DNA of 64,000 nucleotides from an uncultured Candidatus Saccharibacteria bacterium (GTDB taxonomy: Bacteria; Patescibacteriota; Minisyncoccia; Sungbacterales; HO2-52-23), in contig CAZPDF010000006.1 in assembly GCA_964585475.1 (NCBI GenBank), positions 8,531-72,530 of the forward strand, in the 5' to 3' direction. The translations under genes and the position numbers were made by a program. Shown here piece after piece: positions 1 to 64,000 of this stretch. The notes beneath the pieces were generated by a model. It worked only from the letters and a program-made list of their open reading frames with translations. It made no database searches and was not told the origin of the DNA. Position 1 is the stretch's first letter. The number at the start of each line of letters is the position of its first letter.

Positions 1-4
1 CGAT

Positions 5-1366
5 ATGGAAGAGGAAAGGGCCCCGGAAAAACGCCAAAAATTAGAAAAAAAATATAAAAAAGCCCTAAAGAAATACGAAAAACTCCTCGGAAGCCATCAG
101 AATAGTGTACGAAAAGCCGCCGGAATTGAGGAAACTGAAGTACAAGAAAGCGAAGCTGAATCTCAAGAATTAACTCCAGAGCAAATAGCTGGAGATTTAA
201 CTTCTTCGTATTGGACAAACCGTCTGCAGGAAACGCAGCGCAGTATGAAAACTCCTGATATTAGAGTTCAAGGCGGTGATTTTGATATGGCAAGAAGTGA
301 AGCATATTTAAAAAACATTCGGGAAGGAAAATTTTTTGAAAGCGTTGATGTTTCGGGAACATACGACGGTGAACCTACTCAAAGATCAGAGTCATCTGTT
401 TACGATTTTTTTAAGAGAATAGCCGACAGTACCGAGCGAAGAATAGAGTCATTTAAAGATAGCCCCGAACTTGTCGAGAAATATAAAAGAGAAGGCGAGG
501 AAGCACAAAAAATCGTTGAAGCGATGGAAAAATTAAAACCAGCGGAAGAAGAGCCACGGGCCAGGCCCTTGCCAATCGAAGAAACACCCGCTCCGCATGG
601 CGAAGCGGAAGTTTTAGAAGACCCGGGAGAGGCGCTGCTTCGCCAAATTGAAGAGGCAGCGGGAGACGCCCCAAAAGTGGAAGAACTGCGAAATCAATAC
701 GCAAGATTTCTGCTTGGGGAGACCGAAGGGACGGAGGAAACGGCCGAAGAAACTTCTGCTGCCCTCCAAGAAGAAATACCACAGGACACGCTAGAAGCAT
801 GGCAAAAAGAAGTCGAGGGATTCTGGCCGCTTGCAGAAGACGAATTTATGGAAAGTTTTCTTGCTGCACTTGAGACGATGAAAGAAAAAGGGGGAAACGC
901 AAAAGAACTTCTTCAATCAATGGTGGATAATTTTGTGGAGATTGCCGGAGACAAATTCCCCGGCATCAAAGAACTTAAAAAGGAACAACCCGAAGAATTT
1001 GAAAAGATGAAAAAGGGCCTGCTCGATGCGGCCGATATCGCAGATCCCAAAGAGCGCAAGCAAAAATGGCAGGAGATTATAAAAGAGAATAATTTTAAAG
1101 GAGAAACCGAGCGGTCTGCACGAGGACTTGCGGAGGAGATAGGGCAGCTAAAAGACAAGGTTGGAAAGAAAAAAATCAAGCCGGAGGAGGCAAAAGACGC
1201 CAAAACCAAACTTGAAGAACTAAAGGGCAAGGCAGGGGCGCTTGAAAAAATGCTACCGACACTCGGCCTGGTCGGCGCCATGATCCTTCTCTCGATTTTG
1301 GTAATAATAGTGCTCGAACTTGAAGCGCTCAATATGCTTCTCGGACAAACAAAAGGGAAACGCTAA
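5..1366 (+). CDS. Glu/Lys-rich coiled-coil protein with a C-terminal transmembrane anchor; hypothetical (5′ end may precede the window)
   Basis: Long ORF with a highly charged E/K-rich low-complexity sequence; last ~30 aa hydrophobic (LGLVGAMILLSILVIIVLELEAL). No recognisable catalytic motifs. Confidence 0.45.
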   Translation: MEEERAPEKRQKLEKKYKKALKKYEKLLGSHQNSVRKAAGIEETEVQESEAESQELTPEQIAGDLTSSYWTNRLQETQRSMKTPDIRVQGGDFDMARSEAYLKNIREGKFFESVDVSGTYDGEPTQRSESSVYDFFKRIADSTERRIESFKDSPELVEKYKREGEEAQKIVEAMEKLKPAEEEPRARPLPIEETPAPHGEAEVLEDPGEALLRQIEEAAGDAPKVEELRNQYARFLLGETEGTEETAEETSAALQEEIPQDTLEAWQKEVEGFWPLAEDEFMESFLAALETMKEKGGNAKELLQSMVDNFVEIAGDKFPGIKELKKEQPEEFEKMKKGLLDAADIADPKERKQKWQEIIKENNFKGETERSARGLAEEIGQLKDKVGKKKIKPEEAKDAKTKLEELKGKAGALEKMLPTLGLVGAMILLSILVIIVLELEALNMLLGQTKGKR

Positions 1367-1377
1367 ACCCCGGCACC

Positions 1378-1602
1378 AAAATTTCGGCCAATCTTTATTG
1401 CTGCCCCGAACTTCAGAAATAGTTTGGAGCTCACACTAATAGTTGAGTACATCTTAAACTTCGGGGGACTTGTCCTCCCACCTTTTTATTGTTTAGACCG
1501 CGTAGCCGGAATTTAGTTCAAACTGGCCCCTTTGAATGGACCATGATTTAGAAGTAGAAAAGGTGGGAGGATAAACAGCAGCCGAAATTTGGTGCGGGGT
1601 AA
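1378..1602 (+). ncRNA. Candidate structured RNA / nested palindromic element
   Basis: Outer helix ACCCCGGCACCAAAATTTCGGC (1381-1402) pairs with GCCGAAATTTGGTGCGGGGT (1581-1600). Inner helix GTCCTCCCACCTTTT (1470-1484) pairs with AAAAGGTGGGAGGAT (1558-1572). Branch helix CCCCGAACTTC/AACTTCGGGGG. A rho-independent terminator follows immediately. Confidence 0.25.
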
Positions 1603-1624
1603 ACTAAAAATTCAAAGACGCAAA

Positions 1625-1653
1625 ACGCCCCGACTTTGGTCGGGGCGTTTTGA
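1625..1653 (+). terminator. Rho-independent terminator
   Basis: ACGCCCCGAC-TTTGGT-CGGGGCGT hairpin followed by TTTTG. Confidence 0.7.
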
Positions 1654-1698
1654 TTATAGACACAAAAAGCTACATGTGCTACGCTGGCCCCGGAACAC

Positions 1699-2508
1699 TT
1701 GAAAAAGAGGTCACATATAATGGTGGAAATTGGCGTAGGCGCGCTTCTACTCGGGTGGCTTACTGGCGTACTCATGGGCGGCCAGATGGATCCTGCCAAA
1801 CTAAAGGAACTCGAAGAAAAAGCCAAAGCGGCACAGGCAATGGTTGAGACGCTTCAGGCACAAGTTTCAGCGTTTGAGATAAAGCTTAACGCCAAGGAAA
1901 ATGAGGTGGAGTATATGAAATCGGTTGTCGGTTTCCTGCAGATCGAGCGAGATGATTCCAAGAAGAGGATCGTTGCGCTTGAGAAAGAAAATCAACTCCT
2001 CCGCGATACGCGAAATTCCTTGAGCGTGGAAAATGATGCGCTCTTATCCGACAGGAAAAAGCTCGAGGAGCAATATGCGGTTTCGCTATTCACAATTGAG
2101 TCCCAAGGCCAAAGACTAGCCGATCAGGATCTGCTCGTTAGACGAGGGCACGCGACTGCGCTTAAACTTCTTGCGGAACAAGCCAGAAGCCGGGCGCTTG
2201 CCAAAGAAATTCGCTTGAAGCAAAACGCGCTTGCATCCAGAGATAAAGAAATTCATGCCCTTCGGACGGAGCGCGAAGACCTAAAAGCCCGGATTACCGA
2301 AGCTGAAAAAAACCTGGCTTCGCTTTCCAAACTGCTTGACGACGCGATGTCGCAAAACGCCAACAAGAACCGCCTCATGCTTGCCTTGGCGCTACTGGCG
2401 CTGATAGCAGCAGTGCTTGGTTACGCCTGGGGACTACACGCTACCCGCAAAAGGCGCACGTCGCATCTCCCCCCGGATTTTAGACCGGGAATCAAAACCG
2501 GCAGCTAA
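1699..2508 (+). CDS. Coiled-coil membrane protein (N- and C-terminal hydrophobic segments), hypothetical
   Basis: ORF with heptad-like charged repeats (LEEKAKAAQAMVETLQAQVSAFE...) flanked by hydrophobic segments. Confidence 0.45.
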   Translation: MKKRSHIMVEIGVGALLLGWLTGVLMGGQMDPAKLKELEEKAKAAQAMVETLQAQVSAFEIKLNAKENEVEYMKSVVGFLQIERDDSKKRIVALEKENQLLRDTRNSLSVENDALLSDRKKLEEQYAVSLFTIESQGQRLADQDLLVRRGHATALKLLAEQARSRALAKEIRLKQNALASRDKEIHALRTEREDLKARITEAEKNLASLSKLLDDAMSQNANKNRLMLALALLALIAAVLGYAWGLHATRKRRTSHLPPDFRPGIKTGS

Positions 2509-2580
2509 AACTCAAGAAAAGGCCACGAATGTTAAGAAAAACAAAAACCCCATTAAAACAAGTTTTAACGGGGCAAGACG

Positions 2581-2612
2581 CGGCATCCCCAAAGATGCCG
2601 CTTTTCATTTTA
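2581..2612 (+). terminator. Rho-independent terminator
   Basis: GGCATCCCCAAAGATGCCG hairpin followed by CTTTTCATTTT. Confidence 0.6.
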
Positions 2613-2773
2613 AAGCGTAAACTACTGAACCTCCAACCAACAAGCTGGTTGGTATTCAAGGAAGCTTCTCGACTCGTCCCGCTTTAAGCGGGACTCGCTC
2701 GAAGAATATCGTTCGAGCTTGTCGAGAACCTACCTATGGTATCCGACCCGCAAGCTGGTCGGAATAATCAAGT

Positions 2774-4336
2774 TTAATCTGTTTGTGCTTTAGGTGCGTC
2801 TGGGTTTTCTGTCCCTATTTGTGTTTGGTGCGTGTCTGGATTTTGTTTTTTCTCCTCACGTATCATTCCAAGAGACATCCTATGCTCTTTCGGGTCAAGC
2901 AGAAGCACCTTGAAATCGTATTCCTGGCCAAGCTCAAGTTCTTCTTTCATTTTGGCTTCGGTGCCGAATTCGGAAATGTGGACAAGTCCCTGCACCCCGT
3001 TAGAAGTGTGCGAAGTTTTAACGTCGGTAACAGTAGATTCTTGAACAATTTTTTGATTGCCATCGGTGGGTGCTTCCGAACCAAGACTTTTAACGGGGTT
3101 AACCTGCGAATCAAATTCCGCAAATGCGCCAAAAGGATTGAATTTAGTCACTTTAGCCCTCACGTTATCGCCCTTTTTATACTTCTCCGCAAGTTTCACC
3201 CAAGGATCTTCTTTAAGAGCTTTTAGCGATAAGGAAACTTTGTCGCTCTGGATATTTATTATTTTTGCCTTGACTTTGTCGCCGGGTTTCAGAACGTCAC
3301 GCGGGTCTCCGATAAGCGTCCAGTCAATCTCAGAAATGTGAATCAGGCCCTCAAGTCCCGTCGCTTCGTCAAATTTCATAAATGCTCCGAAGTCAACCAC
3401 GCCAGTAATTTCTCCCTCAACCTCGTCACCAACTTTGTGTTTAGAAAGGGCCTCTCGCAGTGCGGCCTGATCCAGCTCTTTCTCGGTAAAAATGAGTTTA
3501 TTCTCGGTGACGTCCGCAAAAAGAATTTTTACCTTGAGGGTCTGCCCGACTAACTTTTGCAGTTCCTGAAAAACTTTCTCCTTATCTCCGCCTTCAACCC
3601 GCGGATAATTTTTCGCCGAAAGTTGGGAGGCGGGAAGAAAACCTTTAACATTTTTTAATTCAAGAATAAGTCCGCCGCGATTTGCTTCAAGCACCGGCAA
3701 TTCCAGTATCGCTCCTTCCTGCGTCATTTTTGCCAAATCAGTCCAGCGCCGTTCCTCTCCGGCCTCTTTGAGCGAGAGCTCGATATACCCCTCGTCGTTG
3801 TCCGGCAAAACCACTTTGGCGCTGACCGGATCGCCGGGGTTTAAATTTTTTATAATGTCCTGCGCCGCGTGATACTCTCTTCCGAAGACGAGTCCAATAC
3901 CGCGGTATCCTAAATCGATGAAAAGCCGCGTGCCCTTTTTCTCAAGCACGCTCCCCTCGACAATCTCACCGATCTTGGGAAGCGAAACTCCGGCAAAATT
4001 CCGCAGCATAGTTTCCATCGGATGCTTCCCTCGTAGTAGAACGTCGACTGGGTTGGCCTCGCGAACACCATCTGAAGATACGGCCGATGAACTAGGATCG
4101 AGCCGATCCTCCGATACACCCCTATTTTTATTGTCGCCTTCGGTGATAGTCGAAGTTTCACTACGGGGCTTCCCGTGAGGCTTCAAAACCGCGGTGGCTC
4201 TCTCGCCGTTTCCTTCGGTGTCGGCGCTGGAAGGAACTGTGTCCTGGGCCGTATCTACGCTATCGGCAGTTTCTTCCGGTATTTTTACTTCATCAGTCAT
4301 GAAGGAAAGTATAGGGGATAAAACTAAATTTGGCAA
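2774..4336 (-). CDS. S1 RNA-binding domain protein (multi-S1-repeat, ribosomal protein S1-like)
   Basis: Repeated S1-like blocks (GxV..I..fGaFv...g..GLvHiSEi ... GdkvkvkIl.id); C-terminal low-complexity tail. Confidence 0.7.
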   Translation of the reverse strand: MPNLVLSPILSFMTDEVKIPEETADSVDTAQDTVPSSADTEGNGERATAVLKPHGKPRSETSTITEGDNKNRGVSEDRLDPSSSAVSSDGVREANPVDVLLRGKHPMETMLRNFAGVSLPKIGEIVEGSVLEKKGTRLFIDLGYRGIGLVFGREYHAAQDIIKNLNPGDPVSAKVVLPDNDEGYIELSLKEAGEERRWTDLAKMTQEGAILELPVLEANRGGLILELKNVKGFLPASQLSAKNYPRVEGGDKEKVFQELQKLVGQTLKVKILFADVTENKLIFTEKELDQAALREALSKHKVGDEVEGEITGVVDFGAFMKFDEATGLEGLIHISEIDWTLIGDPRDVLKPGDKVKAKIINIQSDKVSLSLKALKEDPWVKLAEKYKKGDNVRAKVTKFNPFGAFAEFDSQVNPVKSLGSEAPTDGNQKIVQESTVTDVKTSHTSNGVQGLVHISEFGTEAKMKEELELGQEYDFKVLLLDPKEHRMSLGMIREEKKQNPDTHQTQIGTENPDAPKAQTD

Positions 4337-4390
4337 GAGAGAAGAATTATGCTATCGTAAGGCGGGCGGAAAAAGAAACAGTGTTTAGAT

Positions 4391-4547
4391 AAATCCTAAA
4401 TTCTAAGCACTAAATTCTAAACCGACCGATAGGTCGTCCTGAGCACAGCGAAGGAACTCACGAGTTCCTTCAGTCGCTTCGCTCCTTCAGGATGACTTGT
4501 TTGTGACAAGTCAGTTTAGAGTTTAGGATTTAGTATTTAGAGTTTCG
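4391..4547. repeat. Palindromic intergenic element, family A, copy 1
   Basis: Core 4434-4496 is a ~27-bp-arm palindrome (GTCGTCCTGAGCACAGCGAAGGAACTC ... GAGTTCCTTCAGTCGCTTCGCTCCTTCAGGATGAC). It is flanked by inverted AAATCCTAAATTCTAA / TTAGAGTTTAGGATTT motifs. Confidence 0.75.
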
Positions 4548-4550
4548 TTT

Positions 4551-5252
4551 ATGGTAATCCAATGGTATGGTCAGGCCTGCTTTAAGATAACCTCGGGCGA
4601 TTTGGTCATTGCCATTGACCCCTTCTCCAAAGACATTGGACTTACGGCCCCACGCTTCCGTGCCGATATTGTGTTGGTGACGCACGAGCATTTTGACCAT
4701 TCCAATGTCGAGTCAATATCCGCCGCCTCTTCGGGGCACCGCTCTGAAGAGCGAGCCTCGCCCAGCGAAGCTGGGCGGGAAGGTGCGTTCGTAATCTCCG
4801 GGCCGGGCGAGTATGAAGTTAAGGGCGTCTATATTCAAGGGCTTCGGACGTTTCATGACAAGGCGCAAGGAAAAGAGAGGGGCACCAATACTATTTATAA
4901 AATAGAGTTTGAAGATCTAAGTATCCTCCACTTGGGCGATTTTGGTGAAGGCGAACTTCGCGAGGAGGTTCAAAGCGAAATAGGCGATATTGATATTCTC
5001 CTGATTCCTGTCGGAGGGAAGTACACCATTGACGCGGATGAGGCCGCGAGAGTCATGAAGCAGATCGAGCCGCGCATTGCAATCCCGATGCACTACAAAA
5101 TCCCGGGTCTAAAAGTGGGGCTTGACGGCGTGGAACAATTCTTGAAAGAAGTCGGCGCATCCAAGAATCAGGCGCAGGAAAAACTGGTGATAAAGAAAAA
5201 GGATATGGGCGAGGAGGAGAAAACGGAAGTAGTGGTGTTAAAACCCGTCTGA
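4551..5252 (+). CDS. MBL-fold metallo-hydrolase
   Basis: HEHFDH metal-binding motif and downstream conserved His/Asp pattern of the metallo-beta-lactamase superfamily. Confidence 0.75.
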   Translation: MVIQWYGQACFKITSGDLVIAIDPFSKDIGLTAPRFRADIVLVTHEHFDHSNVESISAASSGHRSEERASPSEAGREGAFVISGPGEYEVKGVYIQGLRTFHDKAQGKERGTNTIYKIEFEDLSILHLGDFGEGELREEVQSEIGDIDILLIPVGGKYTIDADEAARVMKQIEPRIAIPMHYKIPGLKVGLDGVEQFLKEVGASKNQAQEKLVIKKKDMGEEEKTEVVVLKPV

Positions 5253-5306
5253 ATCATAGCAACGTGAAACATGCGACATGTCGCTTGTCACATGGTGCTT
5301 ATAAAA

Positions 5307-5720
5307 ATGAAACCTCTTGAGAAAATTTTGACCCATATCCGCTCCCTTCCGGAGAAGACGAGGCGCCTCCTCGCTGGCCTCTTTTTAATCGCGGCCGCAA
5401 TTCTTCTTTTTGTTTCATGGAGCATTACGATTCCCTCGCGGCTTACCTCTCTATCGGGGAATTCTTTCGTGAGAGACAATACAAATGTGGCGGCGCGGAT
5501 CGAGGGCGCCTCCGCTATCTCACCCGCCACCCCCTCGCCTGCGGAGGGCGTCATTGAATCTCTCGGCACAGTATTCAAAGCCATTGTCCCCGAAGTCAAT
5601 AGAGAAGAAGAATCGCGTACAGTTTTTTCTAGGATTGAAGAAACGGCAGGGTACGCATCAGCCATGATAATACAGGCGTTTGATACGCTATTAAATTACG
5701 CGGAGAGTCAACTGCAATAA
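5307..5720 (+). CDS. Hypothetical membrane-anchored protein (alternative upstream start at 5271)
   Basis: ORF with an N-terminal TM helix (LLAGLFLIAAAILLFVSW); no recognisable domain. Confidence 0.35.
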   Translation: MKPLEKILTHIRSLPEKTRRLLAGLFLIAAAILLFVSWSITIPSRLTSLSGNSFVRDNTNVAARIEGASAISPATPSPAEGVIESLGTVFKAIVPEVNREEESRTVFSRIEETAGYASAMIIQAFDTLLNYAESQLQ

Positions 5721-5779
5721 ATTCAAAATGCAAAATGATGGCTAGGCCTTTCAGGCCGCCATCCCGGCAGCAAAGCTGC

Positions 5780-5930
5780 TTAGGGACAATGCAAAATTTA
5801 AAATTGACACAGGGTGTCATCCTGAGCGAAGCGAAGGATCTCCGAGATCCTTCGGTCGCTTCGCTCCCTCAGGATGACGTCCTAAAGGACGTCAGTTTAG
5901 AATTTAGAGTTTAGGATTTAGAATTTTTAC
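5780..5930. repeat. Palindromic intergenic element, family A, copy 2
   Basis: Core 5816-5878: GTCATCCTGAGCGAAGCGAAGGATCTC-CGA-GATCCTTCGGTCGCTTCGCTCCCTCAGGATGAC. Its 5′ flank is near-identical to copy 5 (AATGCAAAATTTAAAATTGACACAGGGT), and TTTAGAATTTAGAGTTTAGGATTTAGAA follows. Confidence 0.8.
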
Positions 5931-5933
5931 ATA

Positions 5934-8396
5934 ATGCCCGACATAGGTAAAATAAAACAGCGGGAAATAGTTGACGAGATGCGCGAATCCTATCTGGATT
6001 ACGCGATGTCGGTCATTATTTCGCGCGCCCTCCCCGATGTCCGAGACGGTCTGAAGCCGGTGCACCGGAGGATTTTATATTCCATGCACGAGATGGGCTT
6101 GGGACACTCTGCCAAACACAGAAAGTCGGCGGCAGTCGTCGGAGATGTCTTGGGGAAATACCATCCGCATGGAGACATAGCGGTCTACGACTCTTTGGTA
6201 CGCATGGCCCAGGATTTTTCTCTGCGGTACCCCTTGATAGACGGGCAGGGAAACTGGGGAAACATAGACGGAGATTCTGCGGCGGCCATGCGTTATACCG
6301 AAAGCCGCATGACGCGCCTGGCCGAGGAAATGCTCGCCGACATCGAAAAAGACACGGTTGATTTTCGGGATAACTACGACGGCACGAGAAAAGAGCCGAT
6401 AGTACTGCCGGCCTCGGTGCCGAACCTCCTTCTTAACGGAACCCTGGGCATTGCCGTCGGCATGGCAACTTCAATTCCGCCGCATAATCTCGGCGAGGTT
6501 GTGGACGGCGTCATATATCTTATTGACCGCCCGAAAGCCACCACCGAGGATCTTATGGAATTGGTCAAGGGTCCGGATTTTCCGACCGGCGGCATTATCT
6601 TTGATGAAAAAGAAATACGCGCATCTTACGCCGCGGGCAGGGGATCGATTTTAAATCGAGGTGTGGCCGAAATCGAGGAAGACGGAAAAGCGGGGCATAA
6701 AATTGTAATTACCGAAATACCTTACCAGGTAAATAAGTCAGGACTCCTTGAAGTCATGGCAGCCATCGTGCATGAAAAACGAGTAGAGGGAATAAAAGAT
6801 ATACGAGACGAATCGGATAAAGATGGCTTAAGAATTGTGGTAGAACTTAAATCAGATGCCCATCCCCAGAAAGTTTTAAATAATCTCTACAATCACACCG
6901 ACCTTGAAAAAAACTTCCATCTAAATATGCTGGCGCTAGTGGAGGGACTCCAGCCGCAGGTGCTCTCTTTAAAAGAGGTACTGGAAGAATTTCTCAAACA
7001 TAGGGTGGTGGTTGTTACTCGCCGAGCGAAATTTGATCTGGCCAAAGCTCGCGAGCGGATTCATATTCTCGAGGGCCTGAAGAAAGCGCTGGACCACATT
7101 GACCGGGTGATTGAGACGATTAAGAAATCGCTGGACCGCGAGGAGGCGCACGCGAACTTGATGAAAAAATTCGGGCTCACCCAAATACAAGCCACGGCCA
7201 TACTGGAGATGCGATTGCAGACCCTGGCCGGCCTGGAGCGCCAAAAGATTGAGGACGAGCTCAAAGAAAAAACGGCGCTCGCCAGGCAGCTTGATTCTTT
7301 GCTCAAAGATCCTAAAAAAATTACGGAAGTTATCCGGAAAGAACTGCTTGAAATGAAAGATAAATACGGGGATCTGCGTAAAACAAAAATAGTAAAAAGC
7401 TCCCCCAAAGAATTTTCCGATGAGGACCTCATACCAGAAGAAGAGGTAATGGTGATGTTGACCCGCGGCGGATATATCAAACGGATTAAGCCCGAGAACT
7501 ACCGCATGCAGAAACGCGGCGGAAAAGGGTTAATCGGGATCGAAACCAAAGAAGAAGATATGGTGGAGCATCTTCTTACTTGCAATACCCATGCGAGTCT
7601 CCTTTTTTTCACTAACTTCGGGAAGATCTATCAAGTACGCGTCTATGAAATTCCAGAAGGATCGCGGGTGGCGAAGGGCAAAGCCATTTTCAATTTCCTT
7701 TCGCTTTCAAGCCAAGAGCAGGTAACCTCGTGTCTCGCCGTGGCCAAAGGTAAAAAAGAAAAGTCCAGGGAGACGGGCGAAAAACAATACGCTGTGATGG
7801 TTACCAAAAACGGCATAATCAAAAAGGTGGATGCCGTTTCTTTTGAAAATGTGCGCCGATCCGGTCTCATCGCCCTGACTCTCAAAAAAGGAGACGAGCT
7901 CCGTTGGGCCAAACTGACCAAGGGCAGGGACGAGCTTATCCTGGTTACCAAAAAGGCACAGGCCATTCACTTTTCGGAAGCCGACGTGCGGCCAATGGGT
8001 CGGCAGGCGGCTGGGGTGCGCTCGATTCGACTACGAAGCGGGGACGAAGTGGTGGGGATGGACGTGATTAGTAACCAATTACCAATTACCAGTAACTCAA
8101 AGTTACTGGTGGTGATGGAAAACGGATACGGCAAAGAGACGCTTCTTAAACACTACAAAAAACAGCGCAGAGGCGGCTCGGGCATCAAGACCGCGAAAAT
8201 AACTACCAAGACCGGAAATGTCATAGGAACCAGAATCATCGGCGAAGAAGAATCGGAACTCATAGCGATATCGCGGAAGGGTCAGGTTATCCGCACCACT
8301 CTTTCCGCCATCCCGGTTTTGGGACGCGCCACCCAAGGAGTAAGGATTATGAGAATGGATTCGGGAGACGCGGTAGCTTCGATTACAACTTTTTAG
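5934..8396 (+). CDS. gyrA: DNA gyrase subunit A
   Basis: N-terminal [42 protein letters not shown] and the AAMRYTE active-site region with catalytic Tyr; C-terminal beta-pinwheel repeats. Confidence 0.92.
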
Positions 8397-8551
8397 CTTT
8401 ACGAAATACGAATATATACGAACTTACGAATTCTCCGGAACCGACATACGAATAGATTAACACGGTTCCGGTTACGAGTAGTTCGTACCCGAACGCCCAG
8501 ATTCGTATATGGCGTTCGGTACATTCATAATGATTAGTATTTCGTAAATAC

Positions 8552-9178
8552 GTGTTCAGCTTTTCCAGAATTGAGCGGCCCGCGTATTTGTTCTATAATA
8601 ATGGCATGGCAGAGGTTTCTTCGCCCGGACGAGAAATTGGCAGCGGTGGCTTCCTTGATCCCGAACGCATTGTTCGGCAGCTTGGGTTGGAGCGCGGGGA
8701 CCATGTCGCCGATTTCGGGGCCGGGCACGGATACTTTACCATTCCTATGGCACGCCTCGTGGGCGGAGACGGCCGGGTTTATGCTATAGACATTCAAAAG
8801 GCGGTGCTGGATATAATCCGCGCCAAAGCAAAACTCGAAAACATCCTTAATATCGAGCCGGTATGGGCGGATCTTGATTCGCCCGGCGGATCGCATCTCA
8901 AAGACAAATTTATTGACTTCGTAATGATCGCGAATATCCTTTTTCAGGCAGAGAAGCCGGACGTTTTACTCCGCGAAGCATATCGGGTGCTGCGTGAAGG
9001 CGGGCGTATGGCCATTATCGAGTGGAGTGATGCTACGCCTTCGCCCTTTGGTCCTCCGCCGCACCTAAGGGTTAAAAAGGAGGTGGCGCGCCAAATGGCC
9101 ATGGATGCCGGACTAGAACCGGAGCGAGAATTTGAAACGGGCGGTCATCACTACGGGCTCCTTTTTAAGAAGCGATAG
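8552..9178 (+). CDS. Class I SAM-dependent methyltransferase (likely start at 8606)
   Basis: Motif I VADFGAGHGYFT and post-I acidic residue; UbiE/COQ5-like fold. Confidence 0.65.
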   Translation: MFSFSRIERPAYLFYNNGMAEVSSPGREIGSGGFLDPERIVRQLGLERGDHVADFGAGHGYFTIPMARLVGGDGRVYAIDIQKAVLDIIRAKAKLENILNIEPVWADLDSPGGSHLKDKFIDFVMIANILFQAEKPDVLLREAYRVLREGGRMAIIEWSDATPSPFGPPPHLRVKKEVARQMAMDAGLEPEREFETGGHHYGLLFKKR

Positions 9179-9238
9179 ACTTTGGACCCCGCACCAGAAC
9201 CTGCGGTTCGGTACGGGGCATGCTTTTGACTCACTTTT

Positions 9239-10528
9239 ATGAACTCTCTACTCTCCCTCCTCAACAATAAAACCGTTCTTATCGCCGTCTTCGGAGCGCT
9301 AGTTTTGATCGGTATCCTGATTACTTTCGGGGTTCTTCCGGGACGACGCTCCGCGACTCCGGTACCCGCCACCCTTGAATTTTGGAACCTCGAAGATACA
9401 GACGAAGTATGGCGTGATATTTTCGAACGATTTAGAAAGCAGTTTCCGCATCTGACCGTGAGCTATCGCCGTTTTGACGAAGCTTCATACGAGGACTTCT
9501 TGGTCAATCGACTCGCCGAAGGCAAGGGGCCAGACGTTTTCGTCTTAAAAAATTCTTGGATCGCGAAACACCGAGACAAAATCGCCCCCTTGCCTGAAAC
9601 GGGAGAATATTCGGCCCGCGATTTTAAGCGTGATTTTGCTGATATAGCGGTCGAGGACCTTATTAACGAAAACAACCAAATTCTTGGCCTGCCCCTTTTC
9701 GTTGATACGCCGGCGCTTTTTTACAATAAAGACATTTTCAACACCGCCGGAATTGCCATACCGCCGAACGATTGGACCGATGTCATTAGGAAATCCCAGA
9801 TTCTCACCAAGGTCGCGCCCACCGGAGACATTATCCGATCGGGCATGGCTCTCGGCGGATATCGCAACATTGAGAATGCGTTTGAGACCCTAAATTCGCT
9901 GATACTGCAAAATGGCGACTCGATTCTCAACAAAAACGGCACGCCTTCCTTGGGACAGCAGGCAGCGGAGGCCGTTTCGTTTTACGCCTCGTTTGCTGAT
10001 CCTACCAAGCAAAATTATTCCTGGACCAGTCGTATGCGAAACTCCCTGGATTCTTTTGCCGAAGGCGTAACCGCAATGGTTATCGGGATGTCGCGGGACA
10101 TCGGCAGAATAGGCGCCCGCAATCCCCATCTTAATTTTTCGATCTTGCCTTTTCCCCAGCCGCGGGATGCAGAAACACGCATGGTCTATGGCGCTTATTT
10201 CTTTCCTACGGTGTCGAAGTTAAGCCAAAATCAAGAAGCGGCGTGGCAGTTTTTGCGCTTCATAACCTCGCGCGAGGCCGCAGACCTGTATCTGCGTAAA
10301 ACCTCGCGCTCCCCTGCCAGGCGCGACCTTATCTCCGCAGGCGCTCCCCAGGAACAGCTTTACGTTTTCTACAATCAAGCGTTAATAGCCCGCACCTGGC
10401 GTGTTCCTGATGAAAAACTAACTCGTAACCTTTTCCAGGATATGATAGAATCAGTAGTAGCTAAATCTTCCACACCGAGCCAAGGGGTGGATAGATTGCG
10501 AGAAAAATTACGTCTTATCAATTTCTAA
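9239..10528 (+). CDS. ABC transporter extracellular solute-binding protein (family 1, sugar-type)
   Basis: N-terminal TM/signal segment, then LEFWNLEDTDEVWRDIFERFRKQFPHLTVSYRRF...GPDVFVL, typical of SBP_bac_1. Confidence 0.65.
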   Translation: MNSLLSLLNNKTVLIAVFGALVLIGILITFGVLPGRRSATPVPATLEFWNLEDTDEVWRDIFERFRKQFPHLTVSYRRFDEASYEDFLVNRLAEGKGPDVFVLKNSWIAKHRDKIAPLPETGEYSARDFKRDFADIAVEDLINENNQILGLPLFVDTPALFYNKDIFNTAGIAIPPNDWTDVIRKSQILTKVAPTGDIIRSGMALGGYRNIENAFETLNSLILQNGDSILNKNGTPSLGQQAAEAVSFYASFADPTKQNYSWTSRMRNSLDSFAEGVTAMVIGMSRDIGRIGARNPHLNFSILPFPQPRDAETRMVYGAYFFPTVSKLSQNQEAAWQFLRFITSREAADLYLRKTSRSPARRDLISAGAPQEQLYVFYNQALIARTWRVPDEKLTRNLFQDMIESVVAKSSTPSQGVDRLREKLRLINF

Positions 10529-10664
10529 ATCCCGTTAGAAGCCTCACTACCTATCGCACCACCGCGTGAAACCCGAATCGTTTAGTAAAATTCATCCCGA
10601 CTTAGTTCTCGCAGAGAAATTTTATGGAAATTTTTCTGCGATAGGACTTCCAGTGGGATAAACC

Positions 10665-11198
10665 ATGTCTAAAGACAAAAAAATTGCTTTATATATAGTC
10701 TTAATCGGCGTATGCGGCGTTACCGCCATTTTTCTGTTTCCGCCAGGCATTTTGACAGCCCAAGGCCAACCTCCTCTTCCCACCCTACCTACACAAATTT
10801 TGCCGACTACCTGTCCTTACAGGGACCTGATAGTTAATGGGGTATCTTTTGGAAGAGTAAGCAATCTCTGCGGCGTCTGTGATCTTTTCGCGCTAATCAA
10901 AAACGTCTTCGATTATATCTTGGCCATAGCCGCGACTGCCGGAGCGCTGATGCTGGCCTACGGTGGGCTCCTGATGATCCTTCCCTACGTAGGCGGGGGG
11001 GACTCGAGCGTAATGCAGACCAAAGGCAAAAAGGTCTTAACACGCGCGGTTGTGGGCATACTTATAATCTTTTTTGCGTGGCTTGCCATAGATACCACCA
11101 TCAAGATACTGGCGAACCAAGTGGGCGGAGGAGGGCCTGCGCAAATCCCGACACCGTTAGGTCTTGGTCCGTGGAACGCGATTACATGTAATCCTTGA
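10665..11198 (+). CDS. Small two-TM pilin-like membrane protein (TrbC/VirB2-like), paralog 1
   Basis: N-terminal hydrophobic leader, then a mature region with two hydrophobic helices separated by a short polar loop. Related to the three downstream paralogs. Confidence 0.4.
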   Translation: MSKDKKIALYIVLIGVCGVTAIFLFPPGILTAQGQPPLPTLPTQILPTTCPYRDLIVNGVSFGRVSNLCGVCDLFALIKNVFDYILAIAATAGALMLAYGGLLMILPYVGGGDSSVMQTKGKKVLTRAVVGILIIFFAWLAIDTTIKILANQVGGGGPAQIPTPLGLGPWNAITCNP

Positions 11199-11522
11199 CC
11201 ATATTAGAAGTCCGTTCCTCCGAAGGCGGGACGGCAGTCGCCTGCGGCGGCTTATTTCTAACGGGGCGGACATAGTTCTTGCAATAAAAATAATTTAGAT
11301 TAATATTAAAAGACATGGATTACTTTTCCGCATCATTTTTAATAGACCTTATGGTCTTTTATCTCTTAACGGATGAGTTTAAAACTCTTTAAAGGGCCTG
11401 GTGGTTCCCGGTATTCCGTTAGAGTCAAAGCTTCTAACGGGGTGTGCCCGGTAGTAGACTTTGACTACTTTCGGCGTTTGGCGTTTTGCATAGCAAAGCG
11501 CCAGTCAAAGTGTTACTACCGG

Positions 11523-11867
11523 GTGTGGAAAACGGGTTTGCGGCATACCCTTATTTTTGCTAATCTGTTTATAGTGCAAGGGGTCTTCGCCCAAGGCACC
11601 ACTATCCCGAACCCCATTCAAGCCAATAATTTCCCCACTCTGATCCTTACGATTGTTAATGGTATAATGCTTATCGGGATACCTCTCGCCATAATTGCCA
11701 TAATATTTGCGGGGTTCAAGTTTATCGCTTCCGCAACCTCGGGGAACGAAGCCGGCCTGAAAGAGGCAAGAAAAATGTTTCTCTGGATCTTGATCGGGGT
11801 GGCGATTCTGGTCGGCGCAAGAGTGATTGCCCAAGCGGTGGTAAATTTCGCGCAAGGCCTGTCGTAA
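11523..11867 (+). CDS. Small two-TM pilin-like membrane protein (TrbC/VirB2-like), paralog 2 (GTG start inferred; the ORF extends upstream to 11373)
   Basis: Signal-peptide-like MWKTGLRHTLIFANLFIVQGVFAQG, then LTIVNGIMLIGIPLAIIAIIFAGFKFIASATSGNEAGLKEARKMFLWILIGVAILVGA. Confidence 0.4.
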   Translation: MWKTGLRHTLIFANLFIVQGVFAQGTTIPNPIQANNFPTLILTIVNGIMLIGIPLAIIAIIFAGFKFIASATSGNEAGLKEARKMFLWILIGVAILVGARVIAQAVVNFAQGLS

Positions 11868-12116
11868 TTAGTTTTATAATGAAATTGCAGAAGAATATCC
11901 CAAAATGCCATGCTGAGTCCTTCGACTGTCATTCTGAACGAAGTGAAGAATCTCAGGATAAACTCCGCGAAGAATCTATCCGTTCTGTTCCAAGAGATCC
12001 TTCACTGCGTTCAGGACGACTAAAGATGGGTTCTTCTACTGTCTCATGAGATCAATCGTTTAGCCATTGCTTAAAGGTCGATAAAATCTAGTAACTAGTT
12101 AACAGTAATAGAATCT

Positions 12117-12470
12117 ATGTCAAAATTTCTTATTCGATATCCAACGCTAGTTATCGGCTACGCGCTCTTGCCGCTGGTGGCAAGCGCCCAAACCGTTCAG
12201 ACAATTCTCACCAACCTCCGGACAACTCTTACCACCATTATCGGCATCCTTTTCGTGATTGCTACGGTGGTGTTTCTCTGGGGAGTGGTGCAGTTCATTG
12301 CTAATTCCGGGGATGAGGCAGCGCGGAACAAGGCCAAAGGCATTATGACCTGGGGCATTATCGGGCTCGCGGTTATGGCCGCTGCCTGGGGCATTACAGT
12401 AATTCTCATCACCTATTTCGGTGTAGGTGCTCAACCTCCGGCGTTTGCTCCGCCACCGCTTGTTAACTAA
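12117..12470 (+). CDS. Small two-TM pilin-like membrane protein (TrbC/VirB2-like), paralog 3
   Basis: Signal peptide ...LLPLVASAQ, then LTTIIGILFVIATVVFLWGVVQFIANSGDEAARNKAKGIMTWGIIGLAVMAAAWG. Confidence 0.45.
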   Translation: MSKFLIRYPTLVIGYALLPLVASAQTVQTILTNLRTTLTTIIGILFVIATVVFLWGVVQFIANSGDEAARNKAKGIMTWGIIGLAVMAAAWGITVILITYFGVGAQPPAFAPPPLVN

Positions 12471-12575
12471 TACGCAATTCGCAAAAACCCCAGGCCCAAA
12501 TCATCCTGGGGCTTGCGTTTATCCTGCGCCTTTTTTAAAACTCCGCGGAAAGGTGCAGGATTTCTATAACGCACT

Positions 12576-12836
12576 ATGCAAAACCCCACCATTAGCAGCA
12601 TTATTGCTCGCCTACAAACCGAGGTTCTGAACCCTCTTATAAACGTGCTTTTTGTGCTGGCCACTGTAATATTTTTATGGGGAGTGATAAATTACGTCAT
12701 TGGAAGCAGAGGAGATGAAAGGCGATTGGATGCCGGAAAAAGAGTAATGGTCTGGGGGATCATCGGGATGACGATTATGGCTTCTGCCTGGGGGATCGTG
12801 CGGATAATTTGCGTATTTTTTGGAACTTGTTCTTAA
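12576..12836 (+). CDS. Small two-TM pilin-like membrane protein (TrbC/VirB2-like), paralog 4
   Basis: LINVLFVLATVIFLWGVINYVIGSRGDERRLDAGKRVMVWGIIGMTIMASAWG; same FLWGV...G(D/G)E...K...WGIIG...A.WG pattern as paralog 3. Confidence 0.45.
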   Translation: MQNPTISSIIARLQTEVLNPLINVLFVLATVIFLWGVINYVIGSRGDERRLDAGKRVMVWGIIGMTIMASAWGIVRIICVFFGTCS

Positions 12837-12856
12837 ATCGAGCTTCAAATTAAATC

Positions 12857-12907
12857 AAACCCGCCTTTCGACTATGCTCAGGGCGGGTTTGATTTTAGCC
12901 AGTTTTT
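12857..12907 (+). terminator. Rho-independent terminator
   Basis: CAAACCCGCC...GGCGGGTTTG hairpin followed by ATTTTAG. Confidence 0.55.
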
Positions 12908-12969
12908 CCTGTATCATCTTCTTACGTTCTGCCTTCGTGGTGAAATGGCAGATTCACCCTCCCACCTAT

Positions 12970-13051
12970 GTCGCGGTGGCGGAACTGGAATACGCGCAGG
13001 ACTTAGAATCCTGTCCCGTAAGGGTTGTGGGTTCGACTCCCACCCGCGACA
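12970..13051 (+). tRNA. tRNA-Leu (anticodon TAG), type II with long variable arm; no encoded CCA
   Basis: Acceptor GTCGCGG/CCGCGAC; anticodon stem CAGGA/TCCTG with loop CTTAGAA; variable arm TCCCGTAAGGGTTG; T-arm GGGTTCGACTCCC. Confidence 0.6.
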
Positions 13052-13271
13052 TTGGTGGGAGGGCAAGCTGGGTTTAGAGCCCAGCGATCGCAAGATCATG
13101 AGAGTTCAAATCTCTCCCTCGGCATATGAGGTTCCCGCTCATTCAATTCAATTTGAATGAGCGAGGCTCGCCCATCGAAGATGGGCGGCAAATCCTCTCG
13201 GGAGCATGGTATAATCCGCTAGTATAGTTCAATATGATTGAAGCCATGAAATAATTCTTATTTATGTTTAT

Positions 13272-13347
13272 GCCGAGATAGCTCAGTTGGCAGAGCACGT
13301 CATTGGTAATGACGAGGTCCCGGGTTCGATCCCCGGTCTCGGCTCCA
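13272..13347 (+). tRNA. tRNA-Thr (anticodon GGT), CCA encoded
   Basis: GCCGAGA TAGCTCAGTTGGCAGAGCA CGTCA-TTGGTAA-TGACG AGGTC CCGGGTTCGATCCCCGG TCTCGGC T CCA. Confidence 0.85.
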
Positions 13348-13432
13348 GGCATATGGCAGGCGGGGATTCTCCCCGCTGGCTATAAAACTTTGCTTCAATC
13401 ATTTTGCATTTTTAAGTTTAAAGGGCTTTGTC

Positions 13433-13582
13433 CAAAATTTGGAGATATAGTCGAACAAATTTTGGTAACAAAACCTTTACCCCGCCCCTACTCTACTTCG
13501 GAGTTGAATTATTTAAGACAAGGGTCAAGCTAAATTATCCTTGCAGTAATAGTAGGATTCAGTAGTAGAGTAGGGGCGGGGT
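13433..13582 (+). repeat. Family C element: conserved GGGCTTTGTCCAAAA...TTTTGGTAACAAAACC motif plus a long 19-bp-stem hairpin, copy 1
   Basis: Stem ACCCCGCCCCTACTCTACT ... AGTAGAGTAGGGGCGGGGT encloses a ~70-nt loop. The motif also occurs at 29274, 17714 and 46024 (minus). Confidence 0.6.
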
Positions 13583-13884
13583 GCTCAATGTTGTGGCTAA
13601 ATTTATTGCGCCTCGCATTGAGCTCGGCTTACAAATTTAGACAACATTGGCATGCCACAACCAAATCTAATAAAACTTCAGTGTACGATCTGCAAGCGTA
13701 TCAACTACTGGACTTCCAAGAATAAAAAGACAGTGGAGAAGAAGTTGGAATTGAAAAAATACTGCAAATGGTGCAGGAAACATACAGTACACAAAGAAAC
13801 TAAAAAATAGGTTCTTTATGGAAATCCTAAACAAATTCCAATAATAAAAACCGGGCTTTTTTAAAATTTGGGATTTTGTTGTAT

Positions 13885-13956
13885 GGGGGTATAAGCTTAA
13901 TGGCAAACTGCGGGTCTCCAAAACCCGACTTCTTGGTTCGAATCCAAGTACCCCCG
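13885..13956 (+). tRNA. tRNA-Trp (anticodon CCA)
   Basis: Acceptor GGGGGTA/TACCCCC; anticodon arm CGGGT-CTCCAAA-ACCCG; T-arm CTTGGTTCGAATCCAAG; discriminator G. Confidence 0.75.
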
Positions 13957-13959
13957 CCT

Positions 13960-14517
13960 ATGGATTTTGTTTCTCTTACCGTAATTATCGGCCTCACGGT
14001 GCTGGTTCTTTTTGCGGTTTTATTTTCCGCGTTTGAGATATACGCCGTCGTCATAGGCCACCTTAAAGGCGCGCCATACGTGCGTTCCCCCAAAAAATAT
14101 GTAAAAACTATGATCGAACTTGCGGAAATAAAACCGGGGGAACTAATAATAGACCTTGGCTCGGGGGATGGAACAATCGTGATCGAGGCCGCGCGCAAAG
14201 GCGCGCGGGCAGTCGGAATAGAAATCAATCCTTTCCTCGTTCTCTGGTCGCGATACCGCATAAAGAAGTTGGGGCTCAAGGAACAAGCCCAAATCGTAAA
14301 AGGAAATTTTTTTAAATATTCCCTCGTAGACGCCGATGTTATACTTTTCTACCTTTTGCCGAAAATAATGAATAGGTTGAAAGAAAAATTTTCTCGGGAA
14401 CTCAAACCCGGCACACGCATTATCTCCTATGCCTTTCCCATTCCCGGCTGGACCCCACGATCCCAAAAAAACGGCGTATTTATGTATCACTATAGGGGCG
14501 AAACCTCTATAGTGTAA
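13960..14517 (+). CDS. Class I SAM-dependent methyltransferase (the listed ORF start at 13876 overlaps tRNA-Trp; ATG at 13960 preferred)
   Basis: Motif I IIDLGSGDGTIVIEAA; N-terminal TM helix. Confidence 0.6.
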   Translation: MDFVSLTVIIGLTVLVLFAVLFSAFEIYAVVIGHLKGAPYVRSPKKYVKTMIELAEIKPGELIIDLGSGDGTIVIEAARKGARAVGIEINPFLVLWSRYRIKKLGLKEQAQIVKGNFFKYSLVDADVILFYLLPKIMNRLKEKFSRELKPGTRIISYAFPIPGWTPRSQKNGVFMYHYRGETSIV

Positions 14518-14669
14518 ATCGCCACCCTATATATATCTTCGTCCAATTTCACATATAAAAACGATCGTCCGTATATGTGAAATTGGGCGATTGCAAGATT
14601 TTTTTAATAAGTTACTATAATTAGGGTTTGTTCGTTTACAATGCGAAATCTAGAAAGGGGTGATGCGCC

Positions 14670-16112
14670 GTGGAACCAAGAACCGGCTGCGACATTGCAA
14701 TCATCGGCTCGGGCCCGGCAGGAACGTTCGCGGCGATCGAGCTTGCGAGAATTCGTCCTAAATATTCCATCGTGATGTTTGAGAAGGGACCCCTTCGAAG
14801 CTACGGCGACCGGGACAATAAAACCTGTGGATGGGGAGGATCCGGCGCGTATTCGGACGGAAAACTTGACCTGACTCATCTTATCGGCGGAACGCTGGTT
14901 GAGAAGGGCTATGTTTCCGTGGCCGAGTTCACGGATCTCATGCGCTATGTTGAAGCAACCTATGTCAGCTACTGCAAGGACGCCGAAACCGTTCTTGAAA
15001 TAGACGAAAATCCGGAGGTGGAGCGGATGAGAAAACTTTGTGAAAACCACGACATGCAGCTTATTCCTTTTCCCGTAAGGCATCTTGGCACCGATCGCTC
15101 ATTCGCAATCGTAATGGGAATGTATCAGGATCTTACGAGAGCGGGTGTCAGCATCCGGACCCAGACCGAGGTTACCTCCATTAACCCCTGTGCTGACGGC
15201 TTCCGGCTGAACTGGGAGCAGTGGGAGGAAAATACTGTTGAGGGAAGAACTGAAAAAAACATAATTGCTCATGGTGAAATCCTTGCGAGCAAAGTCGTGG
15301 TCTGTCCGGGACGAGAAGGAGATCGCTGGTTCTCGGAAGAGGCACGGCGCCTCGGCCTGCAAATTTCGAGAAACAGGGTTGACATAGGAGTTAGGGTTGA
15401 GGTTCCGGCGCATGTAACTAAAAAGTTAACCGACATATTGCACGAGCCCAAAATCGTTTTCCATACGCCTTCGTTCAAAGACAGGGTACGCACTTTCTGC
15501 GTATGCCCGAACGGATTCGTGGTGAGAGAGCGATACCGCAACCTCGGGGTGGTGACCGTAAACGGAGAATCAAACAGCAAACGAGGACTCCAGACCTCAA
15601 GCACAAATTTCGCGCTTCTGGTCTCACAAGCATTCACTACTCCTTTTGATGATCCGGTGGGCTATGCCGTTTCCGTGGCTAAGGATACGAATCGCCTGGC
15701 CGGCGAAAATGGAATATTGGTGCAGAGACTGGGAGATATCGGCAAACACCGCTCCACGGAAAAGCGAATGCGCGAAAGCATAGAATACGGATTTATCGAA
15801 CAAACGCTGCTTGACGCAACTCCGGGCGATCTTACCCTTGCGGTCCCGCATCGCCACTTTGACGGCATACTCCAGATGTTGAAGGCCCTTGAATGGATGG
15901 CCCCCGGCATTGCCAGCCCCCACACCCTTCTTTATGGCGCCGAAGTTAAATTCTATTCTCTGCAAGTGAAAGCCGGAGAAGGGTTTGAAACCGACCTCAA
16001 AGGACTCTATGTTGCCGGAGACGGATCCGGCTACACGAGAGGTTTGATGCAGTCATCCATCCAAGGCGTTATCGTTGCGCGAAACATTGCGAAAAAATTA
16101 TTCCAAGAATAA
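14670..16112 (+). CDS. FAD-dependent oxidoreductase (uncharacterised FAD-dependent dehydrogenase family)
   Basis: N-terminal dinucleotide-binding fold DIAIIGSGPAGTFAAIELAR; C-terminal GDGSGYTRG FAD motif. Confidence 0.65.
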   Translation: MEPRTGCDIAIIGSGPAGTFAAIELARIRPKYSIVMFEKGPLRSYGDRDNKTCGWGGSGAYSDGKLDLTHLIGGTLVEKGYVSVAEFTDLMRYVEATYVSYCKDAETVLEIDENPEVERMRKLCENHDMQLIPFPVRHLGTDRSFAIVMGMYQDLTRAGVSIRTQTEVTSINPCADGFRLNWEQWEENTVEGRTEKNIIAHGEILASKVVVCPGREGDRWFSEEARRLGLQISRNRVDIGVRVEVPAHVTKKLTDILHEPKIVFHTPSFKDRVRTFCVCPNGFVVRERYRNLGVVTVNGESNSKRGLQTSSTNFALLVSQAFTTPFDDPVGYAVSVAKDTNRLAGENGILVQRLGDIGKHRSTEKRMRESIEYGFIEQTLLDATPGDLTLAVPHRHFDGILQMLKALEWMAPGIASPHTLLYGAEVKFYSLQVKAGEGFETDLKGLYVAGDGSGYTRGLMQSSIQGVIVARNIAKKLFQE

Positions 16113-16120
16113 TCATACCC

Positions 16121-16150
16121 GGCAGTAGTCTTCGACTACTGCCGTTTTTT
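16121..16150 (+). terminator. Rho-independent terminator
   Basis: GGCAGTAGTC-TTCG-ACTACTGCC followed by GTTTTTT. Confidence 0.75.
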
Positions 16151-16205
16151 GTCGAGCACTCAACGTATTGAGTGCTCGACAGTCAAAGAGTTACTACCTG
16201 GCATA

Positions 16206-16231
16206 CCGCGACTTAAAGTCGCGGTTTTTTT
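16206..16231 (+). terminator. Second rho-independent terminator
   Basis: CCGCGACTTAAAGTCGCGG followed by TTTTTTT. Confidence 0.7.
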
Positions 16232-16418
16232 AATCAATATTAAGCTAAAATCATACATACCAACGACCGTTTTTATATGTGATTTTGATTAAATACTACA
16301 TAAAATAACTAAAAACCGGTCGCGGGGACCGGTAAAATTATTTCTTTTTGTCGGGGTAGAAATTAGAACAAACCAATTTCTACAAAAAATCCACACGGGA
16401 AGCCGTGCGGTCTTTTAA

Positions 16419-17633
16419 TTATACTTTTTGAACCTCAATTTTTTCCGCCTTCACGAATGTATCGGCAAGAGCGCCGACCTTAAGCTCGATCAACATCGCA
16501 AACCAAGCACCAATGAATGCTCCTATGGCCGTACCAACCGCATAGGGGACAAAGAGCCGGAGATCGCCTTTAGCCATGGTGGCAACCATGTGAAGCACAA
16601 AGAACCACGAGCCATTCGAGCACATTGAAGCCAGAAGGTGATAAAGAGCGTTGTCTCTTTGTCGAGCTCGGGAGATCAGGGAAAAACTGATTTGCATGAA
16701 AACCGTGCCAAGTACAAACCAAATTGTTGAGGCCAAACTCTTCGGAGGGAACACCAAGACAGATAGACCGACAACGCCCAGAAGCGCCCAGACAGGACGA
16801 AAATCAGGTTTCTTCACCTCTCCTTTTTTCACATGAGCATCGGCAGAAGAAACGGTCCCGGTTTTCTTGTCAACCCATTTAGTAAAGCGAGATGCGGTTA
16901 AACTTCCGGCAATACTTCCCACCGTACCACCAGTTGCATACGGAACAAAAATTCCCCATCGCATATCAAACTTAATGAAGAGAGTCCATCGGAAGAAGTC
17001 AACTACGCCCGTAATGAGTCCTATTCCTAATGTCAGATAATAGTTATTTCGATTCTGGATCCAGGTCCGCATCGAATAAGCCATATCGGGAAGAAAAACA
17101 AAAGCCGTAATTTGAAGGAGCGAGAGCAGGCTTTCGCTTCCAAAAAAGAGAAATTGAAAAGTCCATCCAGCTGCCACCAGTATAGGAAGATATTTAAGCG
17201 CCACCCTTCGATTCATTGCCTCATTCTTCGCAGCAACTTCCTTTGAGACCTGCTCAATGCGAGCACCTGTCAGGCGCTCAATCCACGTTGAAACATAGCT
17301 TCCTGTAAGACTTCCCGACATGGTGCCGGCCGTATACGCAAGGAGAAGCTTCAGCGAAAAGTCCGAGCCCGGACCAAGGATGGTCCGAAATGTCAGGAAT
17401 GAAACCAACGCCGAGAAAACTACCGCGCAAAGATGGTACAGGATGTTATCTCGAGTCCGTGAGCGAGCGGCAAGGGTAAAGCAAATATTCTGTCCGTAAG
17501 AAATTCCGAGAACCAAGAGTGTCGTCTGCCAAATTTCAGGAGCAAAGATCAGCTGTCCACATACCAATGCAAGTAAAACACCAATCGGCCAAAGATCCCG
17601 CATACGGAACTTCTTTTCCGTCTTCTCAGCCAT
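16419..17633 (-). CDS. Polytopic membrane protein with internal tandem duplication (possibly DUF165/VUT-family transporter-like)
   Basis: Two homologous halves (…NICFTLAARSRTRDNILYHLCAVVFSAL… and …QISFSLISRARQRDNALYHLLASMCSNG…), each with ~5 TM helices. Confidence 0.4.
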   Translation of the reverse strand: MAEKTEKKFRMRDLWPIGVLLALVCGQLIFAPEIWQTTLLVLGISYGQNICFTLAARSRTRDNILYHLCAVVFSALVSFLTFRTILGPGSDFSLKLLLAYTAGTMSGSLTGSYVSTWIERLTGARIEQVSKEVAAKNEAMNRRVALKYLPILVAAGWTFQFLFFGSESLLSLLQITAFVFLPDMAYSMRTWIQNRNNYYLTLGIGLITGVVDFFRWTLFIKFDMRWGIFVPYATGGTVGSIAGSLTASRFTKWVDKKTGTVSSADAHVKKGEVKKPDFRPVWALLGVVGLSVLVFPPKSLASTIWFVLGTVFMQISFSLISRARQRDNALYHLLASMCSNGSWFFVLHMVATMAKGDLRLFVPYAVGTAIGAFIGAWFAMLIELKVGALADTFVKAEKIEVQKV

Positions 17634-17958
17634 GCCAAAACCTCGTTTTCAATGATCAAACCTCCGTTACTCTAGCAAATTACTTTTATATTGCAACTCA
17701 AAAGTTATCCCCAGGGCTTTGTCCAAAAATTCGAGCCTGTGGGTGAAGAATTTTTGGGAACAAAACCTAGGCCCCGCACAATTTTTGCCTTAGTGAATCA
17801 GTAGTGAACAGGTTTTACTTCATCGAAACGGTGCCCTCGCAGCGTGCGGTGGCCGAATAGGCCTACCCATATTGAGCGAAGCGCGCTGCCGTCGCTTTAC
17901 TTCGCAAAAATTGTGCGTGGGCACAAATAAAAAACCGCCGATGGGCGGACTGAAGATG

Positions 17959-18498
17959 TTAATACGGCATCTTGTTGCGCGTTCCTGTCTCGAAAATACT
18001 GAGCGTTCCCCCTTGGAGCCGCATCGATTCCGGATCAGTAGAGAGGATGGTCCCGTCGGGCTTTACTTCCCAAATCGGACAGCCCTGTTTAAAGATAAAT
18101 AACGCCTCGCCGTATACACCCGCACCCCATTTACCGTCTCGATACGGGAGAAAAATCCCTCCGTGCAGTTTAGGAAGCACCACCTTGAAGTAATAGTTCA
18201 TCCCGTTGCCGGTCTCTTTCTTCCAGCGCCGGTATCCCTCCTGATGGTGGAGCTGGTTGGGATTTTCTACATGCCATCCGGGAAAATGCTTTTTTATTTT
18301 CTCCACGAGCTCCGCCTCAACTCCCGAATTATAAGCGGCTACGGGATGCCCAAAATAAAGAACTGGTGTATCAATATACTGACACGGACTTGCCTGGGTA
18401 CGATTCCATTCGCTAACGCCGGCACATCCCCCCAGCAGTAAAAAGACCAGAATCGTAGTAAGCCACGGTTTTATTTTCAAAATCGTCTGGAATGCCAT
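17959..18498 (-). CDS. Lipoprotein, hypothetical
   Basis: Signal peptide with lipobox LLLGGC|AG. Confidence 0.45.
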   Translation of the reverse strand: MAFQTILKIKPWLTTILVFLLLGGCAGVSEWNRTQASPCQYIDTPVLYFGHPVAAYNSGVEAELVEKIKKHFPGWHVENPNQLHHQEGYRRWKKETGNGMNYYFKVVLPKLHGGIFLPYRDGKWGAGVYGEALFIFKQGCPIWEVKPDGTILSTDPESMRLQGGTLSIFETGTRNKMPY

Positions 18499-18655
18499 TT
18501 CATGCTCCCATCAACGAACCTCACCAATATTATCACGCAGTTAAAAAAACGCAATACTATACAACAAATTTATCGTTTGTGAAGTTTACGGAAAGTTTTC
18601 CACAGGCATAATGAAGGCAAGAGTTCTCTGACAACTTAACGGAGGTACTAGTTTT

Positions 18656-21600
18656 ATGTACTCGGGCAAATGGAATCCGGAAACGCGAGAAGGCAAGAAA
18701 CGACTCGAGCATCTCCTCGTCATCGTTAAACGATTGACCTATAGAGAGGATCTTAAAGCCGAACTCAAGAAAGAATCAATGTTCGCGGGATTTAGTACGA
18801 ATGTCGTGTTGAACAAACTCAATCGGGAGCAAATGACAAATCCCACCAGCGCATTGAGCAGGGCCTGGGCGGCAATTCCATTGAAGCCGCACGTTGCGAT
18901 CCGGCTTTTCCCCGATGAGAAACGGCGCGAGGCGCTGAAGCAGGCGCTCACCGATCCAGCCAAAACACTTGATGACATTGAGCGTGACTTCCCTGAATAT
19001 AAACTCCTGCTCAAAAACCAGCGTGATTCGATCAACCGATTTTTTGGTATCACTCGGCCCCATTCCGGGTGGACATCCCGGCTCGGCAAAAAGACGCCGA
19101 CGCCGGTATCCGCGAAGGAAGAGCCGACCCACTCTAAAAACTGGTGGATCCGCTTGACTGAAGAGCAAAAACAGGAGTTTTTGGCTGACTACCGGAAAGA
19201 CTATCGCCTTACCGGCAATACCAATGATGACTACTGCGAGAAGTGGACGCGGATCACCGGAGAGCAGGTAAGCGCGGAAAGTCTGAGCAAAGCCGCGCGA
19301 TACTTTGGCGAGACGAGAAACCGCGTGCAGATCGTAGCAGAATATAAGACCATCGCGCAGGTTCTGAAAGCAATGGACGATAGAATCACACAACTTATCC
19401 TAGCAGGCACTCTTGCCGAAGCGGGGCTCGATGTTCTTTTCGAGACAATAAAACAAGAGTTTAGAGAAGATCTCGAAAAGGTTCAGTTCAATCTCACCCA
19501 AGAATATTTCACCAAGAGGACAGACAAACTTGTTTGGACCGAAGGAAAGGCCGGTGCTCTAACCGAGCTTAACGATTTCATCGACAAGGGATTCACGGCG
19601 GAGAAATTCCACGAATACCACCGGCATATTCCGCTTGAGATGATAAAAGCGAAAATTCTCCAACTTACGGGCACGACCAACATTGAAAACCCGCCGCCTT
19701 TCGTGGCGACAGCTTTTGCCCGAGGAATTGGCCGCCTTATCGGCGACATACCAGAGGCCGAAACCGAACCATTCCAACGGGCCATGAAAGAATTCAAGAT
19801 TCCGGAAATTAGCTTTGACCAGCCGCTGGATATTCCTTTCCGAGACATCAAAAACTTCCGAACGGGTGTAATCAACGGCCCGAACCTAGGAATTCTTCAC
19901 GCGCCCCGTATCGAAAATAACACTTTCCGCCAGGCATTGGCCTTTGCGAAGCTAAGAGGATGGGAGCACCTTTTCCTTCATGGCATATTTGATCTTGATA
20001 TGACTAAGGCCGAAGGTCCGGTAAAAGGTATTCGGGCCCTGTATTCGGGCAGAAACACAAACATTGACGTGCTCGATCCCGGTTATCAGGAAGAGGCGCG
20101 CCGCATAATCCGAGCTATCGAAGCCAATGAGTTTACAAATGAAATCCTGTACGAGACGGCCAAAGAGGCGCTAATGAACCTCTTGCGAGGCCTCTGGAAA
20201 GTAATGCTGCATAACAAGAAGCCGGTGTTTCCGGGCAGAATATCCGTAATCCTTGGCCCGAAAGAGTTTGATGCCATCACTGCCGCGGCCCATGCGGAAA
20301 TCCTTTACGCGACGCTTTGCAAGCAGGAAGAACTTAAGCTTGAGAGGGGCGCTGCCGCGAACGCGGTTCGACGCCATCAAAAACAGCTTTCGAAACTTGA
20401 GGGTCGCATCTGGGATTATGAGTTCGAGCTCTCGCAGGGACCAAACCCTCAAGACGAGGAAGCGCTGCGAGCCAAGATTGAGGCGGTCCGGCAGAAGATA
20501 GACGAGACCAAACAAAAAATAGCGAGCCACAAACAAAAGGTTCGCGAACTCAAAAAAATGGAAGCCCGCACGCGGATGACCAACGTCCGCCCCGAGGAGT
20601 GGCAGCGCTTCCACAAGATCGCCTTAACGCTCGTCTCCATCCTCATTGAACGCGCGATCCCGAATTCAAAGGTGATTTCTCTCGGATCTACTTATATCAA
20701 GGTAGGTCCGGAACCCAAAGACAAGATAAAGTTTGTCATTCCCGGCAACCTCAAGATAACCGATGCTAGTGTTTCAAACTACGCCAATACCTATTCTACC
20801 GAGGCGCTATCGATGAAAATGGCAGAAACCATCATCATATGCCCTCCGTATTCGGTCGGATACGCCATGACCGCACGCGAAGTCGATTCAAAAGGAACAC
20901 GCGGGTATGCGTCGCGTATCTACAATGCGCTGACCTGTATCGACGGACCGTTCATACGCGAAAAAACCAAAAATGTCATCCGGGAAAGTCATCCCATCGG
21001 ACAATTGGCGAATCATCCCATGTTCCAAGGCGGTATTCTTGAGATCAACTGCGTGGACGGCATGGTAACTGCAAATCCGGTGACCACCGAGACGCTAGCA
21101 AGTTGCGAGCGGAGAGCTAAGGGACTAATCCATGGCAAAAATGCGCTGGCAGACAAATACATCTGGGTAATGATCGCGACCGACCAGCACTACGGCGGAC
21201 GGGCAAAAGAATTTTTGGAAGATCGGGAGACGGGAAAAAGCTTGGGAATGGCTGAAGCCGTGTTCCACCTCATGCGAAAAGCCGGCTACGGCGACGGCGA
21301 CAAGCTCCCGCCGTTCCACATTTTTACGGTAAACGATGACCCCACGCAAGGCCACCACTTCCCGGCAGAAAAAGAGCCGCATCGGCATGAAATGCAGTAT
21401 CACAGATATGAGAAAGAGCTGAATAAACTGCGTGCGCAGTATAGGACCGAAAAGAACCCGCGTATCAAAGAGGCCTTAATGGAAAAAATCGCCGCGTTCT
21501 CCAAGCGCCAGGTGCGCGTCAGAGGAACCGATTCCTACACGCGCCAGATGCAGGATTTCATCCATAGACACATCAAGGGCAACATTGATATGTTCAGCGG

Positions 21601-22312
21601 AATGCTAAAGCGATCCGAGAAAGCGGGATTGATCCTTAAGCCCGTAAGCGAATTTGAGGATTATCTCGAGATTGCGTTTGACACCTGTGATCTCGGCTTC
21701 ATCAACTTGGGGACCGGAAATCATGGTTTGAGCACCACGGAGGACAATCTTTCCGAAGGCGTAATTTTCGCCGAGATAATGAAACCGTATCTAATGATGC
21801 GTCCCCATTGGCACGATAAACCGGAGCTCTTGGATCGCTATGTAACCGGACCCACTTTTGGCAATAAGTTCATCGCATTCGGAACCGTCAAGGCCCCGGG
21901 CGGGTATGAATACGGGTTTGACCTTAGAAACTCCCCTGCTACCAATACGGTTGACTGGGGCAATACGGTACGAGCCGGTGCCCGGACCGACCTAAGACGA
22001 GCAAACTACGGCGCAAGAATATTCGAAGAGAAACTAACCGTCATAATCACAGGAGATAAACACTTCTTGTCAGCACTCCTCATGGCCTTGCGGCTTCACT
22101 TAATGTCGCCTGCCGGAACTCACACAGACGCCTACGGCGAGCGCGGATTTCCGCCGAATGGCTCCGGCATTGCCCTTCTCGGACTTCCCGCCGAGGGCCC
22201 GGCATCAGGTCCAATCCTTATCCGTTACCTCCTTCTTCACCACCTCCGAGATTACATCGAGAAAAATCCCCGGCAGCTTGACTTTGAAGCGCTTCTCGTG
22301 AATCCTCTGTAA
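18656..22312 (+). CDS. Large (1218 aa) protein with a C-terminal calcineurin-like metallophosphoesterase domain; N-terminal 800 aa unknown with a coiled-coil segment
   Basis: C-terminal motifs ATDQHYGG (D-x-H), GDGD, VNDDPTQGHHF (GNH[DE]-like) and ITGDKHF (GH-x-H-like) in canonical order. Confidence 0.45.
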   Translation: MYSGKWNPETREGKKRLEHLLVIVKRLTYREDLKAELKKESMFAGFSTNVVLNKLNREQMTNPTSALSRAWAAIPLKPHVAIRLFPDEKRREALKQALTDPAKTLDDIERDFPEYKLLLKNQRDSINRFFGITRPHSGWTSRLGKKTPTPVSAKEEPTHSKNWWIRLTEEQKQEFLADYRKDYRLTGNTNDDYCEKWTRITGEQVSAESLSKAARYFGETRNRVQIVAEYKTIAQVLKAMDDRITQLILAGTLAEAGLDVLFETIKQEFREDLEKVQFNLTQEYFTKRTDKLVWTEGKAGALTELNDFIDKGFTAEKFHEYHRHIPLEMIKAKILQLTGTTNIENPPPFVATAFARGIGRLIGDIPEAETEPFQRAMKEFKIPEISFDQPLDIPFRDIKNFRTGVINGPNLGILHAPRIENNTFRQALAFAKLRGWEHLFLHGIFDLDMTKAEGPVKGIRALYSGRNTNIDVLDPGYQEEARRIIRAIEANEFTNEILYETAKEALMNLLRGLWKVMLHNKKPVFPGRISVILGPKEFDAITAAAHAEILYATLCKQEELKLERGAAANAVRRHQKQLSKLEGRIWDYEFELSQGPNPQDEEALRAKIEAVRQKIDETKQKIASHKQKVRELKKMEARTRMTNVRPEEWQRFHKIALTLVSILIERAIPNSKVISLGSTYIKVGPEPKDKIKFVIPGNLKITDASVSNYANTYSTEALSMKMAETIIICPPYSVGYAMTAREVDSKGTRGYASRIYNALTCIDGPFIREKTKNVIRESHPIGQLANHPMFQGGILEINCVDGMVTANPVTTETLASCERRAKGLIHGKNALADKYIWVMIATDQHYGGRAKEFLEDRETGKSLGMAEAVFHLMRKAGYGDGDKLPPFHIFTVNDDPTQGHHFPAEKEPHRHEMQYHRYEKELNKLRAQYRTEKNPRIKEALMEKIAAFSKRQVRVRGTDSYTRQMQDFIHRHIKGNIDMFSGMLKRSEKAGLILKPVSEFEDYLEIAFDTCDLGFINLGTGNHGLSTTEDNLSEGVIFAEIMKPYLMMRPHWHDKPELLDRYVTGPTFGNKFIAFGTVKAPGGYEYGFDLRNSPATNTVDWGNTVRAGARTDLRRANYGARIFEEKLTVIITGDKHFLSALLMALRLHLMSPAGTHTDAYGERGFPPNGSGIALLGLPAEGPASGPILIRYLLLHHLRDYIEKNPRQLDFEALLVNPL

Positions 22313-22320
22313 AATCCAAA

Positions 22321-22346
22321 AAACAAATAGTCCCCCAAAAGGGGAC
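22321..22346 (+). terminator. Rho-independent terminator
   Basis: GTCCCCCAAAAGGGGGAC followed by TTTTAAATT. Confidence 0.7.
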
Positions 22347-22419
22347 TTTTAAATTCCGGGTGGTTCGGCGGAATTTTCCAAAAACAAAAAAAGTCACCCG
22401 CTAGGGCGACTGTGCTAAA

Positions 22420-23028
22420 TTAAAAAGGCAGCTCGGTAATTACTTCATCAATTACGCCGTGGGTTCCCATGGCCTTGGCTTGGGTAACATCAAGCCAGTA
22501 ATCCAGTTTTTTTGTTTTGGCCAGCAACTCCTCAATGTCTAGTCCGATTCTTTGCGCAATGATATTCATAACGATTCGGTTGATACGCTTCATCTCGTCT
22601 GCCCGCTCTTCTGTGACATTCACCTCTTCCTCTCGAAAAAGAATTGAATCGCTGACTTGGTGGAGGAGAAATTGCGTATGCGGAGTTGCGAATCTTTTGG
22701 TGCCCGCCTGGATAATCACGGAAGCCATGGAGGCCACAAGACCCATGCCAACGATATTTACAGTAATCCCCCTTGCAGTGATAACCCCAATCGCATCGTG
22801 TATTCCAATACCGTAATATACATCGCCACCGGGAGAATTTAGTATGATCCAAATCGGTAGCTTCTCGGACAAGCAGCGTTCGCTTATATACACGAGGTCG
22901 CGACAGAAATTACCACACACGGCAGCGTCAACCGCATCGTCGATAAATAAAATCCGTCTAGCTCTAAGATTATAATCCCGTTCATCTTCGGTCCTTAAAA
23001 GAGACGGTTTTCTTGACGGTTCGGGCAT
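22420..23028 (-). CDS. clpP: ATP-dependent Clp protease proteolytic subunit (ClpP family); the ORF extends to 23085, and a start at 23028 has an AAGGAG RBS
   Basis: LNSPGGDVYYGIGIHD, GMGLVASMASVI (catalytic Ser) and LLHQV (catalytic His) blocks. Confidence 0.7.
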   Translation of the reverse strand: MPEPSRKPSLLRTEDERDYNLRARRILFIDDAVDAAVCGNFCRDLVYISERCLSEKLPIWIILNSPGGDVYYGIGIHDAIGVITARGITVNIVGMGLVASMASVIIQAGTKRFATPHTQFLLHQVSDSILFREEEVNVTEERADEMKRINRIVMNIIAQRIGLDIEELLAKTKKLDYWLDVTQAKAMGTHGVIDEVITELPF

Positions 23029-23201
23029 CGCTTTTCTCCTTTTAGGTTCTGATGCCAGAATAGGGCCTATATAGGAAAATTGCAATATTCAACCATTCCC
23101 CCCTTCGGGGGATTTTTTGCTTCTTGGCGCGTTCGTACCTATACCCGTAGTTTGATATAATAAAATAAGCATCTTCACAATGAAAAATACGGGAGAAAAC
23201 G

Positions 23202-25271
23202 ATGCTTGATAAGGACCAGGGGCCGCCGATATCTTCCACCCGCGTATTTTCTGGAAGCGTGCCGTTAAAGAGGGTCCATCTGCCAAACATAGTGCTTTTT
23301 CCTTCCGGACTTCACGGCGATCTTAAGTTCACGGAAAAGGAAATAAGGGCCGGGTATCTTGAATATACGAGGCCCAAACCTTATCTTGTGCTCCAGCCGC
23401 AAATTACCCGAAATCCCAATATCGGCATAGGGCTTCTCGGAAAAATCTTAAATAGACGCGAGGAAAACGGTGTGCAAAGATTCGACCTTATGGGCATCCT
23501 GCGCGTACGCATTACCGGAATAGAAAATAAAAAAGGTATGCTGTTTGCGAAAATACTCCCCATTTTAGATCGCCCGTCCCCTACAGAAATTGAGCAAAAC
23601 CCGGATTTTCATTCAGCACTGCCAATATTTAAGGGCCTTTGTGAAGAATTGCTGGAAGGAATTGACGATGAACTTACCGCAGAGCAGTGGCTGCAGGCAA
23701 TCATGGAAAAAGCAAGAAATGCGGATTCCGAAACCATATCCCAAGTCATTGATGCGATCATGAATCTTCTCAACCACCTTGAAATCGGCGGAGGGGACGG
23801 CTTTGACATGTCTATGCCTTCCGTCATCATTTTCCAGGAAGAAGACACGCTGAAACGCCTTATGCTCTGCATCGGGCTTCTGGACAAGCTACTCCACGGC
23901 GAAATTATTGAGAAACCGCCTGAAAAAAGGGGAAGAGATGGCCACAAGATCCGTAAGCCGGATGATGATCCCGTAAAGATTGCCACGCATGATCAAAAAA
24001 TAGTTAGCAGAAAGGAGCTCGTGAACGTAATATTCTATGACGAAGCGGCTCCTCCGGATAATACTGATCCGGACGAAACGGCTGAACTGGATATTCCGGA
24101 AAGCACTGACCCGCCGATTATTGCTAAAAGCAGAGAATTTCTGTCAGGGAGAGTCATCGGGCAAGACAGGGCCATCCGCACTATTGTTCGTTCTTTCAAT
24201 CTGGCCAAGGCCGGAATATTTCCCAAAGAAGGGCCCCTGCTGATTCTTTATTGCGCTGGTCCCTCTCGGGTTGGAAAAACGGAAACCGCTTTTGCGCTCG
24301 GCGACATGCTCTGGCAACTGGAAAAAGACGTACTGGCTAGAGCCAAAGAGAAAGGGCAAAAGCTTCCCTTCTCGGAAGAAGATATTGCATCGCCCCCGCT
24401 TATTAAAATTGATTGTGGTCTATTGGCGGGATCCTTGACGCACGGCGCATCAAATCTTATTGGGGCGCCGGCGGGATTTGTGGGGAGCAAAGGCACTGGC
24501 AAATCTGCACAGCCACCCATTCTCTCGCCGAAAAATTTCCCTTCCAACAGAATTAGGGTTCTCCTTTTTGATGAATTTGAAAAAGCCATACTTCAATCGC
24601 GGGACTACGGAGCGGAATTAATCGGTATATTGGTTAATATGCTTGATAAGGGTATTCTCGTAAATAACTGGGGCGACGAAGTTTCTTTCCATCTCACCAT
24701 TGTCATCTTCACTTCTAACCTCGGCACCAAAGAAATCATGGACAAGGCCGAAGACCCCAAAATCGGTTTTGGCCGGGGAACCAAGAGGAAACATCTGACG
24801 GAGGAGGAGATAGAAAAGCTCAATGACCGTATTTACGAAAGCACGAGGGAGATCTACGAGAAAACGTTCCCGCAAGAATTCCGCAATAGAATAACGCGTT
24901 TCATCGTCTATCGATTCCTAACTTATTTGGACTATAGGGCGATCATCGCCAAGGAATTCGCCTATTTCCAAAAGGTTATAAAGGAGCAGTGCGGCATTGA
25001 GGTGGTGCTTAGCGAAGACGCAGTTCAATGGATGCTTTCGGAGATCCGTGCCGAGGAGGGAGTGCAGAAACTTAGGATTTTCATGGAGAAAGAAATTGCC
25101 GACCCGCTCGCTCGTGCCCACAATCTCGGGCGGCTCAAGCGCGGCAAAACATACGAGGTCTACACCAAACAAAAACCCGTAAAGCGTAACGGAAAAAATG
25201 GCGAAGACGGAGACAGCGAAACCAAAGCAGTATTCAAAATTAAAAAAGTAGAGCAGGGCTCGCCCCGTTAG
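23202..25271 (+). CDS. Lon N-terminal domain fused to a single Clp/Hsp100-type AAA+ module (ClpA/B/C D2-like unfoldase)
   Basis: N-terminal LON substrate-binding-like region (PNIVLFPSGLHGDLKF...GILRVRI). AAA+ region: GQDRAIRTIVRSF...ILYCAGPSRVGKTETAFALG (Walker A) ... IKIDCG...LIGAPAGFVGS ... VLLFDEFEKA (Walker B). Confidence 0.6.
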   Translation: MLDKDQGPPISSTRVFSGSVPLKRVHLPNIVLFPSGLHGDLKFTEKEIRAGYLEYTRPKPYLVLQPQITRNPNIGIGLLGKILNRREENGVQRFDLMGILRVRITGIENKKGMLFAKILPILDRPSPTEIEQNPDFHSALPIFKGLCEELLEGIDDELTAEQWLQAIMEKARNADSETISQVIDAIMNLLNHLEIGGGDGFDMSMPSVIIFQEEDTLKRLMLCIGLLDKLLHGEIIEKPPEKRGRDGHKIRKPDDDPVKIATHDQKIVSRKELVNVIFYDEAAPPDNTDPDETAELDIPESTDPPIIAKSREFLSGRVIGQDRAIRTIVRSFNLAKAGIFPKEGPLLILYCAGPSRVGKTETAFALGDMLWQLEKDVLARAKEKGQKLPFSEEDIASPPLIKIDCGLLAGSLTHGASNLIGAPAGFVGSKGTGKSAQPPILSPKNFPSNRIRVLLFDEFEKAILQSRDYGAELIGILVNMLDKGILVNNWGDEVSFHLTIVIFTSNLGTKEIMDKAEDPKIGFGRGTKRKHLTEEEIEKLNDRIYESTREIYEKTFPQEFRNRITRFIVYRFLTYLDYRAIIAKEFAYFQKVIKEQCGIEVVLSEDAVQWMLSEIRAEEGVQKLRIFMEKEIADPLARAHNLGRLKRGKTYEVYTKQKPVKRNGKNGEDGDSETKAVFKIKKVEQGSPR

Positions 25272-25290
25272 ATTCAACGGGGCATTTTTG
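25263..25290 (+). terminator. Rho-independent terminator
   Basis: CCCCGTTAGATTCAACGGGG followed by CATTTTTG. Confidence 0.65.
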
Positions 25291-25384
25291 TACCATACTC
25301 CTCGATGCAGAAACCAAAACTAATTTTTAATTTAGAACCAAAAGAGTCTAACGGGGCTCGTAGTGGGCCCTGTTTTTTGTTAGA

Positions 25385-26029
25385 ATGTCTCCTATGACAA
25401 CCAAAGAAAAACTCATCGAGTCAATTATAAGAGATGGCTATCTTAAAAACCCGAAGATAATTGAGGCCTTTTTTGCGATTGACCGGGCAGAGTTTGTAGC
25501 ACCCGAATACTTGAAAGAATCGTACGAAAACTATCCCCTGCCGATCGGCGAGGGACAGACCATCTCCCAGCCCCTAACAGTTGCTTTTTTGCTTGAATTG
25601 CTTGATCCTCGGCCGGGCGAAAAAATTTTGGACATCGGCTCCGGCTCCGGATGGACCACGGCGCTTCTTGCCTATATCGTCGGCAAAAAAGGAAGAGTTT
25701 TCGGGATTGAACGGATAAAAAAGCTTTGCGATTTTGGAGAGACGAATGTGCGGAAATATAACTTTATTGAAAAGGGGATTGTGAAATTCTCGAGCGTTGA
25801 CGGGACGCTCGGCCTTCCCGAGCATGCGCCTTACGACAAGATTCTTGCCGGAGCCGCTGCCTCCAAGGAAATCCCCAAGGCCTGGCGGGAACAGCTTAAA
25901 ATCGACGGGAAAATAGTTGCCCCAGTCGGTGGAGCGGTCTGGCTTTTTATCAAAAAATCCGAAAAAAGATGGGAAGAGAATGGATATTCCGGATTCGCAT
26001 TTGTGCCGTTAATAAGCGATAAAGAATGA
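25385..26029 (+). CDS. pcm: Protein-L-isoaspartate O-methyltransferase
   Basis: GEGQTISQPLTVAFLLELLDPRPGEKILDIGSGSGWTTALLA, the PIMT signature. Confidence 0.8.
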   Translation: MSPMTTKEKLIESIIRDGYLKNPKIIEAFFAIDRAEFVAPEYLKESYENYPLPIGEGQTISQPLTVAFLLELLDPRPGEKILDIGSGSGWTTALLAYIVGKKGRVFGIERIKKLCDFGETNVRKYNFIEKGIVKFSSVDGTLGLPEHAPYDKILAGAAASKEIPKAWREQLKIDGKIVAPVGGAVWLFIKKSEKRWEENGYSGFAFVPLISDKE

Positions 26030-26032
26030 TCC

Positions 26033-27124
26033 ATGCCGGAAATCATGAATGAACAAAATAATACAAACGGGCCGGAAGCAAATCAGCAAAATGGCTTGGT
26101 ACCCGAGCGGATAAAATCGTTGCCGCATCCCATCCTTGTCGCCTGTCTCTTGTTGCTTGTCGCTACGACTGGTCTCGTCGCCAACGAAATCTATCGCCCG
26201 CATACCTCATTCAAAAACGCAAAATCGGTGGAGATTCCTTCCGGAATCGGGTCAAGAAAAATTGCCGAACTCTTAAAAAACGAGGGGGTCATACGGTCAA
26301 AATGGGGATTTGTTTTTTACATATCGCTCAAAGGGAAGGCCTCTCTTCTTAAGCCGGGCAGTTATCTATTTTCACGCCAAACCATTCCCGAGATAGTGCG
26401 GGATCTCATGCGCGGAGGAACTAATGAACGTGTCATTACCATTCCCGAGGGCTGGTCAACCAAAGATATTGCCGAATATTTTGAGCGGGAAGGTGTCATC
26501 CCGCGCAACGAGTTTCTCAAAATCTCCGGTGGTCAACACCCGGTGTTGACCATAGACAGATTTGATTTTTTAAAAGACCAACCCAGGGACGCTGGCCTCG
26601 AAGGATATCTTTTCCCAGATACCTACCGCGTTTTCAAAGATGCTAAGCTCGAAGATATTATAGTCAAAATGCTTGAAAATTTTGGGAGAAAAATAACGCC
26701 GGAACTACGAGAAGAAACCGCCCGCCAGAATAAAACGCTCTTTGAAATAATAACTATGGCCTCTCTCATTGAAAAAGAAGTAGTAACCGACGAAGACCGC
26801 GCTCTGGTTTCCGGAATTTTATGGAAACGGCTGTCTCTAGGAATAGGTCTTCAGGTTGATGCCACGATAATTTACATCACCGGCAAAAAATCTACGCGCG
26901 TCTCGCGAGAGGAAACCCAAATTGATTCTCTTTATAACACTTATAAATACCGCGGCCTGCCCGTGGGGCCTATTGCAAATCCGGGGCTTTCTGCAATCCG
27001 CGCGGCGATTTATCCTAAAGAATCTCCGTATCTTTATTATCTTTCTGCTCCGGACGGACGAACGATTTTCTCACAAACGCTTGATGAGCATAATGAAGCC
27101 AAGGCCAAGTACTTGACAAGATAG
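26033..27124 (+). CDS. mltG: Endolytic murein transglycosylase MltG (YceG-like)
   Basis: N-terminal TM segment, then the YceG-like domain (ITIPEGWSTKDIAEYF..., LYYLSAPDG). Confidence 0.75.
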   Translation: MPEIMNEQNNTNGPEANQQNGLVPERIKSLPHPILVACLLLLVATTGLVANEIYRPHTSFKNAKSVEIPSGIGSRKIAELLKNEGVIRSKWGFVFYISLKGKASLLKPGSYLFSRQTIPEIVRDLMRGGTNERVITIPEGWSTKDIAEYFEREGVIPRNEFLKISGGQHPVLTIDRFDFLKDQPRDAGLEGYLFPDTYRVFKDAKLEDIIVKMLENFGRKITPELREETARQNKTLFEIITMASLIEKEVVTDEDRALVSGILWKRLSLGIGLQVDATIIYITGKKSTRVSREETQIDSLYNTYKYRGLPVGPIANPGLSAIRAAIYPKESPYLYYLSAPDGRTIFSQTLDEHNEAKAKYLTR

Positions 27125-27216
27125 ATCGTCAAATATATACTAACCCAAGCTCTAATTGAAAAAGGTGTGAACATGAGCAAGTGCGTTGATGAGGTGAGAA
27201 AGGTGCACACACGGGG

Positions 27217-27244
27217 TTGACAAAAATCTTAAAAAGTATAAAAT
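27217..27244 (+). promoter_or_regulatory. Sigma70-like promoter (TTGACA -35, 16-nt spacer, TAAAAT -10)
   Basis: TTGACA at 27217-27222; TAAAAT at 27239-27244; downstream ORF starts at 27278. Confidence 0.5.
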
Positions 27245-27277
27245 AAATGTAGCCCTTAAAACAACTAGGCGTAGAAA

Positions 27278-27730
27278 ATGAGAAGATCTTCTCTTTCGGT
27301 TCTGCTAATCTTCATAGTCGTTTTCAGCGTAGCCATTCAAGAGACAAGTGCAGTAGTACCGGAATGTTGGGACCGCGATGGACTGGTTGTTACTAATTTC
27401 CATGTTCTCGTACAAATTGATGTACTCCTTCCACGACTTAGCGCCAAAGGTAGAATTGAACTCCGGCCCGGGTTATTCACCAACCGAAGCGGTTGCTTGC
27501 TTGAAATTCATACCCACGATGATTCCGGCCTCCTCCACATTGCAAGCGCTGTCAAAAAAGAATTTACCCTAGGGGATGTCATAGAAATCCTTGAGTCTAA
27601 GGGCATCTCTCTTAAAAATTCGGACGGATCACCACCCTCAGTAATCGCGGACAATTCGCGGATCGAATCCCTTCGAGATTACGCACTGCGTGATGGAATG
27701 GTTATCTTAATTTTTATAGAAATCAAATGA
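27278..27730 (+). CDS. Hypothetical secreted protein
   Basis: N-terminal signal peptide (LLIFIVVFSVAIQETSA); no recognisable domain. Confidence 0.35.
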   Translation: MRRSSLSVLLIFIVVFSVAIQETSAVVPECWDRDGLVVTNFHVLVQIDVLLPRLSAKGRIELRPGLFTNRSGCLLEIHTHDDSGLLHIASAVKKEFTLGDVIEILESKGISLKNSDGSPPSVIADNSRIESLRDYALRDGMVILIFIEIK

Positions 27731-28122
27731 TATCTCCATAGCCGCCCTTCGGGGCATTTTAATTTCGCACTATTGACCCCGTTAGAAGTCTGGGGTAGAA
27801 AAATTTCTATAAAATTTTTCTACGGGGAACTAAGCCGGGAGGAGGTTCAATGATTCAAGTTCCGGGTGGGTTTACGTTAGATAGAGCGACTTCTAACGGG
27901 GTTGACAGGATATTTATAACGACTATACTAGCCATAGTTTCCAAAGACAGTCCCGATTTTGTCTGCGGCTCTGCTGTAGCAACAAAATCGAGGATCCCGA
28001 CTCCAAGGGCGTCGGGATCGGCATGCCACTAAAAAAGGCAAGAAGTCCGACCGAGGAAAATCTACGCCAAGCCCAACTTGGCATAGGAGGATTTTTCTTC
28101 GGTCGCCTCAATGGCGATTTTT

Positions 28123-28247
28123 ATAATTGGCAGCGAGGTAGAAGTGAAAATATCAATTTTCATTTCGACCGAGCGAACCAGTTATAATTGGCAATGAGGG
28201 AGAAGTAAAAATAGATTTTTACTTCGACCGAATGAACCGATTATATC
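28123..28247 (+). promoter_or_regulatory. Tandem duplicated ~62-bp hairpin units upstream of rplJ (possible L10 leader-like regulatory structure)
   Basis: Unit 1: TATAATTGGCAGCGAGGTAGAAGTGAAAATATCAATTTTCATTTCGACCGAGCGAACCAGT. Unit 2: TATAATTGGCAATGAGGGAGAAGTAAAAATAGATTTTTACTTCGACCGAATGAACCGAT. Confidence 0.4.
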
Positions 28248-28274
28248 CAAAGATATATCAAGCGAAGCGAAGAT

Positions 28275-28796
28275 ATGTTAAATAAGTCACAAAAAGAGAA
28301 AATTGTCGAGGAGGTAGCCGATAAATTTAAAAGGCAGAAAATTGCGGTATTTACGGATTTTCACGGAGTTTCTGTTGCCAAATCTCAATCGCTCCGGCGT
28401 CTCCTGAAAGAGATACATGCCGAATACAAAGTGGCCAAAAAGACCCTCCTTGATCGAGCCCTTGAGAAAGCCGGCATTGGAATTAAGACCAAAGAACTAC
28501 AAGGGGAACTTGGCATAGCGTTCGGATACGGCGATGCGGTGGCCATGGCCAAATCTCTTGTTAAATTCGGCAAAAAGAACGCAACCTTCAAAATTCTTAA
28601 AGGACTTCTTGAAGGAAAAATACTGGAGGGCAAGGAAATTGTGGCGTTAGCCAAACTCCCGTCGCGCGAGATACTGATTGCCCAGTTTCTTGGAACATTG
28701 CAGGCGCCCATGAGAGGATTAGTTACTATTCTCGGGGGCAATATACGTAATTTGGTAGTGGTTTTACACAAGATTAAAGATAATAAATCCGCGTAG
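28275..28796 (+). CDS. rplJ: 50S ribosomal protein L10
   Basis: MLNKSQKEKIVEEVADKFKRQKIAVFTDFHGVSVAKSQSLRRLL; operon position upstream of rplL. Confidence 0.9.
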   Translation: MLNKSQKEKIVEEVADKFKRQKIAVFTDFHGVSVAKSQSLRRLLKEIHAEYKVAKKTLLDRALEKAGIGIKTKELQGELGIAFGYGDAVAMAKSLVKFGKKNATFKILKGLLEGKILEGKEIVALAKLPSREILIAQFLGTLQAPMRGLVTILGGNIRNLVVVLHKIKDNKSA

Positions 28797-28886
28797 AATC
28801 AGCGTAGAAATCAGCGCATAATCAGCGGTCATAGTTAATCCGCTGATCGGACGCTGATATTGACGCTGAAATAGCGCTGATAAAAT

Positions 28887-29273
28887 ATGAAAAAAGAGGA
28901 ATTAATAGAATCCGTCGAGAAAATGTCCGTCCTTGAGCTCTCGGAGCTTGTAAAAGCGCTTGAGGAAAAATTCGGTGTATCTGCCGCCATGCCCATGATG
29001 ATGGGCGCAATGCCTACTGGCGGGGCCGGCAACGAGGATGAAGTGGAGAAAAAGGAAGAGAAAACCTCCTTTGCGGTGGAATTAACCGCTGGCGGGGGCC
29101 AGAAGATCCAAGTGATCAAAGTGCTTAGAGAGATCACGAGCCTCGGTCTCAAAGAAGCCAAGGATCTCGTGGATGCTGCCCCGAAAGTTGTGAAAGAGGG
29201 CGTCTCAAAGGAAGAGGCAGAGGAAATGAAAAAGAAGTTGGAAGTAGCAGGAGCAACAGTAACGATTAAATAA
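28887..29273 (+). CDS. rplL: 50S ribosomal protein L7/L12
   Basis: N-terminal dimerisation helix, flexible hinge, and C-terminal domain [56 protein letters not shown]. Confidence 0.92.
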
Positions 29274-29431
29274 GGGCTTTGTCCAAAAACCTTCCGTTAA
29301 CGGATGGTTTTTGGAAACAAAACCTTACCCCGCCCTTACTCTACTGCAGATTTTAATTGACAATTGGGTGGTTTAGCTGATATTACTATTTATCCCTTAC
29401 TACAAATCCAATAGTAGGGTAAGGGCGGGGT
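29274..29431 (+). repeat. Family C element, copy 2 (conserved motif plus long hairpin)
   Basis: GGGCTTTGTCCAAAAACCTTCCGTTAACGGATGGTTTTTGGAAACAAAACC, then stem ACCCCGCCCTTACTCTACT...AGTAGGGTAAGGGCGGGGT. Confidence 0.6.
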
Positions 29432-29490
29432 TCTCATACTTGTAACGAAATTTTGTTCGCTATAAATGTAGCTCCAAAATTTCGACAAAT

Positions 29491-30132
29491 ATGGCAGAAC
29501 AGATACTCGAAAAACTTTTCGAATCCGTCCCGAAAGTCCGGCTCTTGCGCCTTTTTATGCGAAACCCGGATGTCTACTTTTCGTTTCCCGAAATTTACAA
29601 AAGAAGTCAAGTCAAGCCGCGAGCCGCAAAAAAAGAGTTGGCAAAACTCCTTAAAATCGGCATAGCTAAGACAAAAATAGGGTATATTCGCGAGGAAATC
29701 AGAAGAAAATCCCGCTCTAAAAAAACGCCCAAAGTAATTATAAAAACCAAGAAAGCTAGAGTATATTATGCAGACAGCCGTTTTGAACTGCTGGATGAGC
29801 TTCGGGCTTTGGTAACCAAATCTGCGGTTGCTTCTCGCCAAAAACTAATCAAGCAAATAAGGGGGCTGGGGAAAATGAAGCTTGCGATAATTTCCGGTGC
29901 CTTCCTCAATAGCGATAATTCACGGACTGACCTCTTGATTGTCGGGGACCATATCAAGAAAAAGAAACTGGATAATTTTCTTGCGGAAATCGAATCGGAG
30001 CTTGGAAAATCTTTGCGCTATACTTCCATGGATACGAAAGAATTCAAATACCGTCTTGATATGTACGATCGTTTCCTCCGCGACATTCTTGAATATCCGC
30101 ATAAGAAATTAATAAATACTCTTCGTATCTAG
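29491..30132 (+). CDS. Hypothetical protein (basic, possibly nucleic-acid binding)
   Basis: ORF with a K/R-rich central segment; no recognisable motif. Confidence 0.35.
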   Translation: MAEQILEKLFESVPKVRLLRLFMRNPDVYFSFPEIYKRSQVKPRAAKKELAKLLKIGIAKTKIGYIREEIRRKSRSKKTPKVIIKTKKARVYYADSRFELLDELRALVTKSAVASRQKLIKQIRGLGKMKLAIISGAFLNSDNSRTDLLIVGDHIKKKKLDNFLAEIESELGKSLRYTSMDTKEFKYRLDMYDRFLRDILEYPHKKLINTLRI

Positions 30133-30239
30133 GCCGGCTCCAAAATCGTCCCGCTTCCATCGGGACGATTTTGATTTGAATTGACGATGCAAGATCACTG
30201 TGCTATCGTTCTGGTAGCTCATCACGGCAAGGGTGTATT

Positions 30240-31124
30240 TTGAAAATAAAATATCACTTCATGGAGCCGGGTGAAGACATTGCGCTGATACGGCTTTCCA
30301 AAAGCGGAGAACGAAAACCACAGACGATTCATATAGTAAGCACAATCCGAAAAAAAGATTTCATCGATCTTATCCAACGCTTTGAACCTAAGGTAGCATT
30401 GCTTGACTACGATGGAACATTTACCCGCATCGGGCGTATCTATTCCCATACGGGAAAGGGAGAAACCTACCAGACCGGATGGCAGGAGCTTAGAAAACGA
30501 CTCCCACCGGAGGGACACCGTGCGCTGGATAGGCACTACTCCCTTTATAAACGTGGAGATATCACTCCCCTGGAATGGCTCTATATAAGCATTGCCTGCT
30601 ACCAGCACCACGGACTAACCCTCAATGATATCATTGAAACCGCGGGGCGGGTGCCCTTCCGTGAAGGATATGAAAAATTCATTTCGCTCCTCAAATTATA
30701 TTTCGAGAAGCAATGCATTTTGAGTTTCGGTCTACAAGAGTGGATTGATAATCGCCCCGAGTTTACGACGTTCCCCCATGAAACCATTGCCTCAAATGTA
30801 CTAGTAGATAAAGAGGGCCGCATCAATGGGGTAAGGGCCGGCATCACGGAAGAAACAAAAGGAATTGCCGCGCAGGCCATTCTCGAAAAAACCGGCTGGT
30901 CGAAAATGAGTGCCATGGCCATCGGAAACTCGTGGCACGACCGCCATCTTTTCTCTTCCGCAGGAATTTCAGTCTATCTCTCGCACGGGGGATATAAAGG
31001 ATCGGGGATCGATCACTCGGCAGAAATAGAACGCCTTAAAGGAATTGCAACCATTATTATATTTGATGACACTCTTTGTGGAGTAAACGATCTTATTGAG
31101 AAAATCGTTACCAAATCATTTTGA
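30240..31124 (+). CDS. HAD-superfamily hydrolase (TTG start; alternative ATG at 30261)
   Basis: Motif I VALLDYDGTF (DxDGT); downstream conserved S/T and K, D motifs. Confidence 0.5.
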   Translation: MKIKYHFMEPGEDIALIRLSKSGERKPQTIHIVSTIRKKDFIDLIQRFEPKVALLDYDGTFTRIGRIYSHTGKGETYQTGWQELRKRLPPEGHRALDRHYSLYKRGDITPLEWLYISIACYQHHGLTLNDIIETAGRVPFREGYEKFISLLKLYFEKQCILSFGLQEWIDNRPEFTTFPHETIASNVLVDKEGRINGVRAGITEETKGIAAQAILEKTGWSKMSAMAIGNSWHDRHLFSSAGISVYLSHGGYKGSGIDHSAEIERLKGIATIIIFDDTLCGVNDLIEKIVTKSF

Positions 31125-31231
31125 GCCGCCCCGGAAGCGGCTTTTTAGTCATTACGAAAAAGGTCCAGATCAATATCCGTGTTAATCCAACCAGCTTGAT
31201 CTTAAGCTAATTTAGAACTATAAGTAGTTAA

Positions 31232-31303
31232 GGGCGACTAGTTCAGTGGTAGAACGTTCGCTTCACATGCGAAAGGTCGTTGGTTCGATCCCAACGTCGC
31301 CCA
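31232..31303 (+). tRNA. tRNA-Val (anticodon CAC)
   Basis: GGGCGAC TAGTTCAGTGGTAGAAC G TTCGC-TTCACAT-GCGAA AGGTC GTTGGTTCGATCCCAAC GTCGCCC A. Confidence 0.8.
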
Positions 31304-31332
31304 AAATGTTTATCCTAATAGTCATTTAATTC

Positions 31333-31779
31333 ATGAAACAAATTCCTAAAAAAGAGATTACAAGAAGCGTTCTTGCGTACCTCGGCAAAAATCGCTTAAT
31401 GACTCTTGGTACCTCAATGAATAATAAACCATGGGCAGCTACAGTTTTTTACGCTTTTGATAAGAAAGCCAATCTTATTTTCTACTCACGCCCTGGTACA
31501 AAACACTGCCGACATATAAAGCAAAATCCTTACGTTTCTATGGTTATCAACCATAACTGGCGAAATACTGATGGTACTATCAAGGGACTTCAGATAACCG
31601 GCCGCGCGTCAAAGGTTTTACAAAGAGATTATCGTCGAATCTATGCGCTTTATAAAAAACGTTTTAAGTGGGCCGACGAATTTGCGCCTGATCATGTCCT
31701 TTATCTTATAAAACCAAAAGAGATCTGGTATATCGATCAGAAGCTATTTGGCCACTTTAATAGGGTACGCGCGATTTAA
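31333..31779 (+). CDS. Pyridoxamine 5′-phosphate oxidase-like FMN-binding split-barrel protein
   Basis: MTLGTSMNNKPWAATVFYAFD...VSMVI pattern typical of the PNPOx-like/general stress protein 26 family. Confidence 0.55.
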   Translation: MKQIPKKEITRSVLAYLGKNRLMTLGTSMNNKPWAATVFYAFDKKANLIFYSRPGTKHCRHIKQNPYVSMVINHNWRNTDGTIKGLQITGRASKVLQRDYRRIYALYKKRFKWADEFAPDHVLYLIKPKEIWYIDQKLFGHFNRVRAI

Positions 31780-31834
31780 GACTTTCTGTCCAATAGAATT
31801 TAAAAGGACATATCGGACAAACCAAGTAATTCTA

Positions 31835-32287
31835 TCAGACTGTTTGACGTGGAACACTTGGTTTAGCTCTATAAATGAGACTATCTAGGTAAGGAAATTT
31901 TTTTAGCCACCAATCAAATTGAGTTCCTTTGTGCCCAAGAAGTTTATATCTACACATCTTCACAATCTTATTTTTTAGAGTGGGAATATCGCGGATTATT
32001 AACATTGCAAAATGTCTTCCTTGGTGGGTATACTCATATACCCAGTTATGAACTACTAAATAGTCTCTAATTGCTTCAATTAGCTCTTTATCCCGCACGT
32101 GCATTTTTAGAACAAAGGATGGAATCTTTTCTCCTGTACGGTAAGTATCTGCACCGAAATGTCCCTCTCCTTCAATCAAACCGAGTATGTAATCATCAGT
32201 TAACCTTTCCCTAATTTCATCCCTTGAGTAGTATGTTTCCTCCATTATTCCATCATAAAACTTGCCTTTATTTCTGCCCCTAGACAT
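31835..32287 (-). CDS. LAGLIDADG-type homing endonuclease-like protein (free-standing)
   Basis: YILGLIEGEGHFGADT motif (LAGLIDADG variant) near the N-terminus; ~150 aa single-motif size. Confidence 0.5.
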   Translation of the reverse strand: MSRGRNKGKFYDGIMEETYYSRDEIRERLTDDYILGLIEGEGHFGADTYRTGEKIPSFVLKMHVRDKELIEAIRDYLVVHNWVYEYTHQGRHFAMLIIRDIPTLKNKIVKMCRYKLLGHKGTQFDWWLKKFPYLDSLIYRAKPSVPRQTV

Positions 32288-32373
32288 ATTTGTTCTACAT
32301 GAAACAGAGTGGATGTTACACTTACTGTTAAATATAACATTTTCACGGACCTATAAAAGGATAGATATCCACC

Positions 32374-32763
32374 ATGCCTTCTCAAAAAAGAAAATTTGGT
32401 GATATTGGGGAGAAATATGCAGAAGAGTTTTTAATCAAAAAAGATTATAGAATTCTGGAAAAGAACTATAGGATCAAAAATTTAGGGGAAATCGATATCG
32501 TTGCAGAAAAAAACGATAAGCTAATATTCTTTGAGGTCAAAACTAGAGATATAAAACATGAAACAGCGTTCCCAATCGGCTTTAGTATTAACGAGCGGAA
32601 GAGAAGAAATTTAGCACGGATATGTCAGCTTTATCTCACAGAGAAGCGCATTCCGTTTCAACGTAAATGGCAGGTAGACGCCATTTTCTTACTGGTTGAT
32701 TCTACTAATGGATCTAGCTCTATTGAGCACCTTGAGAATATTCTTTGGGAGCGATATTATTGA
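32374..32763 (+). CDS. YraN family (UPF0102) endonuclease
   Basis: GDIGEKYAEEFLIKKDYRILEKNYR...GEIDIVAEKNDKLIFFEVKTR, the PD-(D/E)xK core of UPF0102. Confidence 0.75.
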   Translation: MPSQKRKFGDIGEKYAEEFLIKKDYRILEKNYRIKNLGEIDIVAEKNDKLIFFEVKTRDIKHETAFPIGFSINERKRRNLARICQLYLTEKRIPFQRKWQVDAIFLLVDSTNGSSSIEHLENILWERYY

Positions 32764-33072
32764 CCCCGCACCTTTTGTGCGCTAGTTAATGGATATGCAC
32801 TACGTCTATATTCTTAAAAGTATATCGGCATCCATTCTGTACATAGGCCGTACCGACAATCTTGAAAGAAGAATGAGAGAGCATAACTCTGGGGGTACTC
32901 GCACCACGAGAAAATATATACCTTGGGTTATGGTATACTGCGAAGGCTATTTTGATATTGAAGACGCCAGGTCAAGGGAAAGAAGTTTGAAGCAGTTCGG
33001 AAGGGTGTATTCTCAACTTAAACGCCGTATTGCAAAAAGCCTTCTTAGCGCACAAAAGGTGCGGGGTTGAAG
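32759..33072 (+). mobile_element. GIY-YIG nuclease cassette bounded by 24-bp terminal inverted repeats (TTGACCCCGCACCTTTTGTGCGCT)
   Basis: Left IR 32759-32784 and right IR 33047-33072 are near-perfect reverse complements. The same IRs flank a gene-less element at 34611-34766. Confidence 0.7.
32789..33070 (+). CDS. GIY-YIG domain nuclease (93 aa)
   Basis: HYVYILKS...LYIGRTDNLERRMREHN...R...E GIY-YIG catalytic motifs. Confidence 0.8.
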   Translation: MDMHYVYILKSISASILYIGRTDNLERRMREHNSGGTRTTRKYIPWVMVYCEGYFDIEDARSRERSLKQFGRVYSQLKRRIAKSLLSAQKVRG

Positions 33073-33101
33073 TGTTCGACGTTTTACGTTTCATGGTGTT
33101 T

Positions 33102-33178
33102 CACGGGCCGTAGTATACCGGTCCCTAGGCCCTTTGGGCCGGGATCCCGGCGGCGAAGCCGCCTAGGGATAGTACGCC
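33102..33178 (+). pseudogene. Degenerate tRNA-Pro-related sequence (partial duplication with an internal palindromic insertion)
   Basis: CGGGCCGTAGTATACCGG matches the 5′ part of the downstream tRNA-Pro. It is followed by TCCCTAGG...CCTAGGGA inverted repeats enclosing T-loop and anticodon-loop-like fragments. Confidence 0.3.
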
Positions 33179-33204
33179 TGTTTCTTGCCAGCTTAAATTT
33201 TTAC

Positions 33205-33275
33205 CGGGGAGTAGTATACCGGCAGTACACATGCTTTGGGAGCATGAAGACCGGGTTCGATTCCCGGCTCCCCGA
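33205..33275 (+). tRNA. tRNA-Pro (anticodon TGG)
   Basis: CGGGGAG TA GTAT-ACCGGCA-GTAC A CATGC-TTTGGGA-GCATG AAGA CCGGGTTCGATTCCCGG CTCCCCG A. Confidence 0.7.
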
Positions 33276-33428
33276 ATTTTTAAATTTTGGCGGGTGAAGG
33301 AGCGCGGAGAACGGATTTAATTCTCCCGATTTTCTCTGCAACGTTGTTGCGGTTAGAAAATCGAGGATCCTCGATATCGTTTCAAAATCATAGATTTTGA
33401 CGATATCGGGACCAGCGGCCCGATTCTT

Positions 33429-33749
33429 ATGTCAAAGCAACAAGAATCATTAGGCGGCCAGGAGGAAGAATTGCATTACGAAATAATGGAAAACGGGGAT
33501 GTTATAGAAATTTCTGGAGGCGAAACCAGACTGCTTAAAATTGGGGCCCAAATCTATCAAAGACTTGGCGGTGAGGACTGGAAAGAGGATGAGGCAAGAA
33601 ATTTATTATCGCAAGGAACGGAGTTACGGCCACGGAGTATGGCAATTTCAGTCAATCGTGGCAAGTTATATGTTGACACAAGAAACTTCAGGGGAAATAT
33701 AGAACGCAAGAAGATGATATTGGAGACCGTAAAGAGCCTTCTTGAATAA
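33429..33749 (+). CDS. Hypothetical protein
   Basis: ORF only; acidic, no motifs. Confidence 0.3.
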   Translation: MSKQQESLGGQEEELHYEIMENGDVIEISGGETRLLKIGAQIYQRLGGEDWKEDEARNLLSQGTELRPRSMAISVNRGKLYVDTRNFRGNIERKKMILETVKSLLE

Positions 33750-33899
33750 ACTCGGGTTTTTATCGAAAAATGCCCAAAATTGTAGAATGTGCTGATATCG
33801 TTAGTGGCAATATCTTAGGTTTCCAGCTAAAAGCCGCGAGTTCGACTCTCAGCGGCCCGACATTATGAAAAATCCGCCACTTGTTGAATGGCGGACGCG

Positions 33900-34550
33900 T
33901 TAATGTGAGTGACGAGAAAGGCCCTTGATTGTCTGCGTGAAAAGAATGTATATGCCAATCGATAGCATCCAGAGCCCAATGGCGAATGAGATCAATGCGT
34001 CAATGTTTGGCCAGTGATATAGATAGATTATCGGAACTCCTACGAAAACGATAAGAAGCGACCCGATAAAATCAGACCAGAGTTCAAGCCATCTATAAAG
34101 ACGCGTCTGGTTCCTAACTTCAATTCCACGGCAAATCCATAGCTGCCAACCATTTCCCGCAAGTCCTAAAAACCCGCCAACCAGCATGTGTCTTAAGTTG
34201 ATGCTCTCCGGAGTGATAAGCCTATCCCATGCTTCGTAAAATATGAAGCAGGCAGCGATAACTATTATGACAAAGGACCAAATGCCGTATCTGGATCGAA
34301 CCACCTCCTCGCTTTGGGTATGTCGTCTTGACACCGCAATTTCAGTAAAAACCATCAAAAGGTATCCGGCGCCATGAACGGATGAATGCATTGCGTCGCT
34401 TAACACCGCAACGCTATTCGCCCACCAAGAAAAAAGTAATTGCAAAGCCCCGGTTCCCAGAGCAATCAGGAAAAGCTTTAAATTGCGCTCAATCTCGCAA
34501 ACACAGTTCGGGGGGCCGGTACAGTGCCGAACGCAGTGCTCTCGTGCCAC
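33900..34550 (-). CDS. Polytopic membrane protein (possible cation efflux/CDF-like, weak)
   Basis: Six predicted TM segments; SDAMHSSVHGAGY segment is reminiscent of the CDF metal-binding TM2. Confidence 0.35.
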   Translation of the reverse strand: MAREHCVRHCTGPPNCVCEIERNLKLFLIALGTGALQLLFSWWANSVAVLSDAMHSSVHGAGYLLMVFTEIAVSRRHTQSEEVVRSRYGIWSFVIIVIAACFIFYEAWDRLITPESINLRHMLVGGFLGLAGNGWQLWICRGIEVRNQTRLYRWLELWSDFIGSLLIVFVGVPIIYLYHWPNIDALISFAIGLWMLSIGIYILFTQTIKGLSRHSH

Positions 34551-34610
34551 TTTTTAACCCATTTTCGCGAGCTTTCTATATTCTAAAACAAATTATAAAA
34601 AAAGCAACCT

Positions 34611-34766
34611 CTTGACCCCGCACCTTTTGTGTACTGTATTATACCCATCACCTCATCAGTGTGCCGCATTCTGCGATTAACTCGGTAAAGAAGCAGTGCC
34701 GAATAGGTAGTAAAAATTTGGTGCTCGCGAGGTGGTCTGGTACACAAAAGGTGCGGGGTTGACAAC
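34611..34766. mobile_element. MITE-like non-autonomous derivative of the GIY-YIG element (same 24-bp terminal inverted repeats, no ORF)
   Basis: CTTGACCCCGCACCTTTTGTGTAC at 34611-34634 and GTACACAAAAGGTGCGGGGTTGACAA at 34740-34765. Confidence 0.65.
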
Positions 34767-34937
34767 CCACGGGCTTTTTGCTACTGTTGAGAAAACTTCT
34801 GGAAAGAGAAGGGCAACCGAGCACTCAATGGGTTGAGTGCTCGGCCAGTCTACTCCTAGGAAGAGTGTTTTTTAGCTCTTTCAAATAGTAGATTGGTAGC
34901 CCTTTTTTCTTTCCTCAAAATCACGGAGGAGAGTGGC

Positions 34938-36740
34938 ATGGCAGAGAAAGGTAAAGATGACTCTAGGGGACTCTCCAAGTTTCTTCCGATGACCGACGCG
35001 ACCTATCGGCGTCGTCTTACCGAGTACGAAGTTCAGGTTCAGGACCTTCAGACTTATATCAGATCTCTTGAAGTCGAAACCGTACACCTGCGAAAAAAGC
35101 TCGAAGAAGCTCCTAAGGAGTTTCTGGTGCTTGAGAATAAACTTCGCGAAGCGAACCGGCAACTAATACAGGCCTTTAACCAGAACGAGAAGCTGGTCAA
35201 CGCCCTCTACGAGTCCCGCGAGCAGATCCAGTCGCTCAAAGAAGAAGTGGACAAGCTTTGCGCTCCGCCTTCCACCTACGGCGTGTATCTGTCAGTCAAC
35301 GAGGACGGAACCGTAAACATTCTTGCTCAAGGACGAAAGGTAAAAGTAAACCTTCATCCTTCGATCAAGCCGGAGTCGCTGAAGCCCGGGCAGGAGCTCA
35401 TCCTGAACGAGGGCCTGAACGTCGTCGAGGCGGCGGGCTACGAGATCCAGGGCGACGTCGTCGTGCTGAAGGAGGTGCTGGACTCCGAGCGGGCGGTGGT
35501 CACCCTGCGGGCGGACGAGGACAAGGTGGGGATCATCGCCGACCCGCTGCGACCGCTGAAGCTGAAGGTCGGCGACCACATCCTGATGGACTCCAAGTCC
35601 GGCTACCTGCTCGAGAAGCTCCCCAAGAGCGAGGTCGAGGACCTGACGCTCGAAGAGGTGCCCGACATCTCCTACGAAGACATCGGCGGGCTCACGACCC
35701 AGATCGAGGCGATCCGCGACGCCGTGGAGCTCCCCTACCTCTACGCCGACTACTACAGGGAGCACAAGCTCACCCCGCCCAAGGGCGTCCTGCTCTACGG
35801 GCCGCCCGGCTGCGGCAAGACCATGATCGCCAAGGCGGTGGCCAACAATCTGGCGGAGAAGATCTCCGAGCAGCGCGGCGAGAAGATCAAGGGATACTTC
35901 CTGAACATCAAGGGGCCGGAGCTGCTGAACAAGTATGTGGGCGAGACCGAACGGAAGATCCGCGAGATTTTCATGAAGGCCAAGGAGAAGGCCGCCGAGG
36001 ACGTGCCGGTCATCGTGTTCTTCGACGAGATGGACGCCCTCTTCCGCACGCGGGGCTCCGGCATCTCCTCCGACGTGGAGACGACCATCGTGCCCCAGCT
36101 CCTGGCGGAGATCGACGGCGTCGAGGGTCTGAAGAACGTCATCGTGATCGGGGCCTCCAACCGGCAGGACTTGATTGATCCTGCAATTCTTCGTCCCGGG
36201 CGTCTGGATATTAAGATCAAGATTTTGCGGCCGGATAAAGATGCGGCAGTCGATATCTTCGACAAATACCTCACGATCGAAGTCCCTCTTCATGACTCGG
36301 AGATGCGGCAGGACGGCGGTGAGAGAGTTGATACTCTCAAGCGCCTCATCGCCTCGACCGTTGAGGAGATGTATGCGCTTACTGAAGAAAACAGGTTCCT
36401 CGAGGTAACGTATGCCAACGGCGATAAGGAAGTTCTTTACTTCAAGGATTTCTCCTCCGGCGCCATGATTGAATCAATCGTGCGTCGTGCCAAGAAACTC
36501 GCGCTCAAGCGCTACATCCAGACGAGCCAGAAGGGCATCGTGCTTGACGATCTACTGGCTGCAGTTCGCGAAGAATTCAAGGAGAACGAAGATCTTCCGA
36601 ATACGACCAACCCGGACGACTGGGCTAAGATCGCCGGCAAGAAGGGCGAGCGGATTGTATACGTGAAGCCCTTGATGGGAGAACCGAAAGACAAGCAGCG
36701 GACCGTGGAACAGGTGATCACTACCGGACAGTACCTGTAG
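34938..36740 (+). CDS. Proteasome-associated AAA+ ATPase ARC/Mpa homolog (GGAGGAG RBS; the ORF extends upstream to a TTG at 34893)
   Basis: N-terminal coiled coil, inter-domain OB region, Walker A GPPGCGKT, Walker [11 protein letters not shown], and C-terminal ...TTGQYL (the GQYL proteasome-docking motif of Mpa/ARC). Confidence 0.85.
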
Positions 36741-36759
36741 TCCTTCTGACAACTACTCC

Positions 36760-36827
36760 GTCACCCTGAACAAAGTGAAGGGTCTCAAAACAACCAAGAG
36801 ATCCTTCGGCTAGCGCCTCAGGATGAC
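36760..36827. repeat. Palindromic intergenic element, family A, copy 4 (degenerate)
   Basis: GTCACCCTGAACAAAGTGAAGGGTCTC ... GAGATCCTTCGGCTAGCGCCTCAGGATGAC. Confidence 0.6.
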
Positions 36828-36957
36828 CACCATAAAAAATTACAAGTTGCTCCGGCTCTGCCCGGAGTTTTTTATTTGCTAAATAGGCAAGCTTGCGCTA
36901 CGCTTGCTCCAAGAATATGTTCTTCACAAATTCAATAATTTGAAGGGAGGTGGGAAT

Positions 36958-38988
36958 ATGGCGATTCCGAAGCTTATCGGAACCGAAACTGAAGCTACGC
37001 TTTCGGTAAAAGACCGGCGCTCATCCGCCGAGTTTCAGGGAAATGTGTATGAGGTGGTGAGTCTTCTTTGGACATTCGCAAGTAACAATCGGGTAAGCCC
37101 GATTGGCGGCAGGAGGGAGTTTGAGAACATTGCCGCGTTGGAGAATGAGATTAAGAATGTCTATGGATACACCGCCAGGCGTCTGGTGACGATTGAGGAA
37201 ATCAAAGAGGCCATCCGGCGTCTCGGCTCAAAAGTTTTCTTCAGTCCCATTGAGGGGCTAGTGCTAGAAAACGGGGCCCGAGCATATATGGAGCCGGCTG
37301 GGGCGGATCCGGAATGGAGCACTCCGGTGTGTCTCCTGCCCAGTGAAGTTCTCATGCAGGAGCGGATGCTTGAATGCGCTTTTGCCAAATCCGCCAGACA
37401 ACTTTCGGATGACAAACAGGAGATTCGTCTTTACAAGAACGCGAGCGACGGGCAAGGCCATTCGCATGGACTTCATTCCTCGTTTTTCATCTCTCGCGAA
37501 TTCAGAGAGCGGCTTTTTTTGCGATCGCGCGATGCATGGAGTCAAGATCGTTCCATAAACTACTGGGGTCGCACCATGCAGGACTTGATATCTTTTGATG
37601 TCTTAATGTGGCTGATAAAAGGGGCGGGCAAGGTGGGCAGTGAAGATGTGTGGGCTCCGGCAACTTATCAAATTTCCCAGCGGTCCGATCATATCCGCGG
37701 AGGATTGGTCGGCGGAAATACCACCGGAGACCGACCTCTTATCAATAGCCGCGACGAGGCCTTGTCCGATTTCGAGCGTTTTTCGCGGCTTCATGATATT
37801 CATAACGACGGCAATCGCTCGCTGACTGCTATAAGTTTGAAACTCGGCGTGAAACAAGTATTCCTTTCCATGCTTGAGGACGATATGTGTTTTCTTGACT
37901 GGCATCTGGCCGAGCCGATCGTGGCCCTGATACAAATTTCCCGAGATCTTTCGCTGTCAAGACCCGTCAAGGTGTATGTGAGAAGTGAGAAACGAACTGA
38001 TGAGCGTCTGCCCGAAGATCTTCTTTGGGATATCGCCGGGAAAATGGAGCAATACGCCAAAGTAACCCCGCTTCATACGGAGCACCTGAATCTTATCGAA
38101 GAGTTTAAACAGGTGATCTCGCTCCTTAGAAAAAAATCTCCTAATTTAAGCAAGATTCTCGACTGGGCGATTAAGAGAAAATATATTCGCGCGAAAATGA
38201 AGAAGTGGGGTTTAAACCCCGATAATCGGAAACACTGGGCTGATCCCAGAGTGCGGCAGGTGGATATTAAGTATGGCGACCTAACTAATGAAACCAAGGG
38301 CTGGGAATCTATTGCTGAATATTGCGAAGTTAAGGATGCGGAGAAATATTTTGCCGTGAATATTCCCGATATCTTAACTCCACCGACCAGCACTGCTCAT
38401 TTCCTGCGCGGGTTTCTCGTGCACCATCCCCATCTTAGGCAGTGGGTTGAGTTTAAGGATTGGCATAGGTTCGCCGTAGCCATCCCCGGCCGTTCGCGAT
38501 GGATTATCTCGATTCCTGACCCAAGATTGTTTCATCAGGATCATCTTTTCTCACTGCGTCAGGGTCTGGGAATGCTGGATACTCCGGAGCAAGCCGAAAT
38601 CTTTTTTGAAAGAATCGCGAGTCAGGCCAGAAAAACAACTCCGCCGAACTTCTGCGCGCCGATTATCATAACTCCTGGCGAGCAAAAAGCGCTACCGCCT
38701 GCTCGTCCAACCGAAGTGCCGGTCAAAAAAACAGCAGAATCATGCTTACAGCTTGAATTCCGCCTCTACCATTTGGAAACGGCAGCGGATCCTTTGCTCT
38801 TTCGCTTGGTCCCTCAAGCGTGCGAAGAGCGGCCTCGAGAAATGCCGCACGAGCCGGAGGATCTCTATGAGCGATCACTGGGGATTCTAGAGGAAGTCCA
38901 TCCGGTTGAGGAAAAGATGGGCATTGACGACCCGAAGCCCTGTGGTATGCTACCTTCAGTACTTGAGAGCGAGGAGTATCATGGCTGA
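36958..38988 (+). CDS. Pup ligase/deamidase-family protein, long form (Dop-like by position; ~677 aa)
   Basis: N-terminal IGTETE (the GIETE[FY]G motif of PafA/Dop carboxylate-amine ligase fold); INSRDEALSDFERFSRLHDI region homologous to PafA/Dop [28 protein letters not shown] RBS sits before the ATG at 36958. The stop overlaps the Pup start codon. Confidence 0.75.
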   Translation: MAIPKLIGTETEATLSVKDRRSSAEFQGNVYEVVSLLWTFASNNRVSPIGGRREFENIAALENEIKNVYGYTARRLVTIEEIKEAIRRLGSKVFFSPIEGLVLENGARAYMEPAGADPEWSTPVCLLPSEVLMQERMLECAFAKSARQLSDDKQEIRLYKNASDGQGHSHGLHSSFFISREFRERLFLRSRDAWSQDRSINYWGRTMQDLISFDVLMWLIKGAGKVGSEDVWAPATYQISQRSDHIRGGLVGGNTTGDRPLINSRDEALSDFERFSRLHDIHNDGNRSLTAISLKLGVKQVFLSMLEDDMCFLDWHLAEPIVALIQISRDLSLSRPVKVYVRSEKRTDERLPEDLLWDIAGKMEQYAKVTPLHTEHLNLIEEFKQVISLLRKKSPNLSKILDWAIKRKYIRAKMKKWGLNPDNRKHWADPRVRQVDIKYGDLTNETKGWESIAEYCEVKDAEKYFAVNIPDILTPPTSTAHFLRGFLVHHPHLRQWVEFKDWHRFAVAIPGRSRWIISIPDPRLFHQDHLFSLRQGLGMLDTPEQAEIFFERIASQARKTTPPNFCAPIIITPGEQKALPPARPTEVPVKKTAESCLQLEFRLYHLETAADPLLFRLVPQACEERPREMPHEPEDLYERSLGILEEVHPVEEKMGIDDPKPCGMLPSVLESEEYHG

Positions 38989-39181
38989 AGTAGAGAAGCG
39001 AAAGACTGGGCATCCCAAGGGTACGCCCGAGGGCGAAGGTGGATCTGCAAACCCCAATGTTGCCAAGAAAGGGAAAAAGCTAAAGGAAGACATGGATAAA
39101 CTTCTGGACGAGATTGACGGTATTCTTGAAGAGAACGCCGAGGAGTTTGTAAAAAGCTATGTCCAGCGCGGAGGAGAATAG
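38981..39181 (+). CDS. pup: Prokaryotic ubiquitin-like protein Pup (66 aa, C-terminal GGE)
   Basis: MAEVEKRKTGHPKG...DKLLDEIDGILEENAEEFVKSYVQRGGE. Close match to the Pup C-terminal Mpa-binding helix (LDEID.VLEENAE.FV..YVQKGGQ); ends in GGE. Confidence 0.85.
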   Translation: MAEVEKRKTGHPKGTPEGEGGSANPNVAKKGKKLKEDMDKLLDEIDGILEENAEEFVKSYVQRGGE

Positions 39182-39290
39182 CATGCGAATAGCGCGACCC
39201 TCGCCATCGGGTTCGGGGTATACGAATGCGCCCATGCGAATACGGTGATAAGTATCGCCAAGGTTTTACGCCTTGGTTTTTTGATCCACG

Positions 39291-39408
39291 CACCAGAAGA
39301 CCACGGGCTTGCCTGTGGAGGAATGGTGGTCTTCGGTGCGGGATTTCGCTCCACTGGCAAGCCTTCGGCTTGACCGTAAGCGAGGATACCACGGGCTTGC
39401 CCGTAGAG
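39291..39408 (+). repeat. Family B structured repeat (CCACGGGCTTGCCCGTGG hairpins), copy 1
   Basis: ~115 nt with >80% identity to the reverse complement of 46770-46895; contains the palindromes CCACGGGCTTGCC(T/C)GTGG and GGTCTTCGGTGC/…CAGAAGACC. Confidence 0.7.
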
Positions 39409-39624
39409 CTTTATTTTCAAGCGAGCGAGTGAAAAACAAAGATCTTTGCTTTTCCGAGCGAGCGCCGAAAACAAAGGGTTTAATACCGTGATCTTTAGTG
39501 CTTGCGGTAGAACAAATTTAAGTCGTCCCGGCCCTCCGTGCCCGGGTTCAGTACCCTTTATTTTCCGGCCCCAACATGCCATATTTGATTTACGCTCTTT
39601 AAATAAACAGATTGGAGGTGAATT

Positions 39625-41175
39625 ATGCGGTCCTTGGTGGATCTTGGGCGAATCCGCGGCATAGAAGTTGAGCATCAAGCCCTCGTTACCATAAACGGCA
39701 AGACGCAGCCGGAATTTTTCATGGCGCCGGAACGGCAAAATGTTTTCTTTGAGAAACTTCTTCCTCCGGAGCTTACGTCTTCTTGGCTGACCCCGATGGT
39801 AAATTGGCTGTTCCTTGCTAACGGCGCCAAAATAGGAATTGATAGCGGTTGGCATCCGGAATATGCAACGCAAGAGGTAGATTGCTCTCTGGTCGCGCTT
39901 TCATGCGAAAAAGCAGGCGAGAATATCATGGCGGGAATAGCCAAGCGAGCGAATGAATACTGGAAGGAATATGGGATAACGGTGCGTTTCTTCAAAAATA
40001 ATTTGGATGCGTCAGGCCATGCCGATCACTCCTGCGGCATGCATGAGAGCTACATGTTTTTACGCGATGAGGATAAGCTCCGCATGGCTTATGTAGTTGA
40101 GTTGCTCTGGCCGCATCTTGTTTCGCGCAGCTTCTATACCGGAAATGGCTGGGTGGATAAAGAACTTTCATTTCATATCTCGCAGCGCGCCAAGGCCATT
40201 GAAGCATTTTTAACCGGAGCTACAACAAGCAAGCGCCCAATAGTCAACACCCGCGATGAGCCGCATGCCGATGCCGAAAAGTACCGCCGGATACATATTA
40301 TAGTCGGCGATTCTCTTATGGCTGATACGGCAATTTATTTGAGATCCGGAACTACCGCCTTGATTCTGGATATGATCGAGGAGGGCTTCCTTACAGAATG
40401 CCCCTTCCGCTGCGAGAACGATGAGAGAAAAGTGAAAATTCTGCATGATTTTTCCCAGGACATTACCCTGCGCAAGCCGGTCAAGTTTGATAGCGGTAAC
40501 TACACGATGGTTGATGTTCAGGAATGGTATTTTGAGCGGGCACAGGAATACTGCGAGAAAACCGGGCGCATGTCGGGAGAGCGAGAAGACGTACTTCGCC
40601 GTTGGGGAGATAGGATAACGTATGCGCGAAGCGACGATCCGGTCGGCGTTCTCTCTTCGTGTGTGGATTGGGCCGCCAAGAAGTGCCTCATCGAAGAAGA
40701 CATGAAGCGGTATGGCTACGGGTTTAATACCCCGCCGGATTCCGAAATTACGGTTTTGAAGAGGGATCCCAAAACCGGGAAGAGAAAAGAGGTACGCTCT
40801 CGGGTGTTTGATCATCTGAAAGCGCTGGATCTTAAGTTTTTGGAGCTTGGAGCGCAGGGCTACATGCAGAAACTTATTGAAACCGGTTTTATAGAGCGCC
40901 TGGCAACCGACGAGATGATAAGAGCCGTTGAGTATGGGCCCGTGCCGGATCTTCGCTCTTGCGCCAGGGCCGATGCGTGGCAATGGTATGTGGCTGAAGC
41001 TCAAAGGCGCGGCCGGGTGCTGACCGAAGCCGCAGACTGGATGTATTTTGCGGCCAAAGACGGGGACGAGAGGATAGAAAGATTCGGGAAAATGAAAGAC
41101 CCCTATGAAAGCCGCCTTAAGTTATTGTCGGCGCCGGAGGACACGGATTCTCAAGGGCCAACGGAAGCGCCATAG
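39625..41175 (+). CDS. Pup-protein ligase PafA-like (Pup ligase/deamidase family)
   Basis: [10 protein letters not shown] and [27 protein letters not shown] are near-identical to mycobacterial PafA/Dop blocks. N-terminal GIEVEH. GGAGGTG RBS. Confidence 0.85.
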   Translation: [516 protein letters not shown]

Positions 41176-41240
41176 GCCTTAATCGTACCGGACCAAGAGT
41201 CCGGTTTTAATTTGCGTGAAAATATTCTACTATAAGCAAT

Positions 41241-42845
41241 GTGAAATCTGATTTATCTTTATACCGCCTGCTTGAAATTTTTCCCGGGGCCATCGCCTGG
41301 GCAACGCTTTTCGGAATGGTAGTTGTCTCCTGGAGAGCACCGATTGCGGCAAGTTTTTTTATAATAGCATTCGATCTTTATTGGCTGCTGAAAACCATCT
41401 TTTTTACCTCGCATATCGTCGCCTCTTACCGGAAGATGCGGGAAAATTTAAAAATTGATTGGATGGGAAGACTGCGTGAAGTATCGGAGGATACTAATGG
41501 TAAAGTTCTCGACAAGCTCGAACAATACTCTTCGAGCGAGCCCTTCGACTCCGCTCAGGATAAACTTCGCGAGTCGAGAAGCTACAATTGGCAGGACCTT
41601 TATCATCTTATTATTCTTCCGGCGTATCAGGAGCCGTACGAGGTACTGCGGGCGTCTCTCCTGGCGATAAAAAACTCCAGCTGGCCGAAAGACCGGATGA
41701 TCGTGGTTTTGGGAATTGAAGAGCGCGGCGGAGAAGAGGATCAAATTGCGGCGGAAAAAATTAAACAGGAATTCGGATCCAATTTCGCGAAATTTCTAGT
41801 AACGGTGCACCCCGCCGGGCTTCCCGGAGAAATTCCGGGAAAAGGATCCAATGCAACCTGGGCTGCCAAAGCCGCGAAAAAAATTATTGATGATCTCCCG
41901 ATTCCGTATGAACGCGTAATCGTCTCCTCCCTGGATTCCGATACCAGGGTTTACCCGGATTATTTTGCCATTGTCGCGTATCACTACTTAACCGAGTCGG
42001 GTCCCCTTCAGGCCTCCTATCAACCCATTCCGGTTTATCACAATAATATCTGGGATGCTCCGGCAATATCGCGCGTGGTGTCCACGTCGGACACTTTCTG
42101 GCAAATGACCCAACAGTCGAGACCCGAGCGGCTCGAAACCTTCTCTTCGCATTCGATGCCGTTTAAATCATTGGTGGAGGTTGGATTTTGGCAGACCGAT
42201 ATAGTTTCTGAGGATTCTCGAATTTTCTGGCAATGCCTGCTGTATTATAACGGCGATTGGCGGGTGGTGCCGCTTTATTACCCGGTATCCATGGATGCCA
42301 ATCTTGCGCCGTCGTTTTGGCAGACTGCCAAAAATATTTATCGCCAGCACCGCCGTTGGGCTTGGGGAGTCGAAAATATACCCTACATGCTCTACGGCTT
42401 CTTCAAAAATAAATTTATTCCCTTAAGGAAAAAGCTTTTCTATGCATCTGATAAAATAGAGGGTTTCTGGTCGCTATCGACGAATGCCCTCCTTATTCTT
42501 TTTTTAGGATGGCTGCCGCCTCTTTTGGGGGGCGACGTATTCTCAACCACCGTCCTCGCGCATAATCTTCCGCGTATCACCCAGATTCTTCTGACGCTGG
42601 CGATGGTGGGACTTGCTTCGGCCGCAGTAATTTCTTTGGCCCTCCTCCCCACGAGGCCCAAGAAAAAACCTTATCACTGGAAGTGGTGGCTGGTGCTTGA
42701 GTGGCTTACGATCGTCGTAACCGGGACAATTTTTGGCGCAATCCCCGGACTTGAGGCGCAAACCCGTCTCATGCTAGGAAAAAAACTTGGATTTTGGAGA
42801 ACGCCCAAAGTGAGAAAATCCGAAATCCCAATCTCTAAATTCTAA
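41241..42845 (+). CDS. Membrane-bound family-2-like glycosyltransferase
   Basis: N- and C-terminal TM helices around a cytoplasmic domain with DSD (DxD) and a QxxRW-like region (QHRRWAWG), as in processive GT2 synthases. Confidence 0.5.
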   Translation: MKSDLSLYRLLEIFPGAIAWATLFGMVVVSWRAPIAASFFIIAFDLYWLLKTIFFTSHIVASYRKMRENLKIDWMGRLREVSEDTNGKVLDKLEQYSSSEPFDSAQDKLRESRSYNWQDLYHLIILPAYQEPYEVLRASLLAIKNSSWPKDRMIVVLGIEERGGEEDQIAAEKIKQEFGSNFAKFLVTVHPAGLPGEIPGKGSNATWAAKAAKKIIDDLPIPYERVIVSSLDSDTRVYPDYFAIVAYHYLTESGPLQASYQPIPVYHNNIWDAPAISRVVSTSDTFWQMTQQSRPERLETFSSHSMPFKSLVEVGFWQTDIVSEDSRIFWQCLLYYNGDWRVVPLYYPVSMDANLAPSFWQTAKNIYRQHRRWAWGVENIPYMLYGFFKNKFIPLRKKLFYASDKIEGFWSLSTNALLILFLGWLPPLLGGDVFSTTVLAHNLPRITQILLTLAMVGLASAAVISLALLPTRPKKKPYHWKWWLVLEWLTIVVTGTIFGAIPGLEAQTRLMLGKKLGFWRTPKVRKSEIPISKF

Positions 42846-43040
42846 ATATCTCCACTAATCAAAATTCAAAATGACAGTGCAAAATCTAAAATTGATACGG
42901 GGTGTCATCCTGAGCGAAGCGAAGCCCTGTAGAATCACCCATGGGGAGCTCTACGGGGCGAAGGATCTCAGAGATCCCTCAGCCGCCTCGCTCCTTCAGG
43001 ATGACGGTAGAACCGTCAATCTTGCATTTTGAATTTTATT
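42840..43040. repeat. Palindromic intergenic element, family A, copy 5 (long-loop variant)
   Basis: Core 42903-43005: GTCATCCTGAGCGAAGCGAAGCC...GGCGAAGGATCTCAGAGATCCCTCAGCCGCCTCGCTCCTTCAGGATGAC; 5′ flank near-identical to copy 2. Confidence 0.8.
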
Positions 43041-43206
43041 ATTTCTGGCAGAATACCTCGCAGCTTTGCTGCGAGGATGAATGCCAGCCCGTAGCGAAGT
43101 CCCGGCTTGCCGGGACGAAGCGGAGGAAATAACCCCGACGTAGTCGTCCGATTTCAAGACGCGTATTCCGTCGAGGAATACCCCGCAGCTCTGCTGCGGG
43201 CGTCGG

Positions 43207-45771
43207 TTATTCAAAGTGTATTTCTCTCTCCATTTTTTCCAGCCGTTCTTTGAGTAAGGGATAAAGCCTAAGATCTGGGCTTTTTTGGATAAGTTCGATC
43301 GCCTCTCGTCTTACCTCGCGCACCAGCTTTACGTCCGTGACGGCCTCGATCACCGCATCCGGAACCCCCCATTGCCTTTGTCCGAAAAGGTCCCCCGGGC
43401 CTCGTATTTCAAGGTCTTTTTCCGCAAGTTCAAACCCGTTTTTTGCTTCAACCACCGCGCGAAGGCGGCGAGTTACCATGCCGTCCTCGCTCGGGAAAAG
43501 AAAACAGTACGACTGGTCGGCACCCCTCCCCACTCTTCCGCGGAATTGATGCAGAGTCGCAAGGCCGAATCTTTCTGCGCCCTCGATCATCATTATGGTG
43601 GCGTTCGGATTATCAATGCCTACTTCCACCACCGAAGTTGATACGAGAATTTGGATTTCTTCGTTTTTAAACTTTTTCATTACCGCTTCTTTCTCCTTGG
43701 ATTTTAATTTTCCGTGTAGCATCCCCACACTTAAATCTCTGAATATCTCGTCTTTCAGTTTTTTATATTCCTCTTTCACGGCTTTCACCTCGGCAAGCAG
43801 TAGCTTTGGTTGCGTCGTACCTGTCGTTTGTTGCTTGCCCACTCCGCTCTCGCTTGAGCGAGGCGAGTCGTTTGTCGCTAACTCTATTCGCGGACAAATG
43901 ACAAATGCCTGTCTTCCTCTCCCCACCTCCTCCCTAATAAATTGATACGCCTCGCCCCGTCTAGTTGGTTCTACAATTTTCGTAATGATTTCTTTTCTGG
44001 ATTTTGGCATCTCATCAAGGATGGAAAGGTCAAGGTCGCCGTAGACGGTAAGCGCCAAGGTGCGGGGAATCGGAGTCGCGCTCATGCTCAAAAAATGAGG
44101 CATGAGCGCCGCGGACTGACGCGGACTTGATTCCTCAAGCGCGGACCTACGCTGACTACGCGCTGTATCATATACAATTCTTTTTATCTCAGCTCCTTGA
44201 GGACCGAAGTTAACCAGTAGGGCTACTTTATATTCTGAACCCTTTACATAAGTCCATAGTTGCTTTTTTTCTGTAGTGCCTATAAAAGGAAGTGCTTTGA
44301 GTTCTATAATTACTTTGTCGTCAACAATAAAGTCCGGTTGATATATTCCAACTTTTTTACCTCCAAAAGTAACAGTTAGTGGTTTGCCTTCAACAAAATT
44401 TAAGCCGGCCGTCCTGAAAGCTTCTGCCAACGCCTTTTGATACACCGACTCTTTATGCCCGAATCCTATTTGATCTGTAACTTTAAAAACGCACCCCCGG
44501 ATTTTATAGGTGACATCCTCGTATAAAAGTTTTCCCGATTCCGCGTTAGTCCGCGTTATATTCTCTGTCCGCGCCTGTCCGCGAACCAGCGCCATGCGTT
44601 GGTTGACTCCAAATCGATGTTGTTCGTCCACCACGACAAGTCCGAGATCTGGAATTTTAAACCTTTCCTGTATTAGCGCATGCGTGCCAACGATAATATC
44701 GGGGTCGTGCGCAATCTTTTTTTCCGCGCCGAGTGCTAAACCCACTTTTATTCCGAAAGTCGCAAGCAATTTTTCAATCGTTTCATAGTGCTGCCTCGCC
44801 AAGATCTCGGTTGGCGCCATGAAGGCTACCCTGTATCCGGCTTTTATGGCCAGAAGTGAGGCGGCTGCTGCAACCACTGTTTTGCCGGACCCCACATCTC
44901 CTTCCAGGAGCCGGTTCATGGGTTTGGGTTTTGAAATATCCTGCGCGATTTCCCAGATGGAACGGCGTTGGGCGCTGGTGAGTTCGTAAGGCAGCGAGCG
45001 CACGAACTCTTTGAGGAGGGGAACCATCGCAGGAATTTCGGGCGCCTGATACTGCTTGAGTGTCAGGCGCGCCTTTAGAGCCCTCAGCTGTATGAGAAGG
45101 AGTGTCTCGAAATTGAAACGGCGGCGCGCTCGCTCCGCCTCCGATTTGTTTTTGGGGAAATGAATTGCGCCGAGCGCGTCTTGAAGGTTGGGCAGGAGAT
45201 ATTTATGACGCGTTTCCGAAGGCAAAGGGTCGGAGAGTTTCGACTTTAGCTCAATAAACGATTTTATAAGGAAGCGGAGCCAGCGTGAAGAAATTCCAGA
45301 AGTTTCCGGATAAATTGCGACGAGCCCCCCTGTGTGTATGTTGGTTACTGGTAACTGGTTACTGGCTATTTTCTCATATGCCGGATTCTGCAGATAAAGT
45401 CCTCCGGTTCCCGTAGCTGTTTTTCCGGACATACTCACCGTATCCCCCGCCTTTAAATTCCGCAGTAAAAACGGCTGGTTAAACCAAAGTGCTTTTATTG
45501 CTCCGGTTCCATCCTCAATTTTGGCCTCGGTAAGAAACATACGCTTTCGCAGGGTTCTGCGGCCGGAAATAGTTTTTATTTTCCCCATGATTGTTACGGT
45601 CTCGCCAAGCAAGAGATCGCGTATGGCCTTTCTATTTGAAAAATCTTCGTAGCGCGTGGGGAAATGGAAGAGCAAATCCCGAATGGTTTTTATGCCAAGG
45701 CGTTTCAGGGGCGGTACGATCCGCCGGCTTATTTTGGGGACGTTTTCTATCGGGGTACTCAAGGAAATCAT
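43207..45771 (-). CDS. recG: ATP-dependent DNA helicase RecG with an in-frame ~165-aa GxxExxY-domain insertion between helicase motifs II and III (the ORF extends to 45870; start at 45771 has a GGAGGG RBS)
   Basis: Wedge domain, Walker A GDVGSGKT, motif II VVDEQHRFGV, motif III SATPIPRT, motif VI QLHQFRGRVGRG. The insertion contains GFGHKESVYQKALAEAF...YQPDFIVDDKVIIELKAL, matching the GxxExxY protein family signature. Confidence 0.85.
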   Translation of the reverse strand: MISLSTPIENVPKISRRIVPPLKRLGIKTIRDLLFHFPTRYEDFSNRKAIRDLLLGETVTIMGKIKTISGRRTLRKRMFLTEAKIEDGTGAIKALWFNQPFLLRNLKAGDTVSMSGKTATGTGGLYLQNPAYEKIASNQLPVTNIHTGGLVAIYPETSGISSRWLRFLIKSFIELKSKLSDPLPSETRHKYLLPNLQDALGAIHFPKNKSEAERARRRFNFETLLLIQLRALKARLTLKQYQAPEIPAMVPLLKEFVRSLPYELTSAQRRSIWEIAQDISKPKPMNRLLEGDVGSGKTVVAAAASLLAIKAGYRVAFMAPTEILARQHYETIEKLLATFGIKVGLALGAEKKIAHDPDIIVGTHALIQERFKIPDLGLVVVDEQHRFGVNQRMALVRGQARTENITRTNAESGKLLYEDVTYKIRGCVFKVTDQIGFGHKESVYQKALAEAFRTAGLNFVEGKPLTVTFGGKKVGIYQPDFIVDDKVIIELKALPFIGTTEKKQLWTYVKGSEYKVALLVNFGPQGAEIKRIVYDTARSQRRSALEESSPRQSAALMPHFLSMSATPIPRTLALTVYGDLDLSILDEMPKSRKEIITKIVEPTRRGEAYQFIREEVGRGRQAFVICPRIELATNDSPRSSESGVGKQQTTGTTQPKLLLAEVKAVKEEYKKLKDEIFRDLSVGMLHGKLKSKEKEAVMKKFKNEEIQILVSTSVVEVGIDNPNATIMMIEGAERFGLATLHQFRGRVGRGADQSYCFLFPSEDGMVTRRLRAVVEAKNGFELAEKDLEIRGPGDLFGQRQWGVPDAVIEAVTDVKLVREVRREAIELIQKSPDLRLYPLLKERLEKMEREIHFE

Positions 45772-45904
45772 GTATTCACCCTCCCACCAAAAAGCTACGG
45801 GTGTCAAACCGGGATGAGGTGCATAAGCCCGCAGGACAATAAGCCAAATGTTGCGGCTGTACCCCCTCAAATTTGGTGGGAGGGTTAAGTATATAGCTTA
45901 TTTT

Positions 45905-45936
45905 CCGCCAAAAGAAAAACGGCACGCATGCCGTTT
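45905..45936 (-). terminator. Rho-independent terminator downstream of tRNA-Arg (minus strand)
   Basis: ACGGCACGCATGCCGT hairpin with a T-run on the minus strand. Confidence 0.6.
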
Positions 45937-45946
45937 TTCTAAAGTG

Positions 45947-46018
45947 TGCCCTCGAGAGGAATTGAACCCCTATTTGAAGCTCCGCAAGCTTCCGTCCTGT
46001 CCGTTGAACGACGAGGGC
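45947..46018 (-). tRNA. tRNA-Arg (anticodon GCG)
   Basis: Minus strand: GCCCTCG TC GTTC-AACGGACA-GGAC G GAAGC-TTGCGGA-GCTTC AAAT AGGGGTTCAATTCCTCT CGAGGGC A. Confidence 0.65.
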
Positions 46019-46053
46019 TCCTCTTTATATATCCAAGTTTTGGACAAAGCCCT

Positions 46054-46611
46054 TTAAAATCCAAGAGCACGTGCTATCTGATCCGTAATTAATTCTTTAT
46101 GCTCTTCTTCGGGGAGGTGGTTTTTAAGGATTCTCCTAATTTTTTCCGGATCGGTACTCCCCAGCGGTAGCACCACAAAAGGCGTAAGCGGTTTTTTGGT
46201 TTCAAGTGACAGCTCGTTCCCGTCGGCTCGTTTAAAGATCCAAAATGATTTTAACTCCGTAAAAGGCGTGGTTTTATTGCCTGTTCGTATCCCGTCTTGC
46301 CCGATCGCGCAGGAAATTTCTCGGGGGGAGCGAGCCGCATACATCAAGATTACAATAAAGGAAAGGGTTATCAGTGCGACAAAAAAGTAACTCCGGGTGA
46401 ATATGCCAAAAATTATAAATGCCGTAGCCCCAAGGGCCATGAAAAGAAACCAGCGCGAACCGTGCCTCACTTTTGAGTATTCCGGGGTGGCCCATTCCCA
46501 AAGTTCCTCCCGTTCTTCTCTTACTGCCAGCGGAGTTTCCTCGAGATTCGTTTCAAGGACTTCGTTTTCTTTTCTATCGCGGTTTCGAAGATCAATGACG
46601 TTATTGATCAT
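46054..46611 (-). CDS. Hypothetical membrane protein
   Basis: Two central TM helices; no motifs. Confidence 0.35.
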   Translation of the reverse strand: MINNVIDLRNRDRKENEVLETNLEETPLAVREEREELWEWATPEYSKVRHGSRWFLFMALGATAFIIFGIFTRSYFFVALITLSFIVILMYAARSPREISCAIGQDGIRTGNKTTPFTELKSFWIFKRADGNELSLETKKPLTPFVVLPLGSTDPEKIRRILKNHLPEEEHKELITDQIARALGF

Positions 46612-46769
46612 GTAGCGTATTCTAACACGAAGATATGTTAAAGAAAAGCTTATTGAAGCGCATTAAGAAAAATGCGGAGAGAATAGGCATAAAATTTTGA
46701 TAAATGTTATGCCCAAAACTTCTAACGGGATTCATAACTGCATGATAGCAAATTTGATTTAAAAATGAA

Positions 46770-46895
46770 GCTCCACGGGCAAGCCCGTGATATCCCGTCC
46801 TACGGTCGCGCCCTGAAGGCGCGCCCGTGGAGCGAAATCCAGCACCGAAGACCACCATTCATCCACGGGCAAGCCCGTGGTCTTCTGGTGCTGTT
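46770..46895 (-). repeat. Family B structured repeat, copy 2 (inverted relative to copy 1)
   Basis: Reverse complement aligns with 39291-39408 (CAGAAGACCACGGGCTTGCCCGTGGATGAATGGTGGTCTTCGGTGC...). Confidence 0.7.
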
Positions 46896-46944
46896 GACCA
46901 AATGCGCGGAGTAAGTCCGCGCATTTTGTCTTCCGAGGCGGATT

Positions 46945-47865
46945 TTAATGAATTGTACTGTCGAGAAGTATGCCGTCCGCCCAATAGAATCCAGTTTCGC
47001 CGGAAGGGAGAATGTCGTACGTATAACCTTTTTGATAAGATACCATCTCGGCAGTTATTACACGGCCTCCATCCATAAGGTCTCCAACAGAAAGATCGCC
47101 CATAATTCGTCCGTCTCCGATTGGATGCCCGGATGAAGCGAAAATTTCTCGTCCGTCAGCCAGAAGCAGATGGATTACCTCATGAGTGGATGGTACGGGA
47201 GTTTTGGCGGTTTCAACAACGAAGGCAGAAATACGTTCACCCAAATTATTGACCGTCCAAATCGCCATCCCTTTTTGCAAATGTTCTACAGGAATAGCAC
47301 CCGAGGGCGTATCAATCAATGTATTTTCTGTAAGACATATCGGGCAGGGCCGGTTAAAATCGGTTTTCTTTATAAACACGGCAGTATTTCCTTCGATGCG
47401 AGTGAGTGTCAGCGTTATAGTACAGCCGTTACTTACGATTTCTCCGATACGTAAAGTCAAGGGATGCCCTTGGCCAGTCACTACAGGATATTCCCAAAAA
47501 TTCAGGCCCGTGACGCGGTCAGTATAAATTTTCTCCAACAAGAAAGAACTCTCTCGTTGCCCTTCCCGCAGAGATATTTGTTCTCCATCCGGTTTCGGTA
47601 AAGGCGCAGGACCCGGCCTTGGAACGGGTATAGGAGCCGGGGCCGGAGTGGGAGGCGAGGTTGCGGGACATTCCGCAAATTCACAATTGGGGCCGGTACG
47701 GCTGACATAACTTCCGTCGGGGCACTGCCGTGTTTCTTGAGTGCAGGCCTTCGGAAGCGGCGGAGATTTTTTGAACAAAATTAAATATCCTGCTGCTCCG
47801 GCAAATATAACAATAAGGATGACAACCAGTATATTTGTAAATCCTTTTTGCTGATCCTCGTTCAT
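46945..47865 (-). CDS. Secreted/membrane-anchored protein with Pro-rich linker and C-terminal Hint (bacterial intein-like, BIL) domain
   Basis: N-terminal TM; PTPAPAPIPVPRPGPAPLP linker; CLTENTLIDTPSGAIPVEHL (Hint block A: C-L-x-x-D/N-T); C-terminus ...DSTIH. Confidence 0.5.
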   Translation of the reverse strand: MNEDQQKGFTNILVVILIVIFAGAAGYLILFKKSPPLPKACTQETRQCPDGSYVSRTGPNCEFAECPATSPPTPAPAPIPVPRPGPAPLPKPDGEQISLREGQRESSFLLEKIYTDRVTGLNFWEYPVVTGQGHPLTLRIGEIVSNGCTITLTLTRIEGNTAVFIKKTDFNRPCPICLTENTLIDTPSGAIPVEHLQKGMAIWTVNNLGERISAFVVETAKTPVPSTHEVIHLLLADGREIFASSGHPIGDGRIMGDLSVGDLMDGGRVITAEMVSYQKGYTYDILPSGETGFYWADGILLDSTIH

Positions 47866-47881
47866 ATCCGTCCCGAGCGGC

Positions 47882-48484
47882 TCAAAATTTAACCTGCGGA
47901 ACCCTTTTTTCTTCCGCTGGAATCGCTATAAACTCTGCTTTTTTGAATCGGAAGAACGAGGCGACAAAATTAAGCGGAACCGATTCCATTTTTACATTCA
48001 GCTCCCGTACCGCCTCGTTGTATCTTCGCCGATCCGCCTGAATCGCATCTTCCACCTCGGCGAGTTTGCGCTGAAGATCCAGAAAATTCTGGTTGGCTTT
48101 AAGATCCGGATAATTTTCCGCAACGGCAAATAGCGTTTTAAGAAACCCGCTTATTTGATTTTCCAAGCCGGCTCGCTCCTGTGGCCCGGATGCGCCCGAC
48201 AACATGGACCTTGCGTTTGTAACCCGTTCTAAAAGTTCCCGCTCATGCGTTGCGTACCCTCGGACGCTTTCAACCAAATTGGGAATAAGGTCGTTCCTAC
48301 GCTTTAGTTGAGTTTCAATATTCGCCCAGGCCTCATCGGCTCTCCGCCTAACACTCACCAAACTGTTATAAGCCCATACCACCCAACCGACAAAAGACCC
48401 GATCCCTCCCAAGATGGCATACAAAACATACAACAGAAGTTTCTCAAAATTAATTACCGACTTTAATAAAGAAATTATGTCCAT
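47882..48484 (-). CDS. LemA family protein
   Basis: N-terminal TM, then VRRRADEAWANIETQLKRRNDLIPNLVESVRGYATHERELLERVTNARS, characteristic of LemA. Confidence 0.8.
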   Translation of the reverse strand: MDIISLLKSVINFEKLLLYVLYAILGGIGSFVGWVVWAYNSLVSVRRRADEAWANIETQLKRRNDLIPNLVESVRGYATHERELLERVTNARSMLSGASGPQERAGLENQISGFLKTLFAVAENYPDLKANQNFLDLQRKLAEVEDAIQADRRRYNEAVRELNVKMESVPLNFVASFFRFKKAEFIAIPAEEKRVPQVKF

Positions 48485-48515
48485 AGAGATTAAATTTAGT
48501 TGAATGTTATATTTT

Positions 48516-49457
48516 CTACCGCTTAAAAGAACCGGCTATGATCATTCTACCACGTGGTCCTTTGATAAGCCACGGCGGAAGCGCTCCACGTTCCTTCAGG
48601 TGATAAAATATGTCGAGTGCTATTTTGGAAAATATAAGAACCGTAAGAAATGCCGCGGTCGAATGAAATAAAAATGTGAATATGCCTCCGAAGACAATGG
48701 TTAAATGCATTATTCCGATCCGCTTATACGGTCGCATCATTTGTCCTGCGGGAGAAATGGAGAGAAATTCCTGTTTGCCTATGAAGTTCATTGCATAGGA
48801 GATTCCGTGGCTGGTTACGAGCGCTGCGACAGAGCCGAAAATAGAAAGGAGGGATGCGGAAGTAAGGAGAGAAGGCGTGTAAAATTTAGATGAAGCTGAT
48901 GCAAAAATAAAAATACCTAAAAACAAAGCATGAAAAGCCATAAACATCCCGTACTGCTGAATAAAAAACCAAGTAAGCCCCCCTTCTTTAATAGCCGTTG
49001 CTGCGGACGTACTATTTATGCGATAGCCGCGAAGTTCGTTTATCTCTTCCGGAGTGGAGACGGCAGCTGCTTTTTGCAATTTTAAAATGCTGTAAAACCC
49101 GACTACAGCGCTCTCGAACCAATAAAGAATTAATAGCGAGAACACATCCCATTTGAAAAAGAATACCCCGAGAAACGGCATCAGGTTTGAGGCAACTAAG
49201 ACGAGAACCGATGGATAAATGCGGATAAATCGAAAGGTAACGACGGTTGCATACGGAACATTTCGAATAAGTCGAAAAGTAAAGATAGCCGCCTGCGGAG
49301 CATACCGGATGACCTTAATTGCCGCTTTCAATACTTCACGTATGATTCGGAAAAACATCCATAGCCAGAAAATGAGGAACGAGATAAATATAAGTATAAA
49401 AAGCGCGGGCAAAAAATATTGCGGGAGTGTGTTAAAGAAATAGTCCATTAACGCCAA
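48516..49457 (-). CDS. Polytopic membrane protein, hypothetical (LemA-adjacent)
   Basis: ~8 predicted TM helices. Confidence 0.4.
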   Translation of the reverse strand: MALMDYFFNTLPQYFLPALFILIFISFLIFWLWMFFRIIREVLKAAIKVIRYAPQAAIFTFRLIRNVPYATVVTFRFIRIYPSVLVLVASNLMPFLGVFFFKWDVFSLLILYWFESAVVGFYSILKLQKAAAVSTPEEINELRGYRINSTSAATAIKEGGLTWFFIQQYGMFMAFHALFLGIFIFASASSKFYTPSLLTSASLLSIFGSVAALVTSHGISYAMNFIGKQEFLSISPAGQMMRPYKRIGIMHLTIVFGGIFTFLFHSTAAFLTVLIFSKIALDIFYHLKERGALPPWLIKGPRGRMIIAGSFKR

Positions 49458-49473
49458 ATTGGCAGCGCTTTTT

Positions 49474-50589
49474 CTACTCGAATAAGCTCTTTAATAAACC
49501 CATTAACTCTCGGAGGAGTTGAGATATACGAAACAATACCTGTTGCGGAATCCCCCTAGGAGGACTTTCCGGGCGTTTCTCTTCGGCCGTTTCGCTGGCT
49601 TCGGCAGGCAAGGAAGGAAGCTCCGGCGCGGGTTTCTTTTCTTTTGGTTCCGGCGTAACCGGTTTTGGAGTTGGCGCGGGTTTAGGAGTAACGGCCGGAG
49701 GCGGCAGAGGAGGAGGGACGACCGGAACAACCGGTACGGGCGTCGGCAGGGCGGGTGCCGGAAGCGGGAGTGTGGGAGGCGGTGCCGGTTTAGTTATCGG
49801 GGTTGGTTTGTCGGTTGAGAAAGCGTGGTACAAATCAAGAGGTTTAAATGTGGAGCTTGACCACTGCGCAATGATAAATGCTTTATAGGTCTTACTTGGA
49901 TCAGGCGCGGGGCCGGCGTAGGCCGTTTGATTTCCGCGATTGATCTCGGTCTTTGACCAAATTACTTTTTCTCCATCGTGCAGTTTGATAATGTAGAGAA
50001 TTTGATTCTCCGGCCAGCCGGGAACGCTGGTCCATTCAAGTTGCGGTTGGAGAGCCACGACGTCGAACGAACCAAGCACATGAACGTTAAACACTTGAGA
50101 TGGCGCGCCTTCGTTTCCGGATGAATCCGCCGCCGCAGCATAATAGCTGTAGATTCCCGGTGGATAGACCGAAGGCGACTCATAAAGCGGCACCGGCAGG
50201 GTTGTGAGAAGCGCAGTATTGAATTTTTTAATTATCCACGTATTTTCCAGGCGGCTTAACGCCCATGTTCCGGATTTGTCATACGTATTTCCGCTGACAG
50301 CCAGCAGATTTTTAAATTCTGCAATACGGCTGAAGCCGGAGGCGCCCGGCCGTTTTTCATAAAAGCGAAAGGAGCTTAAATCGCTCGTACTCTCCTCATA
50401 TTTAAAAGTAAAATCAAAGTGGATTTTATTCCAAGATGCATCCGAATCGCTCCCTTGGGCGAACCGCGCCCCTAAGCCGTACCCCTGCTTGACAACGATG
50501 GGGGCGCCTATTGCGCCTGCCTCATTTGCCTGCAGTGCAATCCCCAATAATGCCATATTCAGGACGATAAAAATTTTTTTATGATCCAT
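49474..50589 (-). CDS. Secreted protein with C-terminal Pro-rich low-complexity tail
   Basis: Signal peptide MDHKKIFIVLNMALLGIALQA; C-terminal PAPPPTLPLPAPALPTPVPVVPVVPPP repeats. Confidence 0.4.
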   Translation of the reverse strand: MDHKKIFIVLNMALLGIALQANEAGAIGAPIVVKQGYGLGARFAQGSDSDASWNKIHFDFTFKYEESTSDLSSFRFYEKRPGASGFSRIAEFKNLLAVSGNTYDKSGTWALSRLENTWIIKKFNTALLTTLPVPLYESPSVYPPGIYSYYAAAADSSGNEGAPSQVFNVHVLGSFDVVALQPQLEWTSVPGWPENQILYIIKLHDGEKVIWSKTEINRGNQTAYAGPAPDPSKTYKAFIIAQWSSSTFKPLDLYHAFSTDKPTPITKPAPPPTLPLPAPALPTPVPVVPVVPPPLPPPAVTPKPAPTPKPVTPEPKEKKPAPELPSLPAEASETAEEKRPESPPRGIPQQVLFRISQLLRELMGLLKSLFE

Positions 50590-51133
50590 GATCCATTATA
50601 AAGGCGGGTTGAACATAAATTGCTAAGGCAAAATATGTCCTTTCCGTGGCTTTACAATAGTTTGAAAACTTACCTTGCTTAATTATACCTCAAACCAGCA
50701 GAAAAGTAATCAACAATAAACAAAATGGTCTGGACTTCTAGACCGTTTTGTTGTCTCTTGTCGGATTTCCGAGGCATTTCGGCCTTCGCCGACTGAAGTC
50801 GGCTACGACCGATGAAGGTCGGTCACTCGACTCGTGGTGAGCCGTGTCGAACCATCCTTCAACTTTCTTCGATTCTACTCAGGACAAGTCGTTCAGGATA
50901 AATTATTTGATGGTGAGCAAAAGCGAACCATAAAAAATGTTGTCTGCGGTGACGATGTCCGGAAGTTTGAACCGAAAACGTGGCTCAAATTCAAGAATCT
51001 TGATAAAAGCATACGTGAATTACGGGCTATGTTCAAGCAACACCCTCAATGGTTTGAGGTGCCGAAACCGAAGTCCGATAAGGGGCAAAATGCAGTGGAT
51101 TATTCGGTTGAGTAAACTAGGGCTTCCGCTTGA

Positions 51134-52030
51134 TTAGGATATCTGCTTTTCAAACTCACTATCCAGTTTTTGGAAGTTCTCGGTTATTCTAAAGAACTCA
51201 TGAATCCTATCACTTTCTTTTCTACCAATAGTATTTGAGCGTCCTTTGTAATTTATAAGCTCGATTTTGGGATAGGAAAAACACGCATCAATGCCACGGC
51301 TTTTGTGAATGACGTGGAAATGCCTTGGGTTATGGTCACCACTGTAAACTCGGAATTCAAACCCCTCCATTCGCCCAGCAATACCGTGAAACAGGGGGCC
51401 TCGCCACTCAATGGCATCTTTGTATTTTTCTGCGAGCTCCTTTTCTTGTTTGTCTTCTTCAGACTCGGAAAATGCTTCGAAGCTACTATCCGATTGCTCA
51501 AATATCCCAAAAACTCCCTCTAAAATTTCCCTGCTATATATGATACTTTTCCTGATTTTTGCCGACTCGTTGTTATAATTTTTAAGATCCGCTTCATACT
51601 GAAGAACTCTTTTGCCGATGCCTTTGTGTTTTTCGTCGATCTCTGGGCCGACTTCACCTTCCGGTTCAAAACCATTAACGATCAGAGGAACGAAAAAAAT
51701 ACAGCCTTCCTTATGCCCGCTCAACTTGAGCGTAATACGACCTTGAGACTTTGCAATAAATGGCACATTAAACTGACTAAACTGGGCTGTAGTTGAAAAG
51801 TAAAGTTTTTTCTTAAATACAGAAAACAAATCATGTCTAACATAGGCGGTAACAGTAGAGGCAAATTCAAGACCATCAATATCAAGAAATCCTCCCAAGA
51901 CTCTGTAATCCATGCCGCCCCAACTTGTTTTTAGCCAAGACTTAGGAATTCGACCTGACAGGACAAATTCTGCCCCAACACGTTCGTGTGGTTTTGGGGA
52001 TATTATTTCAATTTCATCTATTTGCTTCAT
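51134..52030 (-). CDS. Hypothetical protein with a C-terminal DUF4160-like motif (HNPRHFHV)
   Basis: C-terminal ...YSGDHNPRHFHVIHKSRGIDACF...; divergently transcribed from the LexA-methyltransferase gene with only ~55 bp between starts. Confidence 0.35.
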   Translation of the reverse strand: MKQIDEIEIISPKPHERVGAEFVLSGRIPKSWLKTSWGGMDYRVLGGFLDIDGLEFASTVTAYVRHDLFSVFKKKLYFSTTAQFSQFNVPFIAKSQGRITLKLSGHKEGCIFFVPLIVNGFEPEGEVGPEIDEKHKGIGKRVLQYEADLKNYNNESAKIRKSIIYSREILEGVFGIFEQSDSSFEAFSESEEDKQEKELAEKYKDAIEWRGPLFHGIAGRMEGFEFRVYSGDHNPRHFHVIHKSRGIDACFSYPKIELINYKGRSNTIGRKESDRIHEFFRITENFQKLDSEFEKQIS

Positions 52031-52084
52031 TTGTGTGGATAACTTAACTTGTATACATTCTATTTATTTTCTATAATAGTATAT

Positions 52085-53950
52085 ATGCTCACAAAAAAGC
52101 AAACACAAGTCCTAGATTTCATAAAGGCTTATATGGCAAAGCATAGCTATGCCCCCTCCCTCGATGAGATCAAGAAGAAGTTTAAGCTCGCCTCTGTATC
52201 TACTGCTCATTACTACATAAGCAAATTACAAGATGCTGGTTTTTTGAATAAAGAACACAATCAACCTCGTGCTGTTTCGACCGTTAAAGCAAAACAGACT
52301 GTTGAAGTTCCCATTTTAGGAGCAATCGCGGCAGGTGAGCCTATTGAGGCGATAGAAATTCCTGACGAAACAATAACGATCACAAGAGATGAAATTGGAA
52401 AGCAGGGCAAGCACTATGCTTTGCGTGTGCAAGGTAGCAGTATGATTGATGAGGGTATTTTTGATGGCGATATTGTCGTTATACGCAAACAAGAAGTAGC
52501 AGAAAATGGTCAAACTGTTGTGGCGGTCATTGATGATAACGAGGCGACACTCAAAAAACTGTATCGTGAAAATGGAAAGTTTAGACTTCAACCGGCAAAT
52601 CCAACACTATCTCCAATTTATCGTGATGAAGTGGAAGTGAGAGGTGTAGTTGTAAAGATTATTCGAAACCTCGAATCACAACTGGATCAAGGACAATCAA
52701 GGGATGAGAAGTATGTCCGTAAAATAGATTATTCATGGGACTACAGAGGAGAAAAAACAAAGTCGTATACGCACGGAATACATACCTATCCGGCGATGTT
52801 CATTCCACAAGTCGGACGAAGATTGTTAGAAACTTATAGTAAAGAGGGCGATACAATTTGTGATATTTTCTGTGGCTCTGGTTCAGCCTTAGTCGAAAGT
52901 AGGTTGATAGGGAGAAATGCTTACGGCATTGATCTCAATCCTTTGGCCATTTTTCTTGCGAAAGCAAAAACAACTCCAATCAATCCACAAAAACTAACCA
53001 AAGAATACATTATCCTGCTCAGCAGAGTAGAAAAAATAAAGGACAATGAGATAAAAAGACCTGATTTTAAGAATATTGATTTTTGGTTTAAGGACAAGGT
53101 AATAGTTAAACTTGCGAAACTAAAGAAAGCTATACAAGAAATAAAAGACGAGACCATTCAGAATTTCTTGATGGTTGCTTTTAGTGAGACAGTTCGGTAT
53201 TCCTCAAATACAAAGACTGGAGAGTTTAAGTTGGTGCGTGTTAAAGGAGAAAAACTGGAAAAGCATGATCCTGATATCTTGGGCATATTTCGAAAAAATG
53301 CAGAGAAAAATATCGCAGGTATGACGGATTTTTATAAAGATGCAAAAAATGATTCATGGACAAAAATAATCTATGGTGATTCATCAAAAGATAACGGAAT
53401 AAAAGCAAATTCTATTGATTGCATCATCACCTCACCGCCATATGGCGATAGTCGCACTACAGTAGCTTACGGACAGTTTTCTAGACTCTCGGCGCAGTGG
53501 ATTGATGTGTTTGAAGATCCAAATGACGCCTCTGGGGTAGATAACGATCTTCTCGGGGGTAGAGCTACTAAAAATTTAACCCATACACTTTCATCAGCTT
53601 ATCTTAAGGAATCATTAGACAAAATTGTGAAGCAAGACGAAGCAAGAGCAAAAGATGTATTAAGTTTTAATCTTGGATTGAATGAATGTCTGAAACAAGC
53701 TCACAGAATACTTAAACCAAGAAAGTATTTTTGTCTTGTTGTCGGAAATAGATTAGTCAAACAAGTACGAATTCCCACCGACTTTATTATTGCTGAATTA
53801 GCAGAAAAGATAGGTTTTACTTGTGAAGATATAGCCGTTCGAAATATCCCCGGCAAAAGAATGCCAATCAAAAATTCTCCAACGAATATTGTGGGTGCTT
53901 TAGAGGAAACAATGAACAAGGAAAGTATTGTTGTGCTAAGAAAGAATTAG
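52085..53950 (+). CDS. LexA-like repressor (wHTH plus S24 peptidase) fused to an N4-cytosine/N6-adenine DNA methyltransferase (the ORF extends upstream to 52049)
   Basis: N-terminal MLTKKQTQVLDFIKAYMAKHSYAPSLDEIKKKF (LexA DNA-binding domain) and VQGSSMIDEGIFDGDIVVIRKQ...TVVAVIDDNEATLKKL (S24 Ser/Lys dyad). C-terminal MTase motif I DIFCGSGS and motif IV IITSPPYGD. Confidence 0.7.
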   Translation: MLTKKQTQVLDFIKAYMAKHSYAPSLDEIKKKFKLASVSTAHYYISKLQDAGFLNKEHNQPRAVSTVKAKQTVEVPILGAIAAGEPIEAIEIPDETITITRDEIGKQGKHYALRVQGSSMIDEGIFDGDIVVIRKQEVAENGQTVVAVIDDNEATLKKLYRENGKFRLQPANPTLSPIYRDEVEVRGVVVKIIRNLESQLDQGQSRDEKYVRKIDYSWDYRGEKTKSYTHGIHTYPAMFIPQVGRRLLETYSKEGDTICDIFCGSGSALVESRLIGRNAYGIDLNPLAIFLAKAKTTPINPQKLTKEYIILLSRVEKIKDNEIKRPDFKNIDFWFKDKVIVKLAKLKKAIQEIKDETIQNFLMVAFSETVRYSSNTKTGEFKLVRVKGEKLEKHDPDILGIFRKNAEKNIAGMTDFYKDAKNDSWTKIIYGDSSKDNGIKANSIDCIITSPPYGDSRTTVAYGQFSRLSAQWIDVFEDPNDASGVDNDLLGGRATKNLTHTLSSAYLKESLDKIVKQDEARAKDVLSFNLGLNECLKQAHRILKPRKYFCLVVGNRLVKQVRIPTDFIIAELAEKIGFTCEDIAVRNIPGKRMPIKNSPTNIVGALEETMNKESIVVLRKN

Positions 53951-54699
53951 AGAATCTTTTTCTGAATCTTAAACAAAAGTGGTAAAGATTTCTCAGTTAA
54001 GCGGAATGCTGAGCCATGATCATGTGGTTTCCCCGCATTTTTACCACTATGGTATACGCCTAAGCGAATGTCATATTTTGAGTGAGCAAGAAACTTAGTC
54101 GGATCAATTTCTTTCAGAATATAAGCATCTTTGTAATGAAAATACTCATACCCCCGAATCTTTTTTGTTTCAGCACGAACCAATATCAACCCATCTCCTA
54201 TTTTTTCGATAGCTTTTTTCCTCAAAAACGCCAGACTGTAATATCCTAAAAGTTTGCCTTTTTTGAGAATCAGTAATTTCCCTTGTTTTTCATCAATAGT
54301 AGCCTGAAATCCCATACCGTTTCTTTTACCATCACTGATGGTCTGATGGAGAATTTTAATCTTAGGAAATTCAGGATCGGAATAACCAAAGCGTTTTCTT
54401 ATTTCAGCATTTGTAATACCCTCTGGACTCTTGGTGAATAGAGTCATCATTGAAAGAGTATTGAGTCTTTGCGATTTCAATTCCATTACTCCAAAATCTG
54501 GCAGAGCGATATTGTTTTCCGTAATACCAAGATAATCCTCTAGGGTTTTACCTATCCCAGTATTATGACTCCGGTTAGATTTAATCCATCCCTTTTTGGA
54601 GAGTTCTTGAAGTGCTTTCCTAATTTGGGTTAATGTTCGTTTTTGCATATTACTTTTGTCCAAGAAACCCCTATTTTGTTTAGGTTCGAACTTGGACAT
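53947..54699 (-). CDS. Putative type II restriction endonuclease (MvaI/BcnI-like, inferred), partner of the adjacent methyltransferase
   Basis: Overlaps the MTase stop by 4 nt in convergent orientation; TGIGKTLEDYLGI...LPDFGVMELKSQ segment resembles the MvaI/BcnI family as I recall it. Confidence 0.35.
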   Translation of the reverse strand: MSKFEPKQNRGFLDKSNMQKRTLTQIRKALQELSKKGWIKSNRSHNTGIGKTLEDYLGITENNIALPDFGVMELKSQRLNTLSMMTLFTKSPEGITNAEIRKRFGYSDPEFPKIKILHQTISDGKRNGMGFQATIDEKQGKLLILKKGKLLGYYSLAFLRKKAIEKIGDGLILVRAETKKIRGYEYFHYKDAYILKEIDPTKFLAHSKYDIRLGVYHSGKNAGKPHDHGSAFRLTEKSLPLLFKIQKKIL

Positions 54700-54700
54700 C

Positions 54701-55020
54701 TGGCGGTGGGAGGAGGATTTGAACCTCCGACACCCGTAAAGGTGTTCCGGTTTTCCTTGCCCGCACTAAAATTTGGATTTTCGGAAGCGGGAGGATTTGA
54801 ACCCACGATACGGATTTAAACCCGTATAACAGGTTAGCAACCTGCCGCTTTGTTTTTGCGCATTTTTGATTAGCGCAAAAACCCCGGCTGCGTTCGTAGG
54901 CACAAAATGGAGAGGGCGAGATTCAAACTCGCGAGGGACTTTCATCCCTAACACCTTAGCACGGTGCCGCTTTGTTCTCGCCGAGATTGACTCGGCGAGA
55001 ACCCGGAGCGCTTCTCTATG
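54701..55020 (-). pseudogene. Three tRNA 3′-portion fragments lacking matching 5′ acceptor strands: Val(TAC)-like with CCA (54701-54766), Ser-like (54781-54855), Ser(GCT)-like (54905-54990)
   Basis: Each has an anticodon arm, variable arm, T-arm (TTCAAAT/TTTGAAT) and 3′ acceptor strand but no complementary 5′ strand. Two share the motif AAAGCGGCA with the intact tRNA-Ser and are preceded by perfect palindromic hairpins. Confidence 0.45.
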
Positions 55021-55027
55021 TTCACGG

Positions 55028-55114
55028 CGGAGGCGGCAGGATTTGAACCTGCGAAAGGATTTCTCCTTTAACACCTTAGCACGGTGCCGCTTTAAACCGC
55101 TCAGCCACGCCTCC
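55028..55114 (-). tRNA. tRNA-Ser (anticodon GCT), type II
   Basis: Minus strand: GGAGGCG TG GCT-GAGCGGTTTAA-AGC G GCACC-GTGCTAA-GGTGT TAAAGGAGAAATCCTTTC GCAGGTTCAAATCCTGC CGCCTCC G. Confidence 0.75.
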
Positions 55115-55159
55115 GCCGTGAACACAATATAAAGTGCGCTCGCTAAATGTAACGTTAGT

Positions 55160-55470
55160 TACATTTAGCCCACTCAGCCACGCCTCCACGTATTTAATTC
55201 TCGGCGGTGCCTCGATCAAAAAACTGTACGGCTGAGTGTCCGCCGGGGCGGTCTTTTGACCGCCCGTTCAAAGCTGCGCTTGCTCGCTTTGAACCCACTC
55301 AGCCACGCCTCCGCTATAGACCCAATGCAATGTGCGCCCGTCAAAAACAAAATTGTTTGCTTTTGACCCGCTAAGCCACCTCTCCGTTTTGTGTCCAATG
55401 CAAGGTGCAGCCGTTTAACGTGCCTTTAGGCACGTTAAACCCACTCAGCCACACCTTCTCCTGCGCAATA
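55160..55470 (-). repeat. Four degenerate copies of the tRNA-Ser 5′ ~20 nt (GGAGGCGTGGCTGAGTGGG), each followed by a different perfect palindromic hairpin
   Basis: Plus-strand CCCACTCAGCCACGCCTCC-like motif at 55168, 55293, 55367 and 55441. Adjacent palindromes: GCTAAATGTAACGTTAGTTACATTTAGC, TTCAAAGCTGCGCTTGCTCGCTTTGAA, TCAAAAACAAAATTGTTTGCTTTTGA, TTAACGTGCCTTTAGGCACGTTAA. Confidence 0.6.
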
Positions 55471-55519
55471 TTAACATAATTATCGTGTTTACTCAAGGGA
55501 ATGTGGTATAATAAATTCA

Positions 55520-56764
55520 ATGGCTATATTTACTTATTCGGCGGCGGAACGTAGCGGCGCGGTGCAAAAAGGAGAAAAAGAGGCCGAAAATGAGAAAGCT
55601 TTGGCACAGGCCCTTAAGACAGAGGGGCTGTTTCTTTTGGAAGCCAAAGAGCTGGGGAAACAAGGGGGATTTTCGCTTCTGCATGCCAATATTAAGTTGG
55701 GTGAGATTCTCTCGCGCATCCGGCCAATCGGCTTGGTGGACAAGATGTTTTTTGCGAGAAACCTCGGCGTGATGCTTGGCGCGGGCCTTTCCCTTACGCG
55801 GGCCATTGATGCGCTGGTGCAGGAGTCATCCAACGCAAAATTTAAAAAGATTTTGGACGAGGTGAATAGCTCGGTCGTCAAAGGCAACACTTTCGCCGAC
55901 TCCCTGCGGATCCACGAGGATGTTTTCGGGTCACTTTTTGTGAATATGATTGAGGTGGGGGAGACGACCGGAAAACTTACCATGGTTTTGAATTTGCTTG
56001 CGAACCAAATGAAGAAGGATCATAACCTCCGGCGCAAAGTGAAAGGAGCCATGATTTATCCGGCCATAATCATTATGGCATTGGTCGGCATCGGATCCGG
56101 AATGTTGATTTTTGTCGTTCCGACACTTGCCGCCACCATTAAAGAACTTGGGGTGGAGCTTCCCCTTACTACGCGGATCATTATTGCCTTAAGCGACATT
56201 TTGGTAAATTACGCCGTTTGGGTGTTTATCGGGCTTCTGGTTTTTGTTTTGCTTTTTTGGAGGGCGTTGAAAAGCGCGCGGGGTAAATCTATATTCGACC
56301 GCCTGGTTTTGCATTTCCCAATTTTTGGAGAGTTGGTACGCAAATTCAACGTGGCGCGGTTTTGTAGAACTCTTGCTTATCTAATAACTTCTGGCGTCCC
56401 GATTGTGCGGTCTTTGGAGATTACCGCATCGGTTCTGGGCAATACGCTATTTCGCAATGCGGCGCGCGAGGCCGCGGTGGAGATTCAGAAAGGAAAACAG
56501 CTTCATGAAATTTTGCAGGGGCATGTCTCGCTCTTTTTGCCGATTGTGATCCAGATGATCAGCGTGGGGGAGGAGACCGGAAAGATTTCAAGCATGATGC
56601 TGCGCCTGGCCATATTTTTTGAAGAGGACGTGACGAATGCCACCAAAAATCTTTCGACCATCATTGAGCCCTTGCTCATGCTTATTATCGGCGCAGGGGT
56701 TGGCTTTTTCGCAGTCTCCATGTTGCAACCAATTTACGGCAGTTTGGGGAATATAGGAGGATAA
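55520..56764 (+). CDS. pilC: Type IV pilus assembly protein PilC / type II secretion system F-domain protein
   Basis: Two GspF repeats (…FARNLGVMLGAGLSLTRAIDAL… and …FCRTLAYLITSGVPIVRSLEIT…) and three TM segments. Confidence 0.85.
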   Translation: MAIFTYSAAERSGAVQKGEKEAENEKALAQALKTEGLFLLEAKELGKQGGFSLLHANIKLGEILSRIRPIGLVDKMFFARNLGVMLGAGLSLTRAIDALVQESSNAKFKKILDEVNSSVVKGNTFADSLRIHEDVFGSLFVNMIEVGETTGKLTMVLNLLANQMKKDHNLRRKVKGAMIYPAIIIMALVGIGSGMLIFVVPTLAATIKELGVELPLTTRIIIALSDILVNYAVWVFIGLLVFVLLFWRALKSARGKSIFDRLVLHFPIFGELVRKFNVARFCRTLAYLITSGVPIVRSLEITASVLGNTLFRNAAREAAVEIQKGKQLHEILQGHVSLFLPIVIQMISVGEETGKISSMMLRLAIFFEEDVTNATKNLSTIIEPLLMLIIGAGVGFFAVSMLQPIYGSLGNIGG

Positions 56765-56809
56765 ACGATAAATTCGAAATCCTAATCTCTAAATTCTAGA
56801 CAAATCTTA

Positions 56810-57742
56810 ATGTTCCAAATCCAAAATTCCAAACACGCGTTTAGAATTTCGAATTTCGAATTTAGAATTTTCCCCAAAGGGGGTTTTACTCTTCTTGAAG
56901 TTCTAATTGTTTTAGGAATTTTGGGGTTAGTTGGCGGCATTGCGATTACTTCCTTTTTTGGTTCAAGAAATATTCGGGAGCTTGCAACATCCGGCGAGAA
57001 CGTGCTCTCGGTCCTGCGTCTGGCGCAGGCCAAGGCCCTCGGTAGCGAGGATGGTTCCCAGTGGGGGGTGTGGCTTGGGCAATCTCGGGTGATTCTTTTT
57101 CGAGGGCCCAGCTTTGCCGGATCAACTTCAACTCAGATTTTTGATCTGCCATCCAATCTGGAGATTGTAAATATCAATCTGGCCGGAGGCGGACAGGAGG
57201 TTTTGTTTAAGCGTCTTGATGGAGGTACTGATAACCCCGGAACATTCGATGCCAGGGTGCGAAGCGCCACGAATTTCATTTTTCCAATCGTGGTGGATGG
57301 TTCCGGAAAAGTATACCAATCTGCTACGGCCCCCTCGCCCACCGGAACCAGGATCATAGATGCCCGCCACCGCCAGTTTAACCTCGGCTGGAGCATTCAA
57401 AATTCGATTCAGCTGGTATTGGTATTTTCTAATCCCCCCGGTCCTAATTCCACGACCACCGTCACCATGGCGTCCTATTTTGATGTAGGGAAAACAAAAT
57501 TCGATTGGACGGACACTGTTGTGGTGGGCGGGCAGAATCAAACTCTGCGGATTCACACCACCCTGCTTAATTCCGTAAACACTACACTCTCCGTTGACCG
57601 GGATTGTCGGAAAAATACTAAAAAAGTAGACATAAGCATTGATTCCGGCGTCATTAACGACCTTCGGAATATTGCAACGTACGAGGCCGATTGCCAGACC
57701 ATTGCGGTAGGGGCTTTTGGGGGAACGATGAGTGAACCATAG
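56810..57742 (+). CDS. Type IV pilin-like protein (pseudopilin) with a long leader
   Basis: Prepilin motif ...PKGG|FTLLEVLIVLGILGLVGGIAI; the leader contains the heptamer repeat (N)GAATTT ×4. Confidence 0.75.
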   Translation: MFQIQNSKHAFRISNFEFRIFPKGGFTLLEVLIVLGILGLVGGIAITSFFGSRNIRELATSGENVLSVLRLAQAKALGSEDGSQWGVWLGQSRVILFRGPSFAGSTSTQIFDLPSNLEIVNINLAGGGQEVLFKRLDGGTDNPGTFDARVRSATNFIFPIVVDGSGKVYQSATAPSPTGTRIIDARHRQFNLGWSIQNSIQLVLVFSNPPGPNSTTTVTMASYFDVGKTKFDWTDTVVVGGQNQTLRIHTTLLNSVNTTLSVDRDCRKNTKKVDISIDSGVINDLRNIATYEADCQTIAVGAFGGTMSEP

Positions 57743-57785
57743 AAAAAATCCTAAATCCTAATTTCTAAATTCTAAACAATAACTA

Positions 57786-58880
57786 ATGCTTAAAAATCTA
57801 AATCCCAAAACTCGTTTTGAATTTTGGAACATTCGAATTTTGAATTTGTTTCGAATTTCGAATTTCGAATTTCGAATTTCCCCCAATGGGGGGTTTGGTC
57901 TGGTTGAGATGGTGATTGTTACCGCGATTGTTTCGGGGTCCTTGTTTGCATTTTTACAGGCCGAGATTTTGTCTGTGCGGCTTTTGAGAAGCGAAAAAGA
58001 GAATTTGGAGGCAACGCTTCTGGCCGAGGAGGCGCTCGAAGCAGTGCGCTCGGTCCGCGATGAATCTTGGACGACCATCTCCGCCTCCACCACGAACGGC
58101 ACTATCTACTACCCCTCGGTTGAGAACGGAAAATGGAAACTTTCAACTTCCTCTCCGGGGATTATAAATGGCAAATACAAGCGATTCGTCATATTTAGTG
58201 AAGTTCTTCGTGATACGCAGGATCGAATAGCTGCGAGCGGCACCGCTGATCCCGATACGAGAAAAGTTACGGCGTACGCCACCACTACGACCAAGCAAAT
58301 AACGCTTGTTACCTATATTACCAATTTTCAGAGTTATCTTCCCCGGCCGACCGAGGCCAAAGTAATTTCTTTTGAGGGTGCGACGACAGATGCGAATCTT
58401 GCCAGTTTTCCGTCGAATAACTTGGGCGACGGAGACCCGGCGCAGGGATTTACCACCCTTGTCGACTCCCTCCAAGTTACGAAAGTTGAGCTCTATCTTC
58501 GCAGGACCACTGTCTCTCCGTCAGACGTTTACGCCGAACTTAGAACCACGGCGACCGGGACGGTCCTGGGCATCTCCAATATCATTACGGCCAGTACCAT
58601 CTCAAGTACGAGTCCGGCTTGGATTGAATTTAGGTTTCCCGACCCCGTAAATTTGAGCGCCCTTACCAAATATTATATTCGTCTCCGTAGTATTCCCGAT
58701 TCAACCGCTGTTGGCAGCGGTTCGGCCGGAAACATAAACTGGTTTTATCTGCAAACCGGCTCAAGCCCTTATGCCGGAGGAGAGGCCAGGCGTTATGTCG
58801 GACGGCTGTCTAACCCCACAGATGCGGGACAGCAACTGGATCAGTATGACTTTGGGTTTAGAGTGTACGCACTGCAATAA
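57786..58880 (+). CDS. Type IV pilin-like protein (pseudopilin)
   Basis: ...SPNGG|FGLVEMVIVTAIVSGSLFAF; the leader contains TCGAATT ×4 plus degenerate copies. Confidence 0.7.
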   Translation: MLKNLNPKTRFEFWNIRILNLFRISNFEFRISPNGGFGLVEMVIVTAIVSGSLFAFLQAEILSVRLLRSEKENLEATLLAEEALEAVRSVRDESWTTISASTTNGTIYYPSVENGKWKLSTSSPGIINGKYKRFVIFSEVLRDTQDRIAASGTADPDTRKVTAYATTTTKQITLVTYITNFQSYLPRPTEAKVISFEGATTDANLASFPSNNLGDGDPAQGFTTLVDSLQVTKVELYLRRTTVSPSDVYAELRTTATGTVLGISNIITASTISSTSPAWIEFRFPDPVNLSALTKYYIRLRSIPDSTAVGSGSAGNINWFYLQTGSSPYAGGEARRYVGRLSNPTDAGQQLDQYDFGFRVYALQ

Positions 58881-58881
58881 C

Positions 58882-59520
58882 ATGAAATCACAAATCACAA
58901 ATCACAAATCACAAACAAATTCTAAACGCGTTTGGAATTTAGAATTTTGGTCGTTGGGATTTGTTTGGAATTTGGTGCTTGGGGCTTGGAATTTTCCTTC
59001 GCGCGGTCGCGCGAAGGGCATCTCCCTTATCGAGGCCGTGGTCTATATTGCGCTTCTCGGGATTTTCGCGGTTTTCATTTCTAATTTCCTGCTGCAGATT
59101 GTAAATACCTACTATCGCGCCCGGGCCGAGCGGGAAGTATTGTCGAATGCGCGGCTTCTGCTTGAAACGGTGACTAAATTCGTTGCGCAGTCAAGCGAAG
59201 TATATGCGCCGACAAGCAGCTTTAACACGAATCTCGGCCAGCTCTCGCTTATTACGACAGCCACATCCACCCCGGAGCACACTACCTCGTATAGGGATTT
59301 CTGGGTTGATAACGGGGTTTTCTTTTTGCGGCGTGAGGGCGGATCCTCCATGGCCCTCTCGGCGCCTTCGGTGCGCGTGACCAAATTCCGGCTGGAGAGA
59401 ATCGTGCAGGGACTTGCCCGCGAGGCGGTAAAGGTTACCCTGGAAGTCGCATCCGCGCAGTCCAAATTCCCGACCTCCGCCACCCTTAATTCAACCACGG
59501 CTTTGAGAGGCAACTACTAA
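58882..59520 (+). CDS. Type IV pilin-like protein (FimT/PilW-like minor pilin); the ORF extends upstream to 58771 but the ATG at 58882 follows the previous stop
   Basis: ...GRAKG|ISLIEAVVYIALLGIFAV; the leader coding begins with AAATCAC ×4. Confidence 0.65.
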   Translation: MKSQITNHKSQTNSKRVWNLEFWSLGFVWNLVLGAWNFPSRGRAKGISLIEAVVYIALLGIFAVFISNFLLQIVNTYYRARAEREVLSNARLLLETVTKFVAQSSEVYAPTSSFNTNLGQLSLITTATSTPEHTTSYRDFWVDNGVFFLRREGGSSMALSAPSVRVTKFRLERIVQGLAREAVKVTLEVASAQSKFPTSATLNSTTALRGNY

Positions 59521-59535
59521 AATTTACAATTTTCA

Positions 59536-60978
59536 ATGACCAATTTTCAATCTAGACGGAATTTAAAACGAGTGCCGCGTTGGAATGTTTGGGAATTGGG
59601 AATTGGGAATTGGGAATTCCGTTCGCGCTTCAGCGCGAACGGGTATGCTGCCCTGACGACGATAATCCTCGCAGTTATTGTCTCCTTGGTGGTTGTCGGC
59701 GGCTTTACATTTTTTGCTCTGCAGGAAGTCGGCATAAACCGGATATTTACGAAATCCATTGACGCGCTATATATAGCGGAAAGCGGTATCGAGGATATGG
59801 TATGGCGTGTTATGTCCGGAAAACAGACCGGAAGTCCGGAAACGCTCGGGGTAGGAAAAGGCACCACCACCATCAATGTCACCGTAACTCCGGATAACAA
59901 GCGGATTATCCGTTCCGATGGGCAGAGAGATGGCGTTAGGCGCAGTCTTGAGACGAGGATTGATCTTTCCATAACTAATGCGAGTTTCATCTATGGAGCG
60001 CAGGTGGGCGGCGGTGGACTTGAAATGGAGAATAACGCAACCCTAAACGGAAGCGTATTTTCCAACGGTACGATCATTGGGGATAACGGAGCCGTTATTA
60101 CCGGCGATGCGTTTGCGGCATCCAACTCACAAATTAGCTTTATGGCGGTGGATGGTAACGCGCAGGCCTTTATTATCGCGACAAGCTCCATCGGGGGGTA
60201 CGCGACGTCCACTAATCTTTTCCATAATTCGAGCTCCGGAAAAGACGTTCATGCCGACAAAATCATAAATAGCGCGGTGACTGCGGACGCTTATTATTAT
60301 GATGTAATAATTAACAGCACCGTTCTTGGATCAAGTTTTCCCGGGAATCCCGGCCCGCCAACACTTTCTCCAATTCCTCTACCCATATCCGATGCCACTA
60401 TCAACCAATGGAAACAAGAGGCAGAACAACTTGGGACGATTGCGTCTGGCGGCTGCGGACAGGACTGGACCCCTCCCACAAGTCCTTACACCTTGAACGG
60501 CGGAGTTTTAGATCGCAATCTTGTTCTTACCAATAACCAAATTCTTATTATGCGGGGGACAATATGGGTGAAATGCAATGTAGATATTTCAAATGGTGCA
60601 ACCATACGGCTTGATTCCGCATACGGTGATACTAGCGGTGCGCTGGTTGCCGACGGCTGGATGCACCTGCAAAATAACGGCCAGTTTCAAGGATCCGGCG
60701 TTGCCGGAAGTTATCTCATGCTTTTGACAACGGCGTCCGGAGGCGGGCATCACGGCTCGGCCATTGACTTGCACAATAATGCGGGAGGAGCAATATTTTA
60801 CGCCCAAAACGGAATGATTTTTCTGCACCAAAACGTTTCGGTAACTGAACTTATTGGCTACCGTCTGCATATGGAAAATAACTCCGTTCTTACTTACGAG
60901 ATCGGTTTGCAGAATGTGCGATTCTCGGCTGGCCCGGCCGGAGGATATGATCTTAAATACTGGAAGGAAGTGGAATAG
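59536..60978 (+). CDS. PilX-like pilus-associated protein, paralog A
   Basis: N-terminal GYAALTTIILAVIVSLVVVGG hydrophobic segment typical of PilX_N; the leader contains GGGAATT ×4. Confidence 0.6.
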   Translation: MTNFQSRRNLKRVPRWNVWELGIGNWEFRSRFSANGYAALTTIILAVIVSLVVVGGFTFFALQEVGINRIFTKSIDALYIAESGIEDMVWRVMSGKQTGSPETLGVGKGTTTINVTVTPDNKRIIRSDGQRDGVRRSLETRIDLSITNASFIYGAQVGGGGLEMENNATLNGSVFSNGTIIGDNGAVITGDAFAASNSQISFMAVDGNAQAFIIATSSIGGYATSTNLFHNSSSGKDVHADKIINSAVTADAYYYDVIINSTVLGSSFPGNPGPPTLSPIPLPISDATINQWKQEAEQLGTIASGGCGQDWTPPTSPYTLNGGVLDRNLVLTNNQILIMRGTIWVKCNVDISNGATIRLDSAYGDTSGALVADGWMHLQNNGQFQGSGVAGSYLMLLTTASGGGHHGSAIDLHNNAGGAIFYAQNGMIFLHQNVSVTELIGYRLHMENNSVLTYEIGLQNVRFSAGPAGGYDLKYWKEVE

Positions 60979-60990
60979 TAAATAAACAAA

Positions 60991-62454
60991 ATGCAAAGTC
61001 AAAAGTCAAAAGTCAAAAGTCAAAACCTAAAAATTATCCCGCCAAAAGCAGGATACCGAAACTTTGGACTCGAGGGGGGCTACGCGGCCTTGACCGTTAC
61101 CTTGCTTACCCTCGTTGTTTCGCTTACCATCGTGGGGGGACTTACCTTGTTTACCATCCGAGAAGTTAACATAAACCGCGCTTTTACGAAATCCATTGAT
61201 TCCTATTTTATCTCAGAAGGCGGAATAGAGGATGCGCTATATCGGGTGCTTGCAGGAAAACAGCTTACTAATGGCGAAACCTTAGGGGTAGGGAAGGGAA
61301 CCACGACTTTGCTGGTTACTGTTTTTGGAAGTGAAACTACCATTCGTTCTGAAGGAAGGAGGGATACTATCCAAAGGAATCTTGAAACAAAGGCGGCCAA
61401 AGAAACGGTGGGAACCAGTTTTATTTACGGAGTCCAAGTGGGAGATGGAGGGGTGGAAATGAGTAATACCGCCGCTATAAATGGCAGCTTCTATTCTAAT
61501 GGTCCTCTTGTCGGTCAAAACTCGCCTACTATCACCGGGGATGTATTTGCGGCAAGTACTTCGGCGGTTACCGGTACATTTACAATAAATGGAAACGTGC
61601 GTGCTCACCGGATACAAGGGGAGCAGAATGATCAAATTGAAATTGCCGGATTTGCCTCTTCCAGCACGTTGATTGACGATGCGGTAGTTGGGGGGAGCGC
61701 TTCTGCGGATATGTTTGATGACAGCGCGATTAGCCAAAATGCATATTATCAGACCTCAATATCCGCGGATACCACGGTGCTGGGCAGTACAATTCAGATT
61801 TCAAACACTAATTTTGATCTCCCCGTTCTGCCCATGCCCATAAGCGACGCACAGCTTGATCAATGGGAGCAGGAGGCGCAAGCGGGCGGTATTCACACCT
61901 CACCCTGTCCGTATGAGTTGACGTCCGGCACCACCAATCTGGGTCCCAGGAAAATCGCCTGCGATATGGATATCAAGAATACGGCAGTTGTGAATCTCAC
62001 GGGAACTCTCTGGGTTGCCGGTAATCTTACTATTCAGAATTCGGCAATTGTACGCTTAGACCCCGCTTACGGATCCGGCAGCGGGTTAATTATCGTAGAT
62101 GATCCTTCTAACCGTTCTACGGGAAGCATCCTGGATGTGAAGAATTCTATGCAAGTTCTCGGTTCGGGTACTGCAGGAAGTTATGTAATGCTGGTTTCCC
62201 GAAATAATTCGGCAGAAAGCGGAGGCAGCAACGATGCGATCGAGATAAACAATACATCTTCTGCCCCTATTTACTACGCACCCCACGGATCCATAGAGAT
62301 TCACAATTCCGCTACACTTAAAGAAGTGACGGCATACAAACTCGAGATTAGAAATTCTGCAACGGTTACCTATGAGACCGGTCTGGCTAATGTAAATTTT
62401 TCCTTGGGGCCGTCGGGAGGATATAACGTAAGATATTGGCGGGAAGTCGAATAG
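60991..62454 (+). CDS. PilX-like pilus-associated protein, paralog B (tandem duplicate of 59536-60978)
   Basis: GYAALTVTLLTLVVSLTIVGG; colinear similarity to paralog A (…AFTKSID…ETLGVGKGTTT…); the leader contains AAAGTCA ×4. Confidence 0.6.
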   Translation: MQSQKSKVKSQNLKIIPPKAGYRNFGLEGGYAALTVTLLTLVVSLTIVGGLTLFTIREVNINRAFTKSIDSYFISEGGIEDALYRVLAGKQLTNGETLGVGKGTTTLLVTVFGSETTIRSEGRRDTIQRNLETKAAKETVGTSFIYGVQVGDGGVEMSNTAAINGSFYSNGPLVGQNSPTITGDVFAASTSAVTGTFTINGNVRAHRIQGEQNDQIEIAGFASSSTLIDDAVVGGSASADMFDDSAISQNAYYQTSISADTTVLGSTIQISNTNFDLPVLPMPISDAQLDQWEQEAQAGGIHTSPCPYELTSGTTNLGPRKIACDMDIKNTAVVNLTGTLWVAGNLTIQNSAIVRLDPAYGSGSGLIIVDDPSNRSTGSILDVKNSMQVLGSGTAGSYVMLVSRNNSAESGGSNDAIEINNTSSAPIYYAPHGSIEIHNSATLKEVTAYKLEIRNSATVTYETGLANVNFSLGPSGGYNVRYWREVE

Positions 62455-62482
62455 GGGGAGAATTAGTAGTATAATGTAAGAC

Positions 62483-63592
62483 ATGGCGATGGTAACGGCT
62501 ATACGAAATCAAATTTTAAGGATCGCGGACCCATTTATTCGTATTCCCGTCTTGGGCCTCGATATTTCTGATCTCTCCATAAAATATCTGAAATTCGGAG
62601 GGGGACGGATGCTTACTCTTGACGATTTTGGAGAAGTTACGGTCGCCGAAGGCATTATTTCTAACGGGGAGATCAGGGATGAGGAAGCGCTCGTGACTAC
62701 GTTAAATTCGTGGCTGTTGAAAGACGGTCGGCGGTTTCGAGGGTCTTTTGTTGCCGTATCGCTTCCTGAAGAGAAAAGTTTTTTGCGTCTGATCCAGCTC
62801 CCCAAGATCAAGCGGGAAGAATTGGGAAATGCGATCCGATGGGAGATTGAGGCAAATATTCCCATGCCGGCGGATGAACTTAGTTACGACTATGAAGTTA
62901 TTGAGCCGCTGGAGGGTGGCGCTGACCATTTTGACGTTGTCTTAACCGCTTTCCCCAAAGCCATAGTTGAATCCTATGTGCGGGTTCTGAAAAAATCGGG
63001 CTTGGAGCCCTTGGCCCTTGAACTTGAATCACAGGCGATAATCCGCGCGGCCATTGCAGATCTAAAAGAGAGAACCGCTAAGCTAGTGGTGGACATGGGG
63101 CGTACGCGAACAAGTTTTATTATAATTTCTGGTGGCGCGATTATTTTTACCACCACGATTGAGCTTGGGGGCCGGTTGCTGGAAGAGCACATTGTAAGGG
63201 GTCTGGGTGTCGACTGGGGTAAGGCGGTGGTCCTCAAAAAGGAGGTAGGGTTTAATAAAAAAGAACTTGAAGGCAGAGTTTTTACGGCCCTGGTTCCTCC
63301 TGTGGCTGCATTCGGCGACGAATTACGCCGCAGCATCGAGTACTATCATAACCACACCAAGCACATTCACGGCGCAAGCGAATCCATCGAAGAAATTTTG
63401 CTCGTCGGAGGAGATGCCAACCTTAATGGTCTCGATACGTATCTTTCGAGCATGCTCAAGGTGCCGGTAAGACTTGCTAATCCCTTTGCTTCAATTCGCC
63501 ATCGCCTCGCTTATGCCATTCCGCCTATTGCCAAAAATAAAGCCCTCGCTTTTACCACTGCGCTCGGCCTGGCCATGCGCGGCTTAGAGTAG
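62483..63592 (+). CDS. pilM: Type IV pilus assembly protein PilM (actin-like ATPase fold)
   Basis: N-terminal ...VLGLDISDLSIKYLKF and the sugar-kinase/actin fold pattern typical of PilM. Confidence 0.7.
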   Translation: MAMVTAIRNQILRIADPFIRIPVLGLDISDLSIKYLKFGGGRMLTLDDFGEVTVAEGIISNGEIRDEEALVTTLNSWLLKDGRRFRGSFVAVSLPEEKSFLRLIQLPKIKREELGNAIRWEIEANIPMPADELSYDYEVIEPLEGGADHFDVVLTAFPKAIVESYVRVLKKSGLEPLALELESQAIIRAAIADLKERTAKLVVDMGRTRTSFIIISGGAIIFTTTIELGGRLLEEHIVRGLGVDWGKAVVLKKEVGFNKKELEGRVFTALVPPVAAFGDELRRSIEYYHNHTKHIHGASESIEEILLVGGDANLNGLDTYLSSMLKVPVRLANPFASIRHRLAYAIPPIAKNKALAFTTALGLAMRGLE

Positions 63593-63600
63593 ATCCGCTT

Positions 63601-64000
63601 ATGCTTACCATCAACCTTCTCCCGTCGCAGGAGAGAAAGATAGTAGAGTTTGCCAAAACGCGCCGCGTCATGGCCTTTTTGGCGATTCTGGCGTCAACTC
63701 TTTTTTTATTTGCCTCTTCCCTTCTGCTTCCCTCGTTTCTTCCGCTTTATTTTGAACGGCGAGAGCTTGAACGGTCTTTGGTTTTGGAGAGGATGGCGTC
63801 CGCGGCGTTGAAAGTTGATGAGACAGTGGTGCGTATCCGGGCCCTGCAGTCCGTTATCTCCACGGCAAAAAATTCTCTCTCCGCACCGCTCAAGGCGTCT
63901 TTTATTCTTGATAGCATCCTTGAGCGTTTGGGTAACGCCATTACGTTGACCAAACTTACGGTACTGAAGGAAGATACTATTTTTTTGACCGGGAGCGCCA
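63601..64000 (+). CDS. PilN-like fimbrial assembly protein (partial; truncated by the window end)
   Basis: MLTINLLPSQERKIVEFAKTRR then a TM helix (MAFLAILASTLFLFASSLLLP) — the canonical PilN start. Confidence 0.5.
   Translation, partial: MLTINLLPSQERKIVEFAKTRRVMAFLAILASTLFLFASSLLLPSFLPLYFERRELERSLVLERMASAALKVDETVVRIRALQSVISTAKNSLSAPLKASFILDSILERLGNAITLTKLTVLKEDTIFLTGSA

What the first reader, a model, noticed from the sequence alone, without database searches (positions are those of the whole stretch)
44090..44590. recG carries an in-frame GxxExxY-domain insertion flanked by inverted triplets of the heptamer CGCGGAC
Seen in sequence: helicase motif II (VVDEQHRFGV) and motif III (SATPIPRT) are separated by ~170 residues, against ~12 in typical RecG. 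The insert contains GFGHKESVYQKALAEAF…YQPDFIVDDKVIIELKAL. This matches the GxxExxY protein family, small putative PD-(D/E)xK-like proteins usually free-standing or in rRNA intervening sequences.

On the coding (minus) strand, the DNA immediately 5′ of the insert has three CGCGGAC heptamers and the 3′ side has three GTCCGCG heptamers. They read as the peptides RGQARTENITRTNAES and ARSQRRSALEESSPRQSAA.

This looks like an in-frame mobile domain cassette (intein-less 'insertion domain') with terminal inverted repeats, sitting in the motor core of a housekeeping helicase.
Basis: partly seen in the sequence, partly recalled or inferred. Interest (0 to 1): 0.7.

Follow-up and report, generated by a model that had tools for sequence, protein, structure and literature searches.

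The report
Nuclease gene cassette translated inside recG
The recG helicase gene carries, in frame, a complete small nuclease gene bracketed by mirror-image arrays of the 7-base unit CGCGGAC. The same cassette turns up inside at least 14 unrelated protein families of ultra-small (CPR) bacteria, so it looks like an undescribed selfish DNA element that survives by being translated as an extra protein domain.

Summary
recG (43207-45771, minus strand) carries a 474-bp in-frame insert (44110-44583) between helicase motifs II and III. The insert is four CGCGGAC-type heptamers, a full-length GxxExxY / PD-(D/E)xK nuclease domain, then four inverted heptamers.

- **Same cassette, many hosts.** It occurs, with the same heptamers at DNA level, in LepA, GatB, LeuRS, RtcB, DHFR, transketolase, asparagine synthase, glycosyltransferases and other proteins. 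Core phylogeny mixes host genes.
- **All stages at the recG site.** Orthologues show empty loops, solo arrays, core-less mini elements, full cassettes and one unrelated cassette.
- **Core-less arrays elsewhere.** They sit in frame in mnmA, uvrB, ileS and valS, a one-sided array sits in leuS, and arrays also lie inside 16S/23S rRNA genes.
- **Family-wide arrays.** 58% of GxxExxY genes have flanking inverted short-unit arrays, against 1.3% of control positions. Unit spacing is about 10 bp and the unit sequence varies with nuclease lineage.
- **Structure.** AlphaFold gives an independent nuclease domain on two disordered linkers that the arrays encode. Catalytic residues are kept.

Mobility and nuclease-array recognition are inferred, not shown. 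I found no prior description.

The parts
43207..45771 (-). recG gene (854 aa), host of the insert. All helicase motifs are intact.
   Evidence: ORF list. NCBIfam RecG equivalog and Pfam RecG_wedge/DEAD/Helicase_C/RecG_dom3_C. Identical gene call on public contigs. The model matches RecG 1gm5.
44110..44583 (-). Whole cassette: 474 bp, 158 codons, in frame, with no start or stop codon of its own.
   Evidence: Boundaries come from the outermost heptamers and from alignment with empty-site, solo and mini orthologues.
44539..44583 (-). 5' array: CGCGGAC-agg-CGCGGAC-(11 nt)-CGCGGAC-taa-CGCGGAA. It encodes the linker RGQARTENITRTNAE.
   Evidence: The AF2 low-confidence stretch (pLDDT below 50) at aa 398-412 maps to 44536-44580. 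The same heptamer is read in two different frames (RG and RT), so the conservation is at the DNA level.
44173..44520 (-). GxxExxY / PD-(D/E)xK nuclease core (aa 418-533). It has GHKESVY, PDF and ELK motifs.
44110..44156 (-). 3' array, read on the coding strand: GTCAGCG-tag-GTCCGCG-(13 nt)-GTCCGCG-tca-GTCCGCG. It encodes the linker SQRRSALEESSPRQS.
   Evidence: The AF2 low-confidence stretch (pLDDT below 50) at aa 537-554 maps to 44110-44163.
44617..44628 (-). Helicase motif II (DEQH), host sequence upstream of the insert.
   Evidence: Invariant D382 E383 Q384 H385 in the RecG alignment.
44074..44082 (-). Helicase motif III (SAT), host sequence downstream of the insert.
   Evidence: Nearly invariant SMSATPIPRT in the RecG alignment.

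Best explanation
The insert is one copy of an apparently undescribed family of selfish DNA cassettes. Each cassette is a GxxExxY-type PD-(D/E)xK nuclease ORF bracketed by inverted arrays of a 6-7-nt unit (here CGCGGAC) repeated about every 10 bp.

In CPR/Patescibacteria the cassette has lost its own start and stop codons. It lives inside host genes in frame and is translated through (strongly supported, though indirectly). The two arrays encode disordered linkers of about 15-19 aa. The nuclease folds as an independent domain hanging from a variable loop between helicase motifs II and III, and RecG's motifs stay intact (shown by sequence and model).

Only insertions in permissive loops or interdomain linkers, in an open frame, survive selection.

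Inferred, not shown: the nuclease recognises its cognate arrays. Breaks at or near arrays then lead to copying, exchange or loss of the cassette by recombination between array-bearing sites (homing-like gene conversion), or to excision and integration as with a transposon that has multiple subterminal binding sites. Core-less array pairs are non-autonomous derivatives.

At the recG site the element is old. It has been inherited vertically in a large clade and, in the window's clade, gained, lost, decayed or replaced.
For: **1. Same cassette and same DNA heptamers in other genes.**
- lepA: L001, L002 and L125, L126, L129, L150.
- gatB: L127.
- Pfam on the best database hits adds GT2, GT4/GT1, DHFR, Wzy, LeuRS, RtcB, transketolase, AsnB, P-type ATPase, alpha/beta hydrolase and prepilin.

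**2. Cores move between genes.** The NJ tree of cores mixes hosts. GatB_P0214 is nested in a LepA clade, LeuRS sits in the LepA clade, and free-standing and embedded copies are interleaved.

**3. All stages at the recG site.**
- Empty: L206.
- Solo doublet: L203, L204.
- 4+4 mini element: L205.
- Full: WIN, L029, which share the left junction GCGCTGGTT|CGCGGAC.
- The host tree is patchy. WIN is sister to empty P0090, and P0086 is sister to empty P0144.
- P0115 carries an unrelated GxxExxY core with TACGAAT/TACAAAT arrays at the same site.

**4. Arrays without a core sit in frame in other genes.** Core-less palindromic arrays are in frame in mnmA, uvrB, ileS, valS and lepA, and a one-sided triple array is in frame in leuS. 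All 5 in-gene arrays from the unbiased DNA scan are open and in frame.

**5. The arrays are a family-wide feature.**
- 58% of 71 GxxExxY loci have inverted 6-mer arrays within 140 bp on both sides, against 1.3% of 229 control positions.
- Spacing peaks at 10-11 bp.
- Unit sequence differs between nuclease lineages.
- A Bacillota locus has a free-standing gene flanked by the same CGCGGAC arrays.

**6. The nuclease looks functional.** Catalytic E, D, E and K are kept in 29/29 RecG cores (one with a conservative E-to-D change) and 6/6 LepA cores.

**7. Structure.** AF2 gives a confident separate domain, and the linkers with pLDDT below 50 coincide with the arrays.

**8. Composition.** The core has lower GC than the host gene.
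Against: - No transposition or homing event has been observed.
- No clear target-site duplication was found.
- No recognised transposase or recombinase is present.
- A large RecG clade carries the insert uniformly, which fits plain vertical inheritance.
- The trees are NJ trees on about 115 columns, so resolution is low.
- Only one copy lies in this 64-kb window, so copy number in this genome is unknown.
- Nuclease activity and array binding are untested.
- Arrays also flank a group I intron (L034) and, in direct orientation, an unrelated Ser_hydrolase domain (L077). The arrays may therefore have a life independent of GxxExxY.
Confidence: 0.7

Rival explanations
1. Host-beneficial domain fusion. 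A PD-(D/E)xK nuclease was recruited once into RecG to make a helicase-nuclease for processing branched DNA. It is simply inherited, and the heptamers are incidental linker-coding sequence.
For: - A deep RecG clade carries the insert uniformly.
- Catalytic residues are conserved in all RecG copies.
- The fold resembles the nuclease modules of Dna2, Cas4 and AddAB.
- Helicase-nuclease fusions are common (own knowledge).
Against: - The same cassette with the same heptamers sits in LepA, GatB, DHFR, RtcB, transketolase, glycosyltransferases and prepilin leaders. None of these acts on DNA.
- Heptamers are conserved at the nucleotide level in two reading frames.
- Free-standing genes have the same arrays outside the ORF.
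- Close RecG relatives lack the insert or keep only arrays.
- Later co-option in RecG is not excluded.
Confidence: 0.1
2. Intervening sequence removed before RecG functions. The paired arrays would form a stem that is cut and religated at the RNA level (rRNA-IVS or bulge-helix-bulge style, possibly by the encoded nuclease plus RtcB), or the insert would be removed from the protein.
For: - The arrays pair heptamer to heptamer and close the insert in the predicted RNA fold (z = -3.7).
- The mini element folds as a hairpin (z = -7.1).
- Arrays occur in rRNA genes, where CPR insertions are reported to be absent from the transcripts (PMC11270868).
Against: - All embedded copies and all in-gene core-less arrays are in frame and free of stop codons through both arrays. 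A spliced element would not need this: 5/5 from the unbiased scan gives P <= 0.004 on frame alone.
- There is no Hint domain and no nucleophile at the junctions.
- No Rfam intron match was found.
- The metal-binding D..ExK site is typical of DNA nucleases.
- Middle-base changes in the arrays are not compensatory.
Confidence: 0.05
3. The arrays are the primary, independent repeat family: hairpin or expansion-type palindromes spread by host processes. GxxExxY would be a domesticated structure-specific nuclease that associates with them (as RAYT does with REP), rather than the agent that moves the cassette.
For: - Arrays exist without any GxxExxY core in rRNA genes, around a group I intron, in intergenic DNA, and as direct repeats around a Ser_hydrolase insert.
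- Many more array sites than cores were seen in the rRNA loci.
Against: - The orientation-specific placement of arrays on both sides of 58% of GxxExxY genes argues for one unit.
- So does the variation of repeat unit with nuclease lineage.
- Embedded cores have moved between host genes together with their arrays.
Confidence: 0.15

Closest known systems
Rickettsia palindromic elements (RPE; Ogata et al. 2000, reviewed in PMC10969869)
   Same: Palindromic selfish DNA inserted in frame into unrelated housekeeping genes and translated as extra peptide segments in tolerant loops.
   Different: - RPEs are about 100-150 bp and encode no enzyme.
- Here the full element carries a complete nuclease domain.
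- The ends here are arrays of a 7-nt unit at 10-bp period.
- The lineage (CPR) and the sequences are unrelated.
REP / RAYT (REPtron, REPIN) systems (PMC3333891, PMC3337134)
   Same: An enzyme gene is flanked by inverted copies of the short palindromic repeats that are also dispersed through the genome as non-autonomous units. Repeat sequence tracks enzyme lineage.
   Different: - RAYT is a HUH/Y1 single-strand transposase, whereas this enzyme is a PD-(D/E)xK fold.
- REPs are extragenic single hairpins with a GTAG/CGTC tag, not 10-bp-period heptamer arrays.
- REP/RAYT units are not translated inside host proteins.
Inteins and homing-endonuclease genes
   Same: A nuclease ORF sits in frame inside conserved housekeeping genes, next to highly conserved motifs. 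Distribution among orthologues is patchy, and different nuclease lineages occupy the same site.
   Different: - There is no Hint splicing domain and no junction nucleophiles, so the insert apparently stays in the mature protein.
- It sits in variable loops rather than in the conserved motif itself.
- Target range is broad: at least 14 host protein families.
Transposons with multiple subterminal binding sites and their MITEs (Tn7, Mu; Ac/Ds AAACGG hexamers; own knowledge)
   Same: Inverted ends are built from several copies of a short motif. Internally deleted, non-autonomous derivatives keep only the ends.
   Different: No DDE, serine, tyrosine or HUH transposase is present. No target-site duplication was detected. 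The only encoded protein is a roughly 120-aa PD-(D/E)xK nuclease.
Cas4 / RecB-like and restriction-endonuclease-like PD-(D/E)xK nucleases
   Different: Sequence identity is 13-16%. The domain has no Fe-S cluster cysteines and no CRISPR context. It is a minimal single domain with the family-specific GxxExxY motif.

Membership tests
RecG helicase | Wedge domain plus SF2 motor with motifs I-VI and the RecG C-terminal domain; passes the equivalog model | tested here: met
   NF008168 gives 753 bits against a cut-off of 718. Pfam hits are RecG_wedge, DEAD, Helicase_C and RecG_dom3_C. Foldseek to 1gm5 gives E 4e-44. GSGKT, DEQH and SAT are invariant.
GxxExxY protein (TIGR04256 / Pfam PF13366 PDDEXK_3) | Full-length match above the curated cut-off, and the GxxExxY motif | tested here: met
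   TIGR04256 gives 104-108 bits (cut-off 35) over profile 2-116 of 116. PF13366 gives 101-105 bits (cut-off 22). The motif is GHKESVY.
PD-(D/E)xK nuclease superfamily | alpha-beta-beta-beta-alpha-beta core carrying D...(D/E)xK catalytic residues | tested here: met
PD-(D/E)xK nuclease superfamily | Metal-dependent nuclease activity | not testable with these tools
   Needs biochemistry.
Intein | Hint domain with an N-terminal Cys/Ser/Thr, a C-terminal His-Asn, and a +1 nucleophile | tested here: not met
   There is no Hint family hit in RecG. The insert starts with RGQ and ends with SAA|LMP.
Group I / II intron or other Rfam RNA | Match to a ribozyme covariance model | tested here: not met
   No Rfam match at E <= 1 in 43900-44800.
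Transposon / MITE | Terminal inverted repeats | tested here: met
   4+4 mirrored heptamers. The same architecture is seen in dozens of loci.
Transposon / MITE | Target-site duplication | tested here: inconclusive
   No consistent direct repeat appears at 16 element borders. A possible 6-bp GGCGCT / GGCACT repeat at the recG site is weak.
Transposon / MITE | Non-autonomous, internally deleted derivatives at other sites | tested here: met
   Core-less array pairs lie in mnmA, uvrB, lepA, recG, ileS, valS and rRNA genes.
Transposon / MITE | Encoded transposase of a recognised class | tested here: not met
   The only Pfam/NCBIfam family in the insert is PF13366/TIGR04256.
Transposon / MITE | Multiple copies per genome and observed movement | not testable with these tools
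   Only 64 kb of this genome is available, with one copy in it. LepA contigs often end at the cassette, which hints at assembly breaks on a repeat.
REP/RAYT (REPtron) | HUH Y1 transposase flanked by its REPs | tested here: not met
   The architecture is analogous, but the enzyme is PD-(D/E)xK, not HUH.
Homing endonuclease gene | Same site in orthologues with patchy presence/absence, and different nuclease lineages at one site | tested here: met
Homing endonuclease gene | Cleavage of the empty allele at a specific target | not testable with these tools
   Needs biochemistry. The breadth of host genes argues against a single specific target.

The most novel reading that the evidence does not exclude
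GxxExxY nucleases with their heptamer arrays would be a new class of mobile element, and its CPR branch would occupy the intein niche without any splicing. The element is expressed by being translated as a domain of the invaded protein. Its DNA ends would serve twice, as recognition sites and as codons for flexible linkers. Its array-only derivatives would seed insertions in proteins and rRNAs, and could mediate insertion of other domains (the Ser_hydrolase in LeuRS is flanked by arrays). That would make it a driver of the unusual protein and rRNA insertions of CPR bacteria, and a natural system for in-frame domain insertion.
Probability: 0.4. Interest if true: 0.9.

Novelty: new variant of a known kind. 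Interest (0 to 1): 0.8.

Why it matters
- **A context for an orphan family.** GxxExxY / PF13366 has 6,695 representative clusters at E <= 1e-3 in this search and no assigned function. This work gives it a genomic context and a testable role: the nuclease of an array-flanked selfish element.
- **Unexplained CPR insertions.** It explains part of the insertions seen in CPR proteins and links them to repeat arrays inside CPR rRNA genes.
- **A third way to live inside an essential gene.** Besides splicing out as RNA (introns) or as protein (inteins), an element can stay in as a tolerated, folded extra domain.
- **Annotation.** Public annotation already mislabels some of these RecG proteins as "GxxExxY protein" (P0086, P0153, P0191).
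- **Engineering.** The cassettes mark permissive insertion sites in conserved enzymes, and could inspire tools for in-frame domain insertion.

Tried and rejected
- **PDB sequence search of the core.** No homologue was found.
- **Rfam on the insert.** No match.
- **Target-site duplications.** Searched at 16 element borders; nothing consistent.
- **RNA-level covariation in the arrays.** Changes at the middle base are not compensatory. They are mostly G-to-A on the 5' side and C-to-T on the 3' side (the transitions expected of CpG decay), with some transversions. This gives no support for a selected RNA helix.
- **The extra GTCCGCG at 43889-43895.** I first took it for a remnant. It is part of the conserved host motif ICPRIE.
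- **The genome-wide DNA pattern scan.** Most hits were in high-GC genomes (Streptomyces and others), and I treated these as probable chance matches without inspecting them. Only the low-GC CPR, DPANN and Bacillota loci were informative.
- **GxxExxY ORFs in the two rRNA loci.** None were present.
- **Other copies in the window.** Only the recG cassette was found.
- **Literature.** Searches for GxxExxY, PDDEXK_3, CPR in-frame palindromes and Patescibacteria MITEs found nothing on this element.
- **Not attempted.** dN/dS, because the closest pair with DNA is only 71% identical at the protein level.
Full report
**Observation**

The ORF 43207-45870 on the minus strand is recG. The true start is the ATG at 45771, giving 854 aa. 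Orthologues start there, and the same 854-aa gene call exists on two public metagenome contigs.

The protein passes the NCBIfam RecG equivalog. It has RecG_wedge, DEAD, Helicase_C and RecG_dom3_C domains. Between VVDEQHRFGV (motif II) and SATPIPRT (motif III) lies a full-length PF13366 / TIGR04256 GxxExxY domain (E about 5e-30, profile 2-116 of 116).

The distance from the end of DEQHRFGV to SATPIPRT is 174 aa. In about 90 insert-less orthologues it is 18-48 aa, mostly 18-30.

On the coding strand the insert starts with CGCGGAC-agg-CGCGGAC-(11 nt)-CGCGGAC-taa-CGCGGAA. It ends with GTCAGCG-tag-GTCCGCG-(13 nt)-GTCCGCG-tca-GTCCGCG. That is four units per side in mirror symmetry.

- Six of the 12 exact CGCGGAC copies in the 64-kb window lie here.
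- None of 300 Markov-1 simulations reached three copies in 50 bp.
- The same heptamer is read as Arg-Gly in one unit and as Arg-Thr in the next, so what is conserved is DNA, not peptide.
- The insert core has GC of 0.32-0.44, against about 0.5-0.57 for the host gene.

**The cassette is not specific to recG**

A protein search with the insert plus its linkers returned the same cassette, linker peptides included, inside LepA/EF4 of CPR bacteria. It sits between ITIKxQPVRM and LNLIDTPGHVDF.

The DNA of two such loci shows the very same heptamers. L001 has CGCGGAC-tga-CGCGGAC-tgaag-CGCGGAC-tga-CGCGGAA before the core and GTCCGCG-type units after it. L002 is similar. L002 also has a second, core-less array pair in frame further down lepA.

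A metagenome scan added more lepA and recG copies and a gatB copy. It also found a cassette fused in frame upstream of a prepilin methylation motif.

An exhaustive phmmer search over 1.84 billion representative proteins gave 6,695 hits at E <= 1e-3. Most of the best 45 or so are internal to long proteins. Pfam on 40 of them identified these hosts:

- RecG, LepA and GatB
- GT2 and GT4/GT1 glycosyltransferases
- dihydrofolate reductase
- Wzy-type O-antigen ligase
- LeuRS
- RtcB
- transketolase
- asparagine synthase
- a P-type ATPase
- an alpha/beta hydrolase
- prepilins

Where Pfam domains flank the insert on both sides, it lies between recognisable domains or motifs. Examples are between the two Rossmann halves of GT4, between Transket_pyr and Transketolase_C, and between GATase and Asn_synthase.

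**Evidence for movement**

An NJ tree of the nuclease cores mixes host genes. GatB_P0214 is nested among LepA cores. LeuRS falls in the LepA clade. DHFR, GT2, RtcB and Wzy are interspersed, and free-standing and embedded copies interleave in the deeper branches.

At the recG site itself every stage is present at the DNA level.

| Stage | Locus |
|---|---|
| Empty loop (SQRAALTRKGQSGILPHFL) | L206 |
| Solo doublet CGCGGACnnnCGCGGAC | L203, L204 |
| 4+4 core-less palindrome | L205 |
| Full cassette | window, L029 |

All non-empty forms share the left junction GCGCTGGTT|CGCGGAC, so these derive from one ancestral insertion that has decayed.

On the RecG host tree a deep clade carries the cassette uniformly, which indicates vertical inheritance. 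The window's clade is patchy: the window protein is sister to an empty one (P0090), and P0086 is sister to empty P0144. One tight host cluster (P0085, P0087, P0088, P0089, P0115) carries three different core lineages. One of these, P0115, is an unrelated GxxExxY type flanked by TACGAAT/TACAAAT units instead of CGCGGAC.

This points to repeated gain, loss and replacement at a permissive site. The same RecG loop also hosts other, unrelated in-frame repeat peptides.

**Arrays without cores**

Its low-GC loci were informative.

- **L028.** A 96-bp near-perfect palindrome of 4+4 units lies in frame in mnmA. Its ssDNA hairpin has z = -7.1.
- **Other genes.** Array pairs or arrays lie in frame in uvrB (just before DESH), ileS and valS. 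In leuS there is a one-sided triple array, also in frame.
- **Reading frame.** All five in-gene arrays from this unbiased scan are open and in frame. This argues that the host protein is translated through them.

Arrays also lie inside rRNA genes.

- **L034.** This 16S gene spans 3.15 kb and has three array-flanked insertions. One encloses a group I intron.
- **L067.** This 23S gene has several arrays.

A Bacillota MAG (L047) has a free-standing GxxExxY gene flanked by CGCGGAC x3 and GTCCGCG x3 in intergenic DNA, plus solo arrays nearby.

**A property of the whole family**

Of 71 GxxExxY loci from metagenomes, 58% have some 6-mer present at least twice within 140 bp upstream and its reverse complement at least twice within 140 bp downstream. 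Only 1.3% of 229 control positions in the same contigs do.

The unit differs between lineages: CGCGGAC, CGCAGAT, CACGGAT, CACGAAT, TACGAAT, CACAGAT, CGCGAAT and TACAAA. The architecture is constant, with 3-5 units spaced 10 bp (93 cases), 11 bp (33), 12 bp (15) or 9 bp (11). That spacing is about one helical turn. It is what cooperative binding to one face of duplex DNA would give. In single strands it produces 7-bp helices separated by small internal loops.

**The protein**

E29, D68, E78 and K80 of the core (the E of GxxExxY, the D of PDF, and ExK) are invariant across the family. They are kept in 29/29 RecG-embedded cores (one with a conservative E-to-D change) and 6/6 LepA-embedded cores. 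The active site is therefore under selection even when embedded.

AlphaFold2 with a 60-sequence alignment gives mean pLDDT 83. The RecG core and the inserted domain (aa 418-533) are confident. The stretches with pLDDT below 50 are aa 398-412 and 537-554, which are the peptides encoded by the two arrays.

**Mechanism**

Shown directly or strongly supported:

- the element's anatomy
- its presence in many genes
- its decay series
- its in-frame, stop-free state
- conservation of the catalytic site
- the link between nuclease lineage and repeat unit

Inferred:

- The nuclease binds its arrays.
- Breaks at arrays promote copying, exchange or loss of the cassette by recombination. The conserved motifs that flank the recG, lepA, gatB and uvrB sites would provide homology for transfer between lineages.
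- Alternatively the element excises and integrates like a transposon with several subterminal binding sites.
- Array-only units are non-autonomous derivatives.
- Selection then retains only insertions that are in frame, free of stop codons and located in tolerant loops.

I put about 0.7 on the general reading (a selfish, evolutionarily mobile cassette that is translated through). I put about 0.4 on the specific claim that the nuclease recognises the arrays and drives the movement.

**Rivals**

- **A dedicated RecG-nuclease fusion.** The non-DNA host proteins and the arrays around free-standing genes contradict it, though secondary co-option in RecG is not excluded.
- **Removal at the RNA or protein level.** The universal in-frame, stop-free state of full and core-less elements contradicts it, as does the absence of splicing signatures.
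- **Arrays as the primary repeat with GxxExxY as a domesticated partner (RAYT-like).** This remains possible.

**Comparison with known systems and novelty**

The element works most like three known things combined:

- Rickettsia palindromic elements, which are in-frame selfish palindromes (PMC10969869)
- REP/RAYT REPtrons, in which an enzyme gene is flanked by its own dispersed repeats (PMC3333891, PMC3337134)
- homing-endonuclease or intein insertions in housekeeping genes

It is a member of none of them. It has no HUH transposase, no Hint domain and no ribozyme, and it carries an enzyme, which RPEs lack.

Full-text searches found no functional work on GxxExxY / PF13366. The family is listed as function unknown in PMC3424549. 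A 2024 survey of CPR rRNA insertions does not contain the words repeat, palindrome or PDDEXK. No paper was found on in-frame palindromic or nuclease insertions in CPR proteins.

I therefore rate it a new variant of known kinds of selfish element. There is a substantial chance that it deserves to be treated as a class of its own.

Noticed in passing
window 41520-41600 (+), inside the glycosyltransferase ORF 41241-42845: An in-frame segment encoding ...SSSEPFDSAQDKLRESRS... has palindromic DNA (cttcgactc...gagtcgagaag). It looks like another, different in-frame palindromic repeat. The ORF matches Glyco_trans_2_3. DNA.
   Followed up: partly
window 43816-43881 (-), RecG aa 631-652: A second stretch with pLDDT below 50 (ATNDSPRSSESGVGKQQTTGTTQPK) lies in a loop where orthologues carry other in-frame repeats. 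L124 has a heptamer-array mini element there, and L123 and L128 have other repeat types.
   Followed up: partly
window 46948-47865 (-): A 306-aa protein has an N-terminal membrane anchor, a Pro-rich linker and a C-terminal Hint_2 domain (E 4e-7).
   Followed up: partly
window 44078-44109: A perfect 10-bp inverted repeat (GCGCTCATGC / GCATGAGCGC, 12-nt loop) lies immediately outside the 3' array. It is built partly from the conserved SMSAT codons. It is absent from the orthologue L029.
   Followed up: no
L034 4181-7331 (-), Jorgensenbacteria 16S rRNA gene: The 16S gene spans 3.15 kb and has three heptamer-array-flanked insertions. One lies between GGATTAGATAC and CCTTGTAGTCC and encloses a group I intron (6074-6283). 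Each array is bordered by a small tetraloop hairpin.
   Followed up: partly
L067 1-1322 (+), Paceibacterota 23S rRNA gene: Heptamer arrays (CGCGGAC, CGCGGAT and CGCAGAT types) lie at 150-190, 367-405, about 820-880 and 1120-1200, inside about 870 bp of extra sequence in domain V/VI.
   Followed up: partly
L077 1711-4962 (-), LeuRS of a MAG labelled Nanoarchaeota: A whole Ser_hydrolase domain inserted in LeuRS is flanked by CGCGGAT x3 on its 5' side and CGCGGAC x3 on its 3' side. Both are in the same (direct) orientation. A CACAGAT x3 array lies elsewhere in the gene.
   Followed up: partly
L033 (IleRS), L037 (ValRS), P0218 (LeuRS): CPR aminoacyl-tRNA synthetases carry complete foreign enzyme domains in frame. 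His_Phos_1 is in IleRS and ValRS, and NUDIX plus a GxxExxY cassette are in a LeuRS.
   Followed up: no
L135 3929-4990 and P0258: The GxxExxY cassette recurs fused in frame just upstream of a prepilin N-methylation motif, that is, in the leader that prepilin peptidase would cut off.
   Followed up: no
RecG motif II-III loop in orthologues P0109, P0130, P0132, P0134, P0169, P0171, P0202, P0203: Other, unrelated in-frame repeat peptides occupy the same loop (...GIKNQE...FLIP......RQETSDRRQEKS...). The loop is a general hotspot for insertions.
   Followed up: no
P0086, P0153, P0191 (public records): Full-length RecG proteins that carry the cassette are named 'GxxExxY protein' in NCBI annotation. 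The housekeeping gene is mislabelled.
   Followed up: no
P0001-P0005, P0017, P0058, P0063; L001, L002: Many LepA copies are partial proteins (163-278 aa). L001's contig ends right after the cassette, which hints that assemblies break on a multi-copy repeat. L002 also has an in-frame TAA in lepA on a 2x-coverage contig, probably a sequencing error.
   Followed up: no

Follow-up and report, generated by a model that had tools for sequence, protein, structure and literature searches.

Introduction

Disrupted tRNA genes are central to debates on the origin of tRNA and on the shielding of tRNA genes from mobile DNA. Genes that are split or permuted, or that carry introns at unusual positions, have been regarded as peculiar to archaea and eukaryotes. 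Homing endonucleases pass through a life cycle of invasion, degeneration, and loss. In rRNA operons, leader-trailer helices form processing stalks that are cut by RNase III. In archaea and red algae, disrupted tRNA genes may carry non-canonical bulge-helix-bulge (BHB) introns, be split, or be permuted, and a model of disruption by a mobile element has been proposed for Caldiarchaeum (PMC3293823). Integrative elements leave tRNA gene fragments behind as attL/attR duplications (PMC9897764). No report of a nested tRNA arrangement comparable to the one described below was found for bacteria in the literature.

Results

The window analyzed in this study is the whole stretch of 64,000 nucleotides. 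In its array region, ARAGORN and Rfam found a single tRNA, a canonical type II tRNA-Ser(GCT) on the minus strand (55114-55026/55028), as the first-pass annotation had stated. It is the only copy that surely makes a complete and functional gene. Standard tRNA finders report this one gene here and miss the rest. The 5′ motif GGAGGCGTGGCTGAGTGGG occurs four times with three or fewer mismatches (at 55458, 55312, 55187, and 55114), where 100 shuffles gave an expectation of 0, and position 55385 is the start of a fifth, more diverged 5′ copy, GGAGAGGTGGCTTAGCGGG. A motif common to two 3′ pieces, A and B, was matched twice, against 0 matches expected by chance. Thus, the array of tRNA-Ser(GCT) fragments is real, and the four 5′ copies that had been seen upstream of the intact gene were located as F1 to F4. 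Apart from intact tRNAs, Rfam at a permissive threshold detected no known RNA family in the region, in the whole window, or in seven related loci. Rfam also gave antisense echoes of a plastid tRNA-Ser-derived family.

On the minus strand from 55496 to 54701, the order of the parts is a putative native promoter, the four 5′ pieces, the intact tRNA-Ser(GCT), and the 3′ pieces A, B, and C. The 5′ pieces span tRNA positions 1 to about 25, A and B begin with the 3′ strand of the D-stem, and all of the breaks lie in the D-loop, 3′ of G18G19. The 5′ pieces are followed by a hairpin, one strand of a 6-bp helix, a conserved loop (A-CATTG-CATTG-G), and an extension of 9-10 nt. The complementary strands lie upstream of the 3′ pieces, which gives the concentric pairs F1/B, F2/A, and F4 flank/A leader. 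The array had been called scrambled; its order is concentric instead, with the pieces paired by the complementarity of their flanks. Minimum free energy folds of the whole block recover this concentric pairing (z = -13.1). Five of the seven tRNAs in the window have no leader-trailer pairing, so that such pairing is not general for the tRNAs of this genome. Leader-trailer pairing is present in the tRNA-Leu of the window, which proved to be another nest, with the insertion at 26/27 and no hairpins.

All parts described below are on the minus strand. The putative native promoter (55468-55496), which is sigma-70-like, consists of TTGAGT (55496-55491), a 17-nt spacer, and TG-n-TAATAT (55473-55468). 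It stops 6 nt upstream of F1 and scores 8/12, under the threshold of the scan. The homologous position in L094 and L006, just 5′ of the outermost 5′ piece, scores 10/12 with an extended -10 element. F1 (55441-55458), the outermost 5′ piece, has two mismatches to the motif and reads GAAGGTG TG GCT GAGTGG, that is, the acceptor 5′ strand, the D-stem 5′ strand, and the D-loop to G18G19. Its partner is B, with whose acceptor strand CGCTTCC it forms one mismatch and two G.U pairs. The hairpin H1 (55413-55440; 13 bp, perfect), which is helix 1 of the covariation analysis, abuts the F1 break. The 5′ strand of stalk 1 (55386-55412) is composed of the helix strand GGCTGC, the loop ACCTTGCATTGG, and the extension ACACAAAAC, and pairs with 54883-54907. 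This extension lengthens the acceptor stem of F2/A, and the stalk helices are helices 2 and 3 of the covariation analysis.

F2 (55368-55385; GGAGAGG TG GCT TAGCGG) has A as its partner, with a perfect 7-bp acceptor complementarity. The exact complementarity noticed in the first pass was thus reproduced and extends past the acceptor to 15 nt including the flanks (93%; arms 463 nt apart in an inverted-repeat search), while the strand CCTCTCC of A lies at 54909-54915, not at 54905-54911. F2 is followed by H2 (55340-55367; 12 bp with one G.T) and by an orphan 5′ strand of a stalk (55313-55339; GGGCGC ACATTGCATTGG GTCTATAGC), which is nearly identical to the stalks of L006, L088, and L090 and whose 3′ partner is missing.

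F3 (55218-55312) is a collapsed unit with no tRNA cargo (fold z = -4.2). It has the 5′ piece, H3 (55266-55294; 9 bp, perfect), a capped central helix GGGCGG/CCGCCC (55246-55265), the strand CACTCAGCC (55230-55238) pairing back to GGCTGAGTG, and a T-run (55218-55223). A terminator had been proposed after this third copy, but the terminator scan of the minus strand was empty, and the T-run begins 6 nt past the closing stem. L004 has a homologous unit of the F3 type; its loops are the same, and its closing helix, although different, is still complementary. The spacer GATCGAGGCACCGCCGAGAATTAAATACGT (55188-55217), which is kept in L004, may be an internal promoter.

F4 (55170-55187; GGAGGCG TG GCT GAGTGG) matches the motif with 0 mismatches and has lost its own 3′ partner. 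It is followed by H4 (55142-55169; 12 bp, perfect) and the 5′ strand of stalk 4 (55115-55141; GAGCGC, loop ACTTTATATTG, extension TGTTCACGGC). Stalk 4 and the acceptor form a perfect inverted repeat of 17 nt. The intact innermost tRNA-Ser(GCT) (55028-55114; 55.5 bits with the Rfam tRNA model) is followed by the 3′ strand of stalk 4 (55003-55027; CCGTGAACA, loop TAGAGAA, GCGCTC, and CGG).

On the 3′ side, the hairpin HA (54974-55002; 12 bp, perfect; covariation helix 4) leads into piece A (54908-54973), which consists of AAAGC (the D-stem 3′ strand), the anticodon arm (GCT), variable arm, T-arm, acceptor, and A73. Its T-loop is TTTGAAT, so that it has U56, and its stems differ from those of the inner tRNA only by fully compensated changes. 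Next come the 3′ strand of stalk 1 (54883-54907; TTTTGTGCC, loop TACGAAC, GCAGCC, and GGG) and the hairpin HB (54852-54882; 10 bp, perfect). Piece B (54782-54851) has AAAGC, an anticodon arm (GCT), a 6-bp variable arm, a T-arm with one mismatch, and the acceptor CGCTTCC, followed by G. The short AAAGC is the only overlap between the 5′ and 3′ pieces. Of the perfect palindromes noted after every 5′ copy, H1, H3, and H4 are indeed perfect and H2 is not; HA and HB had gone unmentioned.

The outermost remnant, C (54701-54745), comprises a variable arm, T-arm, the acceptor TCCCACC, G, and CCA. All three 3′ portions had been described as having an anticodon arm, which is true of A and B, but no such arm is recognizable in C. 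The acceptor of C resembles the native GGTGGGN/NCCCACC type of the relatives (as in L006 outer, L091 inner, and the outermost 5′ piece of L090). An ORF for a restriction endonuclease begins 2 nt past the CCA of C. The array does not look like a rearranged former tRNA cluster, an idea raised in the first pass, since A and B both carry a GCT arm, the 5′ pieces share a tRNA-Ser motif, and the order is nested.

The native array gives one tRNA. After in-silico deletion of the D-loop inserts, ARAGORN calls a canonical tRNA-Ser(GCT) for F2+A, F1+B, and others, which speaks in part against the remnant interpretation of the first pass. The acceptor of the rejoined halves is perfect for F2+A and for the outer copies of L006 and L090, and has one mismatch for F1+B. 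Because the insert-free halves are callable, functional split or intron-containing tRNAs are a minority possibility, against which stands the fact that most outer copies across the genomes have no partner.

Is the array peculiar to this genome? The hairpin-and-stalk cassette was found at tRNA-Ser(GCT) in six further sequence sets, namely four Sungbacteria loci beside pilC and two metagenome contigs (L006, L090, L088, L091, L004, and L094-L102), making a small sample of seven cassette-bearing sets with 13 unit copies. It is absent from eight relatives (L003, L092, L093, L103, L105, L107, L108, and L109). A pattern scan of metagenomes yielded three true loci. Profile searches found no cassette in 80 background loci or in the remaining window, which limits it to the tRNA-Ser(GCT) locus, and viral, phage, and plasmid collections gave no match. 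A PilC-alignment scan of a genome collection gave, among the matches listed, distant relatives, which were used solely as negative background.

Could the array be a product of chance similarity or of assembly? Metagenome assemblies can create chimeric repeats, and L090 has a palindromic contig end (1180-1363). However, this explanation is hardly credible: chance predicts 0 matches, two independent assemblies (L001 and L002) have the same array sequence, and the architecture recurs in the six other sets, which come from different projects.

The insertion site is identical in all copies, after GAG[T/C]GG and before AAAGC, and the 5′ unit is constant in size (73-76 nt) and conserved in sequence across genomes. 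In the four cassette helices, 97% of the cells are paired, compared with about 42% for slid controls, and 24 of the 33 pairs have changed on both sides (7/9 in the extension and 5/6 in the central helix); the observed values were reached by none of 500 shuffles. The helices contain four G.U and about three A.C, and the frequency of G.U, 1.5% against 3.3% in tRNA stems (p = 0.2), does not separate constraint at the RNA level from that at the DNA level. Even the outermost hairpins and stalk helices are perfect, without a mismatch over 38 bp. Neutral relics would not be expected to stay intact in this way, which points to a role that persists and lies beyond a relic model.

The units of the window have diverged from one another as much as from the units of other genomes. 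The outer body of L006 is 87-89% identical to the native genes of L091 and L092 but only 58% identical to the inner copy of L006, while that inner copy is 92% identical to the inner tRNA of the window. Between the body of piece B and the native tRNA-Ser of L107, the identity is 81%. Judged by these sequence identities, the nested levels are different tRNA-Ser lineages. An acceptor of the native type is found on the outermost pieces (GGTGGGG in L090 and TCCCACC in piece C). L094 has kept the cassette and wholly lost the outer 3′ body, and 5′ units with no 3′ partner are found in L004, L088, and L091. The population variants L094-L102 show one substitution in 359 nt and no polymorphism signal.

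The window and L004, whose PilC sequences are 66% identical, share the order of a unit, an F3-type unit, the conserved spacer, and the tRNA. This shared order, the covarying helices, the conserved single-stranded loops, and the closing helix of the F3 type, which swaps its partner and remains paired, could all be read as a dedicated leader/trailer module for expression. The units would then be functional non-coding RNA or elements that regulate the tRNA-Ser operon (a processing stalk, decoy, or attenuator); they would have arisen when parts of the tRNA were duplicated and would have multiplied through unequal crossing-over, with no invasion. I regard this as improbable. The tRNA-Ser(GCT) of eight relatives is expressed from this locus in the absence of any such units, the nested levels are of different lineages, and unequal crossing-over alone cannot make complementary strand pairs that are specific to each level.

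Pfam scans of the ORFs from 47.9 to 62.5 kb detected a restriction endonuclease, a LexA-methylase fusion, pilus genes, LemA, and DUF6498, and found no tyrosine or serine recombinase and thus no integrase near the array. No insertion enzyme lies in or beside the array, and no endonuclease gene lies in or beside any cassette. The adjoining restriction-modification (RM) island had been taken as a sign of integration. A blastn-short search of the array against the whole window found no tRNA-Ser-derived repeat outside 54.6-55.5 kb, so that no such repeat bounds the island within the window. Among the relatives, a large serine recombinase abuts tRNA-Ser in L004, and one lies about 1.4 kb away from it in L105. 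RM or defense islands adjoin tRNA-Ser in the window and in L092. L108 and L088 have ordinary duplications from the T-loop to the 3′ end.

The serial integration/excision scars proposed in the first pass therefore need a revised reading. Most of the pieces do appear to be remnants of earlier tRNA-Ser(GCT) genes, with mobile DNA involved. The classical form of the idea, in which integrase-borne islands displaced parts of the tRNA and later deletions clustered the scars, is quite unlikely, because the breaks lie in the D-loop, fragments exist on both sides of the intact gene, the pairing is concentric, there is no nearby integrase or bounding repeat in the window, and a covarying cassette is shared. 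It is true that tRNA-Ser is an integration hot spot in the relatives, as the serine recombinases of L004 and L105 indicate, that RM or defense islands and T-loop-to-3′-end duplications exist, and that piece C ends in CCA at an island boundary. Only piece C and the duplications of L108 and L088 are 3′ fragments of the classical type. However, random deletions would not yield a conserved 5′ unit of constant size, level-wise complementarity of leaders and trailers is not a product of att recombination, and the loops of the junction hairpins differ, hence they are not attL and attR of a single event. The locus resembles the fragments left by integrative elements (PMC9897764) in that partial copies adjoin an intact reconstituted gene at a tRNA hot spot, and in that the incoming DNA brings a replacement that keeps the gene functional. 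It differs in that the insert is a whole tRNA rather than a 3′ part, in that both halves are displaced concentrically from a break in the D-loop, in its conserved covarying junction cassette, and in having no integrase or bounding repeat.

Several other known elements were considered and rejected. An IS element or MITE does not fit, with no terminal inverted repeats, no transposase, and end hairpins that vary between copies and between ends. The junction hairpins are not attL/attR cores, as their spacers are not the same. Ends resembling those of integron attC or IS200/IS605 were rejected on account of the wrong orientation of the arms and of end hairpins unrelated in sequence. A bacterial group I intron was rejected, the insertion being in the D-loop with no group I core matched; Rfam gave no match to Intron_gpI or any ribozyme at E <= 10 in the region and none in the relatives. 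Hammerhead, twister-sister, and kink-turn motifs had no consensus match in the loops by eye and no Rfam match. No BHB motif (3-nt bulge, 4-bp helix, 3-nt bulge) was found in the folds; at the junctions, hairpins of 9-13 bp adjoin the tRNA sequence directly. In L093 and L109, both of which lack the cassette, a LAGLIDADG_3 gene is situated between pilC and tRNA-Ser. The start of this ORF looked tRNA-like but is most simply a GGAG ribosome-binding site with a start codon.

Discussion

It is likely, with a probability of roughly 0.55, that a cassette carrying a tRNA has inserted repeatedly, and site-specifically, into the resident gene and that recombination among the repeats then altered the array. 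In this view, the tRNA-Ser(GCT) genes of the locus sit inside one another like a "Russian doll", and the cassette targets the D-loop of the resident tRNA-Ser just after G18G19 and before A21. The 5′ part of the cassette consists of a hairpin, one strand of a 6-bp helix, an internal loop that is AU-rich and conserved, and an extension that lengthens the acceptor stem by 9-10 bp; its core is a complete tRNA-Ser(GCT), after which come the matching strands, GGG, and a 3′ hairpin. With each insertion, the old gene would be divided into two halves, the 5′ one with positions 1 to about 25 and the 3′ one with positions about 21 to 76, while the cassette would provide a working replacement. The event could recur because the new inner gene retains the target site, and it may have recurred at least four times in this genome. 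I infer that recombination among the repeated halves later removed two 3′ halves and collapsed the F3 level, which would explain why four pieces on the 5′ side now face two to three on the 3′ side. Since the outermost 5′ piece lies behind the putative native promoter, a single precursor transcript probably covers the entire nest. This precursor would fold concentrically, and the extended acceptor helix and the AU-rich loops plausibly guide the release of the inner tRNA. Insertion may be driven by homology-driven copying via the split halves or by a homing endonuclease. Several results speak against this reading: terminal inverted repeats are absent from the element, no insertion enzyme lies in or beside the array, viral, phage, and plasmid collections gave no match, and the outermost helices are still perfect.

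The inserts resemble homing introns and inteins in several ways: they enter an essential gene precisely at a highly conserved site, their distribution among close relatives is patchy, and they are more conserved than their host context. The LAGLIDADG gene in the pilC/tRNA-Ser interval of two relatives is a further likeness, although this link is one of position. In contrast to homing elements, the cassette has no endonuclease gene and shows no sign of splicing, and a replacement gene compensates for the insertion.

Do the outer copies still work? They may belong to a functional nested precursor, in which F2+A, at least, would be a working tRNA-Ser gene, as would the outer copies in L006 and L090. 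The insert would be removed by an endonuclease and a ligase, or it would be excised with the inner tRNA, in which case the acceptor, D-stem, and stalk helices would hold the two remaining pieces together as one tRNA. The D-loop around position 20, where the insertion sits, tolerates extra nucleotides. The ARAGORN calls for the insert-free copies of the window, L006, and L090, the complementarity of the F2/A acceptor and flanks across 463 nt, the compensated changes in the stems of A, the intact and covarying stalk helices of the outer levels, and the putative native promoter upstream of the outermost piece are consistent with this. However, the outer copy cannot be a tRNA in four of the seven cassette-bearing sets (L094, L004, L088, and L091), and F3 and F4 of the window have no partner. 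No BHB, group I core, or known ribozyme was detected, A has U56, B has a T-stem mismatch, decoding needs just one tRNA-Ser(GCT), and the identity of the inner and outer copies of L090 is explained by gene conversion. I consider a functional precursor unlikely.

A related and still less probable view is that the inserts are a new class of intervening element in the tRNA genes of candidate phyla radiation (CPR) bacteria, a structured and mobile D-loop insert that hosts a tRNA while the outer genes stay functional. The outer genes may then be expressed by protein-dependent splicing that is not of the group I type, or excision of the inner tRNA may leave them to act as tRNAs in two pieces. If this is true, split or protein-spliced tRNA genes would be known from Bacteria for the first time, and a "tRNA within a tRNA intron" would be without precedent.

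The array shares with the disrupted archaeal and red algal tRNA genes (PMC3293823) an interruption outside the anticodon, halves united by leader/trailer pairing that join in silico into a canonical tRNA, and 5′ fragments scattered by a mobile element. It differs from them in being bacterial (CPR), in lacking a BHB motif, in having an insert with a complete tRNA of the same identity, and in nesting up to four or five levels with mostly incomplete outer copies.

As in rRNA stalks and the intervening sequences of 23S rRNA, a helix of the flanks encloses a mature RNA, the pairing is kept by compensatory changes, and excision without religation would fragment the outer RNA. Unlike an rRNA stalk, the helix of the array encloses a tRNA, sits in the D-loop of another tRNA, and is accompanied by two extra hairpins, and its cleavage is putative.

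These results describe a bacterial lineage in which a tRNA gene has been repeatedly broken away from the anticodon by a conserved, structured, and apparently mobile cassette that brings a replacement gene. If the outer copies are relics, the locus would be an ordered, strata-like record of successive tRNA gene replacements, and it would represent a new strategy in which a selfish insert neutralizes its own damage. If the outer genes still work, split or intron-containing tRNAs would extend to Bacteria.

Nested tRNA-Ser(GCT) genes

A single gene is recognised by ARAGORN and Rfam in the region 55461-54701 (minus strand), a type II tRNA-Ser(GCT) at 55114-55028. The first-pass annotation had placed tRNA pieces on either side of this intact gene, and every reported piece was confirmed. 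The first 19 nucleotides of the tRNA occur again at 55458, 55312, and 55187 with at most two mismatches (0 expected in shuffles), and a more diverged copy of this motif begins at 55385. Each of the 5′ pieces, here called F1 to F4 from the outermost to the innermost, is followed by a palindrome of 9-13 bp as had been described, while the terminator said to follow one of them was not reported by a terminator scan. Three 3′ portions (A, B, and C) are indeed present downstream, but C does not start from the anticodon arm and consists of the variable arm, T-arm, acceptor strand, and CCA only. Two of the 3′ portions share AACAAAGCGGCA..TGCTAA (2 matches versus 0 expected), and the CCTCTCC strand lies at 54909-54915 rather than at 54905-54911. 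In addition to the pieces already described, a perfect hairpin stands directly before A and before B.

It was revealed that the array is not scrambled, as had been thought, but concentric, with strands pairing level by level. The break site is identical in all pieces: the D-loop, immediately 3′ of G18G19. A 5′ unit is 73-76 nucleotides in length and begins with tRNA positions 1 to ~25, followed by a hairpin in which the remaining D-loop and the D-stem 3′ strand make up the 5′ arm, with their complement as the 3′ arm. After the hairpin come a 6-nucleotide strand (GGGCGC-like), a conserved loop A-CATTG-CATTG-G, and 9-10 nucleotides abutting the next tRNA start. The 3′ unit mirrors this order with 9-10 nucleotides, a loop (C)CTAYRAAC, a GCGCCC-like strand, GGG, a hairpin, and AAAGC with the remaining tRNA. 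The acceptor stem of the intact tRNA and its flanks form a perfect 17-bp helix (inverted repeat I1). Furthermore, GAGCGC of F4 pairs with GCGCTC in the leader of A, the upstream flank and acceptor strand of F2 pair with the acceptor strand and downstream flank of A at a distance of 463 nucleotides (inverted repeat I3), and GGCTGC of F1 pairs with GCAGCC in the leader of B. Thus, the order is F1[ F2[ F3, F4[ tRNA ] A ] B ] C. An unconstrained minimum free energy fold of the 761 nucleotides recovered the nesting and the inner cloverleaf (-354.7 kcal/mol, z = -13.1 against dinucleotide shuffles).

For F3 and F4, a 3′ partner is missing. F3 has collapsed: a small loop without any tRNA caps its central helix, and its downstream strand pairs back onto its own D-arm sequence. 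The F3-type unit and a spacer are conserved between two genomes, at 55188-55312 (minus strand) in the window and at 5753-5862 (minus strand) in the related locus L004. In the unit, a 5′ tRNA piece precedes two hairpins, the first with GAGCAWGYGCA as its conserved loop and the second being the capped GGGCGG/CCGCCC hairpin. These are followed by CGGCGGAC, a strand that folds back to pair with the 5′ piece, a T-run, and the conserved spacer TGATCGAGGCAYCGCCGAGA. The closing helix differs between the two loci and is complementary in both (z about -4.2 and -4.6). Possible roles of the F3-type unit are those of a small RNA, an attenuator, or a promoter module.

Distribution of the cassette in related loci

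The contig was assigned to Candidatus Sungbacteria (CPR/Patescibacteria) by pilC, the gene diverging from the array, and a tRNA-Ser(GCT) lies upstream of pilC in all Sungbacteria loci fetched through pilC. Is the cassette, the hairpin- and helix-flanked insert carrying another tRNA-Ser(GCT), also found in other loci? Where it occurs, tRNA-Ser(GCT) is the site every time. L006 has one clean level: its outer tRNA-Ser(GCT) is complete, with a perfect acceptor stem (GGTGGGT/ACCCACC), and is broken after GAGTGG. The insert consists of a hairpin, GGGCGC, ACATTACATTGG, and an extension on the 5′ side of the intact tRNA, and of an extension, CTATAAAC, GCGCCC, GGG, a hairpin, and AAAGC on the 3′ side. 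L090 has three levels; its innermost tRNA body is identical to that of the next level, and its outermost 5′ piece differs in having an acceptor strand of the native type (GGTGGGG). L094-L102 keep the cassette and the upstream 5′ piece, with the outer 3′ body absent. In L004, the tRNA is preceded by a 5′ unit, an F3-type unit, and the conserved spacer that the window also has, while the 5′ unit of L088 and of L091 lacks its 3′ counterpart. Crossing-over among the direct repeats would be expected to leave unequal numbers of halves, orphan units, and a collapsed unit such as F3. ARAGORN calls the outer genes once the insert is removed in silico, as would suit functional intron-containing or two-piece tRNAs, but most outer copies are incomplete across genomes and such a function is unlikely.

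The cassette is absent from eight relatives (L003, L092, L093, L103, L105, L107, L108, and L109), in all of which the tRNA-Ser(GCT) is uninterrupted. Thus, its distribution is patchy. Searches with 5′-unit and 3′-leader profiles gave no further match, either elsewhere in the window or among 80 unrelated pilC loci, no Rfam family and no viral contig, phage, or plasmid record matches the cassette, and no description of such an arrangement was found in a literature search. That the array is an artefact is extremely improbable. Separately, the contig end of L090 (1180-1363) is a near-perfect palindrome with arms of ~80 nucleotides and a loop holding GGATCCCACCGCCAG, a tRNA 3′ end, and is probably an assembly fold-back artefact.

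L003 and L108 have T-loop or 3′-end tRNA fragments downstream of the uninterrupted tRNA-Ser(GCT). The L108 fragment at 1130-1260 (minus strand), a T-loop-to-3′-end duplicate (TTCGAATCCCACCCTCACCGCCA) ~100 nucleotides downstream of the intact gene, is a classical integration-type scar, unlike the D-loop nests. An interrupted 3′ fragment lies downstream of the intact tRNA-Ser in L003 (5570-5790, minus strand) and L088 (12420-12500, plus strand), with the T-loop broken as GTGGG ATTCGAA ... AGGAAT CCCAC ... CCA. The interrupting block in L003, a hairpin, a capped helix, GGG, and a hairpin, resembles an empty cassette (fold z = -6.3), and L088 has a 48-nucleotide direct repeat taking in the tRNA 3′ end.

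Covariation and history of the levels

Four helices (5′ hairpin, central helix, acceptor extension, and 3′ hairpin) were compared among 13 unit copies, a small sample, in which standard pairs fill 97% of cells versus 38-47% with the partners slid, and both sides have changed in 24 of 33 pairs. None of 500 shuffles reached any observed covariation measure. Conservation is highest in the single-stranded loops and in the central helix, which hardly differ even where PilC identity between the genomes is only 61-66%. Thus, the cassette is either under purifying selection or recently spread, or both. The cassette helices have 4 G·U pairs versus ~3 A·C mismatches; G·U pairs are infrequent in the organisms' own tRNA stems as well (3.3% versus 1.5%, p = 0.2). 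Both comparisons are compatible with a constraint on RNA or on DNA.

By identity, the levels carry tRNA bodies of different lineages. The outer body of L006 shares 87-89% identity with the native L091 and L092 genes and only 58% with its own inner copy, which is 92% identical to the inner tRNA of the window. The nearest relative of the window B body is the native gene of L107 (81%), and the native GGTGGGN/NCCCACC acceptor is carried by piece C and the outermost piece of L090. This pattern, seen in sequence comparison, agrees with cassette-borne copies arriving and replacing the resident gene one after another, and does not agree with local duplication. The identical inner and outer bodies of L090, despite different stalks (the helices around the inner tRNA), point to gene conversion. 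Relative to a conserved putative promoter, TTGAGN-17-TAnAAT, the outermost 5′ piece lies at the exact tRNA-start position, as predicted by insertion into a pre-existing gene. The promoters of L094 and L006 match at 10 of 12 positions with an extended -10, and that of the window (TTGAGT-17-TAATAT) ends 6 nucleotides before F1. This implies that the native promoter would read the entire nest.

Comparison with known systems and a possible mechanism

As with an integrative element, the disrupted gene is restored by the cassette, but there are no att repeats and no integrase at the window array. No recombinase gene was found within the 47.9-62.5 kb scanned around it, and no tRNA-Ser-derived repeat in the rest of the 64-kb window. 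Classical integrase scars are thus a poor candidate, less probable than functional outer genes. The precise site in a conserved gene and the patchy distribution recall homing introns, but the cassette has neither a group I core nor an endonuclease gene inside. Flank pairing brings the halves together as in archaeal disrupted tRNA genes, but without a BHB motif. No terminal inverted repeats were found on the cassette. Since the defining feature of each compared family is missing, the array is classed as a tRNA gene disrupted by mobile DNA, in no named family. The covarying flank helix also resembles an rRNA processing stalk. A home-grown regulatory or processing leader that arose with no invasion is about as improbable as integrase scars.

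I propose, with a probability of about 0.55, recurrent site-specific insertion of a stem-flanked, tRNA-Ser-bearing cassette into the resident tRNA-Ser(GCT) gene at its D-loop, only the innermost copy being certainly functional and the outer halves being relics. The split halves of a donor allele could serve as recombination arms, since they are homologous to both parts of any intact recipient gene. The structure would copy itself into an intact gene, its own inner copy included. The extended acceptor helix and AU-rich loops may act as a processing stalk, with the inner tRNA folding and being released from a long precursor.

A homing endonuclease might drive the insertion instead or as well. 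In L093 (1806-2861, minus strand) and L109 (2623-3624, plus strand), the interval between pilC and the intact tRNA-Ser(GCT), upstream of the tRNA, is occupied by a homing-endonuclease-like gene of the LAGLIDADG_3 type whose product has an N-terminal HTH. The family has >1000 members at E <= 1e-10, many on ~1.2-kb contigs, with named matches from Parcubacteria lineages. The gene is not associated with the cassette and is thus a lead only. The sequence just before its ORF resembles a tRNA 5′ end but is probably a ribosome-binding site and start codon.

Genes adjoining the array

On the other side of the array, a LexA-S24-methylase fusion gene (52049-53950, plus strand) and an MvaI/BcnI-type restriction endonuclease gene (53947-54699, minus strand) are convergent. 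The endonuclease ATG begins 2 nucleotides past the CCA of piece C. The fusion, a single ORF of 633 aa, has an S24 peptidase and an N4/N6 DNA methylase in addition to its LexA DNA-binding domain. L092 has two separate neighbouring genes at the same tRNA, one for LexA and one for a Dam-type methylase. The fusion and the endonuclease may form an SOS-linked restriction-modification module. The sequence GCCAGATGTCCAAGTT(C/A)GAACCT lies 3′ of the tRNA end in the window (54680-54705, minus strand) and in L004 (5640-5670, minus strand). It opens the endonuclease ORF in the window, while L004 retains the first codons only and has a large serine recombinase gene overlapping the tRNA end. It is probably the attachment site of a separate element. 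A CCSGG site, the recognition type of BcnI-family enzymes including the one encoded beside the array, is found in every cassette junction GCRSYC-SGG(G) (54883-54891, 55003-55011, and 55243-55251 of the window, minus strand), which may be a coincidence of GC-rich helices.

A second nest in tRNA-Leu(TAG)

A tRNA-Leu(TAG) nest was found at 12931-13124 (plus strand) of the window, with an intact gene at 12970-13051 inside an 8-bp helix (CTCCCACC/GGTGGGAG). The upstream piece has the acceptor strand and D-arm (GCCTTCG TG GTG AAATGGCAGATT CAC), and the downstream piece has the anticodon arm (TAG), variable arm, T-arm, and acceptor strand CCTCGGC-A. This nest has no junction hairpins, and the outer gene is broken at position 26/27, where the D-arm gives way to the anticodon arm. 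Its outer acceptor strands lack complementarity (4/7), and ARAGORN gives no call for the joined outer copy. The second nest suggests that new tRNA copies are placed inside old ones more generally in this genome.

Follow-up and report, generated by a model that had tools for sequence, protein, structure and literature searches.

The window, a 64-kb stretch of DNA, contains a pilin gene cluster in which five consecutive genes between pilC and pilM each carry a tandem heptamer array at the 5′ end. The features of the cluster are as follows (a slash marks the end of a leader).

55520–56764, plus strand: pilC, T2SSF platform protein (Pfam T2SSF, 3.6e-53), first gene of the cluster, without array; TATAAT 7 nt upstream of its ATG
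56770–56801, plus strand: outer 5′ arm of cassette 1, AAATTCG AAATCCT AATCTCT AAATTCT AGAC (pairs with 56839–56870 as inverted repeat I2, over 32 nt and at 78% complementarity); non-coding, with stops in all three frames
56810–57742, plus strand: gene 1, GspH/FimT-like minor pilin, leader MFQIQNSKHAFRISNFEFRIFPKGG/FTLLE (N_methyl, 7.5e-6, residues 24–45); ATG 56810 is the sole canonical start
56840–56871, plus strand: array 1, outer 3′ arm of cassette 1, TTTAGAA TTTCGAA TTTCGAA TTTAGAA TTTT (91% matches); TCG stands in the unit where TAG would fall in frame
56870–56883, plus strand: GC clamp mini-hairpin TTCCCCAAAGGGGG, whose G run encodes Gly-Gly ahead of the gene 1 cleavage site
57746–57777, plus strand: outer 5′ arm of cassette 2, AAATCCT AAATCCT AATTTCT AAATTCT AAAC (pairs with 57846–57879 as inverted repeat I1, over 34 nt and at 79% complementarity); non-coding, all three frames closed
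57786–58880, plus strand: gene 2, pilin-like protein, leader MLKNLNPKTRFEFWNIRILNLFRISNFEFRISPNGG/FGLVE (open reading frame; its 120 orthologues, from Candidatus Sungbacteria, carry type II secretion or pseudopilin annotations)
57814–57846, plus strand: inner 3′ arm of cassette 2
57847–57880, plus strand: array 2, outer 3′ arm of cassette 2, TTTCGAA x4 plus TTTC (x4.4 at 57849–57880; lag scan, inverted repeat and alignments)
57878–57893, plus strand: GC clamp TTCCCCCAATGGGGGG, encoding SPNGG
58882–59520, plus strand: gene 3, minor pilin, leader MKSQITNHKSQTNSKRVWNLEFWSLGFVWNLVLGAWNFPSRGRAKG/ISLIE (N_methyl, 9e-4, residues 43–66, below cutoff); alternative in-frame starts TTG 58954, TTG 58972 and GTG 58975
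58885–58917, plus strand: array 3, 5′ arm of cassette 3, AAATCAC x4 plus AAAC (x4.4 at 58885–58915, 100% matches), directly adjoining the gene 3 ATG and mostly unpaired in the minimum-free-energy fold
58961–59018, plus strand: 3′ arm of cassette 3, GTTTGGAATTTGGTGCTTGGGGCTTGGAATTTT (TAG changed to TGG), then GC clamp CCTTCGCGCGGTCGCGCGAAGG
59521–59557, plus strand: 5′ arm of cassette 4, AATTTAC AATTTTC AATGACC AATTTTC AATCTAGAC (arm of the 30-nt inverted repeat I3, in which 73% of positions form Watson-Crick pairs and G.U pairs are added), including ATG 59536 and a promoter-like site, TTGAGA-16-TACAAT
59536–60978, plus strand: gene 4, a paralogue of gene 5 with a PilX-type N-terminus and the leader MTNFQSRRNLKRVPRWNVWELGIGNWEFRSRFSANG/YAALTT
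59589–59618, plus strand: array 4, 3′ arm of cassette 4, GGGAATT x4.3 (100% matches; fold z = -6.0), which pairs over its whole length with the 5′ arm when the sense strand is folded and matches the G3N4 quadruplex consensus as well
59619–59642, plus strand: GC clamp CCGTTCGCGCTTCAGCGCGAACGG, also present in L021 gene 4 and L050 pilin 2
60991–62454, plus strand: gene 5, leader MQSQKSKVKSQNLKIIPPKAGYRNFGLEGG/YAALTV, a paralogue of gene 4; ATG 60991 is the sole canonical start
60995–61027, plus strand: array 5, AAAGTCA x4 plus AAAAC (x4.4 at 60995–61025, 100% matches), forming the A-rich 5′ arm of a cassette of family 2, without a 3′ arm partner, in a region less structured than shuffles (z = +1.76)
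61036–61054, plus strand: apical GC hairpin of the family-2 cassette, ATCCCGCCAAAAGCAGGAT then ACCGAAAC, encoding IPPKAGYRN and conserved in L032, L023 and several pilin-2 orthologues
62483–63592, plus strand: pilM (PilM_2, 2.1e-46), without array; TATAAT 7 nt upstream of its ATG

Of the five genes described as pilin-like in the first-pass annotation, only genes 1 and 3 match N_methyl, and the match of gene 3 falls below cutoff. Gene 2 bears the motif G/FGLVE at its cleavage site, and genes 4 and 5, without any family match in Pfam or NCBIfam, have G/YAALT followed by a hydrophobic helix. The same annotation had placed a four-copy heptamer array in every gene of the pilin operon. A lag scan and TRF recovered its five arrays at the positions given, and the leader peptides quoted for them agree with the translated open reading frames; the generalization holds for the five pilin-like genes and fails for pilC and pilM. 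The degenerate copies reported upstream of array 2 correspond to the inner 3′ arm of cassette 2; TRF counts these copies and TTTCGAA x4.4 as one 7.4-copy array at 57832–57880.

In a lag-k scan with a threshold of at least 19 of 21 self-matches, the window yielded five tandem arrays, all of period 7, within codons 2–32 of the open reading frames of genes 1 to 5; there was no other stringent array in the window, none of periods 4–6 or 8–12, and first-order Markov randomizations of the window (dinucleotide frequencies) gave 0.0 arrays at every period. Degenerate period-7 arrays adjoin three of the five on the upstream side (56769–56798, 57746–57776, and 59521–59551), and others lie at 4390–4421, 4513–4545, and 5896–5926. 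Arrays 3–5 are 100% pure and arrays 1–2 nearly so, while the non-coding copies are degenerate. The near-perfect purity of arrays 2–5, when set against the imperfect homologues in relatives, implies that some process of unit-to-unit conversion operates.

As the annotation had held, the arrays lie in open frames upstream of a prepilin-type hydrophobic segment. Canonical start codons are found solely upstream of or within the array in four of the five genes: those of genes 1, 2, and 5 are all upstream, and gene 4 offers an ATG and a GTG upstream of array 4 or a TTG within it, so that only gene 3 has starts downstream (TTG or GTG). Independent gene calls on the source contig selected the same ATGs. 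Frame 0 is devoid of stops over the five leaders, the other frames containing 0–2. Of six coding arms, five have no stop in any frame, and of six non-coding arms, five have stops in every frame; in the coding arms, stop codons have been lost, TAG becoming TCG or TGG and TAA becoming CAA. Since the coding arms lack stops, translation most likely passes through them. All arrays situated just upstream of a mature N-terminus (14/14) are in frame with the upstream ATG, with none in an OFF configuration. Shine-Dalgarno motifs precede 4 of 36 genes, as compared with a background of 14%, and their use by this organism is thus no greater than chance. The start region of gene 5 folds worse than 194 of 200 shuffles, and arrays 3 and 5 are unpaired.

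Each heptamer array is an arm of constant length in an AT-rich palindromic cassette and not a free-running microsatellite. An arm measures about 32 nt, i.e., four 7-nt units and a tail of 3–4 nt, and arrays 1, 2, and 4 are the 3′ arms of inverted repeats of 30–34 nt whose 5′ arms lie just upstream. In family 1, the outer 5′ arm, (AAATYCN)x4 with AAAC at its end, is followed by a conserved AAAT..CAAATGAC-AAAAT segment that harbors an ATG and then by an inner hairpin; the outer 3′ arm, GTTT(A/C)GAATTT... x4, leads into a short GC clamp with a terminal G run. Family 2 runs from the ATG and an A-rich arm through an apical GC hairpin to a T-rich arm. The window also contains copies outside the pilin genes:

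4390–4545, plus strand: non-coding copy, 32–33-nt heptamer-periodic arms (TAAATCC.../...TTTAGAG) around GC-rich palindromes, stopping 5 nt short of the ATG of a metallo-hydrolase gene
5719–5927, plus strand: non-coding copy upstream of gyrA, with the 3′ arm GTTTAGAATTTAGAGTTTAGGATTTAGAATTTT, which has TAG in each unit
42815–42900, plus strand: non-coding copy of the 5′-arm type, followed by the palindrome GTCATCCTGAGCGAAGCGAAG

In other bacteria, the same element is found in uvrB-rmuC and trx-trxB intergenic regions, and elsewhere it has been translated as spurious open reading frames of 31–74 residues, one of them from an Olavius Delta-1 symbiont. The element is therefore a dispersed repeat and is not specific to pilins; outside pilin genes it is normally intergenic, immediately ahead of a start codon. 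We found neither a transposase nor a target-site duplication, nor any recent identical copies of the cassette.

Comparison with relatives covered the window (W) and 36 related operons, about 290 kb in total. The related operons alone (229.6 kb) contain 20 period-7 arrays, 19 of them 28–35 nt long, and none of periods 4–6 or 8–12. Over the whole set, the lengths of perfect period-7 runs show two modes, the second at 26–32 nt, and no run exceeds 32 nt; imperfect arrays are mostly of 28–35 nt. The same cassette occurs at non-orthologous genes (W pilin 2, pilin 3 of L041 and L020, L024 pilin 1, and L003 gene 4), with a mean column identity of 69% and gap-free arms. Identity is 83% between W pilin 3 and L050 pilin 2 and 82% between W pilin 2 and L049 pilin 2, with equal unit numbers in both pairs. 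For instance, the L050 homologue of array 3 reads AAACCAC AAACCAC CAACCAC CAATCAC AAAC, at identical length; arms homologous to array 5 are present in L006 and L023. Thus, homologous arms at about 82–83% identity differ by substitutions only, without gain or loss of a unit, and this is also true of the non-coding 5′ arms, which are beyond the reach of selection on the frame. In the collections searched, relatives did not exceed 69% identity, and variants of at least 90% were absent.

Most orthologues have leaders of 2–16 residues, such as MKG/F or MQKG/F; among the pilin-2 orthologues with a recognizable GF motif, 31 of 102 have a leader of at least 20 residues, and about 20 of the 120 gene 2 orthologues have the arm signature, A-rich and then T-rich. 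At the pilC-pilin1 junction of L049, the element is entirely non-coding and is followed by ATG-CAA-AAA-GGA/TTC, and orthologues are thus polymorphic for presence or absence of the cassette. The leaders of the window, at 25–46 residues, are long for type IVa-like pilins, a point against the leader-cassette reading given below.

Taken together, these data make it probable that the arrays belong to a portable translated leader cassette rather than to a high-frequency slippage switch. In Candidatus Sungbacteria (candidate phyla radiation), the element would repeatedly have become the 5′ end of minor-pilin genes. Its own ATG would start translation, and the ribosome would cross the arm or arms and the GC clamp, whose G run would supply the Gly that precedes the prepilin cleavage site. 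The N-terminal extension might then be the part cut off by the prepilin peptidase in genes 1–3 and a cytoplasmic tail before the membrane helix in genes 4 and 5, and for that reason it could be tolerated so long as the frame stays open. The need for an open frame would in turn account for the replacement of stop-containing units (TTTAGAA, CTAAATT) by TTTCGAA, TTGGGAA, AAATCAC, and AAAGTCA. The start region of the cassette, low in GC and A-rich, probably doubles as the initiation region of each internal cistron. The fixed-length arms, the dispersal of the cassette, the open frames, and the loss of stops are observed directly; from them we infer that translation begins at the upstream ATG, that the peptidase cuts the extension off, and that the cassette may play a part in initiation. 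Two observations fit less well: in arrays 1 and 2, a start at the non-canonical in-frame ATT of the 3′ end would yield short, typical leaders (MFPKGG/F and MSPNGG/F), and the enrichment at pilin genes, five of five here, exceeds what simple tolerance predicts, so that the cassette may have a further function.

One alternative is that the palindromes are cis-regulatory RNA hairpins, whose stem hides the start codon and tunes the translation or stability of each cistron, for low and balanced amounts of minor pilins or in response to temperature. A conserved anti-start CAUU faces AAUG in W pilin 2, L041, L024, L043, and L044, and AATG/CATT pairing can be read within the inner stem in five of seven family-1 copies. 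The gene 4 region is far more stable than its shuffles (z = -6.0), with G.U pairs confined to the sense strand, and the gene 3 region less markedly so (z = -2.8); RNAalifold identifies 12 pairs changed on both sides, and arm positions 5 and 26 switch between T-A and G-C. However, the regions of genes 1, 2, and 5 fold no better than shuffles (z = -1.6, -0.9, and +1.8), the sense strand is favored over the antisense in just two of five regions, TAG-to-TCG changes in the coding arms lose pairs that are not compensated, and there are no Rfam matches. Cognate arms pair at 23.1 of 32 positions and non-cognate arms at 23.4, and 14796 of 20000 permutations reach the observed value. As cognate arms are no more complementary than non-cognate ones, a selected RNA stem is not demonstrated, and this explanation is considered unlikely.

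It is quite unlikely that the arrays are untranslated, with initiation beside the GC clamp at weak or non-canonical codons (ATT in genes 1, 2, and 5, TTG or GTG in genes 3 and 4) and the arrays serving as S1/Csp-type binding platforms or promoter elements. Such starts would give 6-residue leaders (MFPKGG, MSPNGG) from the ATT codons and leaders of 15–16 residues in genes 3 and 4. In other genomes, as upstream of gyrA here, the element stops a few nucleotides before the real start; Shine-Dalgarno motifs are unused; the non-coding units TAGAAT and TAAATT look like -10 boxes, and a promoter-like site overlies array 1. Heptamer repeats of 2–6 copies also abut starts without a ribosome-binding site in other bacteria (MacGregor 2015, PMC4679880), and a similar binding or regulatory role has been proposed for the TAACTGA heptamers just upstream of Beggiatoaceae starts (PMC4679880). 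Nevertheless, stops have been purged precisely from the arms between the ATG and the mature N-terminus, which would be needless if these were untranslated. The open frame before the mature N-terminus extends over 33–94 codons in five of five genes, with a joint probability below 1e-5 by our estimate from per-codon stop frequencies, and in genes 1 and 5 no canonical start follows the array. Furthermore, the units differ between genes, which makes a single sequence-specific binding protein unlikely, and neither promoter-like (11 vs 9.7) nor terminator-like (12 vs 9.4) sites are enriched.

Phase variation, which the first-pass annotation had suggested, supposes contingency loci in which slipped-strand gain or loss of a 7-nt unit frameshifts each pilin gene, turning tip components reversibly on and off. 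The unit length, not a multiple of three, and the position of the tracts in the 5′ coding region of surface-structure genes are as expected for such loci, with a precedent in the leader-region repeats of Opa (PMC3960869). Purity is high in the arrays relative to the non-coding copies, homogenization of the units relative to the L049 and L050 homologues shows that some misalignment process acts, and a Logan contig from SRR8863434 terminates within array 2; the position of its end (57861), however, does not appear to match the branch expected from a one-unit gain or loss. The arrays have only about 4.4 units, with a ceiling of 32 nt and none of some 25 arrays reaching five units. If one third of the loci were OFF, 14 of 14 in frame would have a chance of about 0.003 by our arithmetic. 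Given the fixed arm length, the constant unit number between homologous arms of related genomes, even in non-coding 5′ arms where an indel would be frame-neutral, and the same arrays as non-coding arms and in unrelated intergenic regions, phase variation is unsupported and very unlikely.

Among known systems, intergenic heptamer repeats include the TAACTGA direct repeats of Beggiatoaceae, Cyanobacteria, and Bacteroidetes (PMC4679880), and the cyanobacterial STRR heptamers and Xanthomonas GGGAATC repeats (PMC4692102), for which a role in translational regulation has been proposed (PMC4679880, PMC4692102). Like the arrays described here, they consist of 2–6 tandem 7-nt units that mostly abut start codons without ribosome-binding sites, with some copies at the edges of open reading frames and some in inverted pairs; the GGGAATT of array 4 is almost the Xanthomonas unit. 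Those families, however, use one unit genome-wide, in 2–6 and up to 43 copies, whereas here the unit varies by arm, the length is fixed at about 4.4 units, and the arrays belong to a larger conserved palindromic cassette. Neisseria pilC has poly-G tracts in its signal-peptide-coding region. The CTCTT repeats that lie in the leader-coding region of Neisseria Opa genes mediate on/off switching (PMC3960869). Both resemble the arrays in having a unit that is not a multiple of three in the change-tolerant, leader-coding part of surface-protein genes. Opa tracts are long and vary from locus to locus and from strain to strain, with a switching rate of about 1e-3 per generation, in contrast with arrays that are short, invariant in length, all in frame, and derived from a palindromic element.

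The cassette also resembles dispersed palindromes of the REP/BIME, REPIN, and MITE types (PMC3116915). These too are short, non-autonomous hairpin palindromes that lie between co-directional genes, often in mosaics with other palindromes; at 4390–4545 and 5719–5927, the AT-rich arms likewise enclose GC-rich palindromes. The cassette differs in its arms, which are AT-rich and heptamer-periodic rather than GC-rich, and neither a RAYT or transposase nor a target-site duplication nor a REP doublet organization was identified here. Finally, Rickettsia palindromic elements (RPE), reportedly described by Ogata and colleagues in 2000, are selfish palindromes inserted in frame into protein-coding genes. 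In their general features, they share with the cassette a dispersal as palindromes of about 100–150 nt in intergenic DNA and within open reading frames, a frame that is kept open in the latter and translated into a dispensable segment, and presence/absence polymorphism between orthologues. Unlike RPE, the cassette has strictly 7-nt periodic arms of a fixed 32 nt, is confined within genes to the N-terminal leader, where it provides the start codon and the Gly(-1) codon, and is concentrated in one gene class, the pilin-like genes.

The five pilin-like genes lie between pilC and pilM, and the pilus gene order is kept across 36 related loci. The features concerned are as follows:

55520-56764, plus strand: pilC (T2SSF, 3.6e-53), upstream of the pilin-like genes
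56810-57742, plus strand: gene 1, matching the N-terminal methylation motif and GspH; G|FTLLE
57786-58880, plus strand: gene 2, lacking a match to the N-terminal methylation model; G|FGLVE
58882-59520, plus strand: gene 3, matching the methylation motif below cutoff; G|ISLIE
59536-60978, plus strand: gene 4, paralogue of gene 5, with no family match and a hydrophobic N-terminus, G|YAALT
60991-62454, plus strand: gene 5, paralogue of gene 4, with no family match and a hydrophobic N-terminus, G|YAALT
62483-63592, plus strand: pilM, downstream of the pilin-like genes

The window belongs to a candidate-phyla-radiation genome near Candidatus Sungbacteria (Sungiibacteriota): the closest relatives of pilC come from MAGs of that group, and the homologues of pilin 2, the product of gene 2, bear its name. 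With the N-terminal methylation model, gene 1 reaches 25.8 bits against a cutoff of 21.2, and gene 3, at 19.1 bits, falls short of it; genes 2, 4 and 5 are not matched by that model. The type IV pilin signature, consisting of Gly(-1), a hydrophobic residue at +1, Glu(+5) and a hydrophobic helix, is present in genes 1-3, while genes 4 and 5 are PilX-like, Glu5 being absent after G|YAALT. At two related loci, L003 (5102-8113) and L005 (6722-9745), the homologue of genes 4 and 5 is one protein of about 1000 residues that carries an inserted DGFARISYYD..DLKFARCTNADCT repeat array, where the window's genome has two shorter paralogues. Counted from their ATGs, the leaders of genes 1-5 measure 25, 36, 46, 36 and 30 residues, and these genes do not have the short basic class III leader, typically of 5-30 residues. 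In most orthologues the leader is 2-16 residues long. Among pilin-2 orthologues it ranges from 2 to 67 residues, with differing cassette types; 31 of the 102 with a recognisable GF motif have leaders of at least 20 residues, and about 20 of 120 show the succession of an A-rich and then a T-rich arm.

Two further loci of the window, in the first of which GC rises locally to 0.59, were recorded alongside the pilus cluster. They are a module of the Pup-proteasome type (34893-41175), here carried by a candidate-phyla-radiation genome, and a single ORF fusing LexA to a methylase, with an adjoining endonuclease gene:

34893-36740: AAA ATPase with proteasomal OB domains, Pup-proteasome-type module
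36904-38988 and 39625-41175: two Pup-ligase family proteins, same module
52049-53950: LexA (DNA-binding and S24 peptidase domains) fused to an N6/N4 DNA methylase
53947-54699: MvaI/BcnI-type endonuclease gene

A four-copy heptamer array had been noticed at the 5' end of each of the five pilin-like genes, and Tandem Repeats Finder reports all five where they were placed, with 4.3-4.4 copies each and 100% purity for arrays 3-5. A lag-k scan of the 64-kb window returned five arrays, all with period 7, and nothing at periods 4-6 or 8-12, and first-order Markov randomisations of the window, which keep its dinucleotide frequencies, gave no arrays at any period. The heptamer arrays are thus real and non-random. 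They occupy codons 2-32 of the ORFs, and the 7-nt unit is not a multiple of three. Overlooked at first were degenerate period-7 arrays of complementary type directly 5' of three arrays (56769-56798, 57746-57776 and 59521-59551), as well as comparable pairs outside the operon, namely 4390-4421/4513-4545 upstream of a hydrolase gene and 5896-5926 upstream of gyrA. The same periodicity marks related operons, five from genomes and 31 from metagenomes (pilin-2 identity 54-70%; 229.6 kb), which hold 20 period-7 arrays bearing many different units and none of the other periods tested (4-12). Array length is 28-35 nt in 19 of these 20. The lengths of perfect period-7 runs have a bimodal distribution, made up of a background at 14-21 nt and a second mode at 26-32 nt, 32 nt being the maximum. 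Array 4 (59589-59618), (GGGAATT)x4, fits the G3N4 G-quadruplex consensus.

At the level of sequence, the arrays are largely explained as the arms of conserved palindromic cassettes, AT-rich elements whose arms of about 32 nt each consist of four heptamers plus 3-4 nt. Arrays 1, 2 and 4 each form the 3' arm of an inverted repeat of 30-34 nt (73-79% complementary) in which the 5' arm comes after the preceding stop codon; for cassettes 3 and 5, a good partner arm was not found. Two families can be told apart. In family 1, an outer 5' arm ending in AAAC is followed by a conserved ATG-bearing segment (AAAT-CC-AATGAC-AAAAT), an inner hairpin, an outer 3' arm starting with GTTT and a closing GC clamp, a short hairpin whose G run supplies the Gly(-1) codon. 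Family-1 copies, which occur at genes 1 and 2 of the window, pilin 3 of L041 and L020, pilin 1 of L024 and gene 4 of L003 and L005, align at 69% mean column identity with gap-free arms. In family 2, an A-rich arm leads to an apical GC hairpin encoding ...PKAGYRNF... and then to a T-rich arm; its members are gene 5 of the window, where the 3' arm is missing, together with copies in L032, L023, L013, L017, L021 and L028, and one copy is non-coding, between pilM and pilN. Between loci, the pilin-3 cassette of the window is 83% identical to the pilin-2 cassette of L050, and the pilin-2 cassettes of the window and L049 are 82% identical; in both pairs unit number is equal and only substitutions are found. 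The presence of a cassette varies at orthologous sites, as seen in pilin-2 leaders and at the pilin-1 junctions of L005, L007 and L049 compared with that of the window. Several copies enclose, between their AT-rich arms, one and the same GC-rich palindrome, GTCATCCTGAGCGAAGCGAAGGA...TCCTTCG...CAGGATGAC (window 4440-4500, 5815-5885 and 42905-42930; L007 2520-2600), and it sits in frame within the pilin-2 leaders of L007 and L031 (MKKKNNPKCHPERREGSQDPSVVSLLQDDG...).

How such an element may have come to encode a leader is suggested by the pilC-pilin1 junction. In L049, no part of the element at this junction is coding, and ATG-CAA-AAA-GGA|TTC comes after it; in the window, the clamp adjoins GGT|TTT and the downstream ATG is absent. 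Taken with the starts and stops described below, this suggests that the internal ATG of the cassette has taken over as start codon. The leader is then probably a translated palindrome, which explains the odd leader peptides: the A-rich arm yields K/N/Q/S/T, the T-rich arm F/L/I/W/S, and the G run of the clamp Gly-Gly before the cleavage site. Gene calls of the source contig use the identical ATGs for genes 1-5. Genes 1 and 5 have no alternative canonical in-frame start, the canonical starts of gene 2 all lie upstream of the array and those of gene 4 upstream of or within it, and TTG/GTG starts downstream of the array are an option in gene 3 only. Frame 0 is stop-free across all five leaders, other frames containing 0-2 stops. 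Of six non-coding arms in the window's genome, five are blocked in all three frames by a TAG or TAA in each unit, and of six coding arms, five are entirely free of stops whichever frame is read; in array 1, TCG stands exactly where an in-frame TAG would be. Shine-Dalgarno motifs precede four of 36 genes (long ORFs), the background frequency, and TATAAT is found 7 nt upstream of the ATG in pilC and pilM (window 55490-55522 and 62465-62485), while in gene 4 TTGAGA-16-TACAAT ends 5 nt before the ATG (window 59503-59536). This scarcity, together with the promoter-like motifs near ATGs, hints that the organism initiates translation on leaderless transcripts or otherwise independently of Shine-Dalgarno sites, and the low-GC cassette might plausibly serve as a Shine-Dalgarno-independent initiation region for internal cistrons.

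The cassette is not restricted to pilin genes. Nhmmer detected copies in the window's genome at genes 1-4 and at 4392, 5895, 13821-13878 and 42801-42874, and in relatives at L003, L005, L020, L024, L040 and L041. When a profile of the family-1 leader peptide was run against a protein database of 5.8 billion clusters, it matched only ORFs of 31-74 residues, one of them named for the Olavius Delta-1 symbiont. These ORFs are translations of the element, which on their contigs, from other bacteria, lies in ordinary intergenic regions, such as uvrB-rmuC and trx-trxB, stopping a few nt short of the start codon that follows. Its copies thus occupy unrelated positions, both inside one genome and from genome to genome, and the cassette behaves as a dispersed palindromic repeat of the MITE/REP/RPE type, although neither a target-site duplication nor a cognate transposase or RAYT was noticed in the window. 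In P0001, a 71-residue ORF on a JGI contig from another genome, the 3' arm and GC clamp (FRISIFGFRISPPGV) occur three times in tandem, and the element is therefore able to multiply locally. A limited literature search did not find the element described, and a search for heptamer repeats in Parcubacteria returned nothing.

The first-pass annotation had read the arrays as possible slippage tracts that would switch each pilin gene independently. The architecture does resemble the Opa leader repeats, a precedent for phase variation (PMC3960869), but the testable predictions fail. Homologous arms have identical unit numbers in the window, L049, L050, L041, L020, L024 and L003, including the non-coding 5' arms; every one of the 14 arrays that adjoin a mature N-terminus continues the reading frame of an ATG upstream, so that no OFF state is seen; and in place of an open-ended tract there are only about 4.4 units, no array reaching five or more and perfect runs stopping at 32 nt. 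Apart from the source contig itself, exact-protein look-ups with pilC and genes 2-5 returned only another long contig identical to it, which may derive from the same reads, and one Logan contig; the protein clusters of the locus are singletons (seven of seven), and pilin 2 shares 69% identity with its best relative. The Logan contig L002 (SRR8863434) corresponds to window 55225-57861 and stops inside array 2; in that assembly pilC, gene 1 and pilM are intact and genes 2-5 are without an intact copy. The break could reflect low coverage or heterogeneity at the arrays. Arrays of the window's genome are pure compared with imperfect homologues in relatives, which indicates that units have been homogenised at unchanged length, and mainly for this reason rare slippage is conceivable. 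The phase-variation reading is unsupported.

Any function of the cassettes beyond being tolerated is hypothetical. It is improbable, in our estimation, that they form a portable pilin expression module, comprising AT-rich initiation region, start, leader and Gly(-1) codon, which would be swapped among CPR pilin genes and genomes, and whose perfect heptamer arms would act for each minor pilin as an independent low-frequency slippage switch or a hairpin translational throttle, giving combinatorial control over the make-up of the pilus tip, with which these episymbionts attach to hosts and take up DNA. If such switching or throttling were true, it would join the small number of regulatory mechanisms so far recognised in these uncultured bacteria.

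The gene-4 region folds better than shuffles (z = -6.0) and the gene-3 region weakly so (z = -2.8); they are the only two that do, the gene-5 region folding worse, and for genes 1, 2 and 5 the antisense strand folds better than the sense strand. With energies this inconsistent between strands, an RNA structure peculiar to the sense strand was discarded as a general feature. Complementarity is equal between cognate and non-cognate arms, leaving no covariation signal, the RNAalifold consensus is confounded by self-complementary GAATTC-like units, and no Rfam family was found in the array region even at E <= 1. Because of the inconsistent strand energies, the equal pairing and the lack of an Rfam match, a selected stem is not demonstrated. 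A split Shine-Dalgarno site bridged by a hairpin, of which phage T4 gene 38 is an example, was set aside, Shine-Dalgarno motifs not being in use in this genome. An intrinsic terminator or promoter role is unsupported, site counts being no higher than in shuffles, and one sequence-specific regulator for all arrays was rejected since the units differ from gene to gene.

The cassette is a widespread element. In its arms the 7-nt periodicity is strict and the length stays at 32 nt while the units are homogenised, a combination that ordinary slippage does not explain. For annotation, the odd pilin leaders of 25-46 residues are probably translated repeat DNA and not a new signal type, and many small metagenome 'hypothetical proteins' with ...ILNLFRISxFxFRI... 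are the element read as ORFs. In candidate-phyla-radiation bacteria, the class III leader seems to act as a permissive landing site and, at pilus-tip genes, perhaps as an exchangeable module as well.

In-frame palindromic elements are known from Rickettsia. REP, REPIN and MITE elements represent the general class to which the cassette can be related (PMC3116915). Heptamer direct repeats upstream of starts without ribosome-binding sites have been described in Beggiatoaceae, Cyanobacteria and Xanthomonas (PMC4679880, PMC4692102), and the GGGAATC repeats of Xanthomonas, which the GGGAATT unit of array 4 almost equals, have been studied as putative quadruplex-forming sequences (PMC4692102). Those families (TAACTGA, STRR, GGGAATC) use one unit genome-wide in variable copy number, whereas the window's genome has five units in five adjacent genes at a length fixed at about 32 nt. 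From all the systems compared, the cassette differs by its fixed arm length with variable units, its location in leaders, its supply of both the ATG and Gly(-1), and its concentration at pilin-like genes.
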